In this document: one piece after another, positions 1-64,000 of the stretch
Numbering within the stretch: the first letter of the stretch is position 1
Layout of the letters: each line of letters begins with the position of its first letter
Assembly (NCBI GenBank): GCA_965637545.1
Contig: OZ281494.1
Location: 15,500,001 to 15,564,000, forward strand
Direction: 5' to 3'
Origin: Phallusia mammillata
Taxonomy: Eukaryota
DNA: 64,000 nucleotides
Made by a program: the position numbers and the translations under genes
The notes under the pieces: model-generated
The model's database searches: none
Told to the model about the DNA's origin: nothing
The model's input: only the letters and a program-made list of their open reading frames with translations

Positions 1-3000
1 AATGGATATTGCCTTTAATGTCATTCAGTCATGTATGCTGCCTGATGTTTTGAACTTTGCCAACGAAAACAGTCAGGTACATATGAACCAATTTATTAAT
101 ACTTACAACTTTTAGGTGCTAAGAGAACTTTTGTGTAATGTAATGTTGATGTTTAGACTGCCCTTCATCTTGCTGTTCTTACTGACCAACCACAACTTGT
201 TCGATGCTTGGTTGCTTATGGTGCAAATGTGAACTGCAAGGACAGCTATGGTAGGTTTTACTGTTCTTGTACTATATTATGCTTTTTAACAAATTGATGT
301 GTGGTTTGTTGTTTATTTGTTGTTGTTCTATAAAAAATGTCTTTCGGTAATATCTTTTGTATAATAACTGGGGCTTATTTTTTTGTAGGGAACACTCCTT
401 TACACATTGCTTGTCAGCATGGTTATCCAGTTCATGTAGACATGCTCACATCACCGATAAGCACAGAAGAATACACTGGATTCAGAGAAACAGACGACCT
501 CCCACAGAATGTGAATGAGAAAAACTTTGATGGTAAGTACCAAAACAATTTTGTTAGGCTGAGTTATTGGCAGATGAAACGTCATCAAACATTTTGGGAA
601 ACTCAGGGTGTTAATTCAAAACATCAGAAGAGTCCAAGCATGCCCTAAACCCAAGTGTCCAAATTTGGCCTAATTACAGTTTTAAAGGAAATAGCTGTGC
701 GTAATTGAGCTTGGTGGTCTGTCTGTGCTTAAATTTTGCGCTCGGGAAAGTTTCTCGCATTTCCTCGGACTTGTGTTTGAAAACATCTGCGGTTTGATGC
801 GGTACCTGCAATCACAAGGATCGGGAAGTTTCCTGACGCGCCTGAGGCGTCACACGGATAAAGAATGTCCGCGGTTGTGCTTGTTTCAGATCGCGGGAAC
901 ATGGAATTATGTTGACGCTAGAGATAAGAGCGCAATAATCCGATTGATATTGAACGCGGAGAAGGCGCTGGTAGACACTGCAAATTGCAAAAATTACTAT
1001 TATGGTCTCTTGGGGGCACGAAAATACCTGGCCACTTAATCGAATGTGGGAAATTTATTGGTTTATTTGCAAGGTGTGGCCTGTTAGCATTTGAAACCCC
1101 CTCGTAAAAACAACATTAGTTGTAAAATCCCCGCTACGTGCTTAAACTGCTGGCACGACTCGCAAGGCATATCGAACCAAGCAAACATCCACATTTTAAA
1201 CTGAAACACCAAGAATGCGAGATTTATTGTCTCAGTTAAAAATGATGCATGTTGTGACAAGTATCAGGAAGGATATTCGAGAGTCAGACTGCGCGGAAGC
1301 GAAAAAATGTGGAAGTTTTTTCTATGTCCCCTTGTATGGCGCCTATTAAAACGACGCGGAATGTCCCGCGATTTGTTTCCACACGTCAGCAACGACTGTG
1401 CATCCCCTCCGCAATCCCACAGTTAAAGCGACGAGACGCTGATTCACAGTAAAGTCCCGGATAGTCAAACAATTCGCTCGCCCATTGTTAACGCTTCAGT
1501 GTTTATCTGCATAACGTCTCTGAATCATAGGCGTATAAATGTAGTCAGCAACAACAACAACAACAAGGTTTCAGTATTTGATAAACCCGAGGTCGATTTT
1601 CACCTTACAAAACAATTCTGTCATTTACTACTAACCTACTGGGGAGCTGTTACCATTCTTATCAGGATTAATGGATAAGCGCAAGAAAAAAAATTAACTT
1701 CGGATGTTTGATTAACCTGTTGCCCACACTTCGGAAGGCTCATTTCCCCAGCACATTGTTTAAGATCACGCAGTCATTGAAGTTTGACTAATTTCCTGAA
1801 TCGCGTACGCAAGGTACCTAATGAACAATGCGATGTAACTTTGCTTGTCTGATGCAAATACCAAAGATAGGATGGCTGTAGTTTTCGTTGCGGTTCAAAT
1901 CCGGTTTTTGCTTGGTTCACCTATCTTGGGCATAATGCATGTTAGAAATCATCTCCCTTTTTAAGACGAATGGTATCTTCAACACGTTATCCGCACGGGA
2001 AATTCTGCCATATCGCAGTAATTAATGACAAACAGGGCCTAAAGGCATGGCCCGTCCGTTTTCGACTGACTTGTAATTTCCTAGATGCTAGAAATGTCGA
2101 GTGCCATTAAAACATATGTATTTGCATGTAACATTTCGTGGCCATTCGATTGTAATTTTATAGAGCAAAGGCTGTTGTCGTAAATTCTTTCGGTTATGTT
2201 TGTAATTACGTTACTTTCACTTTACTTTATAAACACTCTTTAACCATTTGTAACCGATTTCTGCGAAAGCGTTTTAGTTTATTGCGTCTAGCTGTAAAGT
2301 TGAGAAAAACTTGACTGTTTTTTTGCCTACGTTGCCCTCTTTAGTTAAGTTCACGTTCAAGGACAAAACATGTAATCTAAGGCGAAAGCAACAAGTACAT
2401 GCTCGAAAATTAATACGTTGCACGGTTAGGAGGCTAACACTGTAATTGGTGCAGGCAACGTAATTCCCCGGCTTTGTTGGCTGCTCACGACGCTTTCTCT
2501 TTCATTGCGCGCCAGACATGAGAACGGGTATTTCTTTATGACCACGCGGCGCGCGCTTATATGGCGTGTGAGCTGGCGGAATTTTTTTACCATTGTGCTC
2601 GAGCGTTTGCTGAGTGGACGCGGGACTTTCTCTGGCTTTGCTTTGTGTGTGCTGTAACTGCCGCGTTTGACCTTCTTCGGCTAATGCCCTTTTACCATCA
2701 GCCCGTCTCACACCTGCCTACTATTTCCAAACGCCCTTAGGCTGTAAAACACTGCGAAATCTTTATCATACAAACGAGATGGGAATTTCAGCGTGAGATC
2801 AGCAACGACCCGAGGTCTAACTTCGTACAGCCGCTGACTCGCATTAATTGCGATATATAGGGATGGTGAATTCCAAACTAAAAGGTCACGCGCTTCAGTG
2901 TAATCTGCTGTGCGCGTTTCCTTTGTTAGACCAGCGCGACTGGATATCCACATCCGAACTTTACATCCTGCGCGTACTTTTCACGGAATAACGCCACAAC

Positions 3001-3816
3001 AGCGGCAGGATATTGTAGCGTTGCGTTAATCCAGCCATTAGAGCACTCTACCATAAGCATTTGTTGTAACAAACCTAACCGTCTGCTTCCTTTTGTTAGG
3101 TTACACGCCTCTTCATCTTGCCGCAATGAACAACCACACCAACGTTATGAAGATCCTCATCAATAACCTACACTGTGACGTCAACGCCCCTGACGTCAAA
3201 TCGGGGAGGACGGCCCTTCACCACGCAATCGAATGCAAAAAAACCGATGCTGTTAAATTCCTTGTGCAGTGCAAAGCAGATGTGAATGCTCTTACATACG
3301 ACGAGTAAGTCACAATTTTGAATTGTAATTGATTGTTTTCGTCTTAATTGGGCTCGTACTGCATTCGCCGTGGGCGTCGCAAGTTCAAGTTAATCCGATT
3401 GTGGTTGCATTTGTTTCACTGGCTTAACGAAAATGTCGCTGTACTGCCTAAAACTATTTTGTGCCTGAGGACTTGATCAAACCAATTAGTTTTGTTTACA
3501 AGGTTTAATGAAGCAGTTAATGCACCATTGCACTTTACTTAAAGTTACTTATGTGTATTTATTTCGAGTTCGCTAACCAATGTTTGTCCATTTCAGATGT
3601 TCGCCATTGCATTTGGCTGCAGCCAAGGGTGAGAGCTACGCTGCCAAATTGCTGGTCGAGCATGGCGCGGACATATTCCTTATCACCTTGGACGATTTCG
3701 ACGTTTTTGAACTTGCCTCTCACTCAAACAATCGCAAACTGCTGGACAATCTGCGCGATGCAGAAAAGCTCGAGTTGCGACGAAACCGCTCGCCCGCAAC
3801 GACGGTCGGCTGTTAA
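1..3816 (+). CDS. IkB: IkappaB/cactus-family NF-kappaB inhibitor, ankyrin repeats; 5' end lies outside the window
   Basis: Exons <1-76, 157-250, 389-532, 3100-3304 and 3597-3816 join in frame via GT-AG introns. Ankyrin motifs QTALHLAV, GNTPLHIAC, GYTPLHLAA, SGRTALHHAIE, CSPLHLAA. The IkB-typical insertion after the GNTPLHIAC repeat is present (LTSPISTEE...PQNVNEKNFDG). AATAAA at 4207-4212. Confidence 0.9.
744..2790. promoter_or_regulatory. Intronic cluster of NF-kappaB-like sites
   Basis: GGGAAGTTTCC 823-833; GGGGATTTTAC(rc) 1122-1132; GGGACATTCC(rc) 1358-1367; GGGACTTTAC(rc) 1449-1458; GGGGAATTAC(rc) 2460-2469; GGGACTTTCT 2622-2631; GGGAATTTCA 2781-2790. Confidence 0.6.
1549..1566 (+). repeat. 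(CAA)6 microsatellite in the IkB intron
   Basis: caacaacaacaacaacaa read directly. Confidence 0.8.
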
Positions 3817-5156
3817 ACTGCAGCAGACCTTGTACATTCTCAAGCAGCACAAGGTGATGCATGCCAGACTGGCGAATAGCAGGCAGACAGCCGGCAGTGT
3901 TCAAGAGGTTGCCTCGCGTCCAAACAAGCGTGCAAACTGCATCCTTGTTTCATAACGTTGACGAGTTCTGGCTCTACATACGGACCTTACAACAGGAAAT
4001 TTGAGGAGTATATGGAGTGGGCGCGAAAGTGCTACTGCCCCAATCCTCATACTTGTCCGGTGCAGCCGGACGAAGCGATAATCATGTTGAAGTGCTGATG
4101 CATTCGTTTTCTCTCCCCCTTACAAAGTTTTATTTTTGTTTGTTTGTGATTGCATCGTTGTCGTGTTTGTACAAAAATCCGCGATGGCTGTCACGCACGC
4201 CGTGTAAATAAATACAAAAACCATGGAATCTATGTAAGCTTATTTTTATAAAATGGTAGAAAATTGCTACAATGTAGTTTTGCTCCTAAATTTCTTGTCA
4301 AAACATAAAACTTGAGGGGAGACTTATGAGTTGCGTAGAATAATAAAATAAATATAAAATACTACAAAGACTTTTGATACTACTGCAAGAACAAGTTGAC
4401 TAAACTACCAAATTAACAAGGCTCTGGTTGTCCCCTACCGCCGAAGACACATTGTTATTTCTTAGCAACAAGAAATTTATTTACCTGACATGAACCGGCC
4501 AGCAAGTCAGTGACCTGGCGATTGTTCGCGGGGATTTTACTTCTTACTTGCCATAATTATGAATAAAAACTTACCTATACGCAGTTTAAAATCCCCCTGG
4601 CGTAGGCCTTCCTCAGGCTATTAGTCTCAGTGTCAGTTAGTGACGACGGTTTATAAGTAATTTCCGACTCAGGCTCTACATACCAGCTGCTAACTTCCCC
4701 AAATTCCGACGTTCGTGACTGTACGACGTGTCACCACCATTTACTGATGACACATCAAAACTTGTTCTGGAACCTAATTGTTCCAATTATTACATCACAG
4801 ACGCATAAATTACAATGCCAACAGGGTTGGTTTATTGTGTGGTGTGTAGCCTAGGGTTTCTAAAATTACTGATCAGGGTTTGATAAACCCAATGAGGACG
4901 GGAAACAATTTTTGGGATTTTTCCATGTGGGATGTGTTGTGGCGGACAGCAGCATGCAAAATGTCACCTGTGGTTTATGTGGGAAGGGAAAAATTCGCCT
5001 CTAGCAAGCCAATTAAGAAACAAAGGAAGTGCTTGCCGCACGTCACATTTTGTTGTGATTACATATTCCCGTATGCGGTCACCGACTTGCAGTGACTAAT
5101 TGCAGAAATCAAAGCAAAGCTGCATTACCAGCACTTGCTTTGCACAGAACTATGAG

Positions 5157-5851
5157 TGTTACGGACAAATTCACAATATTTAAATGTGATTTTTATGCTT
5201 TCTTTCCCAAGTGCAACCATGCTTAACGTCTATTCCCAAGTGCATTGTTCTTTGTTAGTTTTGGGCCAATCCTAACTTTTATATGCGGTCATGTGACTAA
5301 AACGTGCTTGGACTTAGCCACACCTTGTTCTAAAAGTGCAGTTTGTATGTTTTAGTGCAGTAATCTGTTAGAATCGACTTAGTTTAAATGTTTGTGTGTT
5401 AACCAAATGTCAGCAAGTTTACAAGTATGTTAATGTATAGCCATGTGAAGTGTTTCTAGTAACTTTTCGTTTGTTATTGTTGTTTGAATGTTTAGACGAT
5501 AAAGCCAACACCATAATGTCAAACACCTAGGTACTGTGAACTTCAGAAATCTCAACTGCTCAAGTGCTTAACTGTCTCAATTTCCTCTATTCTGTATAGT
5601 CTTGACATCCACTGTGGCGCAATTCAGCTGTTTTGGATCTTGGATACGAACTGTATTTGTTGTCATTCGTGCACTGTTCTTGCACCTTCATCGCCATAAT
5701 ATAACACTGAAAACCACAGTTTGTGCAGTCTAGAGGGCAGTTGTGAATTACTGACTCATTGTACCTGATGATGGTACCAACGAAGGCATTAGCCTAGGTT
5801 TGCCTAAAGTGAGCTTAGGCCGTGACTAGTCCTAAAATTTTGGACGTCACA
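5157..5851 (+). repeat. 5' LTR (695 bp)
   Basis: tgttacggac...ggacgtcaca; no difference from the 3' LTR found by eye. Confidence 0.97.
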
Positions 5852-5935
5852 TCATTTCTGAAGAAGCCAGACCCCTTTCTATTAAGAAAGGGTGTCTGAA
5901 ATCTGCTGTCTGGCATTAGTGGTGTTGCAAATACA

Positions 5936-8900
5936 ATGCCTGGATCAAATTCTAGCACATCCTCTCATGAGGATGTGGACGGAGTGCTTCAAGAAAAGTT
6001 GCATTCCTTGAAATCATCTCGGAGTGGGCATTTGGGTGCTGTTACCAAAGCCGAAAATATTGTTTGTAACTTGATGCTAGATGTTTCTAATATCAAGGAA
6101 GTACCAGCTGCAAAGGAAGCTTTTGATAGTGCACTGACAAAGTGCTTGGACTGTTGCAAGGAATACCATTCTGTGATTCCAGATTCACTCTACTCTCAGA
6201 AACAAGAGGCAGTGGACAAGATCAAGTCCCTGGAGGAAAAAGGGGACAACATAAATTCTATGTATCAAACATTTCTACAAAATGCTGCTGTGGAGTTGGG
6301 TTCTACTGGTGGGCATTCGAAAAGCTCACATCACTCAACTGGGTCAAGATTGTCCTCTAAATCCAGTTCACATCGTTCTAGTAGAACAAGCTCAAGATCT
6401 TCACACCACTCACACCATTCCAAGGCTCCTAGTTTGAAATCATTCCACTCTTCTTCTTCAATATCAAGCAGAAGCACTACATACTCAATGAGGGAGGTGC
6501 GGCGTGCTCAGCTAGAAAACAAGCTGACAGAGTCAGAGGCACAATTAACTCTCCAAGCATCAGCTGATGCTGTTAATGATGCACTGATGAAAGCTGAGGA
6601 GATAAAACGTAAGGCCAGAGAAGACGAGGAGGCCTTAAAGATGATGCTTGAAGATGAAAAGGAAGAAAATGCCCAGCGAAGAAGGGCAGAAGAAGAGGCA
6701 AATGCCATGCGTAAAAGGGCAGAAGAAGAGGCCATAGCCAAAAGAAGAAGAGAAGAAGCTGATGCAGAGAAAAGGGCGATTAGAAGAAAAATGGAACAGG
6801 CTGCAGCTCGACGGAAAAGAGAAGAGGAAAGGGCTGAAGCAATTTTAGCCAAGGCAAAAATGGAACATCGACAAAAATCTTACAATGCACAGTTGAAAGT
6901 GCAGCGCAAGAGGCATGAGGTTGACCTGGTTGTACTTGAGGCTGAACCAGTGGGATCCTGTGATTCTCGTCATGAATACAGGTTGGATATGCCCCCACTA
7001 AATCAGATAGATGACGCCACGGTGGGAAGCTCTGCTTGTCTACAGCAGTCTGCCCATGACCTAGCTCCGATGGACTGTCCAATGCCTGGTGAAATGCATA
7101 CCATTTCTGGTTTCACCCCTCTAGCCACAGCAAAGCTGCCACAGCCTGAATATCCTGTCGCTCATCCAGCAGAACAGCTAAATGTTTCTGCCGATCCATA
7201 CTTGCCTGTATGTACACAGACTGACATAAAGCAGGAGACTCACAGTCCTTCTATGGGGCCGGTCTCCAAGTACAAACCTCAGCCAGATGAGAGCTTCACC
7301 AAAGATGACTTTCACTATGGAAAGGCCATGGTGGACTTGGTGGAGAGTACGAAAACCATGCTGCATGGCTTTACACTGCCCAAAAGGGGGCTCCCAAAGT
7401 TCTATGGGAATCCAATGAATTACCACAACTTTATGAAGAAATTTGATGAGATGATCACAAGGCATTTTCCTGATCCTGCTGTACAACTTCAGTACCTTGT
7501 AGACATGTGTGAAGACAAAGCCTATGATGTTGTCCATGGATGTTGTGCCACGAGCCCACCTGAATTGGGTCTTGCTACTGCTCGGGAGTTGCTGAGAGAT
7601 AACTTCGGGCGCATGGACTTGGTGGTAAATGCACATGTCAAAGAGTTGACCAAGGGTCCACCAATTAGGACTGGGGACAATGAAGGTCTTCGTTCTCTTG
7701 CTACAAGTATGACAAATGCTTTAATGGTTTTTCGATCTTTGGGTTGTGAGTCACAGTTGGACTATTCCCAATTCCTAGTGGACATATTTCAGCGACTACC
7801 CAAGCACATGCAAAATACATTTGTCACAGAGGCCAGTTCACTCTACCGAAGGAATGGAAATGTGACATTCAGCAATCTGACATCGTACCTCAACCAGAAG
7901 GTGATGGATTCCAACAACATGTTTGCGGATGCATTGACAACAGTTAAGGAAAGGGATCCAAAGAAGGACAAGCCCCAGAAGAAGAAAGAACATGCTGTGT
8001 TCTCTGCACAAACTACTTTGGGCTCCACATCATGTGAACATGTTGACAAACCTAAACCTCCAGACCAAACAAGGAAGAAGAAGCCACAACCATGTGTGGT
8101 TTGTAACAAACCTCATCCATTATGGGTATGTGATGAGTTCCAGAAAAAGAAACAGTTTGACCGTTGGACAACAGTCAAGAATAACAACTTATGCTTCAAC
8201 TGCTTTTCACCAGACCACATGGCAAATGAGTGTGTCTGCTCCAGAAAGTGCAAGTCTTGTGAAAAACCACATCATACTCTACTTCATCGTGATGAACAGC
8301 GAAATATAGAAAAAACATCCACATCGACTGAGGAAAAGAAGAATGCTGAAAGTCCCAAGGAAAGCTCAACGACATATGTAGCCACTGTTACTACACCCCC
8401 TGCAGGAAGGGACAGGGTTAGACTCAAGGTGGTGCCAGTACATGTGTGGGGAAGGGATCTGAATCGTGTAGTGGAGACATATGCATTTCTGGATGAGGGA
8501 TCTGACACCACATTCTGCACGTCAAATCTGAAACAGAGACTCAAGCTTGAAGGAAAACAAGTTTCCAGAAGACTTAATGGCATAAGTGGCAGTAAGGATC
8601 TGCAGGGATACGAGGTCGGACTGTCCCTACAGGGGATTCAAGAAACAGATTCAATCCGTATTGAGAATGTACTGACGGTGGATGCTCTACCAACACTGAA
8701 GAACAGTATACCTACAATGGAAGATGTAAAGCATTATTCTCATCTGAGGGGATTGGACTTTCCAAAGTTACCTGATGCAGAAGTGGATATTCTCATTGGG
8801 GCCGGTACGCAGGAAGCCCATTCTATCAGGGAAGTGCGAACCGGGAAGCCAAGACAGCCAACAGCTATTCACACTGGACTTGGGTGGACCTTAGTTGGCA

Positions 8901-11900
8901 CTGATGCATCAGATGCATCAGAGGACAGTTGCAATGTTAACTTCGCCACAATTGGCAATAATGAACTACATGACATGTTCCAGAAGATGTATAATCATGA
9001 CTTTATGGATGACAAGTGTTCAAATGATGTCTCTCTATCTATGGAGGACAAAAGGGCACTCGCCATGATGAATTCGACTGTGCAAAGGAAAGGCAAGCAT
9101 TATCAGCTTGCGCTACCATGGAAGAATAAAAATGTAAAGCTACCTTATAACCGTGGAACAGCCGAGAAACGCCTTCTTGGTTTAAAGAGACGATTAAAGA
9201 CAGATCAGTCACTGTTCCAGAAGTACAGTGAAAAGATTAATGACTCGCTGAAGAATGGTCATGCCAGGAAAGTACCAGATGGAAAGGATCCACACCCGGG
9301 AAAGACTTGGTACATTCCACATCACTGCTGCACTGGTGGAAAGTTTCGGGTTGTGTTTGACTGCGCTGCCAAGTATGCAGGCACATCCCTCAATGAAAAT
9401 CTCTTACAAGGACCTGATTTGACCAACAACCTTGTTGGTGTTCTTCTTCGTTTTCGCCAGGAGAAGATTGCATTGATGGCTGACATTAAAGGAATGTTCC
9501 ATCAGGTTTTTGTGGACCCAGATGACTGTGATGCTCTGAGGTTTTTGTGGTGGCCAAATGATGACTTGTCCAAGCCACCTGAGGATTACCAGATGCTGGT
9601 GCATCTTTTTGGGGCAACTTCTTCTCCAAGTTGTGCCAGCTTTGCATTGAGAAAGGTTGCTGAGGATAATGAGAGCAATGCAACAAAGGAAACAACGGAT
9701 ACTGTCCTGCGGAATTTTTATGTAGATGATTGCCTGAAGTCGGTCAAGACTTTAGAGGAAGGTTCCCAGCTAGTCAAGGAACTGGATGAGCTACTTAAGT
9801 GTGGAGGATTTCACCTTACCAAGTACCTGAGTAACAGCAAAGAACTGTTAATGTCTATTAATGAAGATAACCTTGCTCCATCAGTGAAAGACATGGACTT
9901 GGATGGATTGCCAATCGAGAGAGCTTTGGGAGTGTACTGGAACACTGGTACGGACTGCTTCGAGGTCAAAGTGAAGTTGAAACCAAAGCCCTGCACAAGA
10001 CGTGGAATTCTGTCAACAATAAGTCAGTTGTTTGACCCCATGGGGTTTGTGCAACCCTTTATCTTGCCAATCAAAAAGCTTATGCAAGAATTATGCAAAA
10101 GAAACATAGGATGGGATGAAGCTATTCCCACCGAGTTTGAGGTTGCCTGGAAAAAGTGGCTGGGCAATTTATCACTGCTGGAATCAATTACTATTCCTAG
10201 ATGCTTTAAAACAATGGACTACATAAGTGCTGAGCTCCATTGCTTTTGTGATGCAAGCGAAACTGGTTATGGAGCTGTTTGCTACCTTCGCCTGGTAACT
10301 GGTGGTTCCTACCACTGCTCATTTGTGATGGGAAAGTCCAGAGTTTCCCCTTCAAAGGCAGTTACCATTCCCCGGCTTGAACTCACTGCTGCAGTGGTTG
10401 GTGTTAAACTAGCGCAGTTTGTGATTCGTGAGTTGGATCTTGAGTTGGAAAAGGTTGTGTACTGGACAGACTCCACTTCTGTGCTTCAGTACATCAGAAA
10501 TACATCACGCCGCTTTCCGACGTTTGTTGCCAATAGGCTGGCTGTGATTCAAGCAGCCACAGAACCAGAACAGTGGAGACATGTGGATACAAAGCAAAAT
10601 CCTGCAGACATTGCATCTAGGGGTTTTTATCCTGACCAGGTGGACAAGGCAAAGGCATGGTTATCCGGTCCATCATTTTTGTGGAAAGAAGAAAGTTGCT
10701 GGCCAGAACAGCCAGCTGTGTTACAATTGCCAGAAGACCATGAAGATGTTGAAGCCAACACAATTGTAGTAGAAATTGTGCAAAATGGTTTGGACAACTT
10801 GCTAGACAGATACTCTTCATACAATGCTTTACTCAAGGCCACTGGTTGGTTGTTGCGGTTCAAGCAGTACATGATGTGTAAGTTTTCAGAGAAATTACGC
10901 AAACCTGCACCCAAGGCAGGTCTGCTGACGGCAGAGGAAATGGAAACAGCTGTCCATCAAGTGGTGAAGCTGGTTCAGCATCAAGCATTCGGATCTATGT
11001 CATCGGATCTTAAGGAATACCAGAGCTTTTCCCACTACTTGGAATCTCAGCATTCGAATGGATTACATATTCGAAACCGGGCTCTTGGTAGACTTAGCCC
11101 TATGAAAATAAATGGCACTATGAGAGTGGGAGGTCGCCTACAACATGCAACTCTGCCGGAGGACATGAAGCACCCTATGATCTTGCCTAGTCGTCACCAT
11201 GTTACTGGGCTGATTATACATCATTACCATCAGCGAGAAGGACATAGTGGAACTCAACACGTTCTAGCAGCCACCCGTGAGAGGTACTGGATTCTCAAAG
11301 GCCAATCATCTGTTCGTCACTACTTGAAGGACTGCAGAAAATGTCGTTTTTGGAAAGCACAAGCTGGTAGGCAGTTGATGGCACCCTTGCCGGTTTGTCG
11401 TGTTGAGTCTGGACAGTTACCCTTTACTCATGCAGGGGTTGACTACTTTGGCCCTCTAATGGTAAAAATTGGACGCAGTCATGTGAAACGATATGGCTGC
11501 ATTTTTACTTGTATGGCTACAAGGGCTGTACATTTAGAGCTAGCTGGCTCACTGGACACTAGTTCATTCATACAGGCACTTCGTAGATTTGTGCTGAGAA
11601 GAGGATCTACCACTAAACACATATATAGTGACAATGGAACCAACTTCATTGGAGCTGACAGAGCACTCCGCGAAGGGATTAAAGCATGGAATCAACAACA
11701 GATACATACAGAGCTACTACAAAAAGGAATTGAATGGCATTTCAATCCCCCAGCTGCCAGCCACCAAGGTGGTGTATGGGAGAGAATGATTCGCTCTGTG
11801 CGAAAAATTTTGCAGTCACTGACTGGAGACAAGATATTGTCTGAGGAATCTTTGAACACCTTCCTGATAGAAGTGGAATCGATCTTAAACAACAGACCAC

Positions 11901-12313
11901 TGACACCTGTCAGTGATGATCCAAAGGATGGGTCTGCTTTGAAGCCCATTACTTTGTTAGCTGGTGGAATTGAAGCTACATTGCCACCTGGAGAATTCAT
12001 CAAAGCAGATGGCTACAAGAAATCCTGGCGGGCAGTCCAATGGTTGAGCGACCAGTTTTGGAAGCGCTGGGTGAAGGACTATTTGCCACTTCTGCAAAAA
12101 CGCCAGAAGTGGTTGCAACCTGAGAAGAACTTTGAAGTTGGAGATGTTGTGTTGGTAATGGATGCCAATACAAAACGAGGAGTATGGCCCAAAGGACTGG
12201 TCGAGGAGGTCTTTCCAGATCATGACGGGATGGTGCGGAGAGTTCGAGTCAGAACTTATGACTCAACTTTGATGAGGGACATTCGAAAGCTGTGTTTACT
12301 TGAATGTGGCTAA
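5936..12313 (+). CDS. BEL/Pao Gag-Pol polyprotein (2125 aa)
   Basis: Gag DUF1759-like LPKFYGNP; three Cys/His knuckles (CVVC..H..C, CFNC...H...C, CKSC..HHTLLH); protease FLDEGS; RT YVDD; Pao RNase H FCDAS...WTDS; integrase HHCC plus VDYFGP/SDNGTNF/WERMIRSV. Order PR-RT-RH-IN. Confidence 0.97.
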   Translation: MPGSNSSTSSHEDVDGVLQEKLHSLKSSRSGHLGAVTKAENIVCNLMLDVSNIKEVPAAKEAFDSALTKCLDCCKEYHSVIPDSLYSQKQEAVDKIKSLEEKGDNINSMYQTFLQNAAVELGSTGGHSKSSHHSTGSRLSSKSSSHRSSRTSSRSSHHSHHSKAPSLKSFHSSSSISSRSTTYSMREVRRAQLENKLTESEAQLTLQASADAVNDALMKAEEIKRKAREDEEALKMMLEDEKEENAQRRRAEEEANAMRKRAEEEAIAKRRREEADAEKRAIRRKMEQAAARRKREEERAEAILAKAKMEHRQKSYNAQLKVQRKRHEVDLVVLEAEPVGSCDSRHEYRLDMPPLNQIDDATVGSSACLQQSAHDLAPMDCPMPGEMHTISGFTPLATAKLPQPEYPVAHPAEQLNVSADPYLPVCTQTDIKQETHSPSMGPVSKYKPQPDESFTKDDFHYGKAMVDLVESTKTMLHGFTLPKRGLPKFYGNPMNYHNFMKKFDEMITRHFPDPAVQLQYLVDMCEDKAYDVVHGCCATSPPELGLATARELLRDNFGRMDLVVNAHVKELTKGPPIRTGDNEGLRSLATSMTNALMVFRSLGCESQLDYSQFLVDIFQRLPKHMQNTFVTEASSLYRRNGNVTFSNLTSYLNQKVMDSNNMFADALTTVKERDPKKDKPQKKKEHAVFSAQTTLGSTSCEHVDKPKPPDQTRKKKPQPCVVCNKPHPLWVCDEFQKKKQFDRWTTVKNNNLCFNCFSPDHMANECVCSRKCKSCEKPHHTLLHRDEQRNIEKTSTSTEEKKNAESPKESSTTYVATVTTPPAGRDRVRLKVVPVHVWGRDLNRVVETYAFLDEGSDTTFCTSNLKQRLKLEGKQVSRRLNGISGSKDLQGYEVGLSLQGIQETDSIRIENVLTVDALPTLKNSIPTMEDVKHYSHLRGLDFPKLPDAEVDILIGAGTQEAHSIREVRTGKPRQPTAIHTGLGWTLVGTDASDASEDSCNVNFATIGNNELHDMFQKMYNHDFMDDKCSNDVSLSMEDKRALAMMNSTVQRKGKHYQLALPWKNKNVKLPYNRGTAEKRLLGLKRRLKTDQSLFQKYSEKINDSLKNGHARKVPDGKDPHPGKTWYIPHHCCTGGKFRVVFDCAAKYAGTSLNENLLQGPDLTNNLVGVLLRFRQEKIALMADIKGMFHQVFVDPDDCDALRFLWWPNDDLSKPPEDYQMLVHLFGATSSPSCASFALRKVAEDNESNATKETTDTVLRNFYVDDCLKSVKTLEEGSQLVKELDELLKCGGFHLTKYLSNSKELLMSINEDNLAPSVKDMDLDGLPIERALGVYWNTGTDCFEVKVKLKPKPCTRRGILSTISQLFDPMGFVQPFILPIKKLMQELCKRNIGWDEAIPTEFEVAWKKWLGNLSLLESITIPRCFKTMDYISAELHCFCDASETGYGAVCYLRLVTGGSYHCSFVMGKSRVSPSKAVTIPRLELTAAVVGVKLAQFVIRELDLELEKVVYWTDSTSVLQYIRNTSRRFPTFVANRLAVIQAATEPEQWRHVDTKQNPADIASRGFYPDQVDKAKAWLSGPSFLWKEESCWPEQPAVLQLPEDHEDVEANTIVVEIVQNGLDNLLDRYSSYNALLKATGWLLRFKQYMMCKFSEKLRKPAPKAGLLTAEEMETAVHQVVKLVQHQAFGSMSSDLKEYQSFSHYLESQHSNGLHIRNRALGRLSPMKINGTMRVGGRLQHATLPEDMKHPMILPSRHHVTGLIIHHYHQREGHSGTQHVLAATRERYWILKGQSSVRHYLKDCRKCRFWKAQAGRQLMAPLPVCRVESGQLPFTHAGVDYFGPLMVKIGRSHVKRYGCIFTCMATRAVHLELAGSLDTSSFIQALRRFVLRRGSTTKHIYSDNGTNFIGADRALREGIKAWNQQQIHTELLQKGIEWHFNPPAASHQGGVWERMIRSVRKILQSLTGDKILSEESLNTFLIEVESILNNRPLTPVSDDPKDGSALKPITLLAGGIEATLPPGEFIKADGYKKSWRAVQWLSDQFWKRWVKDYLPLLQKRQKWLQPEKNFEVGDVVLVMDANTKRGVWPKGLVEEVFPDHDGMVRRVRVRTYDSTLMRDIRKLCLLECG

Positions 12314-12912
12314 ATTTCTACTTTCTGTGCATGCTCTTTCATATTTGTAACCTTTTCATTCTTCATTACACCAACATATATGCCTCTTCACATGTCATTC
12401 TTGCTAAGTCTGTACTACCTATATGTCTTTCATCTTGCCTTATAGCCTTATCATGCATGTTAGTGTTGTGTAGTGTGTTCTTCATAAATTGTAAACATTC
12501 CGAATACCTCTTCAACTAAACATTGTAATGTCTGTACTGATAACAACCAAGTATTGTGAAAGTGTTTTGTTTTCTAAGCCTTTCTGTGTTTTTTACCTTG
12601 CCAAAATCTGTCATTGTTTTTTACCTCCTAGAACAATATTTGGTGCAAAATTTGTAGTTTATTGTGAAGCATTTGAAACTGTGCATTTGATACTATTCTT
12701 GTCAGTATGTAACATATTCACTCAGTCATAGTTGTGTCTTTGTTTTGTTTTTAAGCCCAGGATGGAAATGTTTGTGTGGGTACTTTGGTTTGGGTCAGTT
12801 ACCAAATTTGTAATCACAGCTCTCTCTGTGACCAACCTTCCTGTGCCTTGTTCTTTGTCCGTTTTTGTTTTGAAAAATGTTTCCATGCTGTCTGACATTT
12901 TTGGGGCCGGAA

Positions 12913-13607
12913 TGTTACGGACAAATTCACAATATTTAAATGTGATTTTTATGCTTTCTTTCCCAAGTGCAACCATGCTTAACGTCTATTCCCAAGTGCA
13001 TTGTTCTTTGTTAGTTTTGGGCCAATCCTAACTTTTATATGCGGTCATGTGACTAAAACGTGCTTGGACTTAGCCACACCTTGTTCTAAAAGTGCAGTTT
13101 GTATGTTTTAGTGCAGTAATCTGTTAGAATCGACTTAGTTTAAATGTTTGTGTGTTAACCAAATGTCAGCAAGTTTACAAGTATGTTAATGTATAGCCAT
13201 GTGAAGTGTTTCTAGTAACTTTTCGTTTGTTATTGTTGTTTGAATGTTTAGACGATAAAGCCAACACCATAATGTCAAACACCTAGGTACTGTGAACTTC
13301 AGAAATCTCAACTGCTCAAGTGCTTAACTGTCTCAATTTCCTCTATTCTGTATAGTCTTGACATCCACTGTGGCGCAATTCAGCTGTTTTGGATCTTGGA
13401 TACGAACTGTATTTGTTGTCATTCGTGCACTGTTCTTGCACCTTCATCGCCATAATATAACACTGAAAACCACAGTTTGTGCAGTCTAGAGGGCAGTTGT
13501 GAATTACTGACTCATTGTACCTGATGATGGTACCAACGAAGGCATTAGCCTAGGTTTGCCTAAAGTGAGCTTAGGCCGTGACTAGTCCTAAAATTTTGGA
13601 CGTCACA
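12913..13607 (+). repeat. 3' LTR (695 bp)
   Basis: Copy of 5157-5851. Confidence 0.97.
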
Positions 13608-16600
13608 ATGAGTAAACAGGTTCCACTGTATAAGCGTGGCCTTGCGCAGCACGTTTAAAGATTTTACTACCATGTTGTCATATTGATTATTCTGATCTCG
13701 GATACAAAATTACCCAAAACAAACATTAGTACTCAAGTTATTTTGGAAAACATGACTTGGTTTGAGCCTTTACTTTGCCGTGATACAAGTATATCCACTA
13801 AAGACAAGAAATTAAGTATAAGACATAAATTGACTTGAGACCCGAACTGACAGCATAACTTTAGACAAAAAACATCAATCGTATAAACAGAAACAGTTTT
13901 TGTTCAAACTACAGACTTCGACTGAAGGATAAAAGCGCATGCCTCCACGGACGCAAGCGGGAATTTCCTTTGGTCTGAGCATTCTAGTCTTGAGTACGGC
14001 AGATGTAACCCAAACCAGTGCAAGCAGGCGAAAAACAGCTAAACCGCCTATCCACGGCAAATATGAAGTTTTGTTTCCTCGTAAACACAATGTGACCTTT
14101 TCCAGCACGAGACAAATAGGCTTTGTGTCCAAAGTAGTTTTTACGATTTATTTGTCATACTCTTAATACGTCACCCTATCTACCTAACAGCAATCAGCTG
14201 CGAGCCATATTATGGAGCGTTTAAGTATAAGGAACGTTTATTTAGTTCCGAAATCTCTTTCATCTGCCTCATGTGTTGTAAAAACATTAAAAAGTTTAAC
14301 CATTGAGTTTGTCATTTGCTATTGGCATAGTGAGTGCATGGTATTTTAATTGGTGTATGTCGAAACAAAACGTATTTGTGCTGCGCAAAATATGATCTGA
14401 TATACCAAACATATAACGGATCACGGTAAATTAAAAATACCTTAAGGTTATAGGAGCTCGCCTTAACACGATTACGTCTTGCTGGCATGCAGGCAATTTG
14501 CGTAAGTTATTTTGATCGGCGAGAAAGTATTGATAAAAAATCCCAAAGCACAGACCGACAGGAAAAATTACCCTATTTAGGCTTTTTGCCTGGCAGCACA
14601 GAAACAATGGAGTTTCAAAAAAGGTATTGTAACCGTAAACGCAACAAAAGGGGTTAGACTTTATACGGGAAGGCGGCGTTAGCACTGAGCAAGAAACTTA
14701 CCACACGGAAATACAGGAAATGTTGACCTTTAAAATTCATACTAGCGCGATGATACGCCATGGATTTCCCCTTAGAATTAGATAACATTTATACGTCACG
14801 ATGGTCCGCACGTACTTCCGCTTATGTTTTGAAACGAAATTTTGTACGTTTGAACTCAGCGAACTGAGAATAAATTACAACCATAGCGGATTTATTTTAA
14901 TGTTTATCACAAAAACACACAAAACCGAAAAAAGTCCGTGAGTTGTGTATAATTTGATGCGCTCGAGGCTATTTGAGCTGAAAATGCTCTCCGGGTCAAA
15001 CGACAAAGGTCAATGATTTTGTCTTTTAAGCAGTGAAAACAATTTATGCAATCTCTGTGTGCTTTTCTCAAACGGCAAAAGTTTACCAGATCAAAAGATT
15101 GACTTCTAAGGGTATAACCCCTGCAGTTGTACGTGCCACACTTACAATATGGAGCGTTTGTTATGAAATGACAACGTGTTGTTGTGCTGCGTTTGATTTT
15201 GAACATACATCAATTACAAGTATTTGGTATACGCGTTTGTCATGAAATGGCAACGTACCACAATTCTGCTAATTAACTGGTCAAGGTATGGTACTGCATG
15301 GGGAATTTTCTCGTACAAGTGGTGCAATTTTGATTTGTTTACTTTGACGTAAGTACACATTCAGAAAATGGTTTCACCACAGCATGTAATTTAAACATTA
15401 CAATGCGCACACCAACTATTTTAGTTTTTACAGAAATGCCCTATTTGAAGAAACGGTTCTATACTCGATTTACGGCAACGGTTGCTGCAAATAAAAAGCG
15501 TTTTGGACAGTTTGGAGAAAAATGAAAGAAGGGTTTGTGGGTCTGGGTTAGTTGTTCGTTAATGATCCAGAAAACGGCAAATGTGTAATTTTTATTCATT
15601 ATATATAACAGCGAAACCAAAAAAACTCGCCCAATTCCAAATTACAGTAGGTCCTTGCCCCCTAATGAGGAACAAATTACTAATAAAGGTCTCTTCACTA
15701 TATCCAGTGACAGATCATGACTCTTACCACAACAAACAATAAAAGTAAATATATCGTGATGTTAAAAGGGATCTATGTGATGAGCAAATGAGCAACTATA
15801 TGCCAATGAAGTTATACGGTTTCAGTTCTCTTTTCAGCCAGTTTCCGTGCTCCAAGCTTAAACTAAAATATCAGTGTTGCGCCATTCTAGGCATGGAACC
15901 GAAATTTGGGGACCAGAAAACAAAAAATGGATTAACGCACCCACAACGTCATGACGACGCTCTATACGTTACTGCTCAGACCCGTTGACTGATGAAAATG
16001 TATTCGTCAGACAGAAGTCATCAAATCGTTTCAGGCCTTGTCCAAGGATCATCAGTTGAAAACCACTGCGCTAGATAAACTTACAAAACGTGTCATAACG
16101 TACTTTGGACGTCGGAGCAAGTCCGTTTTTATACGCAAATGCCACAAAACCAGCACGACCACGTAAGCTTACAAATAAAGCCAATATAGTATGCGTTTCC
16201 CTGGAAAATATCTTGAAGGTTTGATACAGGAAGACCTGCTTCCGAAATGACTCGAGTCGCACCGAAAATAAACGTAACGCGTACTGCATCGTGTCAGACC
16301 AGATTGTTTTCCCCATCTAAGTTTATCAGGATGTGAATCACATGTTTAGGATAAACTTTCGTTGGAAATGACTGTTATGGTGTTCCGGACAAATGTCCGT
16401 TTGTGCGCTTGGTTGACAAATTTAAATTCACGACAAAATTTAAATTATCAAAAATTGTTGGCATTTAAAATCCCCAAAAACTGTTGTATTTCTGTAAACA
16501 AAAAGCTGTCGTTTAGAACAAACGGCTTCATTTTTAAAATGGCTTTCAGATGCCAATTCTTTAATTAACGTTACTCAATGTAAGTAGGCCTATTAAAAGA

Positions 16601-17483
16601 ATATTTTAACACATGTATTTTTAACAAGCATTTCCCTAATCAAGTTTCCGTACATATTTGAGCAAGCAAAAAAATCTGCAAAAAATTTTGAACGTGTCAC
16701 GGTTTAAAGAGTTTATTGCTCGTGGTGTCACGTGTTACCAAATATGCAGATGTTGTTGTCACGTATCTTGGGCGATCTGCGCAAAAGCCGGCTACACAGA
16801 GTTCGGGGTGGGGCCACGTAAAAGCTGCAGGGAACCCGACTGTTTATCGTTTTATTTGTGCAGATTTGACTGATACATCCCACTCGTATGCAAAGCAGAT
16901 GCATTCGCCCTGCCGAGATGGTCGCGTGTGCTGTCTGGTTTGAAACAAAACAAGTCAAAACGAAAACTGTTAGTAAATTACATCAGCTAAGATAAGATTG
17001 GAGTCGAAATTATAAAAACGTTTGGAAGTTTGTATATGCACCAAAACTTTAGGATTTGACTATTACATCATGAAAACCTTTTTCTTTACATTTTGGTATG
17101 CCTTTAGCACTATGGATTTCGTTGACATAATAAAAATAGGTCTTGAATATATAAAAAAATCCGAAACTTATCACCCACTGAAAAGGGGATTAAGAAATTT
17201 TATCGATATGATGTTATATTTAACGCTGTCATTGAGAATAGAATCGAAATTCATTGAGATGGTTTCGGGCTGAATATAAACATATGCTATACCAGATATT
17301 TTTCAAACTAAAGTTTCCTCTGACGTAAGCCAGCCGTTATTGCCTTGTGTACATATAGCGATGACGCGACTGCCAACAGCGAAAAAACATTTTCTGTGAC
17401 GTCATGGACAAACTGAAGCACCGCTTTGACGTCATGTCTGGGGTAAGGGGGAATACGAGTTAAATAGTGGCTACGGTCTAGCG

Positions 17484-17781
17484 CAGTGTTCTCAACCAGT
17501 GGGCCATGGAAGCATTTTGATTGGGCCACAGATCAACCAAAAAGAAAGCCTTTTTCAAGAATTTACTTTCATTTGTGTCACTACACTCAATTTTCCAAGA
17601 ATAATGGCTTAGGGAGGAATTGAGAAGGAATGTAAATTAATTTGTGATATGTTCTGCAGTTTTTTGTTTTGTTCTGAACCTATTTTATAGTTGTTTTCTT
17701 TCTATCATAAGAATTTACTGGGCCACAGAATTTTTGTGCAATAAAAGTGGGCCACGAAAGAAAAAAGGTTGAGAACCACTG
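17484..17781. mobile_element. hAT-type MITE
   Basis: TIRs cagtgttctcaacc / ggttgagaaccactg; perfect 8-bp TSD gtctagcg. Confidence 0.9.
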
Positions 17782-20700
17782 GTCTAGCGGTTTCAAAAAT
17801 CAACTAGAAAAACAACAACCCAATAAAGCTTTTTACGCACAAACTCCCCGTGTTTGCCGCACATATAGCTCTTTGCAAACAGGTTCTCTTTTTGCTTCCT
17901 TTCTTATGTTCTGTTTTTGTTCGTGAAGCACTGTGTTTAGATTGGATTCAATAAAATCGTATGTTTAAAAGTTGGCTATTTTAGACGTCAACAATGTATT
18001 TATTCCACACATAGTTAATTTATTTTTTATAAACTATAACATAGCATATAAAATCCTTTTACAAAATAACCCGAAAACAAAACCTCAGTACATTTTACAT
18101 GTGGACTCCACGCATATTTAGGTGTGTAGTTTGTTATTAAAAACGTAAGCTATAGCAGGAGGTGCTTGTAAACCTGTGTTTTACTATATGAGTAGAATTT
18201 TAGGCACAGTTAATGACGTACTACATACGAAAACACTTCAAGTGTGTAATTCAAGAGCCTTGATCTAACAAAGAATTCCAGGAACAAAGCACTTTGTTGT
18301 ACTTTCTAACGAAAGAGCTCGAAATTTCATTCTAAAGCACAAGCACTTCGATAAAAGCGAGTGATTCGGGAAAAGAACCAAATATCATTGCAGCGGTTAA
18401 CTTTAAACGTGTGATTGTAAAGTTTTTTCAAACTGGTTTAAAAAATACAAGTTGGACTGGAACCTATTGTTTGTGAATATATTCTCAAACACAACTCAAA
18501 GCAAAATCTTTCATTGGCCATAACCTGGCGTTAGTTTTTCAAATCTACTAAACAGCATATTCAAGGTGGCTTAGGAAATAGCAGAGTCAATTCAACAAGG
18601 TGTGGCAAAATCCGCCAAATCACTTCTTTGTGTATGACGTACAAGGTGTGTCGGGTGAATTTTGAGAATTTTCGACGAGTGTCTTACCACACATGGTTGG
18701 CTATGTCACGCTTTATTATGATATTAAGTTAGGTAGTATTATTTTTAGGATATCTTGTTCTATTGTTAATTAATGTTTCAGCAGTCGAGATCTATTGAAT
18801 ATAGTGTTTGATGTGGCTATAGCTTTACCCCATCCTTTAGCTTTCAAACAAGCTTCGTGATGTAATATTCAGTTAAATAACCAGTGTACGAAAGGGTGAA
18901 CTGAGACAATTCACACCAGATGAAATCCAGGACGCACCATCTCACAAGACTTGAAGATCAACTACGTTATTTTTTCAAAACGTTACCTAAAAGCGTCTCC
19001 GATATCGCCATAAATGTGGTGAGGTTTGAGAGCTTTTTACTCATGGTGTGCCTTTAGCCTCGCCAAGAAAAGCAACATGTTGATTTTAGCAAGGACAGTC
19101 AATAGAGCGATTAGGAAACAAGTGAAATGTAAACGTTGACAGTAATTCCATTAAACATTCGGTATATCCAGGTTTACTCGTTTCACATGGAAGTAGAAAA
19201 CAATCAAATCGTTTGTTGTCGTATGATCGACAGGGTGCTGCGCAGAGTGGCGGATGTTTTTGACAGCCCTCTATTTGTGCTACGAAAGGGATTTTCCACT
19301 GTTTGATCGGCTGGGTGCTCAGGGTGCATGTCGTTTTTCTGTTGATTGCTATGTGCAGTATGGTCGGGAAATAGGCCCACATCAATTGAGACCCGGACTG
19401 TTTTACAAGACAGCAGACACGATTCGGACCTGGGTTTTTGTTCTATTAAATTGAGGTTTGAAATTTCATTTCCTTTGTACAAATATATCTTGCCTACAAA
19501 AATTGTTTTATTGCGTACAGCGAGGAAATCCTTAATTCTATAATAAGGCCTGTCATATTGACTTATTCGATAAATTAACGTTTGGGTATCAACTAAGTGA
19601 TTTTATTAATTGCATTAAAAATTTATATATTACTTAATTTATGGAGATTTCATCATACAATGCGACAGAAGTCCAAATTTATTGGATTTGAAAGAAAGTA
19701 TTCCGAAATTTCCAAAGCCGAATGTTGCAGGGTTGTAAAACAAGCTTTTGAAGGTAACGCGGATTCAAATTAGACACTGTGAAAAAAGATAAGAATCCAA
19801 AACTTTACAATCCAATATTAATATTTTCTTCACGTAGGTAAAGGGGGAACTGTATAATGTTACATGGACGTCAGTTGTCAAACGTACAACCCCGTTTCAA
19901 ATTTCCCACCACATACTTTCCCATCAGACTAGCTGCATTACAACGGATGGTTCGAATTTCCCAAATGTGTTTTCGAAAGGTTCGTGCGGGTGCAACTCAT
20001 CACGTAGACTCTAACGGAATAACCCTTATTCCAACCCGCAAACGATTTCTGTTTCCGACCTCGGGTGCAAAACGGTAAAGAAAAGAACTGTAAACCAAAC
20101 GATGATTCAACTCAATTGTATCAAACCGTTTGTAAAAGCACGCTGTGAAAATACGGTTGGCCAATTCAACACTGTGATTCATACCATCTATTGTTTGCCA
20201 GAAAGGGGGACTTTTGCAAAATTGTGAAAATCATAGTTCAGAAATATTACATTCCACAAATGTCGAAAAAAACCAAAAAATTTTGTAATTTTCGAGGAAA
20301 ACTGTCTAAAAATGTAATTTCGTTTCTTTTACTTTTTTAGCCGAATAAAGTGTTTGGTGCTCCTGTTTTAATACGGACGCTACAATATAACCTTTTTGCA
20401 AGATCAAGTCGTTTTTGCAAGATTTCCAATCGTTTTACCTCAACCAATCCGAACCTGATGTGAACGTGCGATAAACATCCGACCAGCCGCTGACAAACAC
20501 ATACCTCAAGAACAAATCACTATTATACAAACCAGCTTGAATGTAACACGCGTTGTGTCTTGTGCTTGAGGTCAAACTTGACGTGTTTTTGCTCACTTCG
20601 TTTCACTTTATTGCTTAGTCGTGTTTCCTGGTGATTTTAAAACTTTTCGAGTGCCTGAAATTCTTATTCCCGGCCACCTACATACTATATGCACATGTTA

Positions 20701-22665
20701 TACAGTTGACTGGTTTTCCAACTATTTGCAATGGTTCAAATCGCATGACACGAATTGGTCATACCTATACTTGGTTATCTATAAACAGTATTTTTTTCAA
20801 CTTGTGATAGTTCTAAACAGTTGCAAAGCGGTTTGGGCTTCCTTTTTTGAAAAACAAACACCACAGAAATGTTTAAGGTTAAACAAATTTTATGGGGAAA
20901 TGTTAAAAGTTTGTTTTGTGAATAATTAACGGGAGGGGAATTTTACTTCTTGTTTTACGAGCTCCTGGAAATGGCCTGTATGTGTATTTACTCGTTCAAC
21001 CTTGACGTGACACAGGATGGTTTGGGTAAGGTTATCGTAAAACTCTTAAATTCCTAGTAACCAAAATTGCTGACTTGTTTTTACGGTCATCGATGCTAGT
21101 ATAAAGCGACCTAATACATCTTAGCTATCATCTGCTCTGTTCCTACCACATGCTGAGTCCCGCGTTGAACGCAATAAACCAATATGTTTTTGTGTACAAA
21201 TGACAAGATCCGCCTCAAAGGGAGTCTTTGGAAAAGGCTTTGGTCTCTTTTCTGTTAAATTGTTCGGTTGTAATTTGTTTCAAGGCCTCAAGTTTTCTTT
21301 CTGCATAGTAAAAATATAGGGTACCAGACATACAAAAGCCAAACATGTTGTAAGTTGAACCATATAAGCATTTTGTCGTTGGTTCATACTTAAGCTTACA
21401 CCTCATCCAAGTTTAGCAAAGCAGGATGTTAGAATAACCCAAACAGCAAGTGTAGTTTTGTTTTCACGAAATACACAAAGGATTTGGACTCAGTAAGGAA
21501 AACCAACTACACGACAACAGGCGTCATTACTACGGAATTCCCGCACAGTTAACAGCGCGACAAAACAACGTTGAACTTTTGCGCTTACGCTTGAATCGCG
21601 AACCTGAAAGCCTCAGGAGCACAACCAACAGACGTGACATTCGTATGGTGAAAACCCTGTTGAACCGAACGTGGCACAGGAACAAACACGGCTTGTAATT
21701 TTGTCGACCTTGAGGCGTGTGTTGCCCAGGGGATAAGAAAGCACCCTGTCGGGTTTGTCCCGTAGACGTTTTAGCCCTTTAGCGCCGTGACAAAGCAAAA
21801 AAACGAGAGGAACCGACATGAACGCCGTATGGTAATCGGTCGACACCCAACCCAGATGTAAGAAAACAAATATTGTAGTTAATAGGTTTGTACAAGGATA
21901 GGTTTTATGTAGTACATAGGGTGTGTAATCGATGCAACAGGTTGTTTGTTTTCTTGTGCAACTACAACTGTTTCCTGTGTAACATGGTTGTAACAAATAA
22001 ACTGCAACATGTCAAAGCAATTATGCAACAATATCATATGCATGTTTCCATTCAAATTGAAACGGTACATAAAAATTAATCTTCCCGCATTGGTCCTGCC
22101 TGGTAAAGATCTATTAGCAACTATACTTGCCAACTATACGCATAGAATCATCTTCCCTTTTCATGGTCCAAATAAGAGTTTGCAACCACAAACTTTAATC
22201 CAGAAGTTTCTTTAGTTGGACAAAAATAAGCAAGCCTAAAGATAAACTCATCATACACGAGTTTTGAACGGATATTGATTAAGGAAAGTACCTCCGTCAC
22301 GTGAGCAAAATTGTGTAAAAAGTTGGTGCATGGAAACAGATACAAATTTACAGCATGCAGTCACATCATGCGAATCGACACAGAAAGTCGATCTGCGCAC
22401 GCAACAGCCACTCTGATGCCAAGAAATAAGAGTCAGTGTGTTTACGGCGTGACTTGCATGGTTTCCGCAATGACGTTGATGCACAACAGCAAGTGATATC
22501 TGGTGAAAAAGGAAAATGTTGAAGCTAAAAACGAAAGAAACGTGGTATTGGTCATCGCTGTTTCACATGCTTGCTTCATTGGCAAAATCACAACATTTCG
22601 TTTCAAAAGGATTTTGCAGGGGTAAAAAACGATCTACGGTTGGGAAGATATGCATTGCTCTATTT

Positions 22666-22986
22666 CAGTGGTTCTCAAACTGTGGTACGCGTACCACTAG
22701 TGGTACGCCAGGACTTTTCAGGTGGTACGCGAGCAGCTTTCTATCATACCTAATTTAAGTCTGATCTAAAATTGCAACTCAACTGACCCAATTACTCAGT
22801 CCTGGTTTGGGCGAAACTCGTGTCTTGTACAGTCTTTTGAAATTACGAAATATGATAGACTATGTCAGGGCGAGAAAATGGCCCTATTTCTTGGTCTATC
22901 CATTCAAACAGGGTTTAGGAGGTGGTACGCAGCGATAAAGAAATTTGTCAGGTGGTACGCGGTCCGTATAAGATTGAGAATCACTG
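22666..22986 (+). mobile_element. hAT-type MITE, family A
   Basis: TIRs cagtggttctcaa / ttgagaatcactg; perfect 8-bp TSD ctctattt; internal ggtggtacgc repeats. Confidence 0.9.
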
Positions 22987-25900
22987 CTCTATTTACTTCA
23001 ACAATTGCAAAAACTATTGCTTTGATTAGGTAGGTGGTCTGTTTCTTCGCGTTTTTCTTTCAACCTCAGGGCAAAATTTCCTTTCAAAAGGTTTTTACAG
23101 AAGAAGGGTCAGCGATTGAGAAGATATCCCTGTTAACTTTAACAACTTCTCCAACTATCTTAGATTATGTAAGTGGCTATTTTTTGCTTTTTTCTTACAA
23201 TCTTGGGGCAACAGGAATCTGCTTATTAGCGAAATTAAGACGAAACGAGGACCAGACCCAAAACGCCCCGGCGCGTTTCGTTTCCGCTTAACTGCAACAT
23301 GAGATGCCAAATTGTTACTCAAATTTCCCCCTTTGGGAGTAGGAAACAGACAATGGGGGTGTGATGCAGACAAAACAGGGTGAAAGGTTGAACTTCTGCA
23401 AAAGTACATTGAAATAAAACTTACATGTTTCTAAATTTATTTGGGAACCATCAGTTTCGGGGTTGTTGTTGGCCATTCCAACTTTACAAAAATATTACAC
23501 AAGTAAACAGTTATTTTAAGCAATTAATTAAAAGTATCTATGCTTCTGACAAGCAACAATTAACAGCAGATACAACCTCCCTTATCTTCTATTGTGAACT
23601 AAACGTTTATAGTTTTGGAACACAAAAAAAATTCGATACTCTGTAAAAAGAACTTGTAGTCAATTGTAAAGCAAAGAATATTGCAGAAGTCACTCGTGGA
23701 TAGAAACACTAGGACAAGCGATAGTAACGTTTACATATAATTTCGTAGTTCCATGACCCAATGTTGTTTATTCTTTTTTGTCAGTATAAAAACAAACCAA
23801 CGGTACAACAAGTTTTTTTAACATTTACTTCTATGTACTCTAATCTTCATTAATTGTTATTATGTTGGTAGACTGTAAACAAACAGTTTGAATGTTTAAC
23901 GTATGATCATGAGTCGTATTCTTTATTACCTATACCTATCCCTATTTATATCCAACAAACAACGATGAATTATATTGTTGGCGTAGTAACCAAGGACACA
24001 TATAGGCTACGTCCTCTTGTAAGCGACGGTCATGCGTTGTTACAACACAACTAGCGATGTATTTGTTTCAGTTTCGTAATAGTATCAAGGCTTTTGTGTG
24101 GAAGTATTATCCATTTTTTTGACCATTACGTTTTTTCGTATGATTACAGTGATTTCCATTTAGACTTAAGCATCCTTAAATCATTGACCTTTTTTGAACG
24201 TCATTACTACGCAAATCAAGGTGACGTCATATCTTATTGCGACTCATTCTTGCAACAAAAAAGTACCTAAATCATGGTGACGAAAACTGTTGCGTCCCGA
24301 CTATAGTTTGAATTATTAAAGAGAAAAAAATCTCACAAAAATGCATTTGCATAGAACTCGTAGTGTCACGCAAATAAACGACTGCTTTGCGTGGAATAAA
24401 ACTGGGTATTACATCTAAACCGCAGCTCGTACGCAATACCGAGGTCCACCTTCAGGTGCCATCCGCTCGCATTGCTCGATCCATCACCGCGCTCCATCCG
24501 ATCACGTGACCATGCTGTCCACGTGCCTGTGTCGTTTAACAAAATTCTTTCGCAAGGCTCGAGGGTTTCTTTGTGCCAAGGCGGAAGACGAATGCCCGTG
24601 TTCGGTTATTAAATTTGCAAGGAAATAAGCGTCATGCAGAGGGACTTACCAATTTGAGAATTCAAAAATATACTCAACGAAGTGAAATGAAATTATCGTG
24701 ATCTGCATGTTTAAGCAATGGAGTCTTGTGAAACTGGTCAAAAAGAAGTTTCTGGCAAATAATGTGACTTTCCCAAGCAACTTTCGCAGAATATTCAAAC
24801 GACTTTTTCTTTGTAGCTCATTCTTCAAAATGAAACTGTCACGCACGCAACGTTGTCCCCTGAAATTAAATTCATTGTTCAAACATGTCTAGAAAATCCC
24901 CGAGCAGGCGTGTCACAAGGTACTGAAAGGGTTACCATTTGATCAAAGCAGGGTTCATAGTCCAATCCGTCACATGGCGACCGCGTCCACGAAATACCAA
25001 CATTACAATACAAACGAGGATGTGGAAAATGTTTTTGACTTTTTGCCCTTTGTTAAAATATATAGGGTACAGGCATACTGTTTAACAATGGTCTGCCCTA
25101 GGAGCCACTTGAATCAAAGAAAAAGCCCGTTTTCAACGCTGGTGACACTGCTACATGACTGTTGTAGCACTATACAATTTGTACATTATAGGGAACGATG
25201 TTTTGTTGTTACTAAACTGTGAAATAATACGATAGTTCTACCTTTTCAAAATGTTCAGTTTTTTTTTCAAATACAAGAAAGTATTTTAATGTAGGCAAGA
25301 TTGGCTAGATATAATGTTTCTACAATACCAGCAGGTGCCTATGTTTCGCTTGTACTTTCAAAAACAAGAAATTACAAGATCTTCTCTTTGTACTTGGATT
25401 ACGCAAAGTTCCAAACACATCAATATTTTTGGGTAGGCCACATTTCTATTCCGTATGATTACGAGAAAGGTCAATTCCTGAAACCGAAGTGTAAAAACCC
25501 AACAACAAACAGCACAATCACGTTACGCAAATTTTTCACAGATGCAAAATCCCCGCAAATTTGTGCAATATCATTGTAGACATAAGGAGAATTCGATTCA
25601 ACGTCAATTAAATTCGAACTGAATAAACGTCTACACCCTACGTAAAGAGAAGAGTTGGGTAGCGCAAACTGGGGTCCCAAAAATAGCCGGGAAGCGTCGT
25701 TCCGTGCGCACAATGACGTACAATCCTGCGTCAACGTGCTTTACGCCATCACTCAACCGTAACGGGCGTTTCTTGCCATGTCCTTGCTGCGCCCTGAGGC
25801 TGGTTGGAAAAAATCTAAGTCGGTTTTTTAGAGTAGGCCTGAGGGAAACTTCTTTCCGCGGGCAAAACGAGCTCGGTTCTTTTTACTTTTTGTGTCTAGA

Positions 25901-27664
25901 CAATGGAATGTGCATGGGGTTATGCTGAACGTCAGATGGAAAAACCGATTGGATAAGGATAAGGAAACAACATGGAAATCACATACAATATACCCTTCAC
26001 AATGCAATGTTAAAGGTGATTTACCGGACAAAAGAATGAGCCATAAAATTTTCCAATGTAACGTTCCGGTTTGAGTACCAACATAACAAACACAGCATGA
26101 TATTTGGTCCGTTATTTCGCCACAATAAGCAAAAATCCAGTCGGCAGAAAAATGTCAGGAGTTTCTTCCCTTCCAAATGTTGTCCAGTAATGATTTTTTG
26201 TTTTTCTGTGTAAAAATGTGACTACAATAGCAGTTAAGACCAAATGTGACGTTGGCCACAGAATTATGACAATCAGTTACAAATACAATACCAAATTAAC
26301 CTTGACTTGAATTACCAGATTTGAGGAAAAATTTTCCTGAAACCACAATTTTACCTGACAAGTCATGGTACATATTTTTAGTATTTATTTGTTTTATTGT
26401 GCAATAAAACAAAACGAAACAAGTGATTTATTTATAGTGTTTGCTGAGTCATGGCAGTGTTATGACAACATGGAGCTATGGAAACCAAATTGCGACAATA
26501 CTGCGACAACTTTCACTTCTTACACATTGATTTTATTTTACATTTTTATGAAGGCGGTCATAGAAATTTGCCTGATGTGTTCCATGGTGGTTTCAAAAAT
26601 GACTTTGGGGATCACATTACAAAATTGTGTAAACTTTATTTACCAAATTTGTTATTTACCAAAGAAAAGGCGTCTTGCCTTTACCTTTTTACGAAGATTT
26701 AACCCAAAAGTACGAATTCTGATTTTACGTCTACAAAAACGCGCGAAAACCGTTAGCCGGTTCTCTACTGACACCTACCGGTTATGTGTATTGATGTGAC
26801 TTCGGCGCGTCCGAAACACCGTTTTGAGATAGTTGCACTGGTGTTTAGCAATTTGACGGAAGTACATACAATGTTTTACAGATCAGCTTTTTGCATGGCC
26901 AGTTCGGTGACTTTTTGCGTCCAGAAACACCAGACGAAAACAACAACAACTTGGTCAAAAAATGCCCCTGTAAATAACAACAGTGATTTTGACCAACGGC
27001 AATGGGTTTATTTCAGTTAAAACTAAGATTCCGTGTTGCAACTCTTAAGGAGTGAACAAATCCATGGCCACAAATCCAAAATAAAAGAAAATATATATAC
27101 AACTATAGTAATTTCTTTTCACGATGGAAGAACATCATGCAAAACAACCAGCGGTGCTGCATTTCTGTAACTCTGGTTTGTTGTTTTGATGCCAACAGGC
27201 AATCTGAATCAAAATTGGATTCTTTGATAGCTTGTCTAGTGTTTCCGGCTATTGCAAGAAAGTTTTCAGGTCCACATCTTGTTGGTTCTGCATGTTTTCT
27301 TTTCAGCTATTGAATTTGCGCTGGCATTTACCACACCGGAAATATTGCACCAGTTATAAATGGTGTTCAATTGGAATGCATGTTCAGTGGCCAACTGCAA
27401 GGAGTAAGCTGACAGCTCAATAAGGTTGAAAGCAACTTTTATGCCAGAGTGTGCATGGGTGTGTAGGAGCAGAGGACTTGAAAATGCTGCAGAAAAATTG
27501 AGCCTTAATAAGGAGCAAAATAATTTCGTTGTATATCACGTTGTAATGGGGTAATTTTGTAGTACTGTGTTGAATTTTGATGTCGATCATGCCTTTTTGT
27601 GTTTATCTGTGAGGTATTTAGGAGGAAATATAGTGTTTTGCAAACTCTCTGGTGTGCGATTGAG

Positions 27665-30600
27665 ATGCAGACCCAAATCACTCCATTACTATTGCTGGTC
27701 GCATTCTGTGCGACTTTTGTTGGAGCGGGGACGTGTAAGTTGGTTTTGTTAAGTCTGTATACATGTAATAATTTTGCAGAAAAAGGTTACTGAGCTTGTA
27801 CCACAAAAGTTCCGCCACCGACTTGCAGGAGGTTTTAACTTTTATTTTTCCACATAGTTCAAAGATTGGCGGCGGACAATGGTCAGTTTCATTCTCCAGA
27901 AAATCCAAACTCCGAAATTTCTTCAACCCACCTGATAAAAACAAGACCAAACAGGCTGGTTGCTCTGCGATTCGACGTACTTGACCTCGGCCCCGACGAC
28001 AGCGTAATGGTGAGTTACAATCTAATTAACCCTAACAAGCAAAACTATAAAAAGGTACCAACCTAGAAAAGTGTTCAACTACTTTCAATATTGAAAGTAT
28101 ACGGTCTAGATTTTCGCTTGGTTTCAAAGAAAAAAAAAAATTAAAAAATATATAGTATCGTATACCTTATTATTTAATAATCACTTTTTACGCGGGCCCG
28201 GTTTTTTGTAGCATGTTACTTTTTTACTTGTTTTTAAATTCACTATTTATACTAAAAAAAACTTTTATAGAAACTATAATGTGTTTTGAAATGGCGAACA
28301 ACTTTGTAGTTTTTGAGCCAAACAAGTTACTTTCAGTTATCTTAATCAAAATGTTGCGTTTTTTTACATCTGTAACTAGAGGATTTTTTAGGAATGTCGG
28401 TGTAAATTTGTTAAACTCCAGTTTGAAAGCAAGCAGAAAATTGGCATGAGACGGGCAATCAAGCGCGCTAGGCATCCGAATTGGCCGCCCGTTAGACCGG
28501 CAGATTTAGGTGTTGCACCATACGTTTTCTTTCAGAAAATAAATTACGTGAAATTTTATTAAGCAGTGTAATCTTGTATCCCAAACAAGTCTTATTTCCA
28601 AATATCACTTTTCAAAATATTGCCCGATCTGTTTGGTTTCTTTCCATCTGAAAAAAAAAAAAATTCGTGCAAAAAACTTGATTATATAGTTACCATGAAA
28701 GTATTGGTTGATGCAATTGATTTATCTCTTTTTTTCTTCAATCATTTATGTATCCAATGAATGCTTCAAAATAACCTTTCGTTTTCCTGAAAACTGTGCA
28801 TTTTAGTCAGTTTTTCCCCTGTATGGCGGAAGCAATGTGCCAAGTGGCGTTTCGATCGAAATCAATTTGTCTACTTTTATTGTACTATTTTTGCTCATGG
28901 CGCCCCTACGTCGCTGTTTCCGAGCAATTAAAAATGCAGCTGCAAACGACCTCAAAACCCAGCTGCAAATTATCCTTATTCAGTGCTGCGCCAGATAAAC
29001 AAATTTGTTGTAAGTGACGGCCCTTCTGCATCGGATTTTTTGGAGAAATTTATATTAACTATTCGAATAAATTAATTTGTACGATTCGCAAAACTTCTAT
29101 CAAATTCGCAAAACTTTGCTTTTAATTTTTTTTTTGGAGTTAGCCTCGTGACAATTACTCAACTTGCCAAGTAGTTACAGCATTACTGACAATTTAATTT
29201 AAACCATTTGTAACAGATTCGTGATGGACGTCGGAGTACTCTATACCGCGTGTACAAGCGACAGTTGGACAGGACAATTCAATTAAGCTTTGAGGACACA
29301 GAGAGGTATGTCTTATAGTTTGGCGTTTGAAAGTTAAAGGCACCTAAAAATCTCGTTCGTACAGGTATTCTCCTGAAAGAGAACCTGAGGTGGTAGAAGA
29401 ACCAGTGCGCTTCGATTCTACTTCAGGCAGAGTGTTTGTTTCATACTACACAAGAAATTCTGGCAACAAGCGCGGATTCAGAGCAACGTACGAAAGTAAG
29501 GGGGATTTACTGAAATCTTCTATTGCTTGCTGTTTACTTTTGTATGAGTTTATTTCGCTTGGTGAAAGAACACTTAGCTACACAATTGCACTGAACAACC
29601 ACCAAGTCGGAAATAGCTGCAAAATGTTGAAACGTTAAGGAGGGCAAAATAGTAGATGCCACAATTGCTAAATTATGACTAAACGCGCTGTAGCTACACC
29701 GTAATAATACCATGTGATTGCGAAATAACCTCTAACACTCAGGTTACAATGTTTTTCTAATCTTGTATCAAACTTAAATTTCTCTTTTAACACATGAAGT
29801 CTTGTTTCTTTAGCCTATCCAAGAGGCATGTGTCAGGTTGATGACCTAAATATTAATGACCCAGCGCCAGCTTGTGACGAAATTACAATGTCGAAAGTTG
29901 CCACTAGATGCTCCCACACTTTGCGATGCCAAAGTAACTACACTACGTACGGGTAAGTAAAGCTAACTTCCAATCTGCTTACTGTTCAAATAGTCTTATT
30001 TAGCATACGGCTTGATTCAGACATGTATGTGTAAATATTATGCAAGAAAGAATAGATTTGATTGCGCTTCTATGTCATCATTTATTAAAATATCATTTGA
30101 ACTTAGACGTTGTCTGTTTGTTCCTATTGTTACTTAATGTTTGTCATGAAAACAAAGTGTGAAAATGTTTGAATACCATCTACATACTGACACCTAAAGA
30201 ACTAAAATATTTTTTAATAACTAACACTGAAAAAGCAGCAAACGTTTTTATGTGTGTTAAAATAGGTTGTGTTAAAACAATGTGTTAAATGAAAACGAAA
30301 CGATTTTCAATTACAAAGAAAACTTGCTCATTTCAGTCCCTGATAATATATTTAATACAGTTGCTAAAACTGGATAACGTTCCATCATCAGAATGTAACC
30401 CATGCCTTTGAAAACCTTAAGATTTGACACTTTGACTCTTATCGACATATTTTTCACACCAAATGACAAAAGAGCAATAACAGCCCTACTTCTAAGAACT
30501 ATTTTTAAAGGGGCGATTGTTTTGTACTGGGTTATATTTATGGTGCGAATTGTGCAGTGAAGCTGTGTGCATAGATGGTGTTTGGACAGACAACGCAGAA

Positions 30601-31735
30601 TGCCTACCAGACGAGACACTGGTCGAACAATGTTTTACCGAAGATGATGCCCTTGTAAGTCATAAATAACTCGAATCACTAAATTTGTTCAAACAAAACT
30701 CCTTGTTGTTATGCGTCATTTCTTTATTCTTTTATGTTTTAGATTTAAACTATGAAGAATTCTTTTTTAATTTCGTGCGATAAAAATTTTGAAAAAAAAC
30801 GCAAAAATACAAAACTGAAGTCCTGTACTCTCCATACAGCTTAGACCGGTGTTAAGCTGTTCCATTAAAAGATTACATAGTTGACGAAAGGGTGGGCAAC
30901 AAGATTTTAGTTAAAAAACGGTCGAGAAACGACTGGTTAAGATTACTTTCCAACCAAATTTATACATCGTATGCATCTAATAACAAGCAAAAGCCTTGTG
31001 TTGTCGATTCAATTTTTTTAATTTTATTTAACTTACCAACGGGTTGTTTTGTTTTTAGACTGATTGCGCTTTTTCAAGCAAAGAACTAATAAAGTTTTAC
31101 TCTAAAATGGAGGAGAGTAGCGAGGTGTTTGAGAACGAAGAATCCGGTTTGGGAAGATCGTTCGGATGGAGTAAAAAATGCACGGATAAAATATGCCACA
31201 AGAGAGGACACCAATACACATTGAATTGTAGGCGACGTTTTGGTAAGTGGGTTAAGTAAGTTGCTCCCCATAATGTTCCCCAAACTTTATAACTAGGACG
31301 ATTATTTTTTGACCTAAAAAATAAAACATTTTGACCAACAAATTGAAAATTTTGACAAATTTTCACGTTAAAAATTTTTGTTTACAAAAATTTGACGTAT
31401 GAAGAACTTAAAACTATAATGAATGCAAACAAAGCAAATACCGATATTTTTTGTTGTCGGGGATTACTTAGTGGTGTTATCACTGTCGTAAGTGAAACCT
31501 ATCTTTGTTAGCCTTTTCATGATTAATTCTCAGGACTTTTGCGTTTTCGGGTGTTTTGCTCAAATATGTCAAATTTATCTGTGTTTTTTTTCGATAGAAA
31601 TAATACTCATACGCAGACCATGATATAACCCTAAAGAGCCCAGTTGTTTTTGCAGCCCGGCGTCCTCGACTCAGAAGAGCTTGCATGATCTGTCGACTTA
31701 TATTTTGTGGGCGTTCGATCCAAAGTTTTGCCTAG
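27665..31735 (+). CDS. Secreted CUB + Sushi/CCP protein with acidic spacer and cationic Cys-rich C-terminus (313 aa)
   Basis: Eight exons (27665-27734, 27858-28009, 29217-29305, 29365-29495, 29814-29952, 30558-30654, 31059-31242, 31656-31735) total 942 nt in frame. Signal peptide MQTQITPLLLLVAFCATFVGA. CUB motifs GQFHSP, VALRFDVLDL, DSVMIRDG, RGFRATYE. CCP-like C..LRCQSNY..GEAVCIDGVWTDNAEC. The last exon is the least certain. Confidence 0.8.
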
Positions 31736-32152
31736 AAGGAGATGACCGGTGAATGAGAGAATGTGCATTGGTTGTAAAACTTATACTCAGTTCGTGCATG
31801 CATATAGGCTTCATTTTATCGATGGTAACCTTAATTTCGCCACTATACCAGTCAAACATACATGTATCTTTCCCATAATGTGTTTTTGTGTTTGCAAAAT
31901 ATACTGTCACTTGTAAGGTTGTGTGTTGCAGTTTATGTTGCCGTTATATGTCGGCAAAAAGCAGTGATTTTCAACTTTTTACTCGCGTACCACTTTAAGG
32001 TTTTGTACAGCGTTGGCGTACAACTTGTGCCCAGACAATCGTTGAATCGTTGAATCGTTGCTCGTATAATATATTATGAAAACAGGCTTCGTCACCACAG
32101 CCATCGTCAATACTGTACTCTTTCTTAAGTCATAGATATGTTTACCTTAAGC

Positions 32153-32467
32153 CATTGGTTCTCAAACTGTGGTACGCGTACCACTAGTGGTACGCCGGGT
32201 CTTTTCAGGTGGTACGCTAGTAGCTTTCCGTGATACCTATTTAAGTCCGATCTAAATTGCAACTTAACTACAAAACTAATCAACCCTGATGGTTTGGGCG
32301 AAACTCGTGTTTTAGACATGCTTTTGAAATTGCTAAATATGCTACCAGGTTGAGAAAATGGGCCTATTTTTAGTCTATCAATTCAAATAGGGTTTAGGTT
32401 AGATGGTATGCAGCCGTAGAAAAAGTTGTCAGGTGGTACGCGAACCGGAAAAGATTGAGAACCACTG
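32153..32467 (+). mobile_element. hAT-type MITE, second copy of family A
   Basis: Colinear with 22666-22986 (ctcaaactgtggtacgcgtaccactagtggtacgcc...aagattgagaaccactg); TSD not preserved. Confidence 0.85.
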
Positions 32468-33357
32468 CCGGATGAAAGTAATTGTAGCACAAGAAAATCT
32501 TAAGTTATTGTCTAATTATATTTTTATTTAACTTAGGTCAACTACACATGAAGTTAACTCGAAAGGCATTTGCGTCCACAGATTATTAATTATCATTGAT
32601 TAACACAGGAGTCACCAAACTTTTTTCGGGCCGGATAAGTTAAATAATGATCCGGCAAACCAAAAAATGAAAAATTACCAAGTAGAGATTTCAAACATAG
32701 TAAGAATAATTATCAAGTCAAGTTAAATGTTAAAAACAAATCTTGGGCAAATCTTTTTAACTGTCATTTACAAACAAAAACATGACACACTGGCGACTGC
32801 TACTAGAAGGTGAACATTTATCATAATGAAAAAGTCGTCAACAGTCATTATATAAGCCCAGAAATCCCAAAATGGCCCAGGCAGTTTTACTTTTATTGTT
32901 GTCCAGCACATCATAGGCTACTTTTCGGCCTTGTTTTTTGGCTTACACATATGACACTGCAAATAGTAGAACCATGTGCTTAACTTTATGAAGTAACTTG
33001 TAAACAAAATTGATCGGCAAGCAAAACGAACCCGTTTGCTACCCTCTGTGCGTCACTGTACTATTTTTACACCCTCAAGGCTAAATAACGAAGCAAGCGG
33101 CGGTGGCATTGGTCGCTCTTATCCATCTAACGACGATGTTTTGTTGCAATTAACGGGATTAACTACGTACGGAAAACAGACGTCTCAGGTTGTGTTTGAC
33201 TAATTTTTTGCAGTCGAAACTTTTTTATTTTTAATGCAACATGTGACGAACAGCGACTGGTGTATTTTTAGCTTCACCGTTTTTTTGCGGTATAAAAGTA
33301 AAGGAGTGTACCCAATGTGCAGCAATCCACTGAAACAGAGATAGACAAATATTTGAG

Positions 33358-34994
33358 ATGAAATACACAGAGGCGGCTGCAACGTTTTTGTTGGTTGGAT
33401 TTTTCTTCGGAGTCTGTACACAAGGTATGGTGGAAAAATTCAAGCAAGTAAAATTAAAGAGTGAAAAAAAAATTAAACGTGAATTTGCAAATGCCTAAAA
33501 GTGATATATATTCTGATTTTGTTTTAAGTTTAATATTTAAATAATGGTATGGCACAAACTGTAACAAATCCTCGTTGATATTTTTGCCTTGATATTTTTT
33601 TTAAGGATAACGTGGTTACTTATATGTTTTTTTTTAGCTTGCCACATTCCGACCCATGTTGCGAAAAGGGAAACCAGCACACAGACAGCAGAGGAGCAGG
33701 CCATAGAACTGATTGAAACATTTTTTCCTCCTTGTCTGACTACTGAAACTGAGTTTGACGGGGTAGATTACAGCAGTGTGGTCGCATTCTTTGTGGAGTT
33801 TTCGATATGGTATCAGATTTCAACAGAAGTGTACTGCAGGTATACGCACATTCCACATAACTTTGCAGCGACATAGTCGCACGATTTGGTTCTATCGAAC
33901 TCGCGTTACAAGACCCCGTTTGGGAACTGCTAAAAAACAAAAACCGCCCATGATTATATGGTGTGAAGCTATTAGCATTGCTGTTGCACAATAAACATTG
34001 TCAACCAAGATAACCTACTGTAATAGAAATCGCTAATTTATATCGTCTGCAGTGGAACTAACGACACAGTTGAATGCTGGAGCTGGCGCCTGCAAGATGT
34101 TCTTCGAGGCGGTAGCATTCAACTAGCTGCAGCGAAAGAGTGTGTAAAACAATTCTTTTTCTATGCAAACTTCGGTCTGAAAGGTTTGTTAGTTGAAAAA
34201 TATGCATATCTAAAGCAGGCCAATAACAGATCTGCCGAAGGTTTCCTTCCATTTATTTAGGACTTAAAGGGTTAACTGAACTTAATCATACCCAAACTGA
34301 ATTGGACGTCAGAACTGAAGTTGGTCCTGTTGTAGTAAAGTTAATGACCGCTAAATGAATTTAGGCGACCAATATACGACAAAGCAATTTTCCTACGTGT
34401 TTCAAGTTAGATTAACATACACTTCTTTTACCATAAGTCTACATTCTTTGTAGAAGGTACGAGGTTTGAGGTACCGAAGGAAAGCGAAACTTACACAGAT
34501 CAAGTGAACAACGTTGACTGCCCGGACCGCACAGTGGAAAAATATAATCTATGTGTCGAGAACTACCTTTTAAAGTACCAGGACACAGTAAACCCAATAC
34601 CGAATTTCACATCAGTTTTGGGCTTCGTGGAAAACAAAGTACAATGCGGGTAGGATATATTTGTTACATTGGAGTCAGTACAATATGTTGTAAAATTTAG
34701 GTTGGACAAAATGCAATGTGTAAGTTGTGTGTTTTGAAAGCAACTTAACCAAATCCTCCATTTAGGACGGATAACTGCAACTGTGGGGAAGTGCTAAGCA
34801 AGGATCAAGACTTCCAATCTTATTTTGAGAGCAAAAGCCTTAACTGCGACAGTTGCTGGTCAACACGACTTGGAGGATTGGTTGAAACGGATACGTTGCT
34901 CAACGCGGCAACTAAGGAGTGCGCTGCGATGCTTCAAGATAGACTCACTACTGATCGAATTTCTCCAAGGTTGGCAACTGACTTGAAATTGTAA
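33358..34994 (+). CDS. Uncharacterised secreted Cys-rich protein with an internal two-fold repeat (274 aa)
   Basis: TATAAAA at 33291. Exons 33358-33424, 33638-33839, 34053-34183, 34454-34649 and 34766-34994 total 825 nt in frame. Signal peptide MKYTEAAATFLLVGFFFGVCTQA. AATAAA at ~35012. Confidence 0.8.
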
Positions 34995-35021
34995 TCGTAT
35001 GCTGTTTTACAAATAAAATAT

Positions 35022-37441
35022 TTAAATTTTGTTGTTGGAATCTGAAGTAGGTGGGCTTTTGTCACTGGAAACAGAGTGCAGAGTTTCTTGTTTCTGCCTG
35101 TATTGCAAATAGTCTTCACCAGTTAGCAGACCGTCCATTGTATGGTTTGCTTCCTCCAACTTTGGCATAACAATTGCAACATACCTGCACAGTATGAAAA
35201 CAAACTGCTATTTTTGCAAATTAACAACGAACTAGAAGGGTGACTTAACACATTTTTCCATTGCACATACACTATGGTAGGGCTGTTATCAAATAAAGGT
35301 TTTAAATTTTTCAAATATTTTTTTTTCTTTCAAATCAAATAATTCAAATAATTTAGAATACCTGATACATAAGGCCCAGATTCATTATTAAATAGTATAT
35401 AAATAAGATACTTAAAATTACTAAACAAATTTTGTAAGCTCTCATAGTCATTAAATCTAGGCTACATCTTTTTTCTGTTTAAAATAACAAATTAGTTTAG
35501 ATAGAGATTATGCTTCAGTCATTTGCCGTAATTCGGCAAAACCATATGTATTTCCATGTGTATTTTTCACTTTATGTTAATAGCTTTTGTTTGGATACTC
35601 TGCTTGAGTTGAATTGTGATTTTACATTTTATTCACTTGCTTGAATAACTTTAATATTCCTGGAAGTAACTGATACTGAAATGAACAGTACATTGTCATG
35701 CTTTTTGTCTAGCATTTTGGGGAGAATGGGTTACGGAACATTAATATATGGCTGAAAACATATGTTGCAGTGCCTCTGTGTAACCGCAATTTCACAAAAA
35801 TGTCACCAATGTTTTCAAGTAAATTGATTTTGCACATATATCGAGGTTTACTGCATAGAAAAAAATGATTTGATTATTTGAAATGTGTCAAAAATTATTT
35901 GATAAATTTTCAAATAATGAAATAATTATTTGTTTGATAACAGCCCTACACTATGGCATATTTTAAAATATATCAATATATTGCCAATACTCGTTTTATA
36001 TTGGGTCCCATATCAGCCACTGACTGTATAACCTTAGTTGTTTGGAGGCAGAAACTCATGGGTCCCCCCACAATATTGTAAATAATTCATTTTATGAGAT
36101 AACCATGAGAAAAGTTGATGTTGTAAGGTCAAACACAGTGATGGGTACTAAATAATTATGCTATATAAAGTACAAGTTTCAATGTCATTCAATTGAAACA
36201 GTGTCTGAACTTTGCCCTATTTTTAGTTTTATCTTAAAGGTAGGATCCAGCCGGTTCGCACCGGTTCTATATAATCGTCTCACGAAATGTTGTGAGATCA
36301 GCGAACCGGTTAGCATTACTGGTTGCTGTCAATGGACTTTTTGTAACAGAACCGGCTGACAAAAAATTTGAATCCCACCGTTGAGTAAAACACAACAATC
36401 GACACCTTTCAATTGTCAATTCTACAAGCTGTTGAAATTGCATTTAGTTCAAAATCATCAGCTATTTTAAGTGACAGGTGGGGTAAATCTTGGGGTTATA
36501 GATTTAATACGACAATTGAACCCTATAAATGACAAATTCTACAAGAGAGGCGTTTCGCATATGCCTGGTTGCCTTTCTTAAACTATTACACCACAGAAAC
36601 CACTTGCTTGTGGTGCCCAGCAGCGTATGAAAATGTTTTACACTTTGGGGGCTAACAGGGTAAATACCAGAGTTATCAAGTCACATGATACAGATGGCAC
36701 ATCTACATAACTATATCTCTATCAAAGGTTTCATGCCAAAAGTACATGGACAAACTTTACTGAAAAAAAAGAGGAAAAAACAGACCCATAAAGTGGGGAA
36801 AATCCTAAAAAAACTTAAAAACAGTGGAAGGTCTGTAATTTTTGCTCACCCCTCAGTTTCTGTTTTACTTTGAAGCAGCTTAGGTTTGGATAGCAGTCGT
36901 TCATTCATTTCAACAAGTTTTGCACGAATTCCACAAAATACAGTGTGTTGAGCTCCATCATCACATGTGACAATGCATAAAGGACTACTGGGGTTTAGCC
37001 ACTGAGCTCCACGCTTGCGCTTACCTGATACCACATTATTTGAGCGATCAAGTTTATCTGTAACCTAAGAAAATAGTTTATTTACATCCAAGCATGCACA
37101 AATGTCAGTGACCTGAAAGTTTAAATTGCTTGCCAACACATTGTATGAAAAAACATAATCCTTTCTGTGCGTACCTTGAAACTGACACTTGTTATTGTTG
37201 TTCCTGGTCTTAAAGCTGGATGAGTTGGGGCCATTGTAACAATGCAAATTCGATTTGAGTGACGAAGTATTCTTACATCATTCATATTTGATTTTGCTTC
37301 ACAAAAATCTGACAAGATTCCACCTTTTGGCAGATTGACCTTGTAACCACGAACAAAATACCTCTCCACAACAGAAGGACAAAGCACGGGCAAGGATTTT
37401 ACTGGAGCAGTATTGTCCTTATTTTGGTCATCCATAGTCAT
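35022..37441 (-). CDS. ABITRAM: Protein Abitram (FAM206A/Simiate), GCV-H-like fold
   Basis: Exons 37441-37175, 37063-36850, 35184-35022. Motifs PSVVERYF, LRHSNRICIVTMAPTHP, VSGKRKRGAQWL, LVEMNERL, EGYVAIVMPK. Confidence 0.9.
35231..36114 (-). mobile_element. 3' fragment of the Helentron-type element also found in PARP1, interrupted by a hAT MITE
   Basis: The reverse complement aligns with 57246-57456 (ctcatggttatc...ggggacccatgag...cacccttctagtt). Confidence 0.7.
35278..35948. mobile_element. hAT-type MITE nested in the ABITRAM intron
   Basis: TIRs tagggctgttatcaaa / tttgataacagcccta; perfect 8-bp TSD cactatgg. Confidence 0.88.
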
Positions 37442-37450
37442 GGTGAACAA

Positions 37451-38103
37451 TCACGATTGACTGTTTTGAATTTTATCACCGGACTCAAAATCTTTAAAAC
37501 CCAGTTGTGATAAAGTTTCCTTTTGCATAAGATTTCTGACAAAAAAGTTTTATTGAAAAATGGCTAGCCTATTATATGTAGCTACAGGTTTGCATAATTT
37601 TTATACACTGCAAAAGTTTTTATAGCCACAACAACATACTTTTCCATTCGACAGAGAAGGTAGGCCTTTGATTCTTCTCTGCACAAACTGTTATCAGATT
37701 TGTTTTTCTTCAAACATTTCATGAACAATTCTTTCAGTTCTTTACACTCACCTGAAAAAGTAACACACATTACTATTATTACAGTGATGAAAAACAAACT
37801 TTGGTGTCTTATTATAATAAGTAAAAAGTAGCTTTCACAACCTCCACATCTGGTGTAAGTCAAGTATAAATGTGTATTCAGTAGATGCCTTAATAACACT
37901 CAACTTATTCAGATGTAGTGGGGTTGTAACCACATTCAATATTTTATATCAAATTCCTTCGAAGTAATGTCAACACAAGTTTCAAAATTTTACCAGTTTA
38001 AATGGAACACCAAAAACAATTTAGTACCGGCGTGGTCCAATGGAAACGATCCTTTTGCAGGAGGAACAGGTTTAAAACTTCGTTGAAACTGTCCTGTAGC
38101 CAT
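37451..38103 (-). CDS. COX19: Cytochrome c oxidase assembly protein COX19 (90 aa)
   Basis: Exons 38103-38028, 37751-37640, 37535-37451. [15 protein letters not shown], twin CX9[20 protein letters not shown]...LGF. Confidence 0.95.
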
Positions 38104-39623
38104 TCAAATTTGAAACCAAATTTTGTAAGCAAAACCATTCACAATCCTTAAACATAGGTCAATGACAATGTGCTTAACCTTTGTCAAAGATCCGTGCCAG
38201 TAGCGTTTTGGGATTTTTCCCAGTTGTGGAAGATTTCTATATTTTTCTTTTTTTAACTTCCAATACGCTGATATAATTATACATGCCGATATATGCTAAA
38301 CCCATCAATAGCCTACCTTAATTTCTTCATACTTTAAAACAGGAGTGGGCAAACTACGGCCCGACAAATGTTAGTAAATATGAAAGAGAAAGTTACCGAG
38401 CAACGCTGAATAGTATCATGAGCATAGGCGCAAAGTTTCAAAAGATTTTGCAAATCGCAGCTTGACACAATTTCTTCGTTCGATGAAAGTAAAAACGATT
38501 CACGTTACCAGTAAAAACGATTCACGTATCCACTGTGCACTGTTGACGCCAAAACTTTAGTCACTTCACTTTGGATCAAGTTTAGGTCGTCGCAGTACTT
38601 GCAAACGGACACTAAACACGGCTTTGGAATCGTTAGCACAGACCCGCACAACACCTTAAGATGGATACTAAAAGCGGCTGGCATTATTTAATGTTGGCGC
38701 AAGAATTATTAACAAAAAGACGTGGTGTAGCCATGTTGCCACAAACGCTTGTTTATTTCGAAACAATTACAATTGTCGCGTTTCAACCAATGTTTAGAGT
38801 TAGACGATCATTGAAGTGACAACAAGCGTATTTGTACGTAGTTTTTTTGTGGTAAATATACTGAAATTGAGAACTTTTGAATGCGAACTTTTGAAAATTT
38901 AGAACCAGTTCAAATTCCCTTTAATTTTAGGTTTACCCGTCATCTGCATAACGTTTTTAAACTACGAAATAATTTTGACTGTGCACTGTAGAACACTATC
39001 AAATTCGTCATGTTTGACAGGCCCTGTAGCTGTACCACGCGCATATTCTTCAGTGCGCTGTTTTGAAAGGAATCACAAAAACATAAGAGTGAAGACAGGC
39101 TGCATTTTTACTGCTGGTTAGGTGCCGGTTCAAGTCCAACGCCAAACAAAATATAGGGTTTAGTTCGGATTCTTTGGAAATTATAATTTGCGGTTCGGGT
39201 TTTATGAAATAAAAGGCTCAAAACGGTTTGCGGGTTCGGATTCATTTCCGGTTCGACTAAACTTACAAGCAAACTATATTTGTAGAAGCAAACTATATTT
39301 TGTAAACTCAATACTGGTGGTAAATGCCCTTAAACGAATAGTTTGTGACCATACAAAAGAAATATGACCCACTAGTCTGTTCAACAAATGCAGCAATAAC
39401 TTTTATTGCAAAAAACTACCCACTTCTACAAACAATTAAACTACTTGCTCAAAAACAAATCTCCGAACAAGAGAAAAGCATGTAAAATAGGCGAAACATA
39501 AAACAATGCATGAATAAAACAATTTTTGTGCAAGACAATCATAATTAAACAACAAAAATGTCGATTTGTTGCACAGCGAACTTTGCATAAGCAGTTTTTG
39601 CAGGACTAAGATTAAGTTATATT

Positions 39624-40580
39624 TCAGGTTTCGGCCACGTCGACCTTAATCAAACCCATCTCGCATTTTTTACGGTGTTCCCGCAAAGTCACAAATCGTC
39701 GCAGCGAATTCGTTCTCGGAAAGCGGCGTTGTCGGTTTGGGGCAACGTCTTCTTTTAAGGAAAGCAGCAAAGAGTACATATTGCTGTGACTACTACAACG
39801 TCGCTCCAACCCTTGTTTGTGGGTTTTCGTCTCAGCAGCATCGTTTTTGGTGTTGTCGGTCTCGTGAAACGGCGTCAAACGTGTGAAGGAAGACTTCGAG
39901 CTGATGTTCCACACCTTGCGCCCACCGTTGTTGCTATTGGAATTGTTGTCGAGTTTCTTCGCCTTGAGGCTCAAATTTTCACACCTAAAATTTCTAAGCT
40001 TCGATGCAAAGGTAATCACGCCTCGGGACTTTGATTGAGGTGCTGTTTTTTTAGTGATCTGTTTCGAAAGTGGTGCTGTGACTTTGCAGTCCAGCAGTGC
40101 ACGTGTATGCATTTCCGTGTTTACGACTGATTTTGTCGGGTTTATTGTTTGTTGTGCACTTCTGTTGGCAAAACGACTCGTCGTCAAGTTCCGTTGTCGA
40201 TCCCATTGATGAAACCACCCGCTGATGTTTTTTTCAAATTTATGAATGTCACCAACGTTCTAAAGAAATGGTAAAATAGAAGTAATAAACAAAGAGCAAA
40301 TTAAACATACAATCCACGCAAAACGCACTAATACAGTTTGGAAAAGAATTTGGTTTATTATCCTTAACGTTTATAGCTGGTGTTGGAAAATGTTTTGCAC
40401 TGCATAACAAAACGCATTTTGACACAGGCGCAGCACTGTTTTGAGCAACAGTATTTATCGTATTACTACGAATGCCGCTTAAAACAATACCGATTACTTC
40501 TAAACCGGGTTACCTCAAATCTCTAACCAAGTTGTTATCTCCCGACTTACCATTCGATGTCTATCAGACGTAACTGTCAT
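39624..40580 (-). CDS. Unknown basic protein, paralog A (~221 aa)
   Basis: Exons 40580-40551 (MTVTSDRHRM) and 40259-39624. Shares N- and C-terminal motifs and intron position with 42992-43932. Confidence 0.7.
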
Positions 40581-42991
40581 GGTGAAGGTCTAAATACTCC
40601 AATTTGCAGTCTGCAAAAAATATAGTCCACGATGCCTAGAACCGGTTTTCGTCAGTTCGTTCGCGACACACAACACACAGGAACTAATAGCCAGGCTACA
40701 AGCACCCGAACGCTGAAAAACATCCAGTGAGAAAGGCATTGAGTTGTTTGCAAGGCGACCGATGCCGTCACAAAACAATAGTGGCCTGGTGGGCCGGAAT
40801 AATTGATTACAAAAATAGTCCAAGTCTCATTCGGTTACGTTTAACGATCGCCTGTTGATTGTTATTAAGTTGCAAGCGTTTCGGTCAAGCTGTTTGAACG
40901 TCATAAACCGCATTTGATTGCTCCGATAGCAATTGATTTAAAAAACATTTCTTTCGAGGAAATTTTCCCTTTTGCCGCCACAATTTGCCTTTTGCTGCAA
41001 TGCCAGATAACGCTTCTCTGTTGTCTAATACTCGCATATAGGAAAATATGATCTTCCACAATATTTGTCTGCACCAAATCCTGCTCTCAACTGGGTGATT
41101 ATAAACATGTGTGACGGATCTGCAGTGCTTGCGCTAATCGAAGCTTGGGTCAGCGCAAGTCCAACGAAATTCCGTCACTTGTCAATATCGTGCACTGACG
41201 CTGACGCACTATTGGAAATCGTTAAGATTTGTGACCTGTTGACCTTTCCGTGCAATTCTTCGGCCTCAAAACAACCTCGAGAGTCAGACTCTTTCCTAAG
41301 CATGTGACTGTACTATAGGCTCCAGCCAATGTTTCAGACACATGACGCACAAGTCTCAATGGTAAACACCGCATCAGATGTCCCTGGCAAACCCGACATG
41401 TTGATTCTTGTGCAGCTGACCGCGTTTGATGGCACCGACTACAAGGTCAAGCCGAAATCTCCGCCTTGTTTTGGTAACTGGTCTGGATGCAAAATACAAA
41501 CAGCGTATGTTGCTTAATCCTTTCATCATACGCACCGAGATCTGGTCTGTCTCTCGTAGCTACGTTTCTCTTTGAAAAGACACAGTTCTTCTGCCCAGGT
41601 CTACTTCTAACACCTTGCTGAACGCACTCCAGTCAAGGTTACAGTATGTAAACATAAAACCAGGTTTTCGCGCTCGCCGTGCTAACACGTGATAACCGCC
41701 ATTGTTTCGCCACAATTGCGGCAGCCTTCAGCTTCTAATTATGAAAACGTACAGTCTTTCCTGGCAATTAGAAAACACAACACAAGACAACTACCTGCAT
41801 TTTTAGTTTTGTGCAATCACTGTTAAGCGACAAACACAATTAGCTAAAATAAACATTACTTTGTTCAACTATGTTAGTTTTGGAACAAACATTGTTCACC
41901 AGCATCTAGACACGATAATGACACTTATTTGTTACCACAGTAGGCGCATATATATGTTGAAGCTGTTATACGGAGCTTATTAGAATTATATTCAGCTTAC
42001 TGTTGTAAGAACGCAATAAAAAACATTGTTGCAGAACCAGGTAGTATCAATTCATCCCAGCAGATCGTAAAATAACGGCTGAAAAAAACAATGATACCTT
42101 TGTTCTGTCACAAGTGTGGTATGTGTTGAAAAACCAAGGGCTGACCAGCCAACTTTGTTATTCTGGCAATAAAAGTAATTATATTTAACATTTGATTAAA
42201 ATCCTCATTTTAGTGAATTTAATTGAGATAAAATTGAGCGATGTAATTCCACTTGATATTAGATGTCTGGCTTTGGTGCTGGTAAAGAACGGTATCAGGA
42301 TTTGTCATTGTTAGATGTACAGGTGACTGTGGCAGTGGGGTAGAACGTGGATAAGTTTATAATCTCTTGCGTAAACAGCGATGTGTAATGAGTCTGTGGC
42401 GAAGGTCGGCGCAACGGTCTTATCAGCGCAGTAGCGAACTTGAAAAGGCTGCTGTGTAAACCTCCTTTGCTGCGACGGAAGACAATGCGCTAGGTCGAGA
42501 ACAAGGTGAGAAAATTAGATAACTGCTCAGTGACAGTGCGATGCGTAAAAGTGTGTGCCTATAAAGGTGTGCAGCAAAGGGATTAAGTCCACTTTCGAAA
42601 CAGCTGCTGTGGTGTAACTAGGATTTGGGAATGTCTTTTGCAATGCTTTCGAGTGGTAATGCGACTATAGCGCATTTCTATTTTAGTAATCCCACTCTGA
42701 CGAAAGTGTTTCTAGGATTATCTTGCAACGGCCTGGTTAAGAAAAAGGAGATTTTCACATTAACATATTAGTGAAGACATCGCAGGGTGTAGTTTTATGA
42801 GGGGAACCAACCCAGTTGGTTAATTATGTGAACAGCAATCTAGTTGGTTTTGTGAAGCGTGTTTGATTGACAGGGCTTGTTTTTTTATTTACCTGACCTC
42901 TTTTTACCTTGCAGCTGTGTCACAGTTAGTGAAACTTTTTTAAGTGTGATATTATTGCTTTGAATCTGCAACCGATACCAACCAGTCAGAT

Positions 42992-43932
42992 ATGAAATTC
43001 AACGCCGACCATCTTAAGAGAATGGTAAGTCCCTTGAGTTATTGATTTTCTTACCAAGGCTGCTTGCTGTCGAAACCCATTATTGTAACTTATATGTTGA
43101 ACTTAATTGTTTACAGTGCGGCTGGTTTTAAAATTTCTAACAAACCGTACTTTGAAAAGTATCAACGGGGTTTAAATAATGTTTTTAATATTTTTAGACT
43201 GTTGCCGATTTGAAAAATTTGGAACAAAACATAAGCATGTGGTTCCATTTAAAAGACCGCCAGAAAAGTGTCGCCGCAACTGCCTTGGGCCTTCGCAAGT
43301 CGTTCACCCACAAACCGTGCAGTTTCACCTTCCAGGGGGCATCTAAATTATCCGAGAGGCATTCGAAAGCTGTTTTTGACTGCAAGGAATCCTTTAGCAG
43401 CTTGTCCAGTGCTGTTAAGGCCTTTTTGCCAAACGGAGGGGTAAACATGCCTGGAGTAAACGCAGATACCCAAAAACGCGTAAACCTTGAGGTTGCTCTG
43501 CGAAAGCGCTACAGTGTATTGTCACCGAAATTGGATAAATCGGAAACTGGCATTATAAGGAGAGAATGTAGCAGTCCTAAGAAGTTATTATCCGAGCTTA
43601 GAAAACCTCAACAGGCAAACTTGTTGCCAAGTCAAGTCTCTCCGTTACGAAATGGATTAAACGATGCCGCAGCGGAAAAGTGTCCTGTCACCGAAGATCA
43701 AAAGAAGACTGATGTTAATGCAAATACAGTATCAAAGCGCCTACTTCCCGCCTGCTTGACGCCAAACAAGCCAAAGCGACTTTCGAAATCAATTCCCCTC
43801 CGGAAAATCGTTATTTTACGTGAACATCACAAAAAGTGTGAAAATCGAATTAAACATCTGGAAGAAAAAACGGCACGCCTGCGCCTTCAGAAAAGCAAAC
43901 TAGAACAAAAGTGCACTGCGAATAAACTGTAA
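42992..43932 (+). CDS. Unknown basic protein, paralog B (~255 aa, C-terminal coiled coil)
   Basis: Exons 42992-43024 (MKFNADHLKRM) and 43198-43932. Motifs EQNISMWFH..DRQ and LREHHKKCE are shared with paralog A. Confidence 0.75.
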
Positions 43933-44750
43933 GCTGAATCTTTAAATATTTTTAAATATGTTTGTTTATTTTATCACAATTTATTAAAAGCTAATTAGAT
44001 TTAAATTAGCTTCATTTTAAATTTTTTTTCGTGCTGTTATGCCCAAATGCAACCTGTTTATTTTCTACGCTTGACTTCTTTCTTTGATTTCTCTGCTGCA
44101 TCTCTTCTTTGTCTGCCTTCAATTATAACTAAAGCGATTATAAATCTTGTCCTAATTTTCACAATGGCCGAATTGTGCTATTGTGACGTCACAAATGCAC
44201 AGTCGACGCTGTTTGATTTCTTTTATTGCAGAATAAAAGCTTTCGATAGCATAAGGCACGTTCTTTTTTTTTTTGCTTTGCTTAAATCTTTGTTTGAGAA
44301 ATATGTTTTAAAAGACCTTGTTCGAAAAGGTAACACCCGCGTCGGACAGTTGGTAGTGTTTAAATCGACCTTCACAAAATGATCATAATTTAATGTGATC
44401 ATATTGAAGTAGGTGTAATTTTAAAATTGATGAAATATAGCCTACTAATAATTTTTCTGCTGCCTGGTGTCGCGCTTGAGAAAAGTTACACAACTCATCT
44501 AAAGTGAGACATCAATGGGTACAAAACTCAGTCTCTAATACCCTTTCTCATTGGTGGACATTTTCTTCTTTGCATAAAAAAATAGGTTGTCTTCTGAGGA
44601 TATTAAAAAAAATTAAGCCTGGAATATGACGACACAAACATGTTTATTGTGAGTTATATTGTTCAAGTTTTTAGAAGGGGGACTTTATTGAAAATAGACT
44701 ACTTACCTAAACTGATTACCTAAAAATGAGCTGCCAATATCAACAACAAT

Positions 44751-44868
44751 TATCCCGTTTCCATGGCCGCTGGTCCGATCGGACTTTTCCGCTATTTCAG
44801 TCGGATCGGACGCAATAAGGAATGACTCTTTTCAGTCCGATCGGACCAACGGCCATGGAAACGGGATA
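44751..44868. mobile_element. 118-bp palindromic MITE (PIF/Harbinger-like)
   Basis: ~35-bp TIR tatcccgtttccatggccg(c/t)tggtccgatcggact; 3-bp TSD aat. Confidence 0.8.
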
Positions 44869-45260
44869 AATGTCTCCTCTTTTGTGGTGATAAAAATATG
44901 ATGGAAAATAAACCGTAGCTGATTTATAATTTTTGTGACTTGGCGTCTTGCCCACTAACCGCCCCTTGAAACCAAGTATTCGAGGACTGAATTACACTAA
45001 TTTTCAAGTCCCATACTTAGCGGCTTTTGCGGTAGTTAAGCTTTGATCAAGGACAGTGGTTCGGCCAATTTTTGATAATTGTGCGAGATGCGCTTAGCTT
45101 ACGCAATTTAGCTAGAAAGTGCACTTTTGAGCTCATGAGCTCGCTTTATACCCTTGCTCTCAAAAGTATTTCACCAAAAAATTAACTTAAGTTGATTTAA
45201 ATTTTGGTTTAAAAAAAAGATTTGATCACATTTTTTAGGAGTAGGCCTATAACTTAAGGG

Positions 45261-46843
45261 TAGGGTTGCCACCGACATAGACGCCAAAATAAGGACAACC
45301 AAAAAATTAAATTTGCATACGGAATGAAACAAACGTTTGAACATCTTTGCATTCTTACGAGCCATGACATATCATATGCAATATATTTAGCCAGAAACAA
45401 TCTGTTCCAGCAACTCGTTTGTAGAAAATACGTGCATCTCATGACAGCTCAGGTATAAGTTTTTACGTTTACCTGTAGCTGGGATTTGACTGACATTTCA
45501 CTAAGTTTGTTTCTTGTAGTTGTTGAAAATAAGACAAAATAGGGCCTAAGGTGGGGCTGCTATAATTTATGATACACAATCCCTGACAAAATTTATCTCA
45601 GTTGCGTTAACCCAGTGGTTCTCAAACTTTTTCGGTATTTTCTCTAAACGGTCTCTTTGCCATTATTTCGAGGGCTTGTGGTCCTTAAGCCTAAATGTGT
45701 TTTTCAGAAAAAGGAAAATTGATTGCAGGATTTTAGCTAGTTATGTAAAATTCTGCATAACAATGATCCAAATCTGACATTACAGACAAGACAAAAACAT
45801 TACCATTTTGCGCGAACAATTGCATTTTTGTTAGTTGGCATGCAATAAAGCCTATGGAGACGGTCGATTCTCAATTTCACTTTGATTTAAACCTATTTAG
45901 TTCCACAAACCGACGCTAAATTAGAATATAGAATTACTTCCAGCTTTTTGCGGTCCCCGCAAAATTGCCTCACACAGCCCTAAAGGGCCGCGGACCCCAG
46001 TTTGGGTTAACCTTTTTGCGATCCAATTACTTCTATTGCGGAATAAATTTAGAATATTCGGAAGTCACACGGACAGTGACACTAGAAAACGTTAGATACG
46101 ATACTCTGATCCTTGTTAATTAACTTTCTGCGTAGGCTTCTGTTTTGTCAAGTTTATTAGGCTAAGCTTACTACTCTCACTATCCTTGAAACAATAAGCA
46201 CATATATCACGGGTCGCCAACCTTTGTCACTCTAAAAACTATTCGGACCAATTTCAAATTGTCACAGAAAAAAAACACTGGGAGCAGCCCTTTTAAAGAC
46301 CTTTTTAAATTTGAAATAATATGCCACTGTAAAAACGTTTTTATATCTCACGGCATTTGACTTTTTGTTGTTAGTTAATTCCTTGCATATTAGGTACACA
46401 GTTAAAGCAAATGAAACTTCCCACGTAGCATCGAACGCTGTGTTTTCTTGAGACGCGCGATTTTTATATCTAACGGGTATTGTTAGACAACTACCGTGGT
46501 AACAAACAGGTATTGTTACGCGCGCACACACACTGCAAAACCAAACGGTGACCTTGTGCGTTAACCTGCGCGCCGCCAGTTTACCTCTTCACGTTTCATG
46601 GTATAGACGCGCGGTTGCAGCTAACTACTAGAAATTTTCTCCGTTGGTATATTAATTTCATAGTATATCTATATTTTTTTTCTTAAATTCCTGACGTTTA
46701 AGTACATTTTAACATTTCTCCCTGACGCAGATTTAAACACAAATTCCCTGACATGTCAGGGAAAATCCTGACGTATGGCAACCTTGGGCCCTAAGGTCAA
46801 AATAAGGATAAATTTCAGAAATAAGGACGGTATGGAAACCCTG
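45261..46843. mobile_element. Degenerate nested hAT-type elements
   Basis: Outer ends tagggttgcca / tggaaaccctg with degraded TSD cttaaggg/catgaggg. Inner element starts cagtggttctcaaac at 45613 and ends ~46005, with gttaacc on both sides. Confidence 0.55.
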
Positions 46844-49800
46844 CATGAGGGGCATTATGTGCACTAATTAAAATCACATCTTATAACGTACCATTTTTTC
46901 TTTTCTATCACTTGTTGCTACCCAAAGCAATATATCGCCGTACAGGGTGTAAATCATTTAACATCTGTTTACCAATCATAGCCTTGCTTTTCGAATGCCG
47001 GTGTTACTTTGCTATATTCATGCCTTGTTTTCACATTTTCTCGAACGGAGGTTTTTGCATTTTCGCAAATTTCCGTCAAGCGAAACAACCTCGGATAAAA
47101 CTATTCATATTTAAAATTACACACAAACTTTACAATGTTTGAAACAAAACAAAAGACAACCGAAGTTTTTGCTCAAAAACACGCTAGAAAGATATAAGAT
47201 TCTTGTTTTGTATTTTGTCGCCATCAACAGTACAAAATGTACATAGTTTATAAAAGGAAAAAAATAACATGTGGCAAATTGAATAAACTCATAAAAATAG
47301 CAGCATAACAAATCTGTTTTGTCGTAAAAGGAATTTGATCAACAACATTACAGTACTGGAATATTATCAATCCAAAAAACAGTTACACAAGCACATTGCT
47401 GTAGCATTTTGTACGGTGCGCATGCAAAATTACATGACAAAATATAGAAGTTGTCCGAAATTTCTCTGTATAAATAGCTGTGAACCTATAAAAATACGCT
47501 TTGGACCAGTGAATTATGTCCTTCACACACAAGTCCATTTTAACATGAAAACAGAAAAGAAAAAACAAAGCTTTAAATTTTGTCTTGATGCTTGAAAACC
47601 ACAACCATTTATGCTTTTACCTTGTTACGCAATCACGATTTTTATTGGATTGATAAAAAGGCGGTGAGTCGTCATAGCTCAGGAATGTGTCGAGAAATTA
47701 TTTGGGTTTGGCGCCGCCTGTTTTTGCTGTACATGGATGCTATGCAAGTTAAATCGTCCATGATCCCTATTTTTACACCGCTACAAAGCACGTATTAGGC
47801 TACGTGCGCTTGTATCATAAGATTCTTAGGTTTAATCAAACTCAAAATTTAACACACGTGGATCACACATACACCTCAATTGCTTGCCACGCAAAAATAA
47901 AAAAACGAATTTATTTATAATTTTTATATTAATATAAGTTATTTTCTTATAAATTGGCAATGCAAGAAAACGAGAGACATAGCCAAATAGCACATTGCAG
48001 TTATCGCTGTATTTGACCAAAACACAAAACCCACTCGGTCAGTGTCTAGATCTAGAATCGCGTTCGCTTTGCCTCTGTTAATGAGGTAATTAACGGTCAT
48101 TTTCCTTATATGGACACGCCTGGGTTCGTCACAGGACAGGTAATCGATTTTTGACAAGTGAAAATTCCTAATTGGGCACCGTACATGGTTTTGTGACTTT
48201 CCACTTTAGGTAACGGATTTATTCTAGAATAGTGCAAATCGATAACGGGCAGGACGAGGGTGATTATTACCGACCTTTAGGATTTGACCAATATTCATTA
48301 AATTTTACAAAAACGGTCTTTCTTCGCTGTTTTGTGTCGCTTTTTATCATATGAATAAATTTGCCTGAATATCATGTGAATTTGTGGCTCTTTAAAGCAA
48401 CAACGATGCACTTACGAAAAAATAAAAAAGTGTGAAAAAGAAAAAAAATCCGCACAAAAAGTATTGCAGCTATTCGATATAAAGTGCACTACGCGTTTAA
48501 GGAAAAGAAAAAAAAAACAATTATATGTACTTACAACAAGTACAACAGTTACGCGGAAATTAAAGCGACTGAAAAATAGAAGCACAAAAGCAAGTCAAAT
48601 ATTGCCTGTTTGTGGGTTAAATAATAGACGTGGATAAGAAAAAAGGTAAAAGGTTGAATTGAGTTTGTAGATTTGAACAATTTCGTGCATTTGTGGAGTC
48701 GAACGCTTATTTTTTTAGCAAATTTTTAAGTTTAGGTATGCTTGTTTGTGGCAAGTGCAGTGCTATATGTTTATACATAACATAGGAGTGCAAAAAATGA
48801 AGTAAAAAATACATTTGCGGTAAATGTAAATTGTGTGAGTTGTTGCCGACACCATAACCATTAAATAGTATTTGCTAAAATTCACCTGTGTGGAAAACAA
48901 ATGATTGTTTTGTAATACTTTTGTACAAAACGGCAGATAACATGCAAAAGTATAAATCGACACACGAAGCATGCAACAACCAATTATACATGAGTCTTAA
49001 TATAATGATTGTTTTTAAAAGTCGAGTGCAAATACAAATTGCAGGCAGCAAAATAGTCCTTCCTAAAAATATTTGTTCATTTTCTTACACAACTAGTCAA
49101 GATTCCTTGTAAATTTCGATACTTTTTGATTTGAAGGTGAAAACTATGCCAAGCGTTTTACGTTTTACTATCTTGCAAAAATGGATTTTAATTAATGGTA
49201 AACGTCCAATATAGGTTTGCTAGATCGTCGTCAAAATGTACAAAAAATAAAAAATATACAACTGTGTTACTGATTTCAGCACCAATTTCCATTTTTAGCA
49301 GTGGCCATTTCCACGTGATTCGTTGCCATAGAACCGAGGTCAATTGGTGTTTTAATGTCGTGACGTTTATTAAGTACAAACGCGTCGTAAGCAGTTCGCA
49401 TCTGAAAAGCAACGAACATCGTTATCACCGACATAAGTTAGAACACCACAAGATCTCGCCCAGGGCTACACCATACATGCAGATTTTACAGGAGTTTGGT
49501 AACTTGAAGGGATAAAGGTTGCCTAACATGATAGGAATTCGTATGATTAAAGTTGACTGTTGTTCGACATCAGTTCACTGCAATGCATCGGACCTTACGC
49601 AACACAAAGGTTTTCTTTATCGTCAATGAGGCGTGCGACTTTTAAGACTAAGATGACAAATATTGGGGTTTTGCAAAGCAATAAAGCGTTACCTCAAAGC
49701 CTTGAATACGAACCTAAAGTTTAAAGCTACTGCCAATTGTATTACATTATTTAGCATTAAAACGGCATTATTGATGTTTCCACAGTATGCTACAGTGTAG

Positions 49801-49882
49801 TTTTTTAAAAAGGGAATACTAAGCACAAATACATTTAATCGTATTTGAAATAACACATAAAACACTTGATAAAAAGACAAAC

Positions 49883-52800
49883 CTGCAAAGCAATTCTTCC
49901 CGCTGGCATTTTACCAATGTCTCCACACAACTGTGGACAAACGACTGTTTGAATCTTTTTTGCTTCATCACAGTTCTGATTGTGGGTCTTCACTGTTAAT
50001 TAAACAAAGGGTCACTTTGTATTCATACAACCATTGTTCAAATTTGTCAAAAACTCAAAATCAAATTCAGTACACTTCTTCAGCGCAAATATTTGTTCAC
50101 TGAAAAGCATGCATTTAGAAGACAAAACTTACAAACCAAAAAAGTAACTGTAGGTTTTACAACACCTGTCCAACTTAAAAATAGGTAAATAAAAAAACTC
50201 CTGTTTTGTACATATTTTAGACATTTTTGTTGGTTTGGTAGTTCAGTTAACCAAAAAACAAAATATTTGAATTCCAAACGTTATCGTAATACCTGCTTTG
50301 ATTGCTGCCCTGAATGCAAGGTAAGCATTCACTGTGTCTGGGACCAGAATGGGAACCCTCATTACAGGTACATAAATAAGATTCTTTACAGTTTTGCAAT
50401 ATTCCCTTTCAGACAAGTCTTCTTCTTCAAGATCAACTGATATTGTCCGCAAGCGTTGTTTGTTCAGTTCATCATTTTCATCTAATTTGCCTCCTTCGGA
50501 TATGTTCATTGGAAGCACAATAGCTTCACCCTGTAAAAAACAAAACTCTAAAAATTTGGGTGTCAAACTAAATAAATCCAATTTTCAGTCGATTTAAGCA
50601 TATTTACATGTGTAAAGGGAAATCATGTACAAAAACAAACATACCAAACCAACACCAAGTAGTTCTCTATATGAAAAATTTACGCCTTTATGTATTGTTT
50701 ACATTTAACAACAACAAACAGCTTACCACTAATAGTTCCCCATCATGATTTTGGCAGATGATTTGTCTGAGTCTTTTTTGTCTGCAAAATGTTTGTAGTT
50801 GAAACACAACCGATTTTCGCTCAAGGGCAGAAACACAAAATACGAGGTGCATACATAACAAAAGATTAGGAAAGCAATTTAATTTAAAAACAAAATACGT
50901 AAAAAATTGTAGTGGATTGGGTTAGTTTATGTTAATGTTTGTAGAAGAGTTCCTTACATTGCCCATCCAAATATTTTAATGTACTGCAGCTCTGGTTCTC
51001 CATCCAGAAATCCAAAGCTGTTTCCAGGAATAATCTGTAAAAAGAAAGAATCAGTTGAATTCAGAACCTTTACATTTTTCATTGATAATTAGGCAATAAA
51101 GATTTACCAGTGCATCAGCTGTCAGTGTTGAGTCCACAGTTTTTCTGCAGACCTTCATTCCAGGTGTTTTTTTAAACTGTCTTTGCCAGCAAATGTACTG
51201 TTGATTGTCAGTTGTATAAAGCTCATAGGCAACATCACAAACTAAATCCAGAACTGGGTCCACTGTTAACAAAAATACAAACAAGTATCAATCAATTAAT
51301 GCTGTTGCTTTTCATATGTTCAGGGTAAAATTAGCAGTTCTTTTCAGATAAAAACATTAGATTGTCAACTATAATAATGTTCAGGTAAAGGTTACAATAT
51401 TCTACTATGTACATACATTTTTAAAATATCTCAAAACATTACCAAACTTTGACTATATATTTGATGATATGTTTGATCTATTCCAGTCCAGTAATATTCC
51501 AATGACAAAAAATCATGCAATTAAAAAAATAACCAATAATTTTGACTTAAAAAATTTACCTTTCTTTTCAGTCACATTTCCGGTTTCTGTTTGCAATACA
51601 GTATGCCTTGGAGACAGTGACTCTGTGCTGGATGACTCTTCACATTCACTACATTAAAATAAATCACTGTTGAATAATTAAACACAAAAATGTCAACCAT
51701 TGATCAGGACATTTAAGCACTTACCTTTCCTGGTTTTCTGTTAGTGAAAAGTGAATTTTCTTTCTTTGGCTGTTTCGTAAAGTGCTTTGTCCATTAAAAG
51801 AAGAAAATGAAGTTCCCACCTTGCAAAATAAACTTGAGTGAAAATAAGTTACAGACTCGTCTTAAATTTGATAAAGCCATCACTAATTGGTTTTAGACCC
51901 ATATCCAGATAAGCCTATTCCTGGCTAACAACTTTTTATCAAAAACAAATATTTAACCAATTTACTGGATAACAACCATCATGTTACATTAAGTGTAAGA
52001 CTAATATAATCATATAGCAAATATCAAAACTATGTTTAAAGATGAATAGTAATAGCCAACATTAAAAAAAAACACAAAATATTTTTGGAAATATTTAACA
52101 TCAACATCTGACCTGAACAATACTAATCAATCTGACACGAAAAAGTATCCTATCATTTTAACAACATTACACTTCTTACCACATGGTTGGGTTGCAATTC
52201 AACAGGTTTGGGTCCCAAATCAAGTTTAAATTCCGCTTCTGTTTCATTGTTGTTTTGGGCAACAGGCACATCTGTTTCTGATTTAACTGATCGACCACTT
52301 CCTGCCATGGTTTATTTAAATTTAAATATACATGTTGGTCTGTAACACAATACCAAATTTTAAAAAAAATCCTTACCACGAAACCAATTGCCAATGCTGC
52401 GAAAGAATGATGAAGGATTTGATGTTGAATCATTGTTATCACCTTCCAAATCTGTAAAGCAAAACCGTAAATAGTTTTTACGCAAAAAATGCTATTAAGG
52501 CATGTATGAAAAACCAAGGCCATGCCATCATAATACAAAAGTACAGAACATCATGAAATTTTAAATAGTTCTGAGAACAGTTAATATTGTTCAACTCATG
52601 AACTGTAGCTACTATTTAATAAGTTCAAATAAAGGCTTACCAACACTTAGACGTTTCTTTGTAGGAAGTGAAGTTTTGGTCAAATGAACGTCGGATACTG
52701 ATCTGGAGTGAATCTTCTTTATGTCCTGACTTAATGCGTTGCTGTTATTGCTTGTGTTATAGTTTCCATATGACTTCCAATTGGTGGTATATCCCGTCCT

Positions 52801-53064
52801 CCAGGAGTAATCGGCATCTGTGTAATTTCCTTCTGTACGTCCGGGAATCACAACCACCTCGTCATCATCTTCGTTGCTGCCAATGACTAACGTATCATGA
52901 TCAACGTCTTGAATAAGTTCGTCTTCGTAATATTCATCCAACGAATTATCATCATCAAGGTCGCTTAGCGAGCTTAAGTCATCATCGTCATCAAGACTAT
53001 CAATGTCAGCTACATTTTTGTGTAGGTTAGGAGCGCCGTCGAAATACGTAAATGTCGAAGTCAT
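49883..53064 (-). CDS. Macrodomain (Appr-1''-p processing-like) protein with a long acidic disordered N-terminus; final exon(s) below 49883 unresolved
   Basis: Exons 53064-52641, 52451-52377, 52301-52180, 51819-51725, 51648-51560, 51262-51108, 51034-50958, 50781-50727, 50530-50293, 49992-49883. Motifs ADALIIPGNSFGFLDG, HDGELLVGEA, VPVMRVP..VPDTVNAYLAFRA, IQTVVCPQLCGDIGKMP. Confidence 0.8.
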
Positions 53065-53806
53065 GATGGCATCTAAACATATAGCGCGTTGTCAGAAAAC
53101 CAAAACATCCACTGGTGCTTGTAGAAAGACTAATAAAAACGGAACTACGCTTCGGAAATTAGAACGCTTCGGAAATCTTTCACTGTCTTTTTACAACCCA
53201 ATTCAAACAACGAAACTAATCGGCAGTACACCACAGTCCACACCTCACCTCACGTCACACAAGTTTTAAATCTATAAATAACTTCGCGGCTGTAGTCCCC
53301 TTTTTCGCCTGCGGTTCTGCGTTTTTCATCCGCTCTCTTTCGAAGAATTTTTCACGATAAAAATGAACTTAAAAACACTATTATGTTTTTTCCGCTGCTG
53401 TCCACATCCACACTTAGTACCGGTACTCTCAAAATTGACAAAAAAATTGTAAACAAAATCACGTTTTAATTTCCATTTTTGAACATCGCATATGTCTTGT
53501 AGATAGTTAGAAAAAAATACTTTTTCAAGGACATGTGCCTCTTGTCAGGCTTGCTAGGCACAAAAAGCAAAACATAACAACTCTCTATCGCCCTCTAGTG
53601 ATTAATCTTGACGTCTGGCGGGAAATATTACACGTTATTGGCATTGTTGTTTTGCTGCAACTGTGCTATTTGTTGTTATACGTTTGGACTTATGAGTCTT
53701 TTTGATGTTACCTTTAAACTTCTGATAACAACTGAAGTATCAGGTAACAACGTTGTGGTTTTAATTAGCAGGTATACAACTTTGGATAGGACTGCTTTTA
53801 AAAGCA
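53065..53806. promoter_or_regulatory. Putative bidirectional promoter between the macrodomain gene and PARP1
   Basis: 742 bp between divergent ATGs. E2F-type GGCGGGAAA at 53617-53625, CTCF-like CGCCCTCTAGTG at 53589-53600, tandem cgcttcggaaa at ~53148-53175. Confidence 0.5.
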
Positions 53807-56800
53807 ATGGAAGAGGAAGATTTGTCGTATAAAGCCGAGTATGCCAAAAGCAATCGTGCATCATGCAAGGGTTGTTCAAGTTTGATTGCAAAAGATTCAC
53901 TTCGACTTGCCCATTTGGTCCAGTCAAGGCATTTTGATGGCAAGGTTGTTGTTTTTTCAAATATAAGGTAAATACGTTAAAATCTTATTTTAGTGACTCT
54001 GACCCTTTCAGCAACCACATTGGTTCCACTACTCCTGCTTTTTTGGAAAATTTCGTCCAACTTCAGTTGATGAAGTTGGTGACTATCATGATCTTCGGTG
54101 GGAAGATCAGGAAAAGATTAGAACCCAGATCGAGAGAGGCCCATCAAAAAAGAATGGTGCTGGGGCACCTTTGGTATCAAAGTCACTAAAGGATTTTGTT
54201 ATTCAATATGCTTTGTCAGGAAGAGCCAAATGCAGAAAATGTGACGGAAAGATTGAAAAGGTTTAAAATTTTTGTCTCATTTTTGTTAACAGATATGTTA
54301 AAGGTTTGGGGTTGCATAAAATGCTGTCATGGTTAACATCAAGTTAACTTTATTTCGCTTGAGAAAAGAAAACATAGCATCACAATTGCACTAAAACAAT
54401 CATTTAACTGGAAATAGCTATGCAATGTTGAAACGTTATGGATCGCAAACTAAGCAGGGTACAATTGGTGAACTATGGTGTGTGCTTTAGTGATGGGACG
54501 ATACCAGGTTTTGAAGCGTGTACCGAGTACGAGTACCACATGTATATACCGAGTATGATTACCGAGTACTTAAGTGTAGTGTTGTACTTAGTTGTATATC
54601 ACTGGCTAATTTTTCTGCCATGGTCGGGGTACAGGCGTGCACACACCATTGCAGAAAAATGTAATCTCCACGTGATAGAGAAAAAGATATACGTAAACTG
54701 GCGGAATGTTATTCCAATTTTGTGCTGTCCAAAGCCAATATTGGCATAAAGTTGCCTGTATTCTTATGGTGTAAATCGGCCTACGGTACTCGCATGTTGG
54801 TATCAAAAACTGAGACAAAATATTTCAATACCGAGTATGAGTATCGATACCACTAAAATCGTTCGATACCGAGTACCGGGTGCCCCTCCCATCACTAGTG
54901 TGCTGATCTGAAACCGTATGTTTTAGGATGAGATTCGGATATCCCATAAAGAAGTACATCCTGAGAAACCACAACTTGGTTTTGTGGATCGTTGGCATCA
55001 TGTTGGATGTTTCGTGAAGCGCCGCAAGGAGTTTGGTTGGATTGATGGTGGTTACACAGCTGATATGATTAGTGGCTTCAAAGCAATTGACCCTGAAGAC
55101 CGAAAAACAATAACAAAATTGCTTGACAAGAAAGGGTAAATAGTTTTGCATTGAATGAACATTTTAGATACACTTTGTTTTTAAAAAAATTGCATCATAT
55201 TTTTGGCAATTAAATCATGTATATTTTGCTATGTTTTATAGGAAGAAAAGTCAAAAGTCAAAAGAAAATGAGTCACCTGGATGCAGCATTAAACAAGAGG
55301 CTTCCCCTCCATTAACAGATGATCAAACAAAGAAACTAAAACATCAAAGTTCTTTGTTGTGGAAAGTGATTGACACACTGAAACATATTGACTTGAAAAA
55401 GAATGATTTTATTGAGATTCTTGAACATAATCAACAAGAAGTCCCAAAAGGTCTTGATAAGGTCGGAAGCAATGTTTCTAGTCCAGATAGTATTTTTGCT
55501 GTTGTAATTTGCTGATGTTTTGCTTTCAGAGGTAATATACTGCAGCAGGCATAAGTGATAGCTTAAACTGTTAGTTTTAGCTAAAATTTTATAAGTGTTT
55601 CTGGTCTTTGTTTTCAGATGACTAGCATAATTTTGTAGGAGCCCCGTGAAGATAATAATCCCTGTTAATGCAGTGTGGAATTTTTTGTTTTATTTTGTCA
55701 CCGGACTGACCCTAATAAAAATATGTTGTTTTAAGACACTTTTTATGGGTCCCCTTCCCTGAAGGGGACACATATTGATTTTACTTGAATTGTTTGTTTG
55801 TTTTTTGTTTTTTTTCTTCCCAAAGTTTGTCCGACTCATTTTTCCATCAAATGTTTGATGGATTTGGCTGAAATTTACACAGATGGTAGATATAGTTATG
55901 TAGATGTGCATCCCACTTTGTTTTTGTTGATAACCCCAGTATTTACCCCGCCCGCCCCCTAAAATAGGTATTTTTACCCAAAGTTTGTCCGACTCGTTTT
56001 TCCATCAAATGTTTGATGGATTGGGCTGAAATTTAAACAGATGGTAGATATAGTTATTTAGATGTGCATCCCACTTTGTTTTTGTTGATAACCCCAGTAT
56101 TTACCCCGCTAGCCCCCTAAAATGGGTATTTTTTCTCTGAAGTTTGTCCGACTCGTTTTTCCATCAAATGTTTGATGGATTTGGCTGAAATTTACACAGA
56201 TGGTAGATATAGTTATGTAGATTTTTTTTGTAAAATTTTGGTTTAAGATGTCCGGTTCTTTAAGAAATTTGGTTACAAAAAGATGTCCTTCGCTGTTTCG
56301 TCATGGATTGCACCCCAGCATTGTACAAATGCAACGAAGGTGTTTAAATGTACAGGAACACCAAAGTAAAAAACTTATGCATGATTTTGAAATCAATGTT
56401 CAGCGCTTTCATGTTGCTGAAACACCAAGTGATGCCCATACTGCAGCTAAAAGTTTAATGGAGTCAAACCACTTTGTTTTTGTTGATAACCCCAGTATTT
56501 ACCCCGCTCGCCCCCTAAAATGGGTATTTTTACCCAAAGTTTGTCCGACTCGTTTTTCCATCAATTGTTTGATGGATTTGGCTGAAATTTACACAGACGG
56601 TAATTATTCATGTAGATGTGCACTTTGTTTTTGTTGATAACCCCAGTATTTACCCCGCTATCCCCCTAAAATGGGTGAGTTTTTAAATAGTGTCAGAATT
56701 GGGTGAAATTTGGATTTCTTGCATAGTATGCCATTTATAGGTGTCGATTGTTGTGTTCAACCCTGTAGTCCTAACGTTTACCCCACAAGCCCCTAAAGTG

Positions 56801-59800
56801 TAAAACGTATTTGTATGTTACTGGGCACCACAAACGAAAGATTTCTTTGGCGCATTAGTGTTACAAGGGCAACCAGTTGTATGTTGCTTGGTGGTCGTTT
56901 TTGCGCCATGGCAGTTCTTGTTAACAGCCCTATGACGTCAGAAACATTAACGGTTGTTGCTCAAAACACCTCTAGTGGTCGAAATTTTAAACATTAGCGG
57001 ATTGGGCTGAAATTTTGCAGTACTATTGATTGAGTCATTGTGGTTTTTATATATTTTTTAATTTGTGTGTCGAACCCAATTAGTTACCCTACTAGCCCCC
57101 TAAAATGGGTCAGTTTTTTAAAACGTTAAGTAGGACATACTTCAAACAATATCTGGGGTGAATCTAATTTTATAGTTTGTATTCTACATAGTATTATTAT
57201 TTAAGCCCAGTGCCGATCACTGTGTTTTACCTTACAATACCTGACTTTCTCATGGTTATCTCTTGAATTGCGTTATTTTCAACTTTGCATGTGTGGGGAC
57301 CCATGAGTTTTTGCCTGCAGAAACGACTAAAGTTATAAAAGACGGTGACTAATATTAGGGACCTAATACAAAATAAGCATAGGAAATATATTTATGTTTT
57401 AAAATAGCTTATAGTGTATATACAAGGGCAATATGTGCTAAGCCACCCTTCTAGTTATTACTTAAAATTAGTGGTAGGACGAGTACCCGGTACTCGGTAT
57501 CGAACGATTTCAGTGGTAGCGATACTCGTACTTGCTGACAAAATATTTTGCCTCAGTTTTCGATACCAATATGTGAGTACCGAAGGCCGATTTACACCAT
57601 AAGAATACGGGCAACTTTATGCCAATATTTGCTTCGGACAGCACAAAATTGGAAAGTTCCGCCAGTTTACGTATATATTTTACGCTATCATGTGTGTGCA
57701 AGCCTGTACCCCGACCATGGCTGATAAATTAGCCAGTGATATACACTTAAGTACTGGCATCGAAGGTATATACATGTGGTACTCGGTATCGGTACTCGCT
57801 TCAAAACCTGGTATCGTCCCATCACTACTTGAAATTATTCGCCTTCAATGCAATGGTATAGTATATGCTAAACATTTTCTGTTTAGATTTATGAAAGGAT
57901 TGCTGATGGTATGTTGTTTGGAACATTAAGTCCATGTGCTCAATGTGGTGGACAACTTGTGGCTAGTAGTCGAGGCTTTTACCAGTGTCATGGTAATATT
58001 TCTGAGTGGACAAAATGCACGAACACTACTCTTGATGTAAAGCGGGATGAGTGGGTTATTCCAAATAATTTAAAGGAAGAGTGTCCATATCTGTAAGTGT
58101 TGCAAAAAGCTCAAATAATGGCAAGAAATTACTGAATTTAGATTTTATAAGTTTATCAAGTTGCTATCACCCTAAGGAACTGTCACCAATTTATTAGGTT
58201 CTGCTCATACAAGCTGTTTAAAAAGTTTTTTGAGTTTTTTTAGTGAATTTAGCAGCATAGTAAATTACTTAGAAATCTGGGTTGGTATATATGGCCTAAA
58301 ACACGAGAGTTTGGCACCCTTGCTGTTTCACATAGACCAAAAGACTGACCTAGATGTTCCAGTGTTCTTCTTTTTGTATATTATTAGTTGTTTCTAGATG
58401 TGTAGTTCAAGGATGTGAATTTTTCCTTGTAAAATTTTTTCAGGAGTCTATACACAACCTAACTGGCTAATGTTTTTCCAAAACTTGATAGTTTATGTAT
58501 AAAACTGTTGTGTTTCAGAGCAAAATATAAGTTCAAGCCACAAGATCGCATATTTCCTCCACTGTAAGTTTGTTGTTACAAGTCCCAAATATATATACCT
58601 TGTAACCGAGACCAATTTTAGACCACCAGTGAAACCCCTAAAAAATAAAAAGATTGTTATCCTTGGAAAAGTAACATCAAGTAAAGAAGACCTGAAAGCC
58701 AACATTGAAAAACTTGGAGGCTCAGTAACAACTTCTCTGTCCAAGGCCTACTGCTGTATTTCCACAAAAGGTAAAGGAAATTGATCTCATAGATTAAGTA
58801 GGATATTTTACTCCAAATTTTGCAAGACAAAATAACATGCAATTAGCCGAATCAGCTTGGTAGTGTGACATCAACAGATGTTTAGAAAAGACATTGGGAA
58901 TACTTGTTTTGTATTAAGTATGACATTGTTGCATTTTTGTACTGCTGTCTTAGCTGTTGGCCACTTTATTCATCCAATTCCCCATTATCAGAAAAAAGCA
59001 TGAATAATTATGGGTCCCCTTCATATTGATTTTACTCAAAATGTTTTCTTTCATTTTTCTTCTCCCCAAAGTTTGTCCGACTCGTTTTTCCATCAAATCC
59101 TTGATGGATTTGGATGAAATTTACACAGATGGTAGATGTGCATCCCACTTTGTTTTTGTTGATAACCCCAGTATTCCCCTGCAGCGGCGAAATCAGAAAA
59201 CTACAAAGCTTTCGCTAAAATTACCTGTTCTTCCTGTCAATTAGATGGGTAGAGAAACCGCCAATTTTGGAAAAAGTGCTTTGCCACATAACGCGTCGTT
59301 TTGAACGACGTGTGACATCATAATGACGTCATTAGGGATTTCCCCCCAAAAAATTGTTGGACCCCCCCTTTAAAAAATCCCGGATACGCCCCTGAGTGAC
59401 AGTATGAATAAGTTATCTTTCAAATTTACCTCACACTATGACACATGTACTTAAATCTTTATAGATAAAACAACTCTAGTTCAAATATATTTTACCAAAT
59501 GTTGGCCTTTTGTACAGGTGATGTAGATGCCGGGAAAAAAAGGATGAAAGAAGCTGAAGTCAATGACCTTTTTATTGTGTCTGAGGAATTTCTGAAAGAA
59601 TGTGATGCAATGAAAACTCCTCCGCCATCTTTGATTCCTCTGCTAAAGAAATTTAGCCTTGCTAGCTGGGGAAGTGAGGTAATAAATGACAAGTTGTGTG
59701 TCTGAATTAAATCGATATTACCCAGTTTTGAGTTTGTGATCTTTGAATTGCAGAGAGAAACCACTGTGGATGGAAAGAGCATGAAACGGACTATGGAGGA

Positions 59801-62800
59801 AGAATCAGGTGTGTAATCTTTTGGCTAAAAGTTATACCTAGAATTTTGCTAAGTTCCAAATGTGAAGATTTTTGTAACTGGAATCACATAAAAGTTAGGT
59901 TGGTGTTTTAACTTATAAGTTTTATCTAACATTATGGTGTTTTTGCTGATTTTCTAAAAAATGTTTAACCATGTTCAGAGGGTGGGGAGTCTTCCAAAAA
60001 GCTGAAATTGGTTGTTAAACATGGTGCAGCAGTTGACCCAGAGTCTGGACTTGAGGTAGGACTATTTGGTTGTCTTCTATTTGTATTTGGTTGTCTTCTA
60101 ATTTCCAAAAAACATGCAATGTAAGTTTATAACCTTACTCATCTATAGAATTCATGTGATGTTACAACCATCAAAGGCAAAAAATACACAGCCACACTCT
60201 CATTGGTTGATATGAAATCTGGTGCAAACTCCTACTACAAACTACAACTGCTTACTAAGCACTCAGGAAAAAGGCAAGATCTATTGTGTTGCAGTTAACA
60301 ATTTAGTGATGTGTTTGCAATAGCTAGTACTTAACCTTATGGGCCTGACTTTCCTTAATGGCTAAGTGGTTGTAGTCTTGAACAAGGGTTTCAACGATAA
60401 ATGATAGCTTCCCAATGATGGACTCTACATAAAGGCAAATTTGCTGAAATACAAGTGGCAAGCTTAACCATGGTAGCTACTAGACAAAAGGGCAAAATTA
60501 TTGTAGCAAAGTTTAAATCAAAAGCTTTTTAAAGCACTTTGCATTCATTGACCATTTTTGTTTACATTTAGTTGGTGTGTGTTCCGGTCATGGGGTAGAG
60601 TTGGTACAGTGATTGGTGGAACCAAAGTTGAAACATTTCGAAGCCTTGAATCTGCAATGAACAATTTTCTTGAAGTTTACTTAGACAAAACTGGTTTGTT
60701 TTTAACTACTGCAAGTTGGAGTTATGATTATTAAAATCTTTATTTTGTGCAGGAAACAGCTTTCTTACAAAGAACTTTCAAAAATATCCCAACAAATTTT
60801 TCCCATTGGATATTGACTACGGTGAAGATAATGAAAAGGTACGAATTTTCGAATTTTAAAAATTGTAAAACAGATTGTGCATCAATTTGGCACTTATATT
60901 AGTAGAGAGTAAGGTTTTGTTTATATTATATTGCCTAATATAGTAATAGGGATAGTGCATGGATCTTTTGAAATGATATCAGGGCATTGTTCAAAATGTT
61001 AATAAACCTGAGTCAAAACTGTACATGTTCTTTTCTAGATCAAAGGATTACAGGATGCAGGATCAAAATCCAAACTCGAACCACCTGTTCAGGACCTTAT
61101 CAAAATGATCTTCGACATTGAAAGCATGAAGAAGGCCATGGTAGAATTTGAGGTATGGTATTAATAGGAACTGGAATATATGAAGTTTTTATTGTATTAT
61201 ACAATGTAAATGATTTTTTTTACTTAGCTGGACCTCAACAAAATGCCTCTGGGCAAGTTAAGCAAAAAACAAATGCAGAGGGCATATTCTGTGCTTACGG
61301 AAGCAACAGAGGTAATGTACATTAAGTAGTCCTCTTTCCTATTTTAATCAGTTGTGTTTGTCCACAGCTAATTAACGATAATGAACTGGTTGGTTCAAAA
61401 ATGCTGGACTGCTCAAATCGATTCTACACTCTTATACCACATGACTATGGAATGCAACAACCACCAAAGTTAGACAATGCTGACATCATTAAAGCCAAGG
61501 TCCCTGCTGTTTTTATTTGTTTAGAAATATGATAAAAGGCAAAAATCTCAACATTTTTTGCAGTCTTCTTAACTTACTCACATGAGGCTTAAATGGTTTG
61601 TTAGTTAAAGTTGTGCAATACAAGGCACTAAGTCTATCTTATTGCAGACTGCAATGTTGGACAATCTTATGGACATTGAAGTTGCTTATAACTTGCTGAA
61701 GACAGAAGGTGAGGATGAAAATGCTGAGGATCCGCTTGATGTGAGCTACAAGAAATTGCAGTGTGATCTTGAGGTAATTTTAGTAAAATAGGTGCTAAAA
61801 ATCACACCTGAATTTTTTAAACATTATTTGTTTAGGTTGTGTCCAAAGACAGTGATGAATACAAGATGGTAGAGAAGTATGCTCAACTAACTCATGCCAG
61901 CACACATACCCAATATTCACTAAAAATAGAAGAATTGTTCAAGATTAACAGACATGGTAAGGTTTAGAAAGACTTTGAAATAATACGGTATTAGCAAGAT
62001 TTTTCACATTTATTACTTTGTAGGTGAGGTTTCAAGATTCCGTCCATTTAAATCTCTTCACAATCGCAAACTATTATGGCACGGATCAAGAACAACTAAC
62101 TATGCTGGTATCTTGTCTCAGGGATTGAGAATTGCCCCACCAGAAGCACCAGTGGTAGGTTAATCAACAAATACAAACAATATTTGTTTAAATTTTGCTA
62201 CCACTAGTGCACTGACTCTCTCCAAATAGGTCCCAACAGTAATCCAATAATTCAGTCCTAATCCAACCTTATGAAAACGGATGTTTTGTAAAGGATTGTT
62301 TGTTATAAATGCAAATAAACTTAATAAGGAAACCGTACAGAAACTTTTAAAAACAGATACAACATCACATAAATTGCAAAAATGTTTTGTCAAGACATTA
62401 ATTTGATAGTTCGCAACATATATAGTTAATTCATTGCAAAATCTTAGTTAATGATTGCTTTCATTAAACAAGGTGCAAAAACACGTTTTTGTAATTATTT
62501 CTTTAAATTTAATTTATTTTCAGACTGGTTATATGTTTGGAAAAGGAATATACTTTGCAGACATGGTGTCAAAAAGTACCAACTACTGTGGAACAAGAGC
62601 TGATAATCCACATGGTCTTGCCATGCTGGCTGATGTTGCTCTTGGAAACATGTCAGTTTGTTAGCACTTATTTTAGCTTGGTTTTGTTTTAATTACTGAA
62701 ATGTCAGTAAAAGTGATTCTGGTTCCTTATTGCAAACTTTAGTTTATTCATGCTTTACGTGCAAAATGGATTTCTGAAAACAAAACTATCTCCATATTGT

Positions 62801-63209
62801 CAAATATTAATAGAACAGGTTGATAATCTGTCCTTATAAAAGCAATATTGATTGCAACATGGCTAGGGTTTAACAATTTATGCCTTTAATTTGAGTGTTG
62901 CATTGTCTGATTAGAACTAAAAAACTCTGTTGTCTTTACAGGTATGAATTAGTGAATGCAAAAAATGTAAGGAAACTTCCCAAGTCAAAGCACAGTGTTA
63001 AGGGTGTTGGTTCTACTACACCAGATAAGAGCACATACACTACACATGATGGCGCTGAAGTGCCAATGGGAAAAGGTGCACAAACTGACCTGACTGATTT
63101 CAAAGATGGAACATCACTACTGTACAATGAATACATTGTGTATGACGTAGCTCAAGTTAACCTCAAGTATTTGGTGAAATTTAAGTTTCAGTATGACTCA
63201 TTGTGGTAA
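53807..63209 (+). CDS. PARP1: Poly(ADP-ribose) polymerase 1 (981 aa, 21 exons)
   Basis: Exons 53807-53944, 54012-54260, 54927-55135, 55242-55461, 57887-58092, 58519-58563, 58622-58770, 59518-59678, 59754-59808, 59979-60055, 60149-60273, 60572-60693, 60753-60838, 61039-61152, 61228-61311, 61368-61499, 61648-61773, 61836-61956, 62024-62154, 62524-62651, 62942-63209 total 2946 nt. ZnF1 ([13 protein letters not shown]), ZnF2, Zn3 (CAQC...[10 protein letters not shown]), BRCT, WGR (FRSWGRVG), catalytic H-Y-E (WHGSR, GIYFAD, YNEYIV). Confidence 0.97.
54488..54897 (+). mobile_element. hAT-type MITE, family B, in PARP1 intron 2
   Basis: TIR tagtgatggga / tcccatcacta; TSD gtgtgctt/gtgtgctg. Confidence 0.85.
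55740..57456 (+). mobile_element. Non-autonomous Helentron-type (HINE/DINE-like) element with ~158-bp tandem units, in PARP1 intron 4
   Basis: T-run, then hairpin atgggtccccttccctgaaggggacacat, then a GT/T-rich tract. Units start at 55822, 55980, 56139 and 56536. Inverted ggggacccat at ~57295; end cccttctagtt. Other copies at 35231-36114 and 59008-59180. Confidence 0.7.
56223..56468 (+). pseudogene. SUCLG2: Captured 5' fragment of succinyl-CoA ligase [GDP-forming] beta subunit, including the transit peptide
   Basis: [18 protein letters not shown]...[42 protein letters not shown] matches the recalled SUCLG2 N-terminus (RRWLNLQEYQSKKLM...VQRFFVA). It is truncated before the KAQILAGGRGKG motif. 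Confidence 0.85.
57469..57827 (-). mobile_element. hAT-type MITE, family B, inverted copy in PARP1 intron 4
   Basis: Reverse complement of 54488-54897; TSD cttaaaat/cttgaaat. Confidence 0.85.
59008..59394 (+). mobile_element. 5' fragment of the same Helentron-type element followed by a small TIR element (59182-59394)
   Basis: ttatgggtcccctt...cccaaagtttgtccgactc...gataaccccagtat, then cagcggcgaaatc...ggatacgcccctg. Confidence 0.65.
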
Positions 63210-63692
63210 AGTGAAAATAATGTGAGTGTTGTACCGCACCAATTTCATTCAATGTTGGATTGTTTAACAATTCTTTTCCATAATCATACAATATTAACTT
63301 CATTAACCCATTATGTTTCTTCTTGCCTACAATAATATTGTGTTAAACTTTCAGGACTTCATTGTTTGTATTTTCATTCTTTGTGCATACTTACAAGGTC
63401 AATTAACATCTGACTATTTCTTTCTTTTGCTTTCATGCTAAGCAAATAAAACCTATCTAGCATATATTTTATGTTTGGAGTGTCAGCAGTGTTATGTATG
63501 TGTTTTATTCTTTAATGTGGTAGCTTTTCCACCCTGTATGAAGCCCTGTGATTTATTACCTAACAACATACCATAGAAAACAGGAAAATCAGACCAAAAC
63601 CAATAATCAGAAAACCCTAGTACCTAAAAACAGGGAAGATTTAATGTGCATAAACTACTGGTTTTGCTCATTACACAGTAGCACCGCATCTT

Positions 63693-63929
63693 TTATGTGA
63701 TCACAAGTTCATCAAAGCCTGTTTCATCATCAAATTCTCTTGTAAATGTTAAACTATTTGATGTTCCAAGTACGATTTCTGCAGTAGTGTGAATGACAGC
63801 AGCCCCTTTAGAAGAAAGGTGGCCTCCGACCAAATTACCATCACTATCAGACAGAGAAATGTGAAGATGAACTTTTCCACATTTAGATAGTGTTCCAACC
63901 AGGGACACTATTTCTGTCTCCCTATCAAC
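63693..63929 (-). CDS. Last exon of a PPC/DUF296-domain protein
   Basis: EIVSLVGTLS, HLHISLSDSDG..VGGHL, TTAEIVLG, FTREFDDETGFDEL; preceded by a cag acceptor. Confidence 0.85.
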   Translation of the reverse strand, partial: VDRETEIVSLVGTLSKCGKVHLHISLSDSDGNLVGGHLSSKGAAVIHTTAEIVLGTSNSLTFTREFDDETGFDELVIT

Positions 63930-64000
63930 CTGTAAATACTAAAACACAAAGATTTATATATTTGAAGTTAACAGTACTATAACTATAAGCCTAAAAACAA

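Follow-up and report, generated by a model that had tools for sequence, protein, structure and literature searches.

Structure and Coding Capacity of the Element

An intact BEL/Pao element was located on the plus strand at positions 5157-13607 of the window, that is, of the whole 64-kb stretch of Phallusia mammillata contig OZ281494.1 that was analysed. It is bounded by two identical plus-strand LTRs of 695 bp (5' LTR, 5157-5851; 3' LTR, 12913-13607), opening with TG and closing with CA, and lies between two copies of the target-site duplication (TSD) ATGAG, at 5152-5156 on the left and 13608-13612 on the right. The single gag-pol open reading frame, recognised from its open frame and Pfam domains, runs from a first ATG at 5936 to 12313 (+), within a stop-to-stop frame of 5900-12313 (2137 aa). 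Its Pfam domains are Peptidase_A17, DUF1759, RVT_1 (under Pfam's cut-off), integrase H2C2 and DUF5641, the accessions being PF05380 (E 3e-51), PF18701, PF03564, PF17921 and PF00078, and the same set is found in the best homologues of the element protein. This domain set agrees with a previous sequence-only reading of the locus, which had called the element BEL/Pao, and that assignment is therefore right. Over the RT-RH region, identity to the best named homologues of full coverage amounts to 70% and 59% for ascidians and to 54-58% for echinoderms, hemichordates and corals.

With the BEL-Pao elements (Belpaoviridae) of the ICTV profile it shares the PR-RT-RH-IN order within one ORF, the BEL-specific Pfam domains, an LTR length within 0.2-1.2 kb, a polypurine tract (PPT) and a 5-bp TSD. 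The profile also describes an 18-nt primer-binding site (PBS) for tRNA-Arg or tRNA-Gly, and replication as poorly understood (PMC8742986); no such site occurs in the window element, that trait being descriptive in the profile and BEL/Pao placement resting on protein domains. The whole 944-bp query is covered by 7 genomic copies with 93-100% identity, and the family is therefore young.

Within the 5' LTR, a T-rich tract with an AG splice acceptor is found at 5465-5495 (+; AG at 5494-5495), and the tract itself looks like a decayed spliced-leader copy. Further downstream (5698-5703, +), an AATATA variant, the sole polyA-like hexamer of the LTR, represents a possible, weak polyadenylation signal; it is altered in some copies, and contigs of two runs end at 5719-5730. 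Fold prediction places a U5 stem-loop at 5822-5850 (+), ending one base before the LTR end. The LTR is separated from the PBS by a 2-nt spacer (5852-5853, +), which is mirrored by the 2 nt between the PPT and the 3' LTR; the PPT, its spacer included, occupies 12903-12912 (+) and is recognised from its place ahead of the 3' LTR and from a similar type of motif in relatives. With retroviral 3' processing as the model, both spacers may be read as extra bases that integrase would remove.

Elsewhere in the window, a MITE-like element of ~320 bp with terminal inverted repeats is present in two copies (22666-22987 and 32153-32468), a cluster of ~158-bp repeats extends over 55755-59175, and open frames of 159-244 aa without Pfam match lie at 39624-40259 (-), 43198-43932 (+) and 52612-53091 (-).

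Complementarity between LTR and Primer-Binding Site

The 5' LTR is directly followed by TC and then by ATTTCTGAAG (5854-5863, +), and the TGG that would complement the CCA of a tRNA is missing, as the sequence-only reading had remarked. ATTTCTGAAG is the exact reverse complement of LTR positions 5541-5550 (+), a segment repeated in the 3' LTR at 13297-13306 and predicted to be the primer, with its 3' end at 5550; Watson-Crick pairing extends on neither side. Both the 10-nt complementarity and the 2-nt distance of the site from the LTR edge are thus confirmed as they had been described. Among 5000 dinucleotide-shuffled LTRs, a match of at least 10 nt with a site starting at most 5 nt from the LTR end was reached 22 times, and a laxer test of the window element, in which a splice joint was allowed, was passed by 9 of 300 shuffles. 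The 10-nt complementarity is real and well above chance. The hairpin that had been placed immediately downstream (5868-5898, +) is present as a local leader fold of 13 pairs with one bulge and a 4-nt loop, but it begins 4 nt after the site; no compensating changes were seen in it, though several family copies vary there.

The LTR-PBS junction can be seen in 10 distinct copies of the window family, 8 of which keep the same 10 pairs. In copy L007, a C-to-T change in the LTR 10-mer is accompanied by a G-to-A change in the PBS, a C-G pair becoming U-A (one event), and in copy L017 one pair is broken on the PBS side. Sister family A carries another 5' half on both sides, with three more positions co-varying, and of its 3 readable copies 2 show full pairing and 1 (L306) has lost the outermost pair. 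Covariation of both 10-mers in relatives, which had been suggested as a check, is found in L007, in family A and in the match of its own that each family possesses.

Other BEL Families of the Genome

Eighty BEL loci were taken from the best-scored 130 and 150 matches of two genome searches; the ends could be read in 53, and a perfect TSD flanks 44. TGG is absent from the first 6 nt after the LTR in all 44 TSD-bounded copies, in contrast to the ICTV BEL-Pao elements with their 18-nt tRNA PBS, and 43 of them show a match of 10-15 nt, contiguous or across a GTRHG donor; among the controls, 2 of 44 flanks of host DNA and none of 220 internal sites do so. Since these copies are not independent, the family is the unit of count: the match was found in 12 of the 12 BEL families read, with a sequence that differs per family, and for one representative of each of the 12 the observed length was reached by 0-14 of 300 shuffles.

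Four families (window, A, B and I) carry a contiguous LTR complement of 10-15 nt. In the remaining 8 of 12 (C, D, E, G, H, J, K and M) the match is split, its contiguous part being only 6-8 nt, and 10-13 nt are matched once a predicted GT-AG intron of the LTR, 59-229 nt long, is bridged. The PBS of each split family matches that family's own two halves, which read AGTTG / intron / AAAAAC in C, CAGTCG / intron / AAAAAC in J and AAACTCTG / intron / AAAAC in M. The donor is GTRHG in 8 of 8 split families, whose LTRs contain 63-88 GT sites with only 4-14 of this type, and the introns exhibit a T-rich tract and a YAG acceptor. Between subfamilies the intron interiors diverge, GT, AG and both primer halves being retained, and in family E the acceptor AG is retained in 53 of 55 matches (duplicates included). 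A lax splice test without the donor filter gave at least 10 nt in 14 of 132 cross-family pairs, partly families with similar primers. No intron-less copy was encountered among 135 LTR matches, a sample biased to the best matches and including some overlaps.

On a quick integrase tree, built with relatives from ascidians, echinoderms, hemichordates and corals and without L106, L114, L121 and L133 (short or absent), the window family groups with A and B in one starred group and the split families form another (SH-aLRT 94). Contiguous family I is nested among the split families, a position that fits an intron loss there, the direction of the change being assumed.

Nineteen of the 21 representatives have a predicted primer whose 3' end is AAY, 2-7 nt from the LTR, and this points to conservation of the site of cutting or initiation. 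In six of the families with a split primer, matching ceases at, or 1 nt ahead of, an AGT start that resembles an initiator motif. Wherever polyA-like signals are legible in the LTRs, they follow the primer, a placement that an R region requires.

By eye, 1-3 more donor/acceptor pairs were observed upstream of the primer intron in the LTRs of L055, L063, L065, L068, L069, L110 and L121. Tandem arrays of PBS copies directly follow the 5' LTR in families C, E, G and M (L042-L064, L121), the order of their units varying between near-identical copies, and in C, E and G local complementary arms can fold over the PBS. Reading the variable bases downstream of the PBS as a mark of the primer 5' end was rejected, since they stem from the tandem PBS repeats of C, E, G and M.

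Elements outside This Genome

Scanning contigs from metagenomes and MAGs yielded 89 loci, 15 with both LTR ends and 9 with the start only, the other 65 being unscored; we infer that the contigs carrying them are animal DNA. A match of 10-16 nt is present in 13 of the 15 two-ended elements, across a joint in 11 and contiguous in 2, and the 2 that fail have decayed ends. Seven of the 11 joint matches lie over GTAAGT or GTAAGC donors with introns of 76-164 nt (two of the seven being one family), one of the 11 combines TGG at +2 with a weak donor, and three or four outside elements have weak donors or 3-nt halves. For the 9 start-only loci, whose end was chosen among 12-55 candidates, 5 top matches of 11-14 nt over a GTRAGT donor give weak support. 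BEL/Pao elements were also observed in contigs filed under bacterial MAGs (L225-L232, three with complete LTR pairs), where they are probably host DNA contamination.

Comparison with Host tRNAs

The host tRNA set was partial, comprising 81 distinct genes and 13 anticodons, with tRNA-Sec included and mitochondrial tRNAs left out. Searching it for a partner of the window PBS, another check that had been proposed, returned a best match of 6 nt, and 13 family representatives reached at most 5-7 nt. The window 10-mer stands ahead of a T-loop motif at 6 genomic places, versus 3 for a control, and ARAGORN detected no tRNA holding the 10-mer at those 6 places. A tRNA half with a UCA anticodon was considered as primer and is not supported, the host tRNA-Sec having another loop and stem.

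RNA 5' End and Spliced Leader

The eight runs examined consist of assembled contigs, presumed to be RNA, from which a minor start could escape. A single contig of run X5 spans 5494-6194 and bears the 16-nt ascidian spliced leader joined at 5496, next to the AG at 5494-5495 and 45 nt upstream of the 10-mer. Ahead of the leader this contig opens with ten letters, which we take to be a template-switch adapter. The X5 joint is the only 5' end seen in the 8 runs, none of which contains a contig beginning at 5541; the transcription start near 5541 put forward by the sequence-only reading is not supported by these contigs, the one 5' end observed being a leader at 5496 in one contig. Being trans-spliced at 5496, the X5 RNA must therefore start its transcription further upstream. 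The 16-nt leader sequence of Ciona is that given in PMC1488885.

The acceptor AG is present in 30 of the 30 window-family loci shown, one having the leader's 3' end in its place. Exact 16-nt leader copies number 3860 genome-wide (control, 0), and they look like leader relics written back into DNA; among four that were read (L101-L104), one lies after AG, one is a tandem of leader and relict, and one precedes GT. In family A the LTR holds a near-exact leader copy 36 nt before the primer in most of the 18 loci shown, in family B a 15/16 copy stands 12 nt before the primer, and one window-family LTR has the leader's last 12 nt at the acceptor. Leader copies at the acceptor were observed in L033 (LTR 346-362), L036 (LTR ~257-272) and L026.

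In the window LTR, no splice joint was found by which the primer would be restored or made longer. A cis-intron from the donor-like GTATG at 5345 was rejected, GT being absent in older copies and no such joint occurring in the 8 runs. In run X18, one contig lacks 325 nt of gag (5970-6296; GG..AG, one extra base, diverged flanks) and is probably a deleted copy.

Predicted Folding of Primer and PBS

Fold prediction assigns the primer-PBS helix a probability of ~0.9 if the window RNA starts at or near 5541, and of 0.0 in the leader-capped RNA (5' end 5496), where a rival helix is better by 4.5 kcal/mol. Long-range RNA fold predictions are uncertain, and nucleocapsid can remodel folds. As modelled, the leader-capped fold would go against the simplest picture and leave room for a second start. 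Among 21 representatives, a pairing probability of at least 0.8 is predicted in 14 for primer-started RNAs and in only 6 when 60 nt are added upstream. Pairing in the compensated copy L007/L070 reaches only 0.12 even when the RNA starts at the primer, and a local hairpin is predicted to be preferred over primer pairing in families E and G. Any cut at the primer start removes competing folds, and the fold result is thus weak as evidence for a start at 5541.

Proposed Mechanism and Alternative Explanations

Considering (i) the counts in the 12 families, (ii) those in the controls and (iii) those in the elements outside this genome, the window BEL/Pao element likely primes its minus strand with its own LTR-derived RNA. 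Self-priming, as first suggested for this locus, is strongly supported by the covariation and the 12 families, but the start near 5541 to which it had been tied is not; that suggestion also came without notice of the predicted intron by which the primer is divided in most relatives. In the proposed scheme, the LTR RNA segment 5541-5550 would pair with the PBS at 5854-5863, and a cut of the RNA after 5550, probably by the element's own RNase H, as in Tf1, would free the primer 3' end, which RT would extend through the 2-nt spacer, U5 and R before jumping to the 3' end. The primer of the window family would be longer, ~71 nt if leader-capped, with its last 10 nt paired. In 8 of the 12 families it is predicted to arise only after splicing of the LTR intron, and in the window clade and family I it would be ready-made. 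The Tf1 primer is reportedly not removed, according to the title of a work cited in PMC11042837; if the primer stays on here as well, every cycle would recopy the PBS from it, and this would account for the compensation in L007 as well as for the presence in DNA of a site complementary to an exon-exon joint.

For a single 10-mer, P is ~0.004-0.03, and a chance complementarity in AT-rich sequence might be considered; with matches in 12/12 families and in 43/44 copies, against 2/44 and 0/220 for the controls, and with compensatory changes, it is already refuted and its probability practically nil. A tRNA half or other host RNA might instead act as primer, the LTR pairing then being a structural or regulatory helix. 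There is a resemblance between the window 10-mer and a UCA anticodon loop, the published description of BEL elements has them primed by tRNA (PMC8742986), and the tRNA set compared is partial and without mitochondrial tRNAs; nevertheless, loop and stem of tRNA-Sec differ, the 6 T-loop places hold no tRNA with the 10-mer, and the site differs per family and always tracks its own LTR, even across a splice joint, making a host-RNA primer very improbable.

The origin of the self-primer can be conceived in other ways. In the strict Tf1 form, a second, genomic transcript would start at ~5541 and its first 10 nt would be the primer, the leader-capped RNA being a messenger in which the primer is folded away. 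The pairing of ~0.9 predicted only for an RNA starting at or near 5541, and the AGT initiator-like start bordering the match in six split families, are in line with it; no contig begins at 5541 in the 8 runs, however, the extra upstream donor/acceptor pairs of several split families suggest starts further 5', and the fold support is weak, any cut at the primer start favouring pairing, so that this form appears rather unlikely. Priming in trans, in which a spliced or trans-spliced LTR RNA would act as primer donor for another, unspliced genomic RNA that is copied as far as its 5' end, is likewise a tentative proposal that we tend to doubt: it would account for the persistence of the intron in both LTRs (0/135 intron-less) and for how leader copies came to lie at the LTR acceptor (families A and B and one window-family copy), yet pairing in cis is predicted in most families, and with 3860 leader copies elsewhere in the genome a host insertion route exists.

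Relation to Known Systems and Implications

According to PMC7175516, Tf1 RNA anneals to the PBS through its first 11 nt and is cut by RNase H between nucleotides 11 and 12. PMC6317226, PMC4600332 and bioRxiv 10.1101/2022.12.06.519325 treat Tf1/sushi elements as self-priming, and the same is predicted there for the Tcn1 and plant TAR elements. As portrayed in PMC7175516, PMC4600332 and bioRxiv 10.1101/2022.12.06.519325, Tf1/Tf2/Tj1 and Tf1/sushi resemble the elements analysed here in a PBS just after the LTR, a complement of 10-15 nt to the own LTR, the lack of a tRNA site and a stem at the U5 end. Unlike Tf1/sushi, which are Ty3/gypsy chromoviruses, the window element has BEL/Pao domains and no chromodomain match in Pfam; unlike in Tf1, its predicted primer is placed 45 nt downstream of a trans-splice acceptor, and most relatives have theirs interrupted by a predicted intron. 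Of the three duplexes of the Tf1 'pretzel', the primer duplex and the U5-end stem are predicted in the window element, whereas the leader-LTR duplex is not, the leader hairpin being local. C. elegans Cer7, for its part, is said to encode its own tRNA-like primer.

Plant TAR (Houba, Osr-1; Ty1/copia) and the Tcn1 clade offer predicted self-primers based on the same type of evidence. The survey rule for self-primers in PMC6317226 calls for at least 10 nt starting 0-5 nt after the LTR; the window element falls under it, TAR and Tcn1 belonging to other superfamilies. Looking for contiguous matches, such a rule would pass over all 8 families with a split primer. Half-tRNA priming (copia, Osser, Bianca), as treated in PMC6317226, likewise involves a PBS without TGG near the LTR, but here no tRNA of the partial set matches any of the 13 representatives over more than 7 nt, and the site tracks the own LTR. 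No report of BEL/Pao self-priming or of a splice-built primer was found in the open literature (subscription journals, Repbase, GyDB and supplements lying outside this scope), and a term search of PMC554778 and PMC3118150 returned no mention of PBS, tRNA or priming.

Exact cut sites can be predicted from the PBS/LTR pairs, and RNA end mapping alone would therefore suffice to test the idea. In its broader form, to which we lean with some reserve, a large branch of BEL/Pao elements in marine animals would be tRNA-free, with the host spliceosome making the primer from two LTR exons; one clade in this sea squirt would have it ready-made, with an RNA 5' end tied to spliced-leader trans-splicing and maybe a switch between replication and translation, the primer being folded away in the latter. 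The start of reverse transcription in BEL/Pao elements is assumed rather than known, and self-priming, if true, would make them the third superfamily to have solved it in this way. A splice-built primer would explain why PBS searches on such elements have failed, and it would leave tRNA fragments without the handle by which they act against LTR elements. It also raises the question of how splicing would take out an intron at one LTR and leave its counterpart in place at the other. If the primer does depend on splicing, host RNA processing would be a licence for replication.

What the first reader, a model, noticed from the sequence alone, without database searches (positions are those of the whole stretch)
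27665..31735. CUB-Sushi protein ending in an acidic propiece and a +14 six-cysteine peptide: candidate new antimicrobial/effector precursor
Seen: the spliced product is signal peptide - CUB (no cysteines visible) - CCP - acidic spacer MEESSEVFENEESGLGR - SFGWSKKCTDKICHKRGHQYTLNCRRRFARRPRLRRACMICRLIFCGRSIQSFA. The tail is 54 aa with 15 K/R, 1 D and 6 Cys. Established: an anionic propiece that neutralises a cationic 6-Cys mature peptide is the design of defensin-type precursors, and CUB and CCP are complement/recognition modules. Inference: a recognition-module carrier that releases a cationic peptide by cleavage after GR. It is the first gene after 14 kb of kappaB-like sites, so it may be NF-kappaB-inducible. 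I do not recognise this architecture from any known family.
Basis: partly seen in the sequence, partly recalled or inferred. Interest (0 to 1): 0.85.

Follow-up and report, generated by a model that had tools for sequence, protein, structure and literature searches.

The report
Secreted CUB-Sushi protein, orphan cysteine-rich tail
A probable sea-squirt gene encodes a secreted CUB-Sushi protein whose end, an acidic stretch followed by a very basic six-cysteine tail, is kept in one sister gene and matches no known family; whether it yields an antimicrobial peptide is untested.

Summary
The gene model holds.

One paralog lies 13 Mb away on the same chromosome. It has the same eight exons and phases, all 14 mature cysteines, an identical tail spacing (C-x4-C-x10-C-x13-C-x2-C-x4-C) and an invariant G-R-S-F. 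This supports the disputed exon 7/8 junction without RNA.

Three results weaken the defensin-like reading:
- The acidic "spacer" is as conserved as the tail, including its hydrophobic positions.
- The extreme charge belongs to this copy only (-14/+14 here, -7/+5 in the paralog).
- The cysteine spacing fits no defensin class I know.

I found no relative of the tail in Pfam, PDB sequences, 1.84 billion protein representatives, the ESM Atlas or JGI metagenomes. kappaB-like sites are not enriched upstream. No RNA run was available.

My best reading is a lineage-restricted secreted binding protein with a new C-terminal cysteine module that binds polyanions. Release at GR|SF is possible but unshown.

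All searches were made exon by exon.

The parts
27665..27734 (+). Exon 1: start codon and signal-peptide-like hydrophobic leader (23 codons + 1 nt, phase 1 out)
   Evidence: The paralog has an equivalent 73-nt first exon with the same phase. The signal peptide is judged by eye; no predictor was run.
27858..28009 (+). Exon 2: N-terminal third of the CUB domain, no cysteine
   Evidence: Pfam CUB, profile 5-51, 12.5 bits. Paralog exon 2: profile 5-52, 18.3 bits. 44% identical to the paralog.
29217..29305 (+). Exon 3: middle of the CUB domain (begins I-R-D-G)
   Evidence: 52% identical to the paralog exon. It lies between the two Pfam-matched parts. No Pfam hit on its own.
29365..29495 (+). Exon 4: C-terminal third of the CUB domain
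   Evidence: Pfam CUB, profile 79-110, 18.4 bits. Paralog: profile 80-110, 13.1 bits. 55% identical to the paralog.
29814..29952 (+). Exon 5: first part of the Sushi/CCP module, with 4 Cys (two beyond the usual count)
   Evidence: Same length (139 nt) in the paralog, 44-48% identical, all 4 Cys and V-A-T-R-C-S-H invariant. No Pfam hit on the piece.
30558..30603 (+). Exon 6, first part: end of the CCP module (Cys3, G-x-W, Cys4)
   Evidence: A profile of exon 6 hits only complement factor H CCP modules in PDB sequences, best E 0.0076.
30604..30654 (+). Exon 6, second part: very acidic linker with an invariant T-L-V-E-Q-C (first Cys of the C-terminal module)
   Evidence: Whole exon 6 has net charge -10 here and -4 in the paralog.
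31059..31151 (+).
   Evidence: Alignment A1: C3, F5, L10, I11, Y14, S20, E22, F24, E25 invariant. Net charge to the end of G-R is -4 here and -3 in the paralog. AF2 of exon 7 alone puts a helix at 7-19, at low confidence.
31152..31163 (+). Invariant G-R-S-F motif, the proposed cleavage site (after R)
   Evidence: Identical in both paralogs. It lies in the low-confidence stretch 19-39 of the AF2 model. Cleavage itself is untested.
31158..31242 (+). Exon 7, last part: first half of the basic tail (3 Cys, net +7), ending in a phase-1 GTAAGT donor
   Evidence: Exon 7 is 184 nt in both paralogs.
31656..31735 (+). Exon 8: second half of the basic tail (CxxCxxxxC, net +7) and the TAG stop
   Evidence: The paralog has a phase-1 AG acceptor about 540 nt after its exon 7. 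It is followed by Ala, the same CxxCxxxxC and a stop 13 codons later. That motif occurs about 1e-4 per codon and frame in this window.

Best explanation
This is a real gene, probably functional and restricted to its lineage, in what is probably a sea squirt. It encodes a secreted modular protein:
- a signal peptide;
- one cysteine-free CUB domain;
- one Sushi/CCP module with an extra cysteine pair;
- a conserved C-terminal module of about 105 residues with eight invariant cysteines and no detectable relative.

In this copy they form an extreme charge dipole, about -14 followed by +14.

The mechanism I consider most likely is inferred, not shown. The disulfide-locked basic tail binds polyanions such as sulfated tunic or cell-surface glycans, or microbial surfaces. 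CUB and CCP supply protein-protein contacts. The neighbouring acidic segment masks the tail within the molecule. Cutting by a trypsin-like protease at the invariant G-R|S-F could unmask or free the tail, but nothing here requires it.
For: - Gene model: the frame is open with canonical splice sites.
- Family size: the genome holds exactly two members.
- Paralog: it has the same eight exons and phases, and exons 5, 6 and 7 have identical lengths. All 14 mature cysteines, the tail spacing and G-R-S-F are conserved at 34-59% identity per exon.
- CUB: four colinear partial Pfam hits.
- CCP: the exon 6 motif hits only factor H CCP modules.
- Conservation: the spacer is 33% identical (11 of 33) and the tail 36% (10 of 28), my count from the invariant positions. 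The spacer's hydrophobic positions are conserved.
- Charge: the acidic and basic halves change together between copies, -14/+14 against -7/+5.
- Other DNA: contigs of two further public runs keep the frame. Exon 7 carries one S-to-A change and one synonymous change.
Against: - No RNA evidence was found. The only runs holding this locus are DNA.
- No orthologue from another species could be examined. The conservation rests on one paralog.
- The joined protein was not searched or folded, so a remote match of the whole C-terminal module to a known fold cannot be excluded.
- AF2 on exon 7 alone is uninformative (pLDDT 51).
- Polyanion binding and masking are inferred from charge alone.
Confidence: 0.45

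Rival explanations
1. The protein is a precursor: the CUB-CCP part is a carrier, the acidic segment neutralises the tail, and cleavage after G-R frees a +14 peptide with three disulfides that kills microbes. That would be a new antimicrobial peptide family.
For: - The tail composition is exactly as described.
- G-R-S-F and the six-cysteine spacing are invariant in the paralog.
- The acidic and basic charges balance in this copy, -14/+14.
- The stretch around G-R is modelled without structure, at low confidence.
- From general knowledge, not tested here: L-G-R followed by a small residue resembles sites cut by complement- and clotting-type serine proteases.
Against: - The paralog tail is only +5.
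- The spacer is as conserved as the tail, with conserved hydrophobic positions, and two more invariant cysteines lie upstream.
- The spacing C-x4-C-x10-C-x13-C-x2-C-x4-C fits none of the alpha, beta, big or CS-alpha-beta defensin patterns, or the knottin pattern, as I recall them.
- No Pfam, PDB or Atlas match.
- There is no dibasic or furin-type site at the proposed cut.
- There are no expression or induction data, and kappaB sites are not enriched.
Confidence: 0.15
2. A latent secreted ligand built like PDGF-C/D. The N-terminal CUB(-CCP) part keeps a basic, cysteine-rich C-terminal signalling domain inactive until the hinge is cut. The tail would then act on a receptor, not on microbes.
For: The order of parts is the same: signal peptide, CUB, hinge with a conserved Arg site, then a basic disulfide-rich C-terminal domain. 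Strict conservation of the cysteine spacing suits a specific fold.
Against: No PDGF/VEGF or other cystine-knot family is detected on exons 7 or 8. The 54-residue tail is shorter than a PDGF growth-factor domain, by my recollection. No receptor or expression data exist.
Confidence: 0.1
3. The C-terminal module joins copies of the protein, like the C-terminal core of C4b-binding protein. Two cysteines and an amphipathic helix directly after the last CCP would form disulfide-linked oligomers, and the basic end would add matrix retention.
For: Two invariant cysteines (in T-L-V-E-Q-C and D/N-C) lie immediately after the CCP. A segment with conserved hydrophobic spacing follows and is modelled as a helix.
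Against: No Pfam hit to the C4BP oligomerisation domain on the pieces. The helix model has low confidence. Eight cysteines can all pair within one chain.
Confidence: 0.1
4. The model is not a working gene as drawn. It may be unexpressed, decaying, or spliced differently at its 3' end.
For: No RNA support could be obtained. No AATAAA or ATTAAA lies within 1.7 kb after the stop. No homologue was found outside this genome.
Against: Two diverged copies both keep open frames of 313 and 318 codons, the splice phases, every cysteine and the terminal exon. That is hard to explain without selection on the protein.
Confidence: 0.1

Closest known systems
Non-catalytic CUB/CCP products of the MASP/C1r/C1s gene family (MAp19/sMAP, MAp44)
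   Same: Small secreted proteins made only of CUB and CCP-type modules, ending in a short unique tail. They sit in a complement and recognition context.
   Different: From general knowledge, those have CUB1-EGF(-CUB2-CCP1) with cysteine-containing CUBs. This gene has one cysteine-free CUB, no EGF, one CCP, and a tail module of about 105 residues with eight cysteines. No sequence relationship beyond the generic domains was found.
Defensin-type and other antimicrobial peptide precursors with an anionic propiece (alpha-defensins, big defensins)
   Same: An acidic segment precedes a cationic six-cysteine C-terminal peptide, and the charges balance in this copy.
   Different: The cysteine spacing is unlike any defensin class. 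The carrier is a 200-residue CUB-CCP protein. The acidic part is conserved like a structural element. The charge is not kept in the paralog. No family match was found.
PDGF-C / PDGF-D (CUB domain, hinge, basic cystine-knot growth factor domain)
   Same: An N-terminal CUB domain is followed by a hinge with an Arg site and a basic, disulfide-rich C-terminal domain. In PDGF-C/D the CUB must be cut off for activity.
   Different: No PDGF domain is detected. A CCP module is interposed. The tail is much shorter and its cysteine pattern differs.
Horseshoe-crab Factor C Sushi peptides, and basic cysteine-containing heparin-binding tails (VEGF-A exon 7, class 3 semaphorins)
   Same: Cationic stretches next to or inside CCP or C-terminal modules bind polyanions (LPS, heparin). 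This is the working model preferred here.
   Different: No sequence similarity was found. Here the basic part lies outside the CCP and has its own six-cysteine pattern. Binding is untested.
CSMD / SEZ6-type CUB-Sushi proteins
   Same: CUB and Sushi modules stand side by side.
   Different: Those are large, multi-repeat transmembrane proteins. This one is a 313-residue secreted protein with one module of each and an orphan tail.

Membership tests
CUB domain (Pfam PF00431) | Match to the CUB profile over its length | tested here: met
   Exon pieces match colinearly: e2 to profile 5-51 (12.5 bits) and e4 to 79-110 (18.4 bits). The paralog gives 5-52 (18.3 bits) and 80-110 (13.1 bits). Each piece is below the 21.4-bit cut-off alone, but the two pieces together exceed it. 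The joined domain was not scanned.
CUB domain (Pfam PF00431) | The usual four (or two) conserved cysteines forming disulfides | tested here: not met
   There is no cysteine in exons 2-4 of either paralog. This is an atypical, cysteine-free CUB.
Sushi/CCP/SCR (Pfam PF00084) | Match to the Pfam Sushi profile | tested here: inconclusive
   No hit on exon 5 or exon 6 taken separately, in either paralog. The module is split by an intron and was not scanned joined.
Sushi/CCP/SCR (Pfam PF00084) | Four cysteines with the invariant Trp between Cys3 and Cys4 (C..G.W.....C) | tested here: met
   C-I-D/N-G-x-W-x5-C is invariant in both copies. The exon 6 profile hits only factor H CCP modules in PDB sequences, best E 0.0076. 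Candidates for Cys1 and Cys2 at the right spacing lie in exon 5.
Defensin-type antimicrobial precursors | Six cysteines in one of the class-specific spacings (alpha, beta, big, CS-alpha-beta) | tested here: not met
   The spacing is C-x4-C-x10-C-x13-C-x2-C-x4-C in both paralogs. It has no terminal CC pair and no CxxxC...CxC. The class patterns are taken from general knowledge.
Defensin-type antimicrobial precursors | Anionic propiece balancing a cationic mature peptide | tested here: inconclusive
   -14/+14 in this copy and -7/+5 in the paralog. The design is present, but its strength is not conserved, and the acidic part is conserved like a structural element.
Defensin-type antimicrobial precursors | Proteolytic release and antimicrobial activity of the mature peptide | not testable with these tools
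   This needs peptidomics and activity assays.
MASP-related non-catalytic proteins (MAp19, MAp44) | CUB1-EGF(-CUB2-CCP1) order, arising from a MASP gene | tested here: not met
   The eight exons hold no EGF module and no second CUB. No protease exons were looked for downstream.
PDGF-C/D | PDGF/VEGF cystine-knot domain after the CUB | tested here: not met
   No PDGF family hit on exons 7 or 8 at E up to 10.

The most novel reading that the evidence does not exclude
A new family of host-defence effectors in tunicates. A complement-style CUB-CCP carrier would hold a +14, three-disulfide peptide of a new fold inactive against its own acidic segment. A trypsin-like (complement or clotting type) protease would free it at the invariant G-R|S-F, joining recognition modules and a killing peptide in one gene.
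Probability: 0.12. Interest if true: 0.7.

Novelty: new variant of a known kind. Interest (0 to 1): 0.35.

Why it matters
If the tail is a working module, it is a new cysteine-rich domain attached to two classic recognition modules in the closest invertebrate relatives of vertebrates. Its built-in acidic/basic pairing around an invariant Arg site makes masking and unmasking of a polyanion-binding or membrane-active peptide directly testable.

As it stands, this is a well-supported but uncharacterised two-member gene family. It has no expression data and no cross-species support. Fast-evolving orphan tails are common in tunicate genomes, so the surprise is moderate.

Tried and rejected
- **RNA support:** The 'RNA?' runs of the same species label covered only dispersed repeats.
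- **Relatives of exon 7:** a two-sequence profile against 1.84 billion representatives gave one hit, P0001. This is a 3091-aa repeat protein without the cysteines, matched 12 times by a short acidic stretch, so I rejected it as spurious. At that library size a relative as diverged as the paralog (about 40 bits) would fall near or below the reporting threshold, so distant orthologues are not excluded.
- **Exons 7 and 8 in the other libraries:** the Pfam hits were sub-threshold and unrelated (zf-UBP, Hjc). PDB sequences gave chance hits with E above 0.1. The ESM Atlas feature search of exon 7 gave nothing.
- **JGI metagenome scans:** profiles of exon 6 and exon 5 had no confirmed hit.
- **AF2 of exon 7 alone:** pLDDT 51, too poor for a fold search.
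- **kappaB enrichment:** rejected.
- **An earlier exon 6 acceptor at 30510:** rejected because the frame hits a stop (and my reading).
- **Literature:** searches for a CUB-Sushi antimicrobial or tunicate protein of this kind found nothing relevant.
- I did not use complex prediction, because no protein-protein binding claim is made.
Full report
**What is there**

Reading 27000-32500 and tracking phases exon by exon gives eight exons on the + strand. All have GT donors and AG acceptors.

| Exon | Coordinates |
|---|---|
| 1 | 27665-27734 |
| 2 | 27858-28009 |
| 3 | 29217-29305 |
| 4 | 29365-29495 |
| 5 | 29814-29952 |
| 6 | 30558-30654 |
| 7 | 31059-31242 |
| 8 | 31656-31735 |

The lengths sum to 942 nt, which is 313 codons plus TAG. 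The split codons read F, R, T, G and A. Exon 6 has to begin at 30558, because an earlier AG at 30510 runs into a stop.

- a hydrophobic leader;
- about 125 residues without cysteine;
- a cysteine-containing module;
- a very acidic stretch;
- after G-R, 54 residues with 15 K/R, 1 D, no E and 6 Cys.

Every search below used single exons by reference.

**The domains**

Pfam on the exon pieces gives CUB for exon 2 (profile 5-51, 12.5 bits) and exon 4 (profile 79-110, 18.4 bits). The paralog's exons 2 and 4 match the same parts of the profile (18.3 and 13.1 bits). Four colinear partial hits make the CUB assignment secure. It is an unusual CUB, with no cysteine in either copy.

The Pfam Sushi model does not score on exon 5 or exon 6 alone. 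However, exon 6 carries C-I-D/N-G-x-W-x5-C. A profile of exon 6 searched against all PDB sequences returns five hits, all complement factor H CCP modules aligned on exactly that motif (best E 0.0076). With suitably spaced cysteines in exon 5, this is a CCP module that carries one extra cysteine pair.

**A paralog supports the model**

Searching the window's own 240-Mb genome with exons 7, 5 and 4 finds exactly one other locus, on the same contig 13 Mb away and on the minus strand. Exons 2 to 7 are colinear there, at 34-59% identity.

Reading that locus gives an eight-exon, 318-codon gene with the same phases. Exons 5, 6 and 7 have identical lengths in the two genes: 139, 97 and 184 nt. All 14 cysteines of the mature protein are conserved, distributed 4, 3, 4 and 3 over exons 5 to 8.

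The paralog's last exon was not found by BLAST. It lies about 540 nt after its exon 7, behind a polypyrimidine tract and an AG in phase 1. It starts with the same split Ala codon, carries the same CxxCxxxxC, and stops 13 codons later. That motif occurs about once per 10,000 codons per frame in this window, so finding it in the right frame downstream of both genes is not chance.

This is the best available substitute for RNA evidence of the 31242/31656 junction.

**RNA evidence is lacking**

The only public runs that hold the locus are DNA, since their contigs run through the introns. The small runs labelled 'RNA?' touch only dispersed repeats. The DNA contigs keep the frame open. Exon 7 shows one Ser-to-Ala change (31101) and one synonymous change (31136).

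**The tail**

In both copies the spacing after the invariant G-R-S-F is identical: S-F-x5-C-x4-C-x10-C-x13-C-x2-C-x4-C. The tail is therefore a constrained structure. Three points weaken the defensin-like reading.

1. The 'acidic spacer' is not a loose linker. From the upstream invariant T-L-V-E-Q-C and D/N-C to G-R it is as conserved as the tail: 11 of 33 positions against 10 of 28 identical, my count. The conserved positions include a hydrophobic pattern (L, I, F/Y, Y ... V/I, F) typical of an amphipathic helix. With the two upstream cysteines, the C-terminal region has eight invariant cysteines and looks like one module of about 105 residues.
2. The extreme charge is particular to this copy. 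The acidic part from exon 6 to G-R is -14 and the tail +14 here, against -7 and +5 in the paralog. The two halves do change together, which fits electrostatic pairing, but that rests on two sequences only.
3. The spacing fits none of the defensin, big-defensin, CS-alpha-beta or knottin patterns known to me.

No family matches exons 7 or 8:

| Library searched | Result |
|---|---|
| Pfam | sub-threshold noise only |
| PDB sequences | chance hits only |
| ESM Atlas features | nothing |
| 1.84 billion protein representatives | one spurious repeat protein |
| JGI metagenome contigs | nothing |

The representative search has a sensitivity limit. At that library size only matches above roughly 40 bits are reported, so orthologues as diverged as the paralog would be missed.

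AF2 on exon 7 alone is poor (pLDDT 51). It suggests a helix at residues 7-19, a hairpin at 44-57 and no confident structure around G-R. I did not use that model for a fold search.

**The promoter claim**

The 14 kb upstream of the gene follows a BEL/Pao element. It holds two canonical kappaB matches, at 13959 and 19288, and none within 8 kb of the ATG. The count for the whole window is within shuffled expectation. Sites with one mismatch are no denser there than elsewhere. The sequence gives no reason to call the gene NF-kappaB-inducible.

**The organism**

Earlier notes of this scan call the genome a probable sea squirt. A GH6-type match in the genome fits the tunicate cellulose synthase, from general knowledge. 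I did not check further.

**Verdict**

It belongs to a two-member family, restricted to its lineage, of secreted CUB-CCP proteins with a C-terminal cysteine module that I could not place in any known family.

My preferred mechanism (confidence about 0.45) is a secreted binding protein. Its disulfide-locked basic tail would bind polyanions and would be masked by its own acidic segment. Release at G-R|S-F as an antimicrobial peptide remains possible (about 0.15). A PDGF-C-like latent ligand and a C4BP-like oligomerisation core are further options (about 0.1 each). The remaining probability is that the model is not expressed as drawn.

Literature searches found no described protein of this kind.

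Noticed in passing
window 5936-12313 (+): One uninterrupted ORF of 2125 aa, with gag-like zinc knuckles and protease/RT/integrase-like content. It lies just upstream of the 14-kb ORF-poor stretch, and another note of this scan covers a BEL/Pao element here. It appears intact.
   Followed up: no
window 29545-29620, 31294-31374 and 32156-32430: Short dispersed repeats in intron 4, intron 7 and the 3' flank. Summed contig depth there is a hundred to several hundred times that of the unique sequence in two DNA runs, with many joints and loose ends. They are probably high-copy MITE/SINE-like elements.
   Followed up: no
L004 about 2885-2891 (G000:C1, minus strand): The paralog's exon 2 appears to end at a GC donor (ATG|GCAAGT) instead of GT. 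Phase and homology both require this position.
   Followed up: partly
L004 about 1240-1345 (minus strand), intron 5 of the paralog: A tRNA-like stretch (with a ...GGTTCGAACCCCG... box-B-like motif followed by a poly-A run) directly after the exon 5 donor. ARAGORN calls no tRNA. It is possibly a tRNA-derived SINE.
   Followed up: partly
G000:C3:28480812-28481030 (-): A glycoside hydrolase family 6 match (29.9 bits with its neighbours, over the Pfam cut-off). It is absent from the 14 control genomes and fits the GH6-like part of tunicate cellulose synthase.
   Followed up: no
window 31668-31681: The tail of this copy contains R-L-R-R followed by A, a furin-type R-x-R-R motif, just before the fourth tail cysteine. 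It is absent from the paralog, so it is probably a by-product of the arginine enrichment.
   Followed up: no

Follow-up and report, generated by a model that had tools for sequence, protein, structure and literature searches.

COX19 and ABITRAM nine nucleotides apart in the ascidian Phallusia mammillata: a putative bicistronic mRNA in an animal with SL trans-splicing

Introduction

How is the second of two genes expressed when its start codon lies 9 nt behind the stop codon of the first? The question is of particular interest in tunicates, where SL trans-splicing is assumed to separate the products of close gene pairs. On the minus strand of a 64 000-nt stretch of Phallusia mammillata DNA (the window), the COX19 open reading frame ends with a TGA at 37453-37451, the spacer TTGTTCACC occupies 37450-37442, and ABITRAM begins with an ATG at 37441, in frame with COX19. 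The in-frame spacing has a 1-in-3 chance and therefore means little.

A sequence-only reading of this DNA had pointed to the tight spacing and to the lack of an acceptor AG between the COX19 stop and the ABITRAM ATG, and both observations hold. The spacer is without AG, and the nearest AG upstream is found, as had been said, within the last COX19 codons; it represents the first two bases of Ser88 (37461..37462) and lies 19 nt before the ATG. The extent assigned to the arrangement, 37175..38103, does contain the junction, but ABITRAM continues to 35022.

Three explanations had been offered: an unresolved bicistronic mRNA, trans-splicing within COX19, and a readthrough fusion. We lean, with reserve, towards the first, in which ABITRAM would be reached by leaky scanning or reinitiation.

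The two genes

The COX19 reading frame of 90 aa is assembled from three minus-strand exons (38103-38028, 37751-37640 and 37535-37451) and ends in the TGA. Exon 2, delimited by contig joints, carries the twin CX9C (CHCH) domain, which is recognized by Pfam with an E value of 8.7e-08, above the cut-off; the last coding part opens an exon, 37535-37175, that is shared with ABITRAM. An 11-residue protein motif, which we take to be a mark of COX19, is encoded in exon 1 and matches by eye a 94-aa fly ORF. Motif and twin CX9C are thus both present. The Atlas gave COX19 as a lead only (rank 4, score 0.82). Searches of the Phallusia genome with the DNA and with the CHCH domain revealed one copy of the stretch. 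A COX19 homologue search with a 44-residue query, consisting of exon 2 and in-frame intron codons, returned no candidate, and the single match in a metagenome scan (L002) was discarded as a chance match.

Where does the COX19 transcript begin? The 5' leader can be followed in contigs as far as 38155 (38104..38155), where record 3 of run X1 begins, with no other letters. These genomic letters extend beyond a candidate SL-accepting AG for the COX19 mRNA at 38147..38148 (pyrimidine fraction 0.61). At the 5' end of COX19, record 18 of run X8 extends past 38151 by 14 letters that do not align. Contigs of the upstream same-strand gene stop near 39400, and positions 38156-38319 are reached in none of the four runs examined, a gap that faintly suggests a separate transcript start for COX19. 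An upstream AUG with U at -3 (38136..38138) begins an ORF of 42 codons, which runs out of frame into COX19 and has its stop at 37736. This AUG and the COX19 AUG at 38103 have the context tgaATGg in common, with an in-frame TGA directly before each.

The spliced ABITRAM ORF encodes 214 aa from the ATG at 37441, and its joints are those found in contigs: coding exon 1 (37175..37441), exon 2 (36850..37064) and the coding part of exon 3 to the TAA (35022..35184). The product differs from the public P. mammillata 'protein Simiate' at 3 of 214 residues and has the same start Met; it is 62-69% identical to Ciona ABITRAM and homologous to named ABITRAM/Simiate/FAM206A members. Long ABITRAM homologues of 277-313 aa had been suspected to be fusions, but the CHCH domain is present in none of the 14 scanned. 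Within ABITRAM intron 2, a high-copy short repeat (36250-36380) draws thousands-fold contig depth. At 34454-34800 on the plus strand, record 16 of X8 contains the apparent last exon of a plus-strand gene, spliced in near 34454 and seemingly antisense to the ABITRAM 3' region, an overlap that makes the 3' end of ABITRAM indistinct in contigs.

Other ORFs in the window can be mentioned. Those of 211 aa (39624-40259, minus strand, transcribed according to contigs) and 244 aa (43198-43932, plus strand) have, to the eye, short motifs in common; they resemble last exons of diverged paralogues that are inverted relative to each other, and neither shows a Pfam family above cut-off. An uninterrupted ORF of 2137 aa at 5900-12313 on the plus strand presumably represents a Bel/Pao retrotransposon polyprotein, judging by its motifs.

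Spliced RNA across the junction

The stretch was found in 20 runs, all of them assembled contigs, of which 14 are guessed to be RNA and none is RNA on record. Four of the 20 runs, from four studies, were examined, and these are taken as RNA because their contigs show spliced joints. The four introns, two per gene, appear as GT..AG joints in the contigs of all four runs. One 361-nt exon contains the COX19 stop together with the spacer and the start of ABITRAM, and in every one of these runs a contig piece is unbroken over 37535-37175 with the flanking introns spliced out. No variant letter is listed at the COX19 stop or spacer in the four runs, and junction-crossing contigs have depths of 11.6-76. 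Record 3 of X1, 975 nt from 38155 to 35026, contains the complete COX19 frame and ABITRAM up to 4 nt short of its end; none of the four introns is retained, and there is no other letter. Two independent, conserved ORFs are present on the same strand, and processed RNA is continuous over their junction in contigs.

Spliced RNA extends over the junction with unremarkable depth, a statement about contigs that does not imply single molecules. A contig over two genes is not proof of a single transcript, and assembly can lose the 16-nt SL tip; thus an SL-spliced ABITRAM mRNA could be abundant yet unseen. Contig depth also cannot rank gene parts (run X17 has 7-14 on exons 1-2 of COX19 and 18 on the contig with ABITRAM). 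Binned depths in X1, X8 and X13 show no added cover from the COX19 introns or ABITRAM intron 1, which is weak evidence because contigs drop rare forms. Our inference is that individual molecules carry both ORFs and are the source of ABITRAM protein, by one route or another.

Comparison with Ciona operons

Is the machinery for cutting such a transcript present? In the Phallusia genome, a pattern of the Ciona SL and an adjoining GT is matched 4618 times (two mismatches or fewer) vs 38 times for a control pattern, so that the premise of the earlier reading, SL machinery in this genome, holds; the matches include a 553-bp tandem array. In addition to the array, many exact SL copies are dispersed (loci for both: L003-L008 and C3 near 11.11 Mb), and unrelated sequence follows in all six examined, as expected of retro-copied trans-spliced RNAs. 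The Ciona Sm-site pattern behind TAAGGT is not enriched here (20 vs 68 for the control).

The closest ascidian parallels are the intercistron-less operons of Ciona (Satou et al., 2006, PMC1488885; Satou et al., 2008, PMC2760879). As here, the genes lie on one strand and intergenic DNA is absent, the junction is without AATAAA, and the same 16-nt SL is found in the genome. In Ciona, however, the acceptor AG marks the end of the upstream mRNA, which retains both stop codon and 3' UTR and receives its poly(A) on the G of that AG (PMC1488885), whereas the COX19-ABITRAM spacer is AG-free. The COX19-ABITRAM junction also lies inside a cis-spliced exon, unlike Ciona operon junctions. The same Ciona study reports that 19 of 19 downstream operon genes sampled are trans-spliced and that operon RNAs left uncut are a rarity: dicistronic ESTs represent 11 candidate operons among ~680,000 ESTs, and operon 41 yielded 2 dicistronic vs hundreds of monocistronic clones (PMC1488885).

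Could an ordinary cut of the Ciona type release ABITRAM? This is excluded, because the AGs before the ABITRAM ATG are all in or before the COX19 ORF and their use would cost the COX19 stop. Every AG that gives full-length ABITRAM lies upstream of that stop, and therefore COX19 needs an RNA that runs into ABITRAM. The AGs that follow the COX19 stop (37419, 37403) are behind both ABITRAM start codons, and initiation at the next in-frame AUG after them would lose the block S(V/I)(V/I)ERYF..GYKVNLPK, which is conserved in both Ciona species.

The distance itself is out of the ordinary. Three abutting Ciona pairs have stop-to-start distances of 201, 314 and 344 nt (summed from table rows), and a Phallusia control junction, where a CHCH gene is followed by an aminotransferase-family gene in a putative operon, has 246 nt, which include an AATAAA and, 23 nt ahead of the ATG, a U-rich AG. 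The 9 nt between COX19 and ABITRAM are far below all of these. Own-genome searches with Rpp14/Pop5 and Cmc1 gave no second tight junction that was readable, and a Cox20 search gave no match, which is uninformative.

Translation of the second open reading frame

COX19 and ABITRAM, which have an exon in common, probably belong to a single transcript that is spliced as a unit and probably not divided afterwards. The prediction is that COX19 is translated from the first AUG, a weak one, and that ribosomes reach the strong ABITRAM AUG by leaky scanning or by a restart just after the COX19 stop. How do the translation signals compare with this scheme? The COX19 AUG has U at -3 and G at +4, a weak context. 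ABITRAM Met1 and Met3 each have A at -3, that of the start being provided by the spacer. Control starts from the same genome show A at -3 in 8 of 9 cases, although these are few and hand-picked and are themselves putative starts. A bias for A or G at -3 is general in 47 eukaryotes, including Ciona (PMC2241899).

There are six full-context AUGs before ABITRAM on the spliced RNA, three of which are internal in-frame COX19 Mets; a seventh ATG, with which the X1 contig opens, is excluded from this count. None of the six has A at -3 and one has G. A purine at -3 in 1 of 6 upstream AUGs compares with 55% of 109 internal ATGs, a difference that is not significant (P about 0.07). COX19 has 4 internal AUGs in 270 nt vs ~3 per 100 nt in control exons (no significance computed). 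The start contexts fit leaky scanning without proof, and the six AUGs represent a real burden. In green-algal bicistronic mRNAs that are translated by leaky scanning, a weak first start is followed by a strong second one, as here, but AUGs are depleted before ORF 2, whereas six remain in the Phallusia RNA (Duenas et al., 2024, PMC11291117).

A restart after termination would likewise be compatible with so short a spacer. Reinitiation is usually inefficient once 90 codons have been translated, and work by Wall and colleagues from 2005 reportedly links, in its title, second-cistron translation to a lack of intervening AUGs. Two exon junctions lie downstream of the COX19 stop, the nearest 276 nt away. 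By the exon-junction rule of NMD, and provided that this rule applies in ascidians, an RNA with the COX19 stop would be more stable if the ABITRAM ORF is translated. In yeast, 80S-mediated reinitiation has been described (PMC11952965).

Related arrangements in other animals

Flies offer a precedent. Hayden and Bosco (2008, PMC2276209) described two twin-CX9C uORFs: one of 94 aa, with the 11-residue motif, precedes CG30290/Ppcdc and is conserved as far as a crab; the other, of 80 aa, precedes CG9288 and is conserved across Diptera. In FlyBase, both pairs are annotated as all di/polycistronic, with stop-to-start distances of 18 nt for Ppcdc and 19 nt for CG9288 (Crosby et al., 2015, PMC4528330, file S1).

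The main ORF of CG9288 is plainly ABITRAM by its motifs. Is its partner then COX19? This was considered and rejected, as the first ORF, CG42375, is a different twin-CX9C protein, presumably CMC2-like. The two fly pairs each share one half with the Phallusia pair: CG42496 (COX19-like)-Ppcdc has COX19 first, as here, but its partner is Ppcdc and not ABITRAM; CG42375-CG9288 has ABITRAM second, as here, but preceded by the CMC2-like ORF and not by COX19. In both, a small twin-CX9C mitochondrial ORF comes first and an unrelated ORF second, with a spacer of <20 nt. Unlike the fly pairs, the Phallusia pair, known here from assembled contigs, sits in an animal with SL trans-splicing, which flies do not have (PMC7986045).

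Two of 178 proteins from ABITRAM searches, both lobster models, join a Cmc1-family ORF to ABITRAM. These decapod CMC2-ABITRAM models (Panulirus XP_071520907.1, Homarus KAG7169033.1) resemble the Phallusia locus in that ABITRAM is downstream of a twin-CX9C gene. They differ in having a Cmc1-family partner instead of COX19 and in that the genes are spliced together in the annotation; they are possible mispredictions. A small twin-CX9C ORF in first place is already known from bicistronic mRNAs, and COX19-ABITRAM would add a new pair. A search of the literature outside subscription journals for COX19 with ABITRAM/FAM206A/Simiate, and for bicistronic COX19 or CG9288, found no paper on this pair.

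Is the pair also present in Ciona? The Ciona robusta ABITRAM model KY21.Chr1.981 (Chr1:7227926-7229214) measures 1288 nt in a span of 1289 bp, and its ORF occupies 443-1138 (supplement rows, PMC11273300, PMC10962819), which leaves a leader of 442 nt, with room for COX19. The model adjoins PRORSD1, and RAD50 is 6.5 kb off. The name COX19 does not occur among the KY21 table rows listed, where COX10, COX18, COX20, COA1, COA4 and COA5 are named, but this is weak evidence because both KY21 tables are incomplete. None of the gene names occurs in the supplements of eLife 49921, of which 12 of 14 files were covered. Our guess is that COX19 lies within the 442-nt leader, and we predict that the COX19-ABITRAM pair is conserved in Ciona.

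The KY21 models of CHCHD4 (ORF from 420) and CMC4 (ORF from 666) also have long leaders. A fly CHCHD4 transcript carries a 111-aa uORF (PMC2276209); no such upstream ORF is evident in Phallusia CHCHD4 (L020). Small mitochondrial genes may sit unannotated in the long leaders of Ciona models.

Alternative explanations

The unresolved bicistronic mRNA is the best supported of the three earlier proposals, by the contigs, the start contexts and the fly precedent, while what it says of translation and of single molecules stays conditional. The main rival, less probable but to be taken seriously, is alternative trans-splicing. Here the long RNA would give COX19, and most ABITRAM would come from a second mRNA whose SL joins the acceptor of COX19 intron 2 (37536/37535) or, with lower probability, an AG of exon 3; each transcript would give COX19 or ABITRAM mRNA, never both. 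The sequence-only reading placed the cut within the COX19 ORF and saw no splice acceptor between the two genes. The latter is correct, but a strong acceptor, that of COX19 intron 2 (37537-37536), lies 94 nt before the ABITRAM ATG, and its cis use is seen in contigs. Its pyrimidine tract is normal (0.61; five cis acceptors range from 0.61 to 0.83). Of the AGs in exon 3, that of Ser88 comes closest to the ATG; it is a less likely site and a poor acceptor, with a pyrimidine fraction of 0.33, the lowest of 12 AGs scored.

An SL at the intron-2 acceptor would remove five of the six upstream AUGs and keep one weak AUG (37528, -3 C), which opens a 25-codon uORF ending 9 nt before ABITRAM. SL copies are found in thousands in the genome. 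In Ciona, cis acceptors are often used for trans-splicing (PMC11155486), and operon 42 has the SL carried on exon 2 (PMC1488885). On the other hand, no SL-joined piece or loose end is found at the candidate sites among the contig rows listed for the four runs. The Ciona ABITRAM model keeps its 442-nt leader and would have no intron acceptor to use, because it spans 1289 bp for 1288 nt. Flies, in the absence of SL trans-splicing, keep both genes dicistronic. The idea of mutual exclusivity is itself not new, as an either-or yield of upstream and downstream products has already been proposed for all Ciona operons (PMC1488885). Bicistronic and trans-splicing routes can coexist.

It is improbable that the genes simply overlap, with an ABITRAM promoter in COX19 intron 2 or exon 3 and a COX19 mRNA that ends within ABITRAM. 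Overlapping mRNAs would merge into the same contig, and there is a candidate poly(A) signal, an AATAAA in ABITRAM intron 1 (37077..37082), the only one within 1.8 kb downstream of the COX19 stop, with weaker hexamers inside ABITRAM exons 1 and 2. But the AATAAA is 12 nt ahead of the next ABITRAM exon and its use needs intron retention, the contigs of all four runs bridge both introns of COX19 and intron 1 of ABITRAM, and the promoter would be confined to a 104-nt intron or to coding sequence.

Least credible, and unsupported by what was found, is UGA readthrough at a functional level to give a 307-residue COX19-ABITRAM fusion: the two ORFs share a frame across a UGA stop, but such a frame has its 1-in-3 chance, the stop is followed by U and not by the C of the leaky motif UGA-C(UAG), there is no unusual fold after it (z -1.34 and -0.92; junction -0.35) and no SECIS by Rfam in 34000-39500, COX19 is present in none of the 178 proteins, all from ABITRAM searches, the 19-nt spacer before fly ABITRAM is out of frame, and the compartments differ, COX19 being an intermembrane-space protein and ABITRAM cytosolic or nuclear.

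Concluding remarks

Does the locus stand alone? One can tentatively envisage, although we consider it rather doubtful, a hidden class of ascidian gene pairs that escape the SL machinery and are translated as bicistronic mRNAs, with COX19-ABITRAM as one member, common to Phallusia and Ciona; the synthesis of ABITRAM may then be tied to a twin-CX9C upstream ORF. The association of a twin-CX9C ORF with ABITRAM recurs in arthropods and in an ascidian, with different partners, and offers an evolutionary lead for which no discussion was found in the literature searched. This recurring tie, together with an SL trans-splicing host, adds to the interest of the pair. As resolution by SL would destroy the COX19 stop, the locus represents a clean test: it would reveal either translational bicistrons in an SL animal, or trans-splicing into an upstream ORF.

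Follow-up and report, generated by a model that had tools for sequence, protein, structure and literature searches.

A spliced SUCLG2-type cDNA piece, probably a patch at a break, inside a Helentron-type element of PARP1 intron 4 in an ascidian

Introduction

Human class 2 TSIPs are heritable insertions copied from a distant donor that stays intact; they lack poly(A) and target duplications, show untemplated bases and a micro-deletion, and have spliced cDNAs among their templates (PMC5110952). RMDR inserts are partial spliced mRNAs with several introns skipped, patched into a break without poly(A) (PMC4516963). Bat Helitron-nested retrogenes are intron-less gene copies in a rolling-circle element with patch-free sister copies (PMC4224331), and single-copy Pack-TIRs are single-copy host fragments in a DNA transposon that are made without transposition (PMC8277862). 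RNA-templated double-strand break repair with whole intron deletion turns spliced mRNA into exact exon-exon joins in DNA (PMC12065846), and LTR-mediated retrocopies can be partial and without poly(A) (PMC5470649, PMC5131818). These traits, as given in the parts of the papers available to us, recur at the locus reported here, the break and the origin without transposition as the probable reading. It lies in a window of 64,000 nucleotides from Phallusia mammillata, for which an initial annotation had described a Helentron-type element in PARP1 intron 4 that captured and carries the 5′ part of SUCLG2.

The element and its host intron

The host gene was identified as PARP1 by a domain search (zf-PARP, PADR1, BRCT and PARP domains in order) and a protein search (5 of 5 PDB matches are PARP1). 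With the GT..AG intron this upholds the annotated location, "intron 4" being the intron after the fourth coding exon since the numbering is by coding exons. The intron with the patch is likely spliced out of the transcript.

55242..55461, + strand: PARP1 fourth coding exon, left of the element (exon join gives a single open frame; domains)
55462..57886, + strand: PARP1 intron 4, 2425 bp, GT..AG, containing the element and a small TIR element
57887..58092, + strand: PARP1 fifth coding exon, right of the element, with the PADR1 zinc ribbon (exon join, domains, PDB matches)
55740..57456, + strand: non-autonomous Helentron-type element (HINE), with ends common to dispersed copies and a coding partner; left edge fuzzy, 55740-55743
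55744..55774, + strand: hairpin at the 5′ terminus with a perfect stem of 9 bp and a loop of 3 nt (-12.2 kcal/mol, z -4.9, equalled by 0 of 200 shuffles)
55769..55777, + strand: left arm of a 9-bp subterminal inverted repeat (read in the sequence)
57429..57437, - strand: right arm of the same repeat, 19 nt from the CTAGTT end (read in the sequence)
55819..56684, + strand: central array of four ~158-bp units, the third interrupted (repeat comparison)

Counted by exact 33-nt 3′ ends, the family has at least 841 copies in the assembly, with arrays mostly of 2-4 units and of 6 in one copy. The 5′ ends of the copies start in T-rich sequence, T is found at both ends, the flanks are unrelated between copies, and CTAGTT closes 31 of the 35 3′ ends among those listed. 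Judged from its own flanks, which share a 3-4 nt AT match and no more, the PARP1 copy has no target duplication; its pairwise divergence from the nearest siblings is ~4.5-5%. The coding partner was located among 7 Helitron_like_N matches, 4 of which were extended and 1 had the ends of the element. This partner (G000:C3:11676403-11686695, 10.3 kb) has Helitron_like_N (Rep), a PIF1 helicase and an Exo_endo_phos endonuclease that shares its frame with the helicase C-terminus, i.e. a fused endonuclease, and the Helentron-type assignment is thereby borne out. The last 29 nt of the 3′ ends of element and partner are identical and 48 of the last 60 nt agree. As the coding region of the partner spans several frames, it may be inactive, and a scan of 8 of its frames turned up no RT domain.

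The element resembles the described HINEs (DINE-1, the mite HINE-Mo, the oyster Cg_HINE and Pearl) in being non-coding, with a T-rich target, no target duplication, a 5′ inverted repeat, a central array of ~160-bp units and an endonuclease-coding partner with the same ends (PMC4067079, PMC7492417, in the parts available). Unlike in those, its subterminal repeat is 9 bp and lies 29 nt in from the 5′ end, shorter and deeper inside than the 11-15 bp repeats at 2-4 nt from the 5′ end, and its 3′ end shows no stable stem-loop or palindrome (-2.3 kcal/mol, z +0.5, with 128 of 200 shuffles as good). Because this 3′ stem-loop is absent, we file the element as Helentron-type through its partner and not as a textbook HINE.

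Structure and source of the insert

As had been annotated, a 246-bp insert interrupts the third unit at 56222/56469, and this unit lacks 7 bp that units 1 and 2 have at the same spot.

56223..56468, + strand: putative cDNA patch, 246 bp, from the 5′ part of a spliced SUCLG2-type mRNA, in the same sense as PARP1 and in place of 7 bp of unit 3
56223..56224, + strand: two extra T absent from the parent (parent alignment begins at 56225), probably an untemplated addition or T-run slippage
56225..56313, + strand: part of parent exon 1, 23 nt of leader and 66 coding nt with ATG at 56248; differs from the parent at 56241 and 56244
56314..56458, + strand: parent exon 2, 145 nt, exact join to exon 1; differs from the parent at 56320 and 56350
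56459..56468, + strand: first 10 nt of parent exon 3, exact join to exon 2, blunt junction with the element

The left junction shows at most 1 nt of microhomology (a T overlap) in addition to the two extra T, and the right junction is blunt with none. Neither the junctions nor the 2-3 nt around them show a target duplication of at least 3 nt, and the insert has no poly(A). Its 25 nt before the ATG (23 nt aligned to the parent with 2 substitutions, and the two T) are followed by 73 whole codons without a stop. The earlier description of the insert holds. The start codon runs in frame into element sequence, giving a frame of 129 codons.

In PDB the peptide of the insert has 3 matches with E ~1e-5, all 3 of them beta chains of GDP-forming succinyl-CoA ligase, and its match to Pfam ATP-grasp_2 is below the family cut-off. 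We take the source to be a SUCLG2-type gene, the name being that of the best matches. The assembly holds one such gene, on contig C4, and 240 of 244 bases are identical between it and the insert, in agreement with the annotated SUCLG2 derivation. The first two parent introns, of 91 bp and 432 bp and both GT..AG, are removed exactly from the insert, which ends 10 nt into exon 3. Because two introns are missing exactly, the template was a spliced RNA. Genomic DNA and mRNA had both been considered as source; the two splice junctions crossed settle this for RNA, and capture of genomic DNA at the parent locus is ruled out by the missing introns. The parent locus itself is intact, with its introns present and exons 1-3 giving an open frame. 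A search of the assembly with the insert returned 2 candidates, the insert itself and the parent, and the search for another copy of parent exons 3-4 returned the parent as the only candidate.

The 4 substitutions in 244 nt amount to 1.6% (95% interval 0.4-4.1%). Both coding substitutions are non-synonymous, one of them changing a Leu common to the parent and the PDB matches, as would be expected if the insert is decaying.

Presence in sequencing samples

In 4 of 4 DNA-like sequencing runs from 3 studies, we found contigs with the spliced or junction sequence of the insert, at a depth near that of the parent. No RNA sample is listed among the recorded carriers. Two runs carry an insert-only SNP (56336) that is absent from the assembly, and the parent contigs retain the parent letters at the four sites where the insert differs. 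Among the pieces listed, the spliced exon 2/3 join continues into the element and not into the rest of exon 3. No contig spans the whole insert among those listed, the element-side overlaps being 12-30 letters, under the 31-letter bar. With carriers in all four runs, the junctions are supported against the misassembly that had been named as what would overturn the annotation.

The ratio of insert to left-junction depth is 1.02 in X1 and 0.82 in X2. In X5 it is 0.47 (27.7 for the element left junction against 13.1 for the insert-specific contig), in a run with noisy depth (16.7-27.7 for other element-junction contigs), where depth cannot be read as copy number and ~21 would be expected from a popped SNP bubble. 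This half depth hints at a haplotype with the element and without the patch. Neither an empty-site contig at the left edge of the element (among the contigs listed) nor, directly, a patch-free allele was seen in the runs examined, and the patch is apparently at high frequency among samples. The annotation had called the event recent, a word that needs softening in view of the 1.6% divergence, the SNP in two samples and the carriers in every run.

Other copies of the element

A survey of element copies gave 145 loci with 139 distinct 3′ ends; 39 were dropped as no 5′ end was present in the stretch and 100 were complete. Contig C1 and well-kept copies are over-represented in this survey, which is blind to inserts common to 3 or more copies. 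The 100 complete copies hold 10 unique segments, namely the SUCLG2 patch, 7 TIR elements with 8-bp duplications and 2 other multicopy repeats. A unique insert of at least 40 bp is thus present in 9 of the 99 other complete copies, in every case another repeat, which shows that resident copies gather later inserts. A gene patch was found in 0 of the 99 (upper 95% bound 3%). The copy in PARP1 is the sole one with the insert, as the count called for by the annotation shows. The SUCLG2 fragment as amplified cargo is therefore rejected in this assembly, the patch being single-copy against at least 841 element ends, and the proposed capture and carriage by a rolling-circle element did not hold up, since nothing shows joint movement.

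The break site was also searched as a pattern, with 25 matches including the PARP1 copy. Of the other 24, 19 are variants by a single base or close to it that continue into the unit. The remaining 5 are two degenerate units, one diverged relative and one case each of a short deletion and a short duplication. A gene piece is present at the break site in none of the 24. One further copy (L036) has the same break base and continues into another repeat, which alone is too little for a hotspot at that base, and this was rejected. A 20-nt palindrome lies in the unit ~45 nt upstream of the break; a hairpin at the break was rejected too, as shuffled sequences fold equally well (z -1.0 and -0.8).

Origin of the patch

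The reading that we favour, with a probability of about 0.68, is that cDNA was patched into a break within an element copy already resident. The junction features fit class 2 templated insertions (PMC5110952) and RMDR (PMC4516963) as far as the available parts of these papers describe them. Templated break repair from mRNA, one of the options named earlier, is favoured by the same features together with the spliced template. A germline double-strand break would have occurred in a non-autonomous Helentron copy already resident in PARP1 intron 4, and a retroelement reverse transcriptase would have copied a fragment of SUCLG2-type mRNA. The cDNA may have been primed from the broken right-hand end via an end-to-end jump or joined as free cDNA. 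Reverse transcription would have run to or near the mRNA 5′ end and added a couple of untemplated A (T on the + strand), the left side would have been sealed through end joining, and the patch may then have decayed neutrally and drifted to high frequency in the intron. A non-LTR reverse transcriptase is described that makes end-to-end jumps and whose untemplated additions are mostly A (PMC8857657, part available). In the genome, 150 of 150 scored RT matches are above the Pfam cut-off, mostly in stop-free frames. The single-copy cargo of animal DNA transposons is mostly transposition-independent (PMC8277862, part available). On the best reading the Helentron served as the landing site without being the agent. 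Later amplification of the patch by the element is possible in principle but has not happened in this assembly. Several points count against this reading. The insert divergence (1.6%, 0.4-4.1%) overlaps half of the element-sibling divergence, so that the order "element first" is unproven, the half depth in X5 is noisy, and RMDR inserts usually have 1-5 nt of microhomology (PMC4516963, part available), against 0 at the right junction here.

The cDNA may instead have been joined during the making or insertion of the Helentron copy, through a template switch or when a rolling-circle intermediate that was nicked or single-stranded underwent repair, both arriving together as an RNA-level capture. 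A partner coding for an endonuclease exists in the family of the element that holds the site, depth in X1 and X2 is about single-copy for element and patch alike, their ages are inseparable, and gene-fragment capture by Helentrons is known (PMC4067079, part available). We nevertheless hold this unlikely, given that the assembly has no second patch-bearing copy, that no gene patch is seen in the 99 other complete copies, that the scanned partner frames have no RT domain and that the patch is at half depth in X5 (noisy). A bolder form is quite unlikely: the Helentron would have taken up a reverse-transcribed 5′ mRNA piece during its own rolling-circle insertion, its endonuclease nick priming a borrowed reverse transcriptase, and would be caught before amplification, with the element sequence continuing the frame of a start codon and a leader of mitochondrial type.

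We give equally little credit to a DNA-level copy (filler DNA, gap repair) of an older SUCLG2 retrocopy now lost, polymorphic or unassembled. The same argument was made for bat Helitron retrogenes without target duplications (PMC4224331, part available), the 4 fixed differences could be older than the patch, and the assembly represents a single haplotype, in 312 contigs. Yet none exists in the assembly for exons 1-2 or exons 3-4, the exon 2/3 join leads into the element among the pieces listed, and an extra unseen step is added while an RNA origin is still required.

Very unlikely is a full-length LINE- or Penelope-driven retrocopy from which a later deletion took the 3′ part with the poly(A) and one of the target duplicates, along with 7 bp of the element. 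The retroposition of mRNA into Helitrons is known (PMC4224331, part available), RTs are abundant in the genome, and the patch ends in three A, though the same holds at 18 of 244 positions (7%). Two events are required, however, with a deletion stopping at most 7 bp from the insertion point without microhomology, and such inserts are usually 5′-truncated with an intact 3′ end (PMC5470649, part available), the reverse of the patch. Of the hallmarks of a LINE-type processed pseudogene (TPRT), poly(A), an intact 3′ end and a target-site duplication are all absent from the patch. A chimera of cDNA and genomic DNA from assembly or library, to which the want of a single contig across the insert among those listed would be congenial, is hardly credible against the insert's own alleles at near-parent depth in every run, the SNP at 56336 and the four differences from a parent that keeps its letters.

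Comparison with known systems

The process is already described in mouse and human, and a single case alters no model alone. Our literature searches listed no cDNA patch from a HINE and none from an ascidian, which is weak as subscription papers and supplements are mostly outside the coverage. A gene fragment within a Helitron-type element need not mean capture by that element, and patches of such kind are raw material that rolling-circle elements could amplify later.

As far as the available parts of the sources go, the differences from the known systems are as follows. LTR-mediated retrocopies have an LTR on both flanks where the patch has the Helentron array (PMC5470649, PMC5131818). RNA-templated double-strand break repair acts in cis at its own locus via homology, whereas the patch is ectopic, on another contig and without homology (PMC12065846). 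Pack-TIRs have DNA templates, and intron-less cases were discarded by that pipeline, while the patch has an RNA template (PMC8277862). Bat Helitron retrogenes are 5′-truncated, were amplified to 118 copies and carry poly(A) and target duplications, none of which applies to the patch (PMC4224331). RMDR inserts are Cas9-induced internal mRNA pieces, mostly with microhomology, as opposed to a natural, inherited 5′ piece with a blunt 3′ junction (PMC4516963); that it is a 5′ piece of the mRNA is the unusual trait of the patch. Unlike human class 2 TSIPs, it belongs to an invertebrate genome, has a rolling-circle element around it and is apparently frequent (PMC5110952). With two exact splice joins, a known parent, the pre-insertion sequence from sister units and several carrier samples, it is an unusually clean record of how the germline of an invertebrate can acquire a spliced mRNA sequence at a site unrelated to its gene, with none of the marks that LINE retroposition leaves. 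The patch is a clean natural case of a known process, and not a new process.

Insertion site and host gene

The host gene is PARP1, whose first five coding exons join into a single open frame across GT..AG introns, which agrees with the initial annotation in placing the non-autonomous Helentron (HINE, 55740-57456) inside intron 4. In the window sequence its 158-bp array starts at 55819, and four units can be placed.

55462-57886: PARP1 fourth intron, GT..AG, from exon joining
55819-55975: array unit 1
55977-56135: array unit 2
third array unit, broken: halts at 56222, picks up again at 56469
56225-56313: parent exon 1 in the insert, from alignment to the C4 gene
56314-56458: parent exon 2 in the insert, same alignment
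56459-56468: 10 nt of parent exon 3 in the insert, same alignment
56533-56684: array unit 4

The insert, or patch, that breaks the third unit (56223-56468) is 246 bp long and stands where 7 bp present in units 1 and 2 are absent. Its ATG at 56248 is followed by 73 whole stop-free codons, and all 3 PDB matches of the encoded peptide are GDP-forming succinyl-CoA ligase beta. Poly(A) and a target duplication were sought at the insert and neither was found. The interruption with 7 bp replaced, the missing retroposition marks and the SUCLG2-type N-terminus, all proposed earlier, are thereby borne out. A putative coding frame from the same ATG (56248-56637) continues into element sequence and is 129 codons long in all. 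Also, two opposite copies of a small TIR element, which we take to be hAT-like, lie around PARP1 exons 3-4 (54488-54897 and 57469-57827), with arms of up to 186 nt (88%) and each with a near-perfect 8-bp duplication (7/8); a third copy lies within a Helentron copy (L153). Just downstream of the host gene lies an exon of a PCC-domain (PF03479) gene (63693-63938, minus strand), which converges on PARP1.

Source of the insert

A genome search with the insert gave two candidates, its own site and a contig C4 gene that aligns as two separate pieces, and the patch is single-copy in the assembly. Since parent introns 1 (91 bp) and 2 (432 bp) are missing at their exact GT..AG borders, the template was spliced RNA; of the two templates first considered, mRNA therefore stands and genomic DNA of the parent locus falls. 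Insert and parent differ at 4 of 244 positions (1.6%, 95% interval 0.4-4.1%), and both coding differences change the residue, one hitting a Leu common to the parent and the PDB matches. The left junction has two T beyond the parent sequence and a 1-nt T overlap, while the right junction is blunt.

Presence in sequencing runs

Of 24 runs listed, 20 hold part of the stretch and 5 hold half of its words or more; 4 of these 5 (X1, X2, X3, X5) were examined as contigs. They were picked for most words, so the sample is non-random, and 3 studies contributed them, possibly including the one behind the assembly. For the left edge of the element itself, X2, X3 and X5 each give a single contig whose depth is close to single-copy. 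In X2 and X3 a 79-bp contig covers the left junction of the insert with zero differences. In X1, X2 and X3 contigs run through the exon 2/3 join and on across the insert's right junction. X1, X2 and X5 each have a contig in which exons 1 and 2 are spliced and which bears the alleles of the insert (with an extra change at 56336, not in the assembly, in X2 and X5); intron-holding parent contigs are present too. If 31 letters are required on each side, the exon 2/3 join in X1 is the sole one bridged; where the insert meets the element the repeat-side overlap is 12-30 letters, where the repeat collapses, and no single contig among the pieces from the four runs spans the entire insert. Misassembly is very unlikely as the source of the insert. 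The ratio of insert-specific depth to that at the element's left edge is 1.02 in X1, 0.82 in X2 and 0.47 in X5. The X5 patch depth of 13.1 (expected 13.8 on one haplotype, 21-28 on both) fits one haplotype better, a hint only, because other X5 element-junction contigs range from 16.7 to 27.7.

Host element and its copies

A 5' end that folds into a strong hairpin (z -4.9) is common to the dispersed copies, and 31 of 35 listed 3' ends are CTAGTT, with T-rich, unrelated flanks; the last 33 nt have 841 exact matches (control 0). A 10,293-bp coding partner (G000:C3:11676403-11686695, minus strand; L075, L076) has the same ends, the last 29 nt being identical, and encodes Helitron_like_N, PIF1 and Exo_endo_phos, the latter in the C-terminal frame of the helicase. 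This order matches the Rep-helicase layout with fused endonuclease given for Helentrons in PMC4067079, and the Helentron-type identity first assigned is upheld. The partner's coding region is spread over several frames (introns or frameshifts), with DUF6570 and an unassigned 228-aa frame near the 3' end. The array of ~158-bp units resembles the ~160-bp central arrays typical of oyster HINEs (PMC7492417). Unlike in a textbook HINE, the subterminal repeat measures just 9 bp and shuffled sequences fold as well as the 3' end does, both of which count against such membership. Elsewhere, a small contig with long internal repeats (L066, G000:C36:9051-12536) holds a stop-free 1162-aa Helitron_like_N frame, near which the ends of our element were sought and are absent; L011, L023 and L031 contain elements paired head to head and fold-back duplications sited at the 5' hairpin.

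From 145 loci screened we retained 100 complete copies (39 ends dropped). Unique inserts occur in 9 of the other 99. Each of these 9 is another repeat, and 7 have both terminal repeats and 8-bp duplications; element copies thus often receive later inserts. Gene patches are rare, with 0 of 99 (upper bound 3%), and this count, suggested at the outset, together with the single copy speaks against carriage by the element. At L055, L111, L128 and L163 different TIR families occupy the same two 8-bp sites of different Helentron copies, two copies each, which is target preference. One sister copy (L036:752) is broken at the same unit base as the patch and continues into another repeat, and another (L020:1487) joins an upstream element 4-5 nt from that position; the break position is possibly a weak spot.

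Mechanism and comparison with known systems

We favour, with a probability of about 0.68, a cDNA joined at a break in a resident element copy. A break would have arisen in the third unit, a retroelement enzyme may have reverse-transcribed an mRNA piece (150 RT matches were scored in the genome, most stop-free), untemplated A residues may have been appended to the cDNA end, as a non-LTR RT does (PMC8857657), and end joining would have closed the break. In animal DNA transposons, cargo present only once has for the most part come about without transposition (PMC8277862), in line with this reading.

Joint arrival of patch and element is improbable. The element body is ~95% identical to its nearest siblings, an implied age overlapping that of the patch, which is a point in favour of joint arrival. 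Copying from an unseen older retrocopy is slightly less probable still, as parent exons 3-4 found only the parent (1 of 1 candidate) and no second copy. An ordinary retrocopy trimmed later is quite improbable, since copies made by LINEs, bat Helitron cases among them, retain their 3' end together with poly(A) and duplications (PMC4224331, PMC5470649), whereas the patch has preserved the 5' end. An artefact is hardly credible.

In-cis RNA-templated repair (PMC12065846) is a misfit, acting in cis while the patch sits at an unrelated site. Within the literature covered, which is incomplete, none of the papers listed describes a patch of this sort in a HINE or in an ascidian. The favoured cDNA joining is of the class 2/RMDR type: the patch shows a spliced template, an ectopic site and small target loss, without retroposition marks or amplification, and the same marks are described for class 2 templated insertions (PMC5110952) and RMDR (PMC4516963). 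The process itself is of a known kind; it is less usual for the fragment to come from the 5' side, to end in a blunt 3' junction, to sit naturally in the germline and to have a Helentron as its host.
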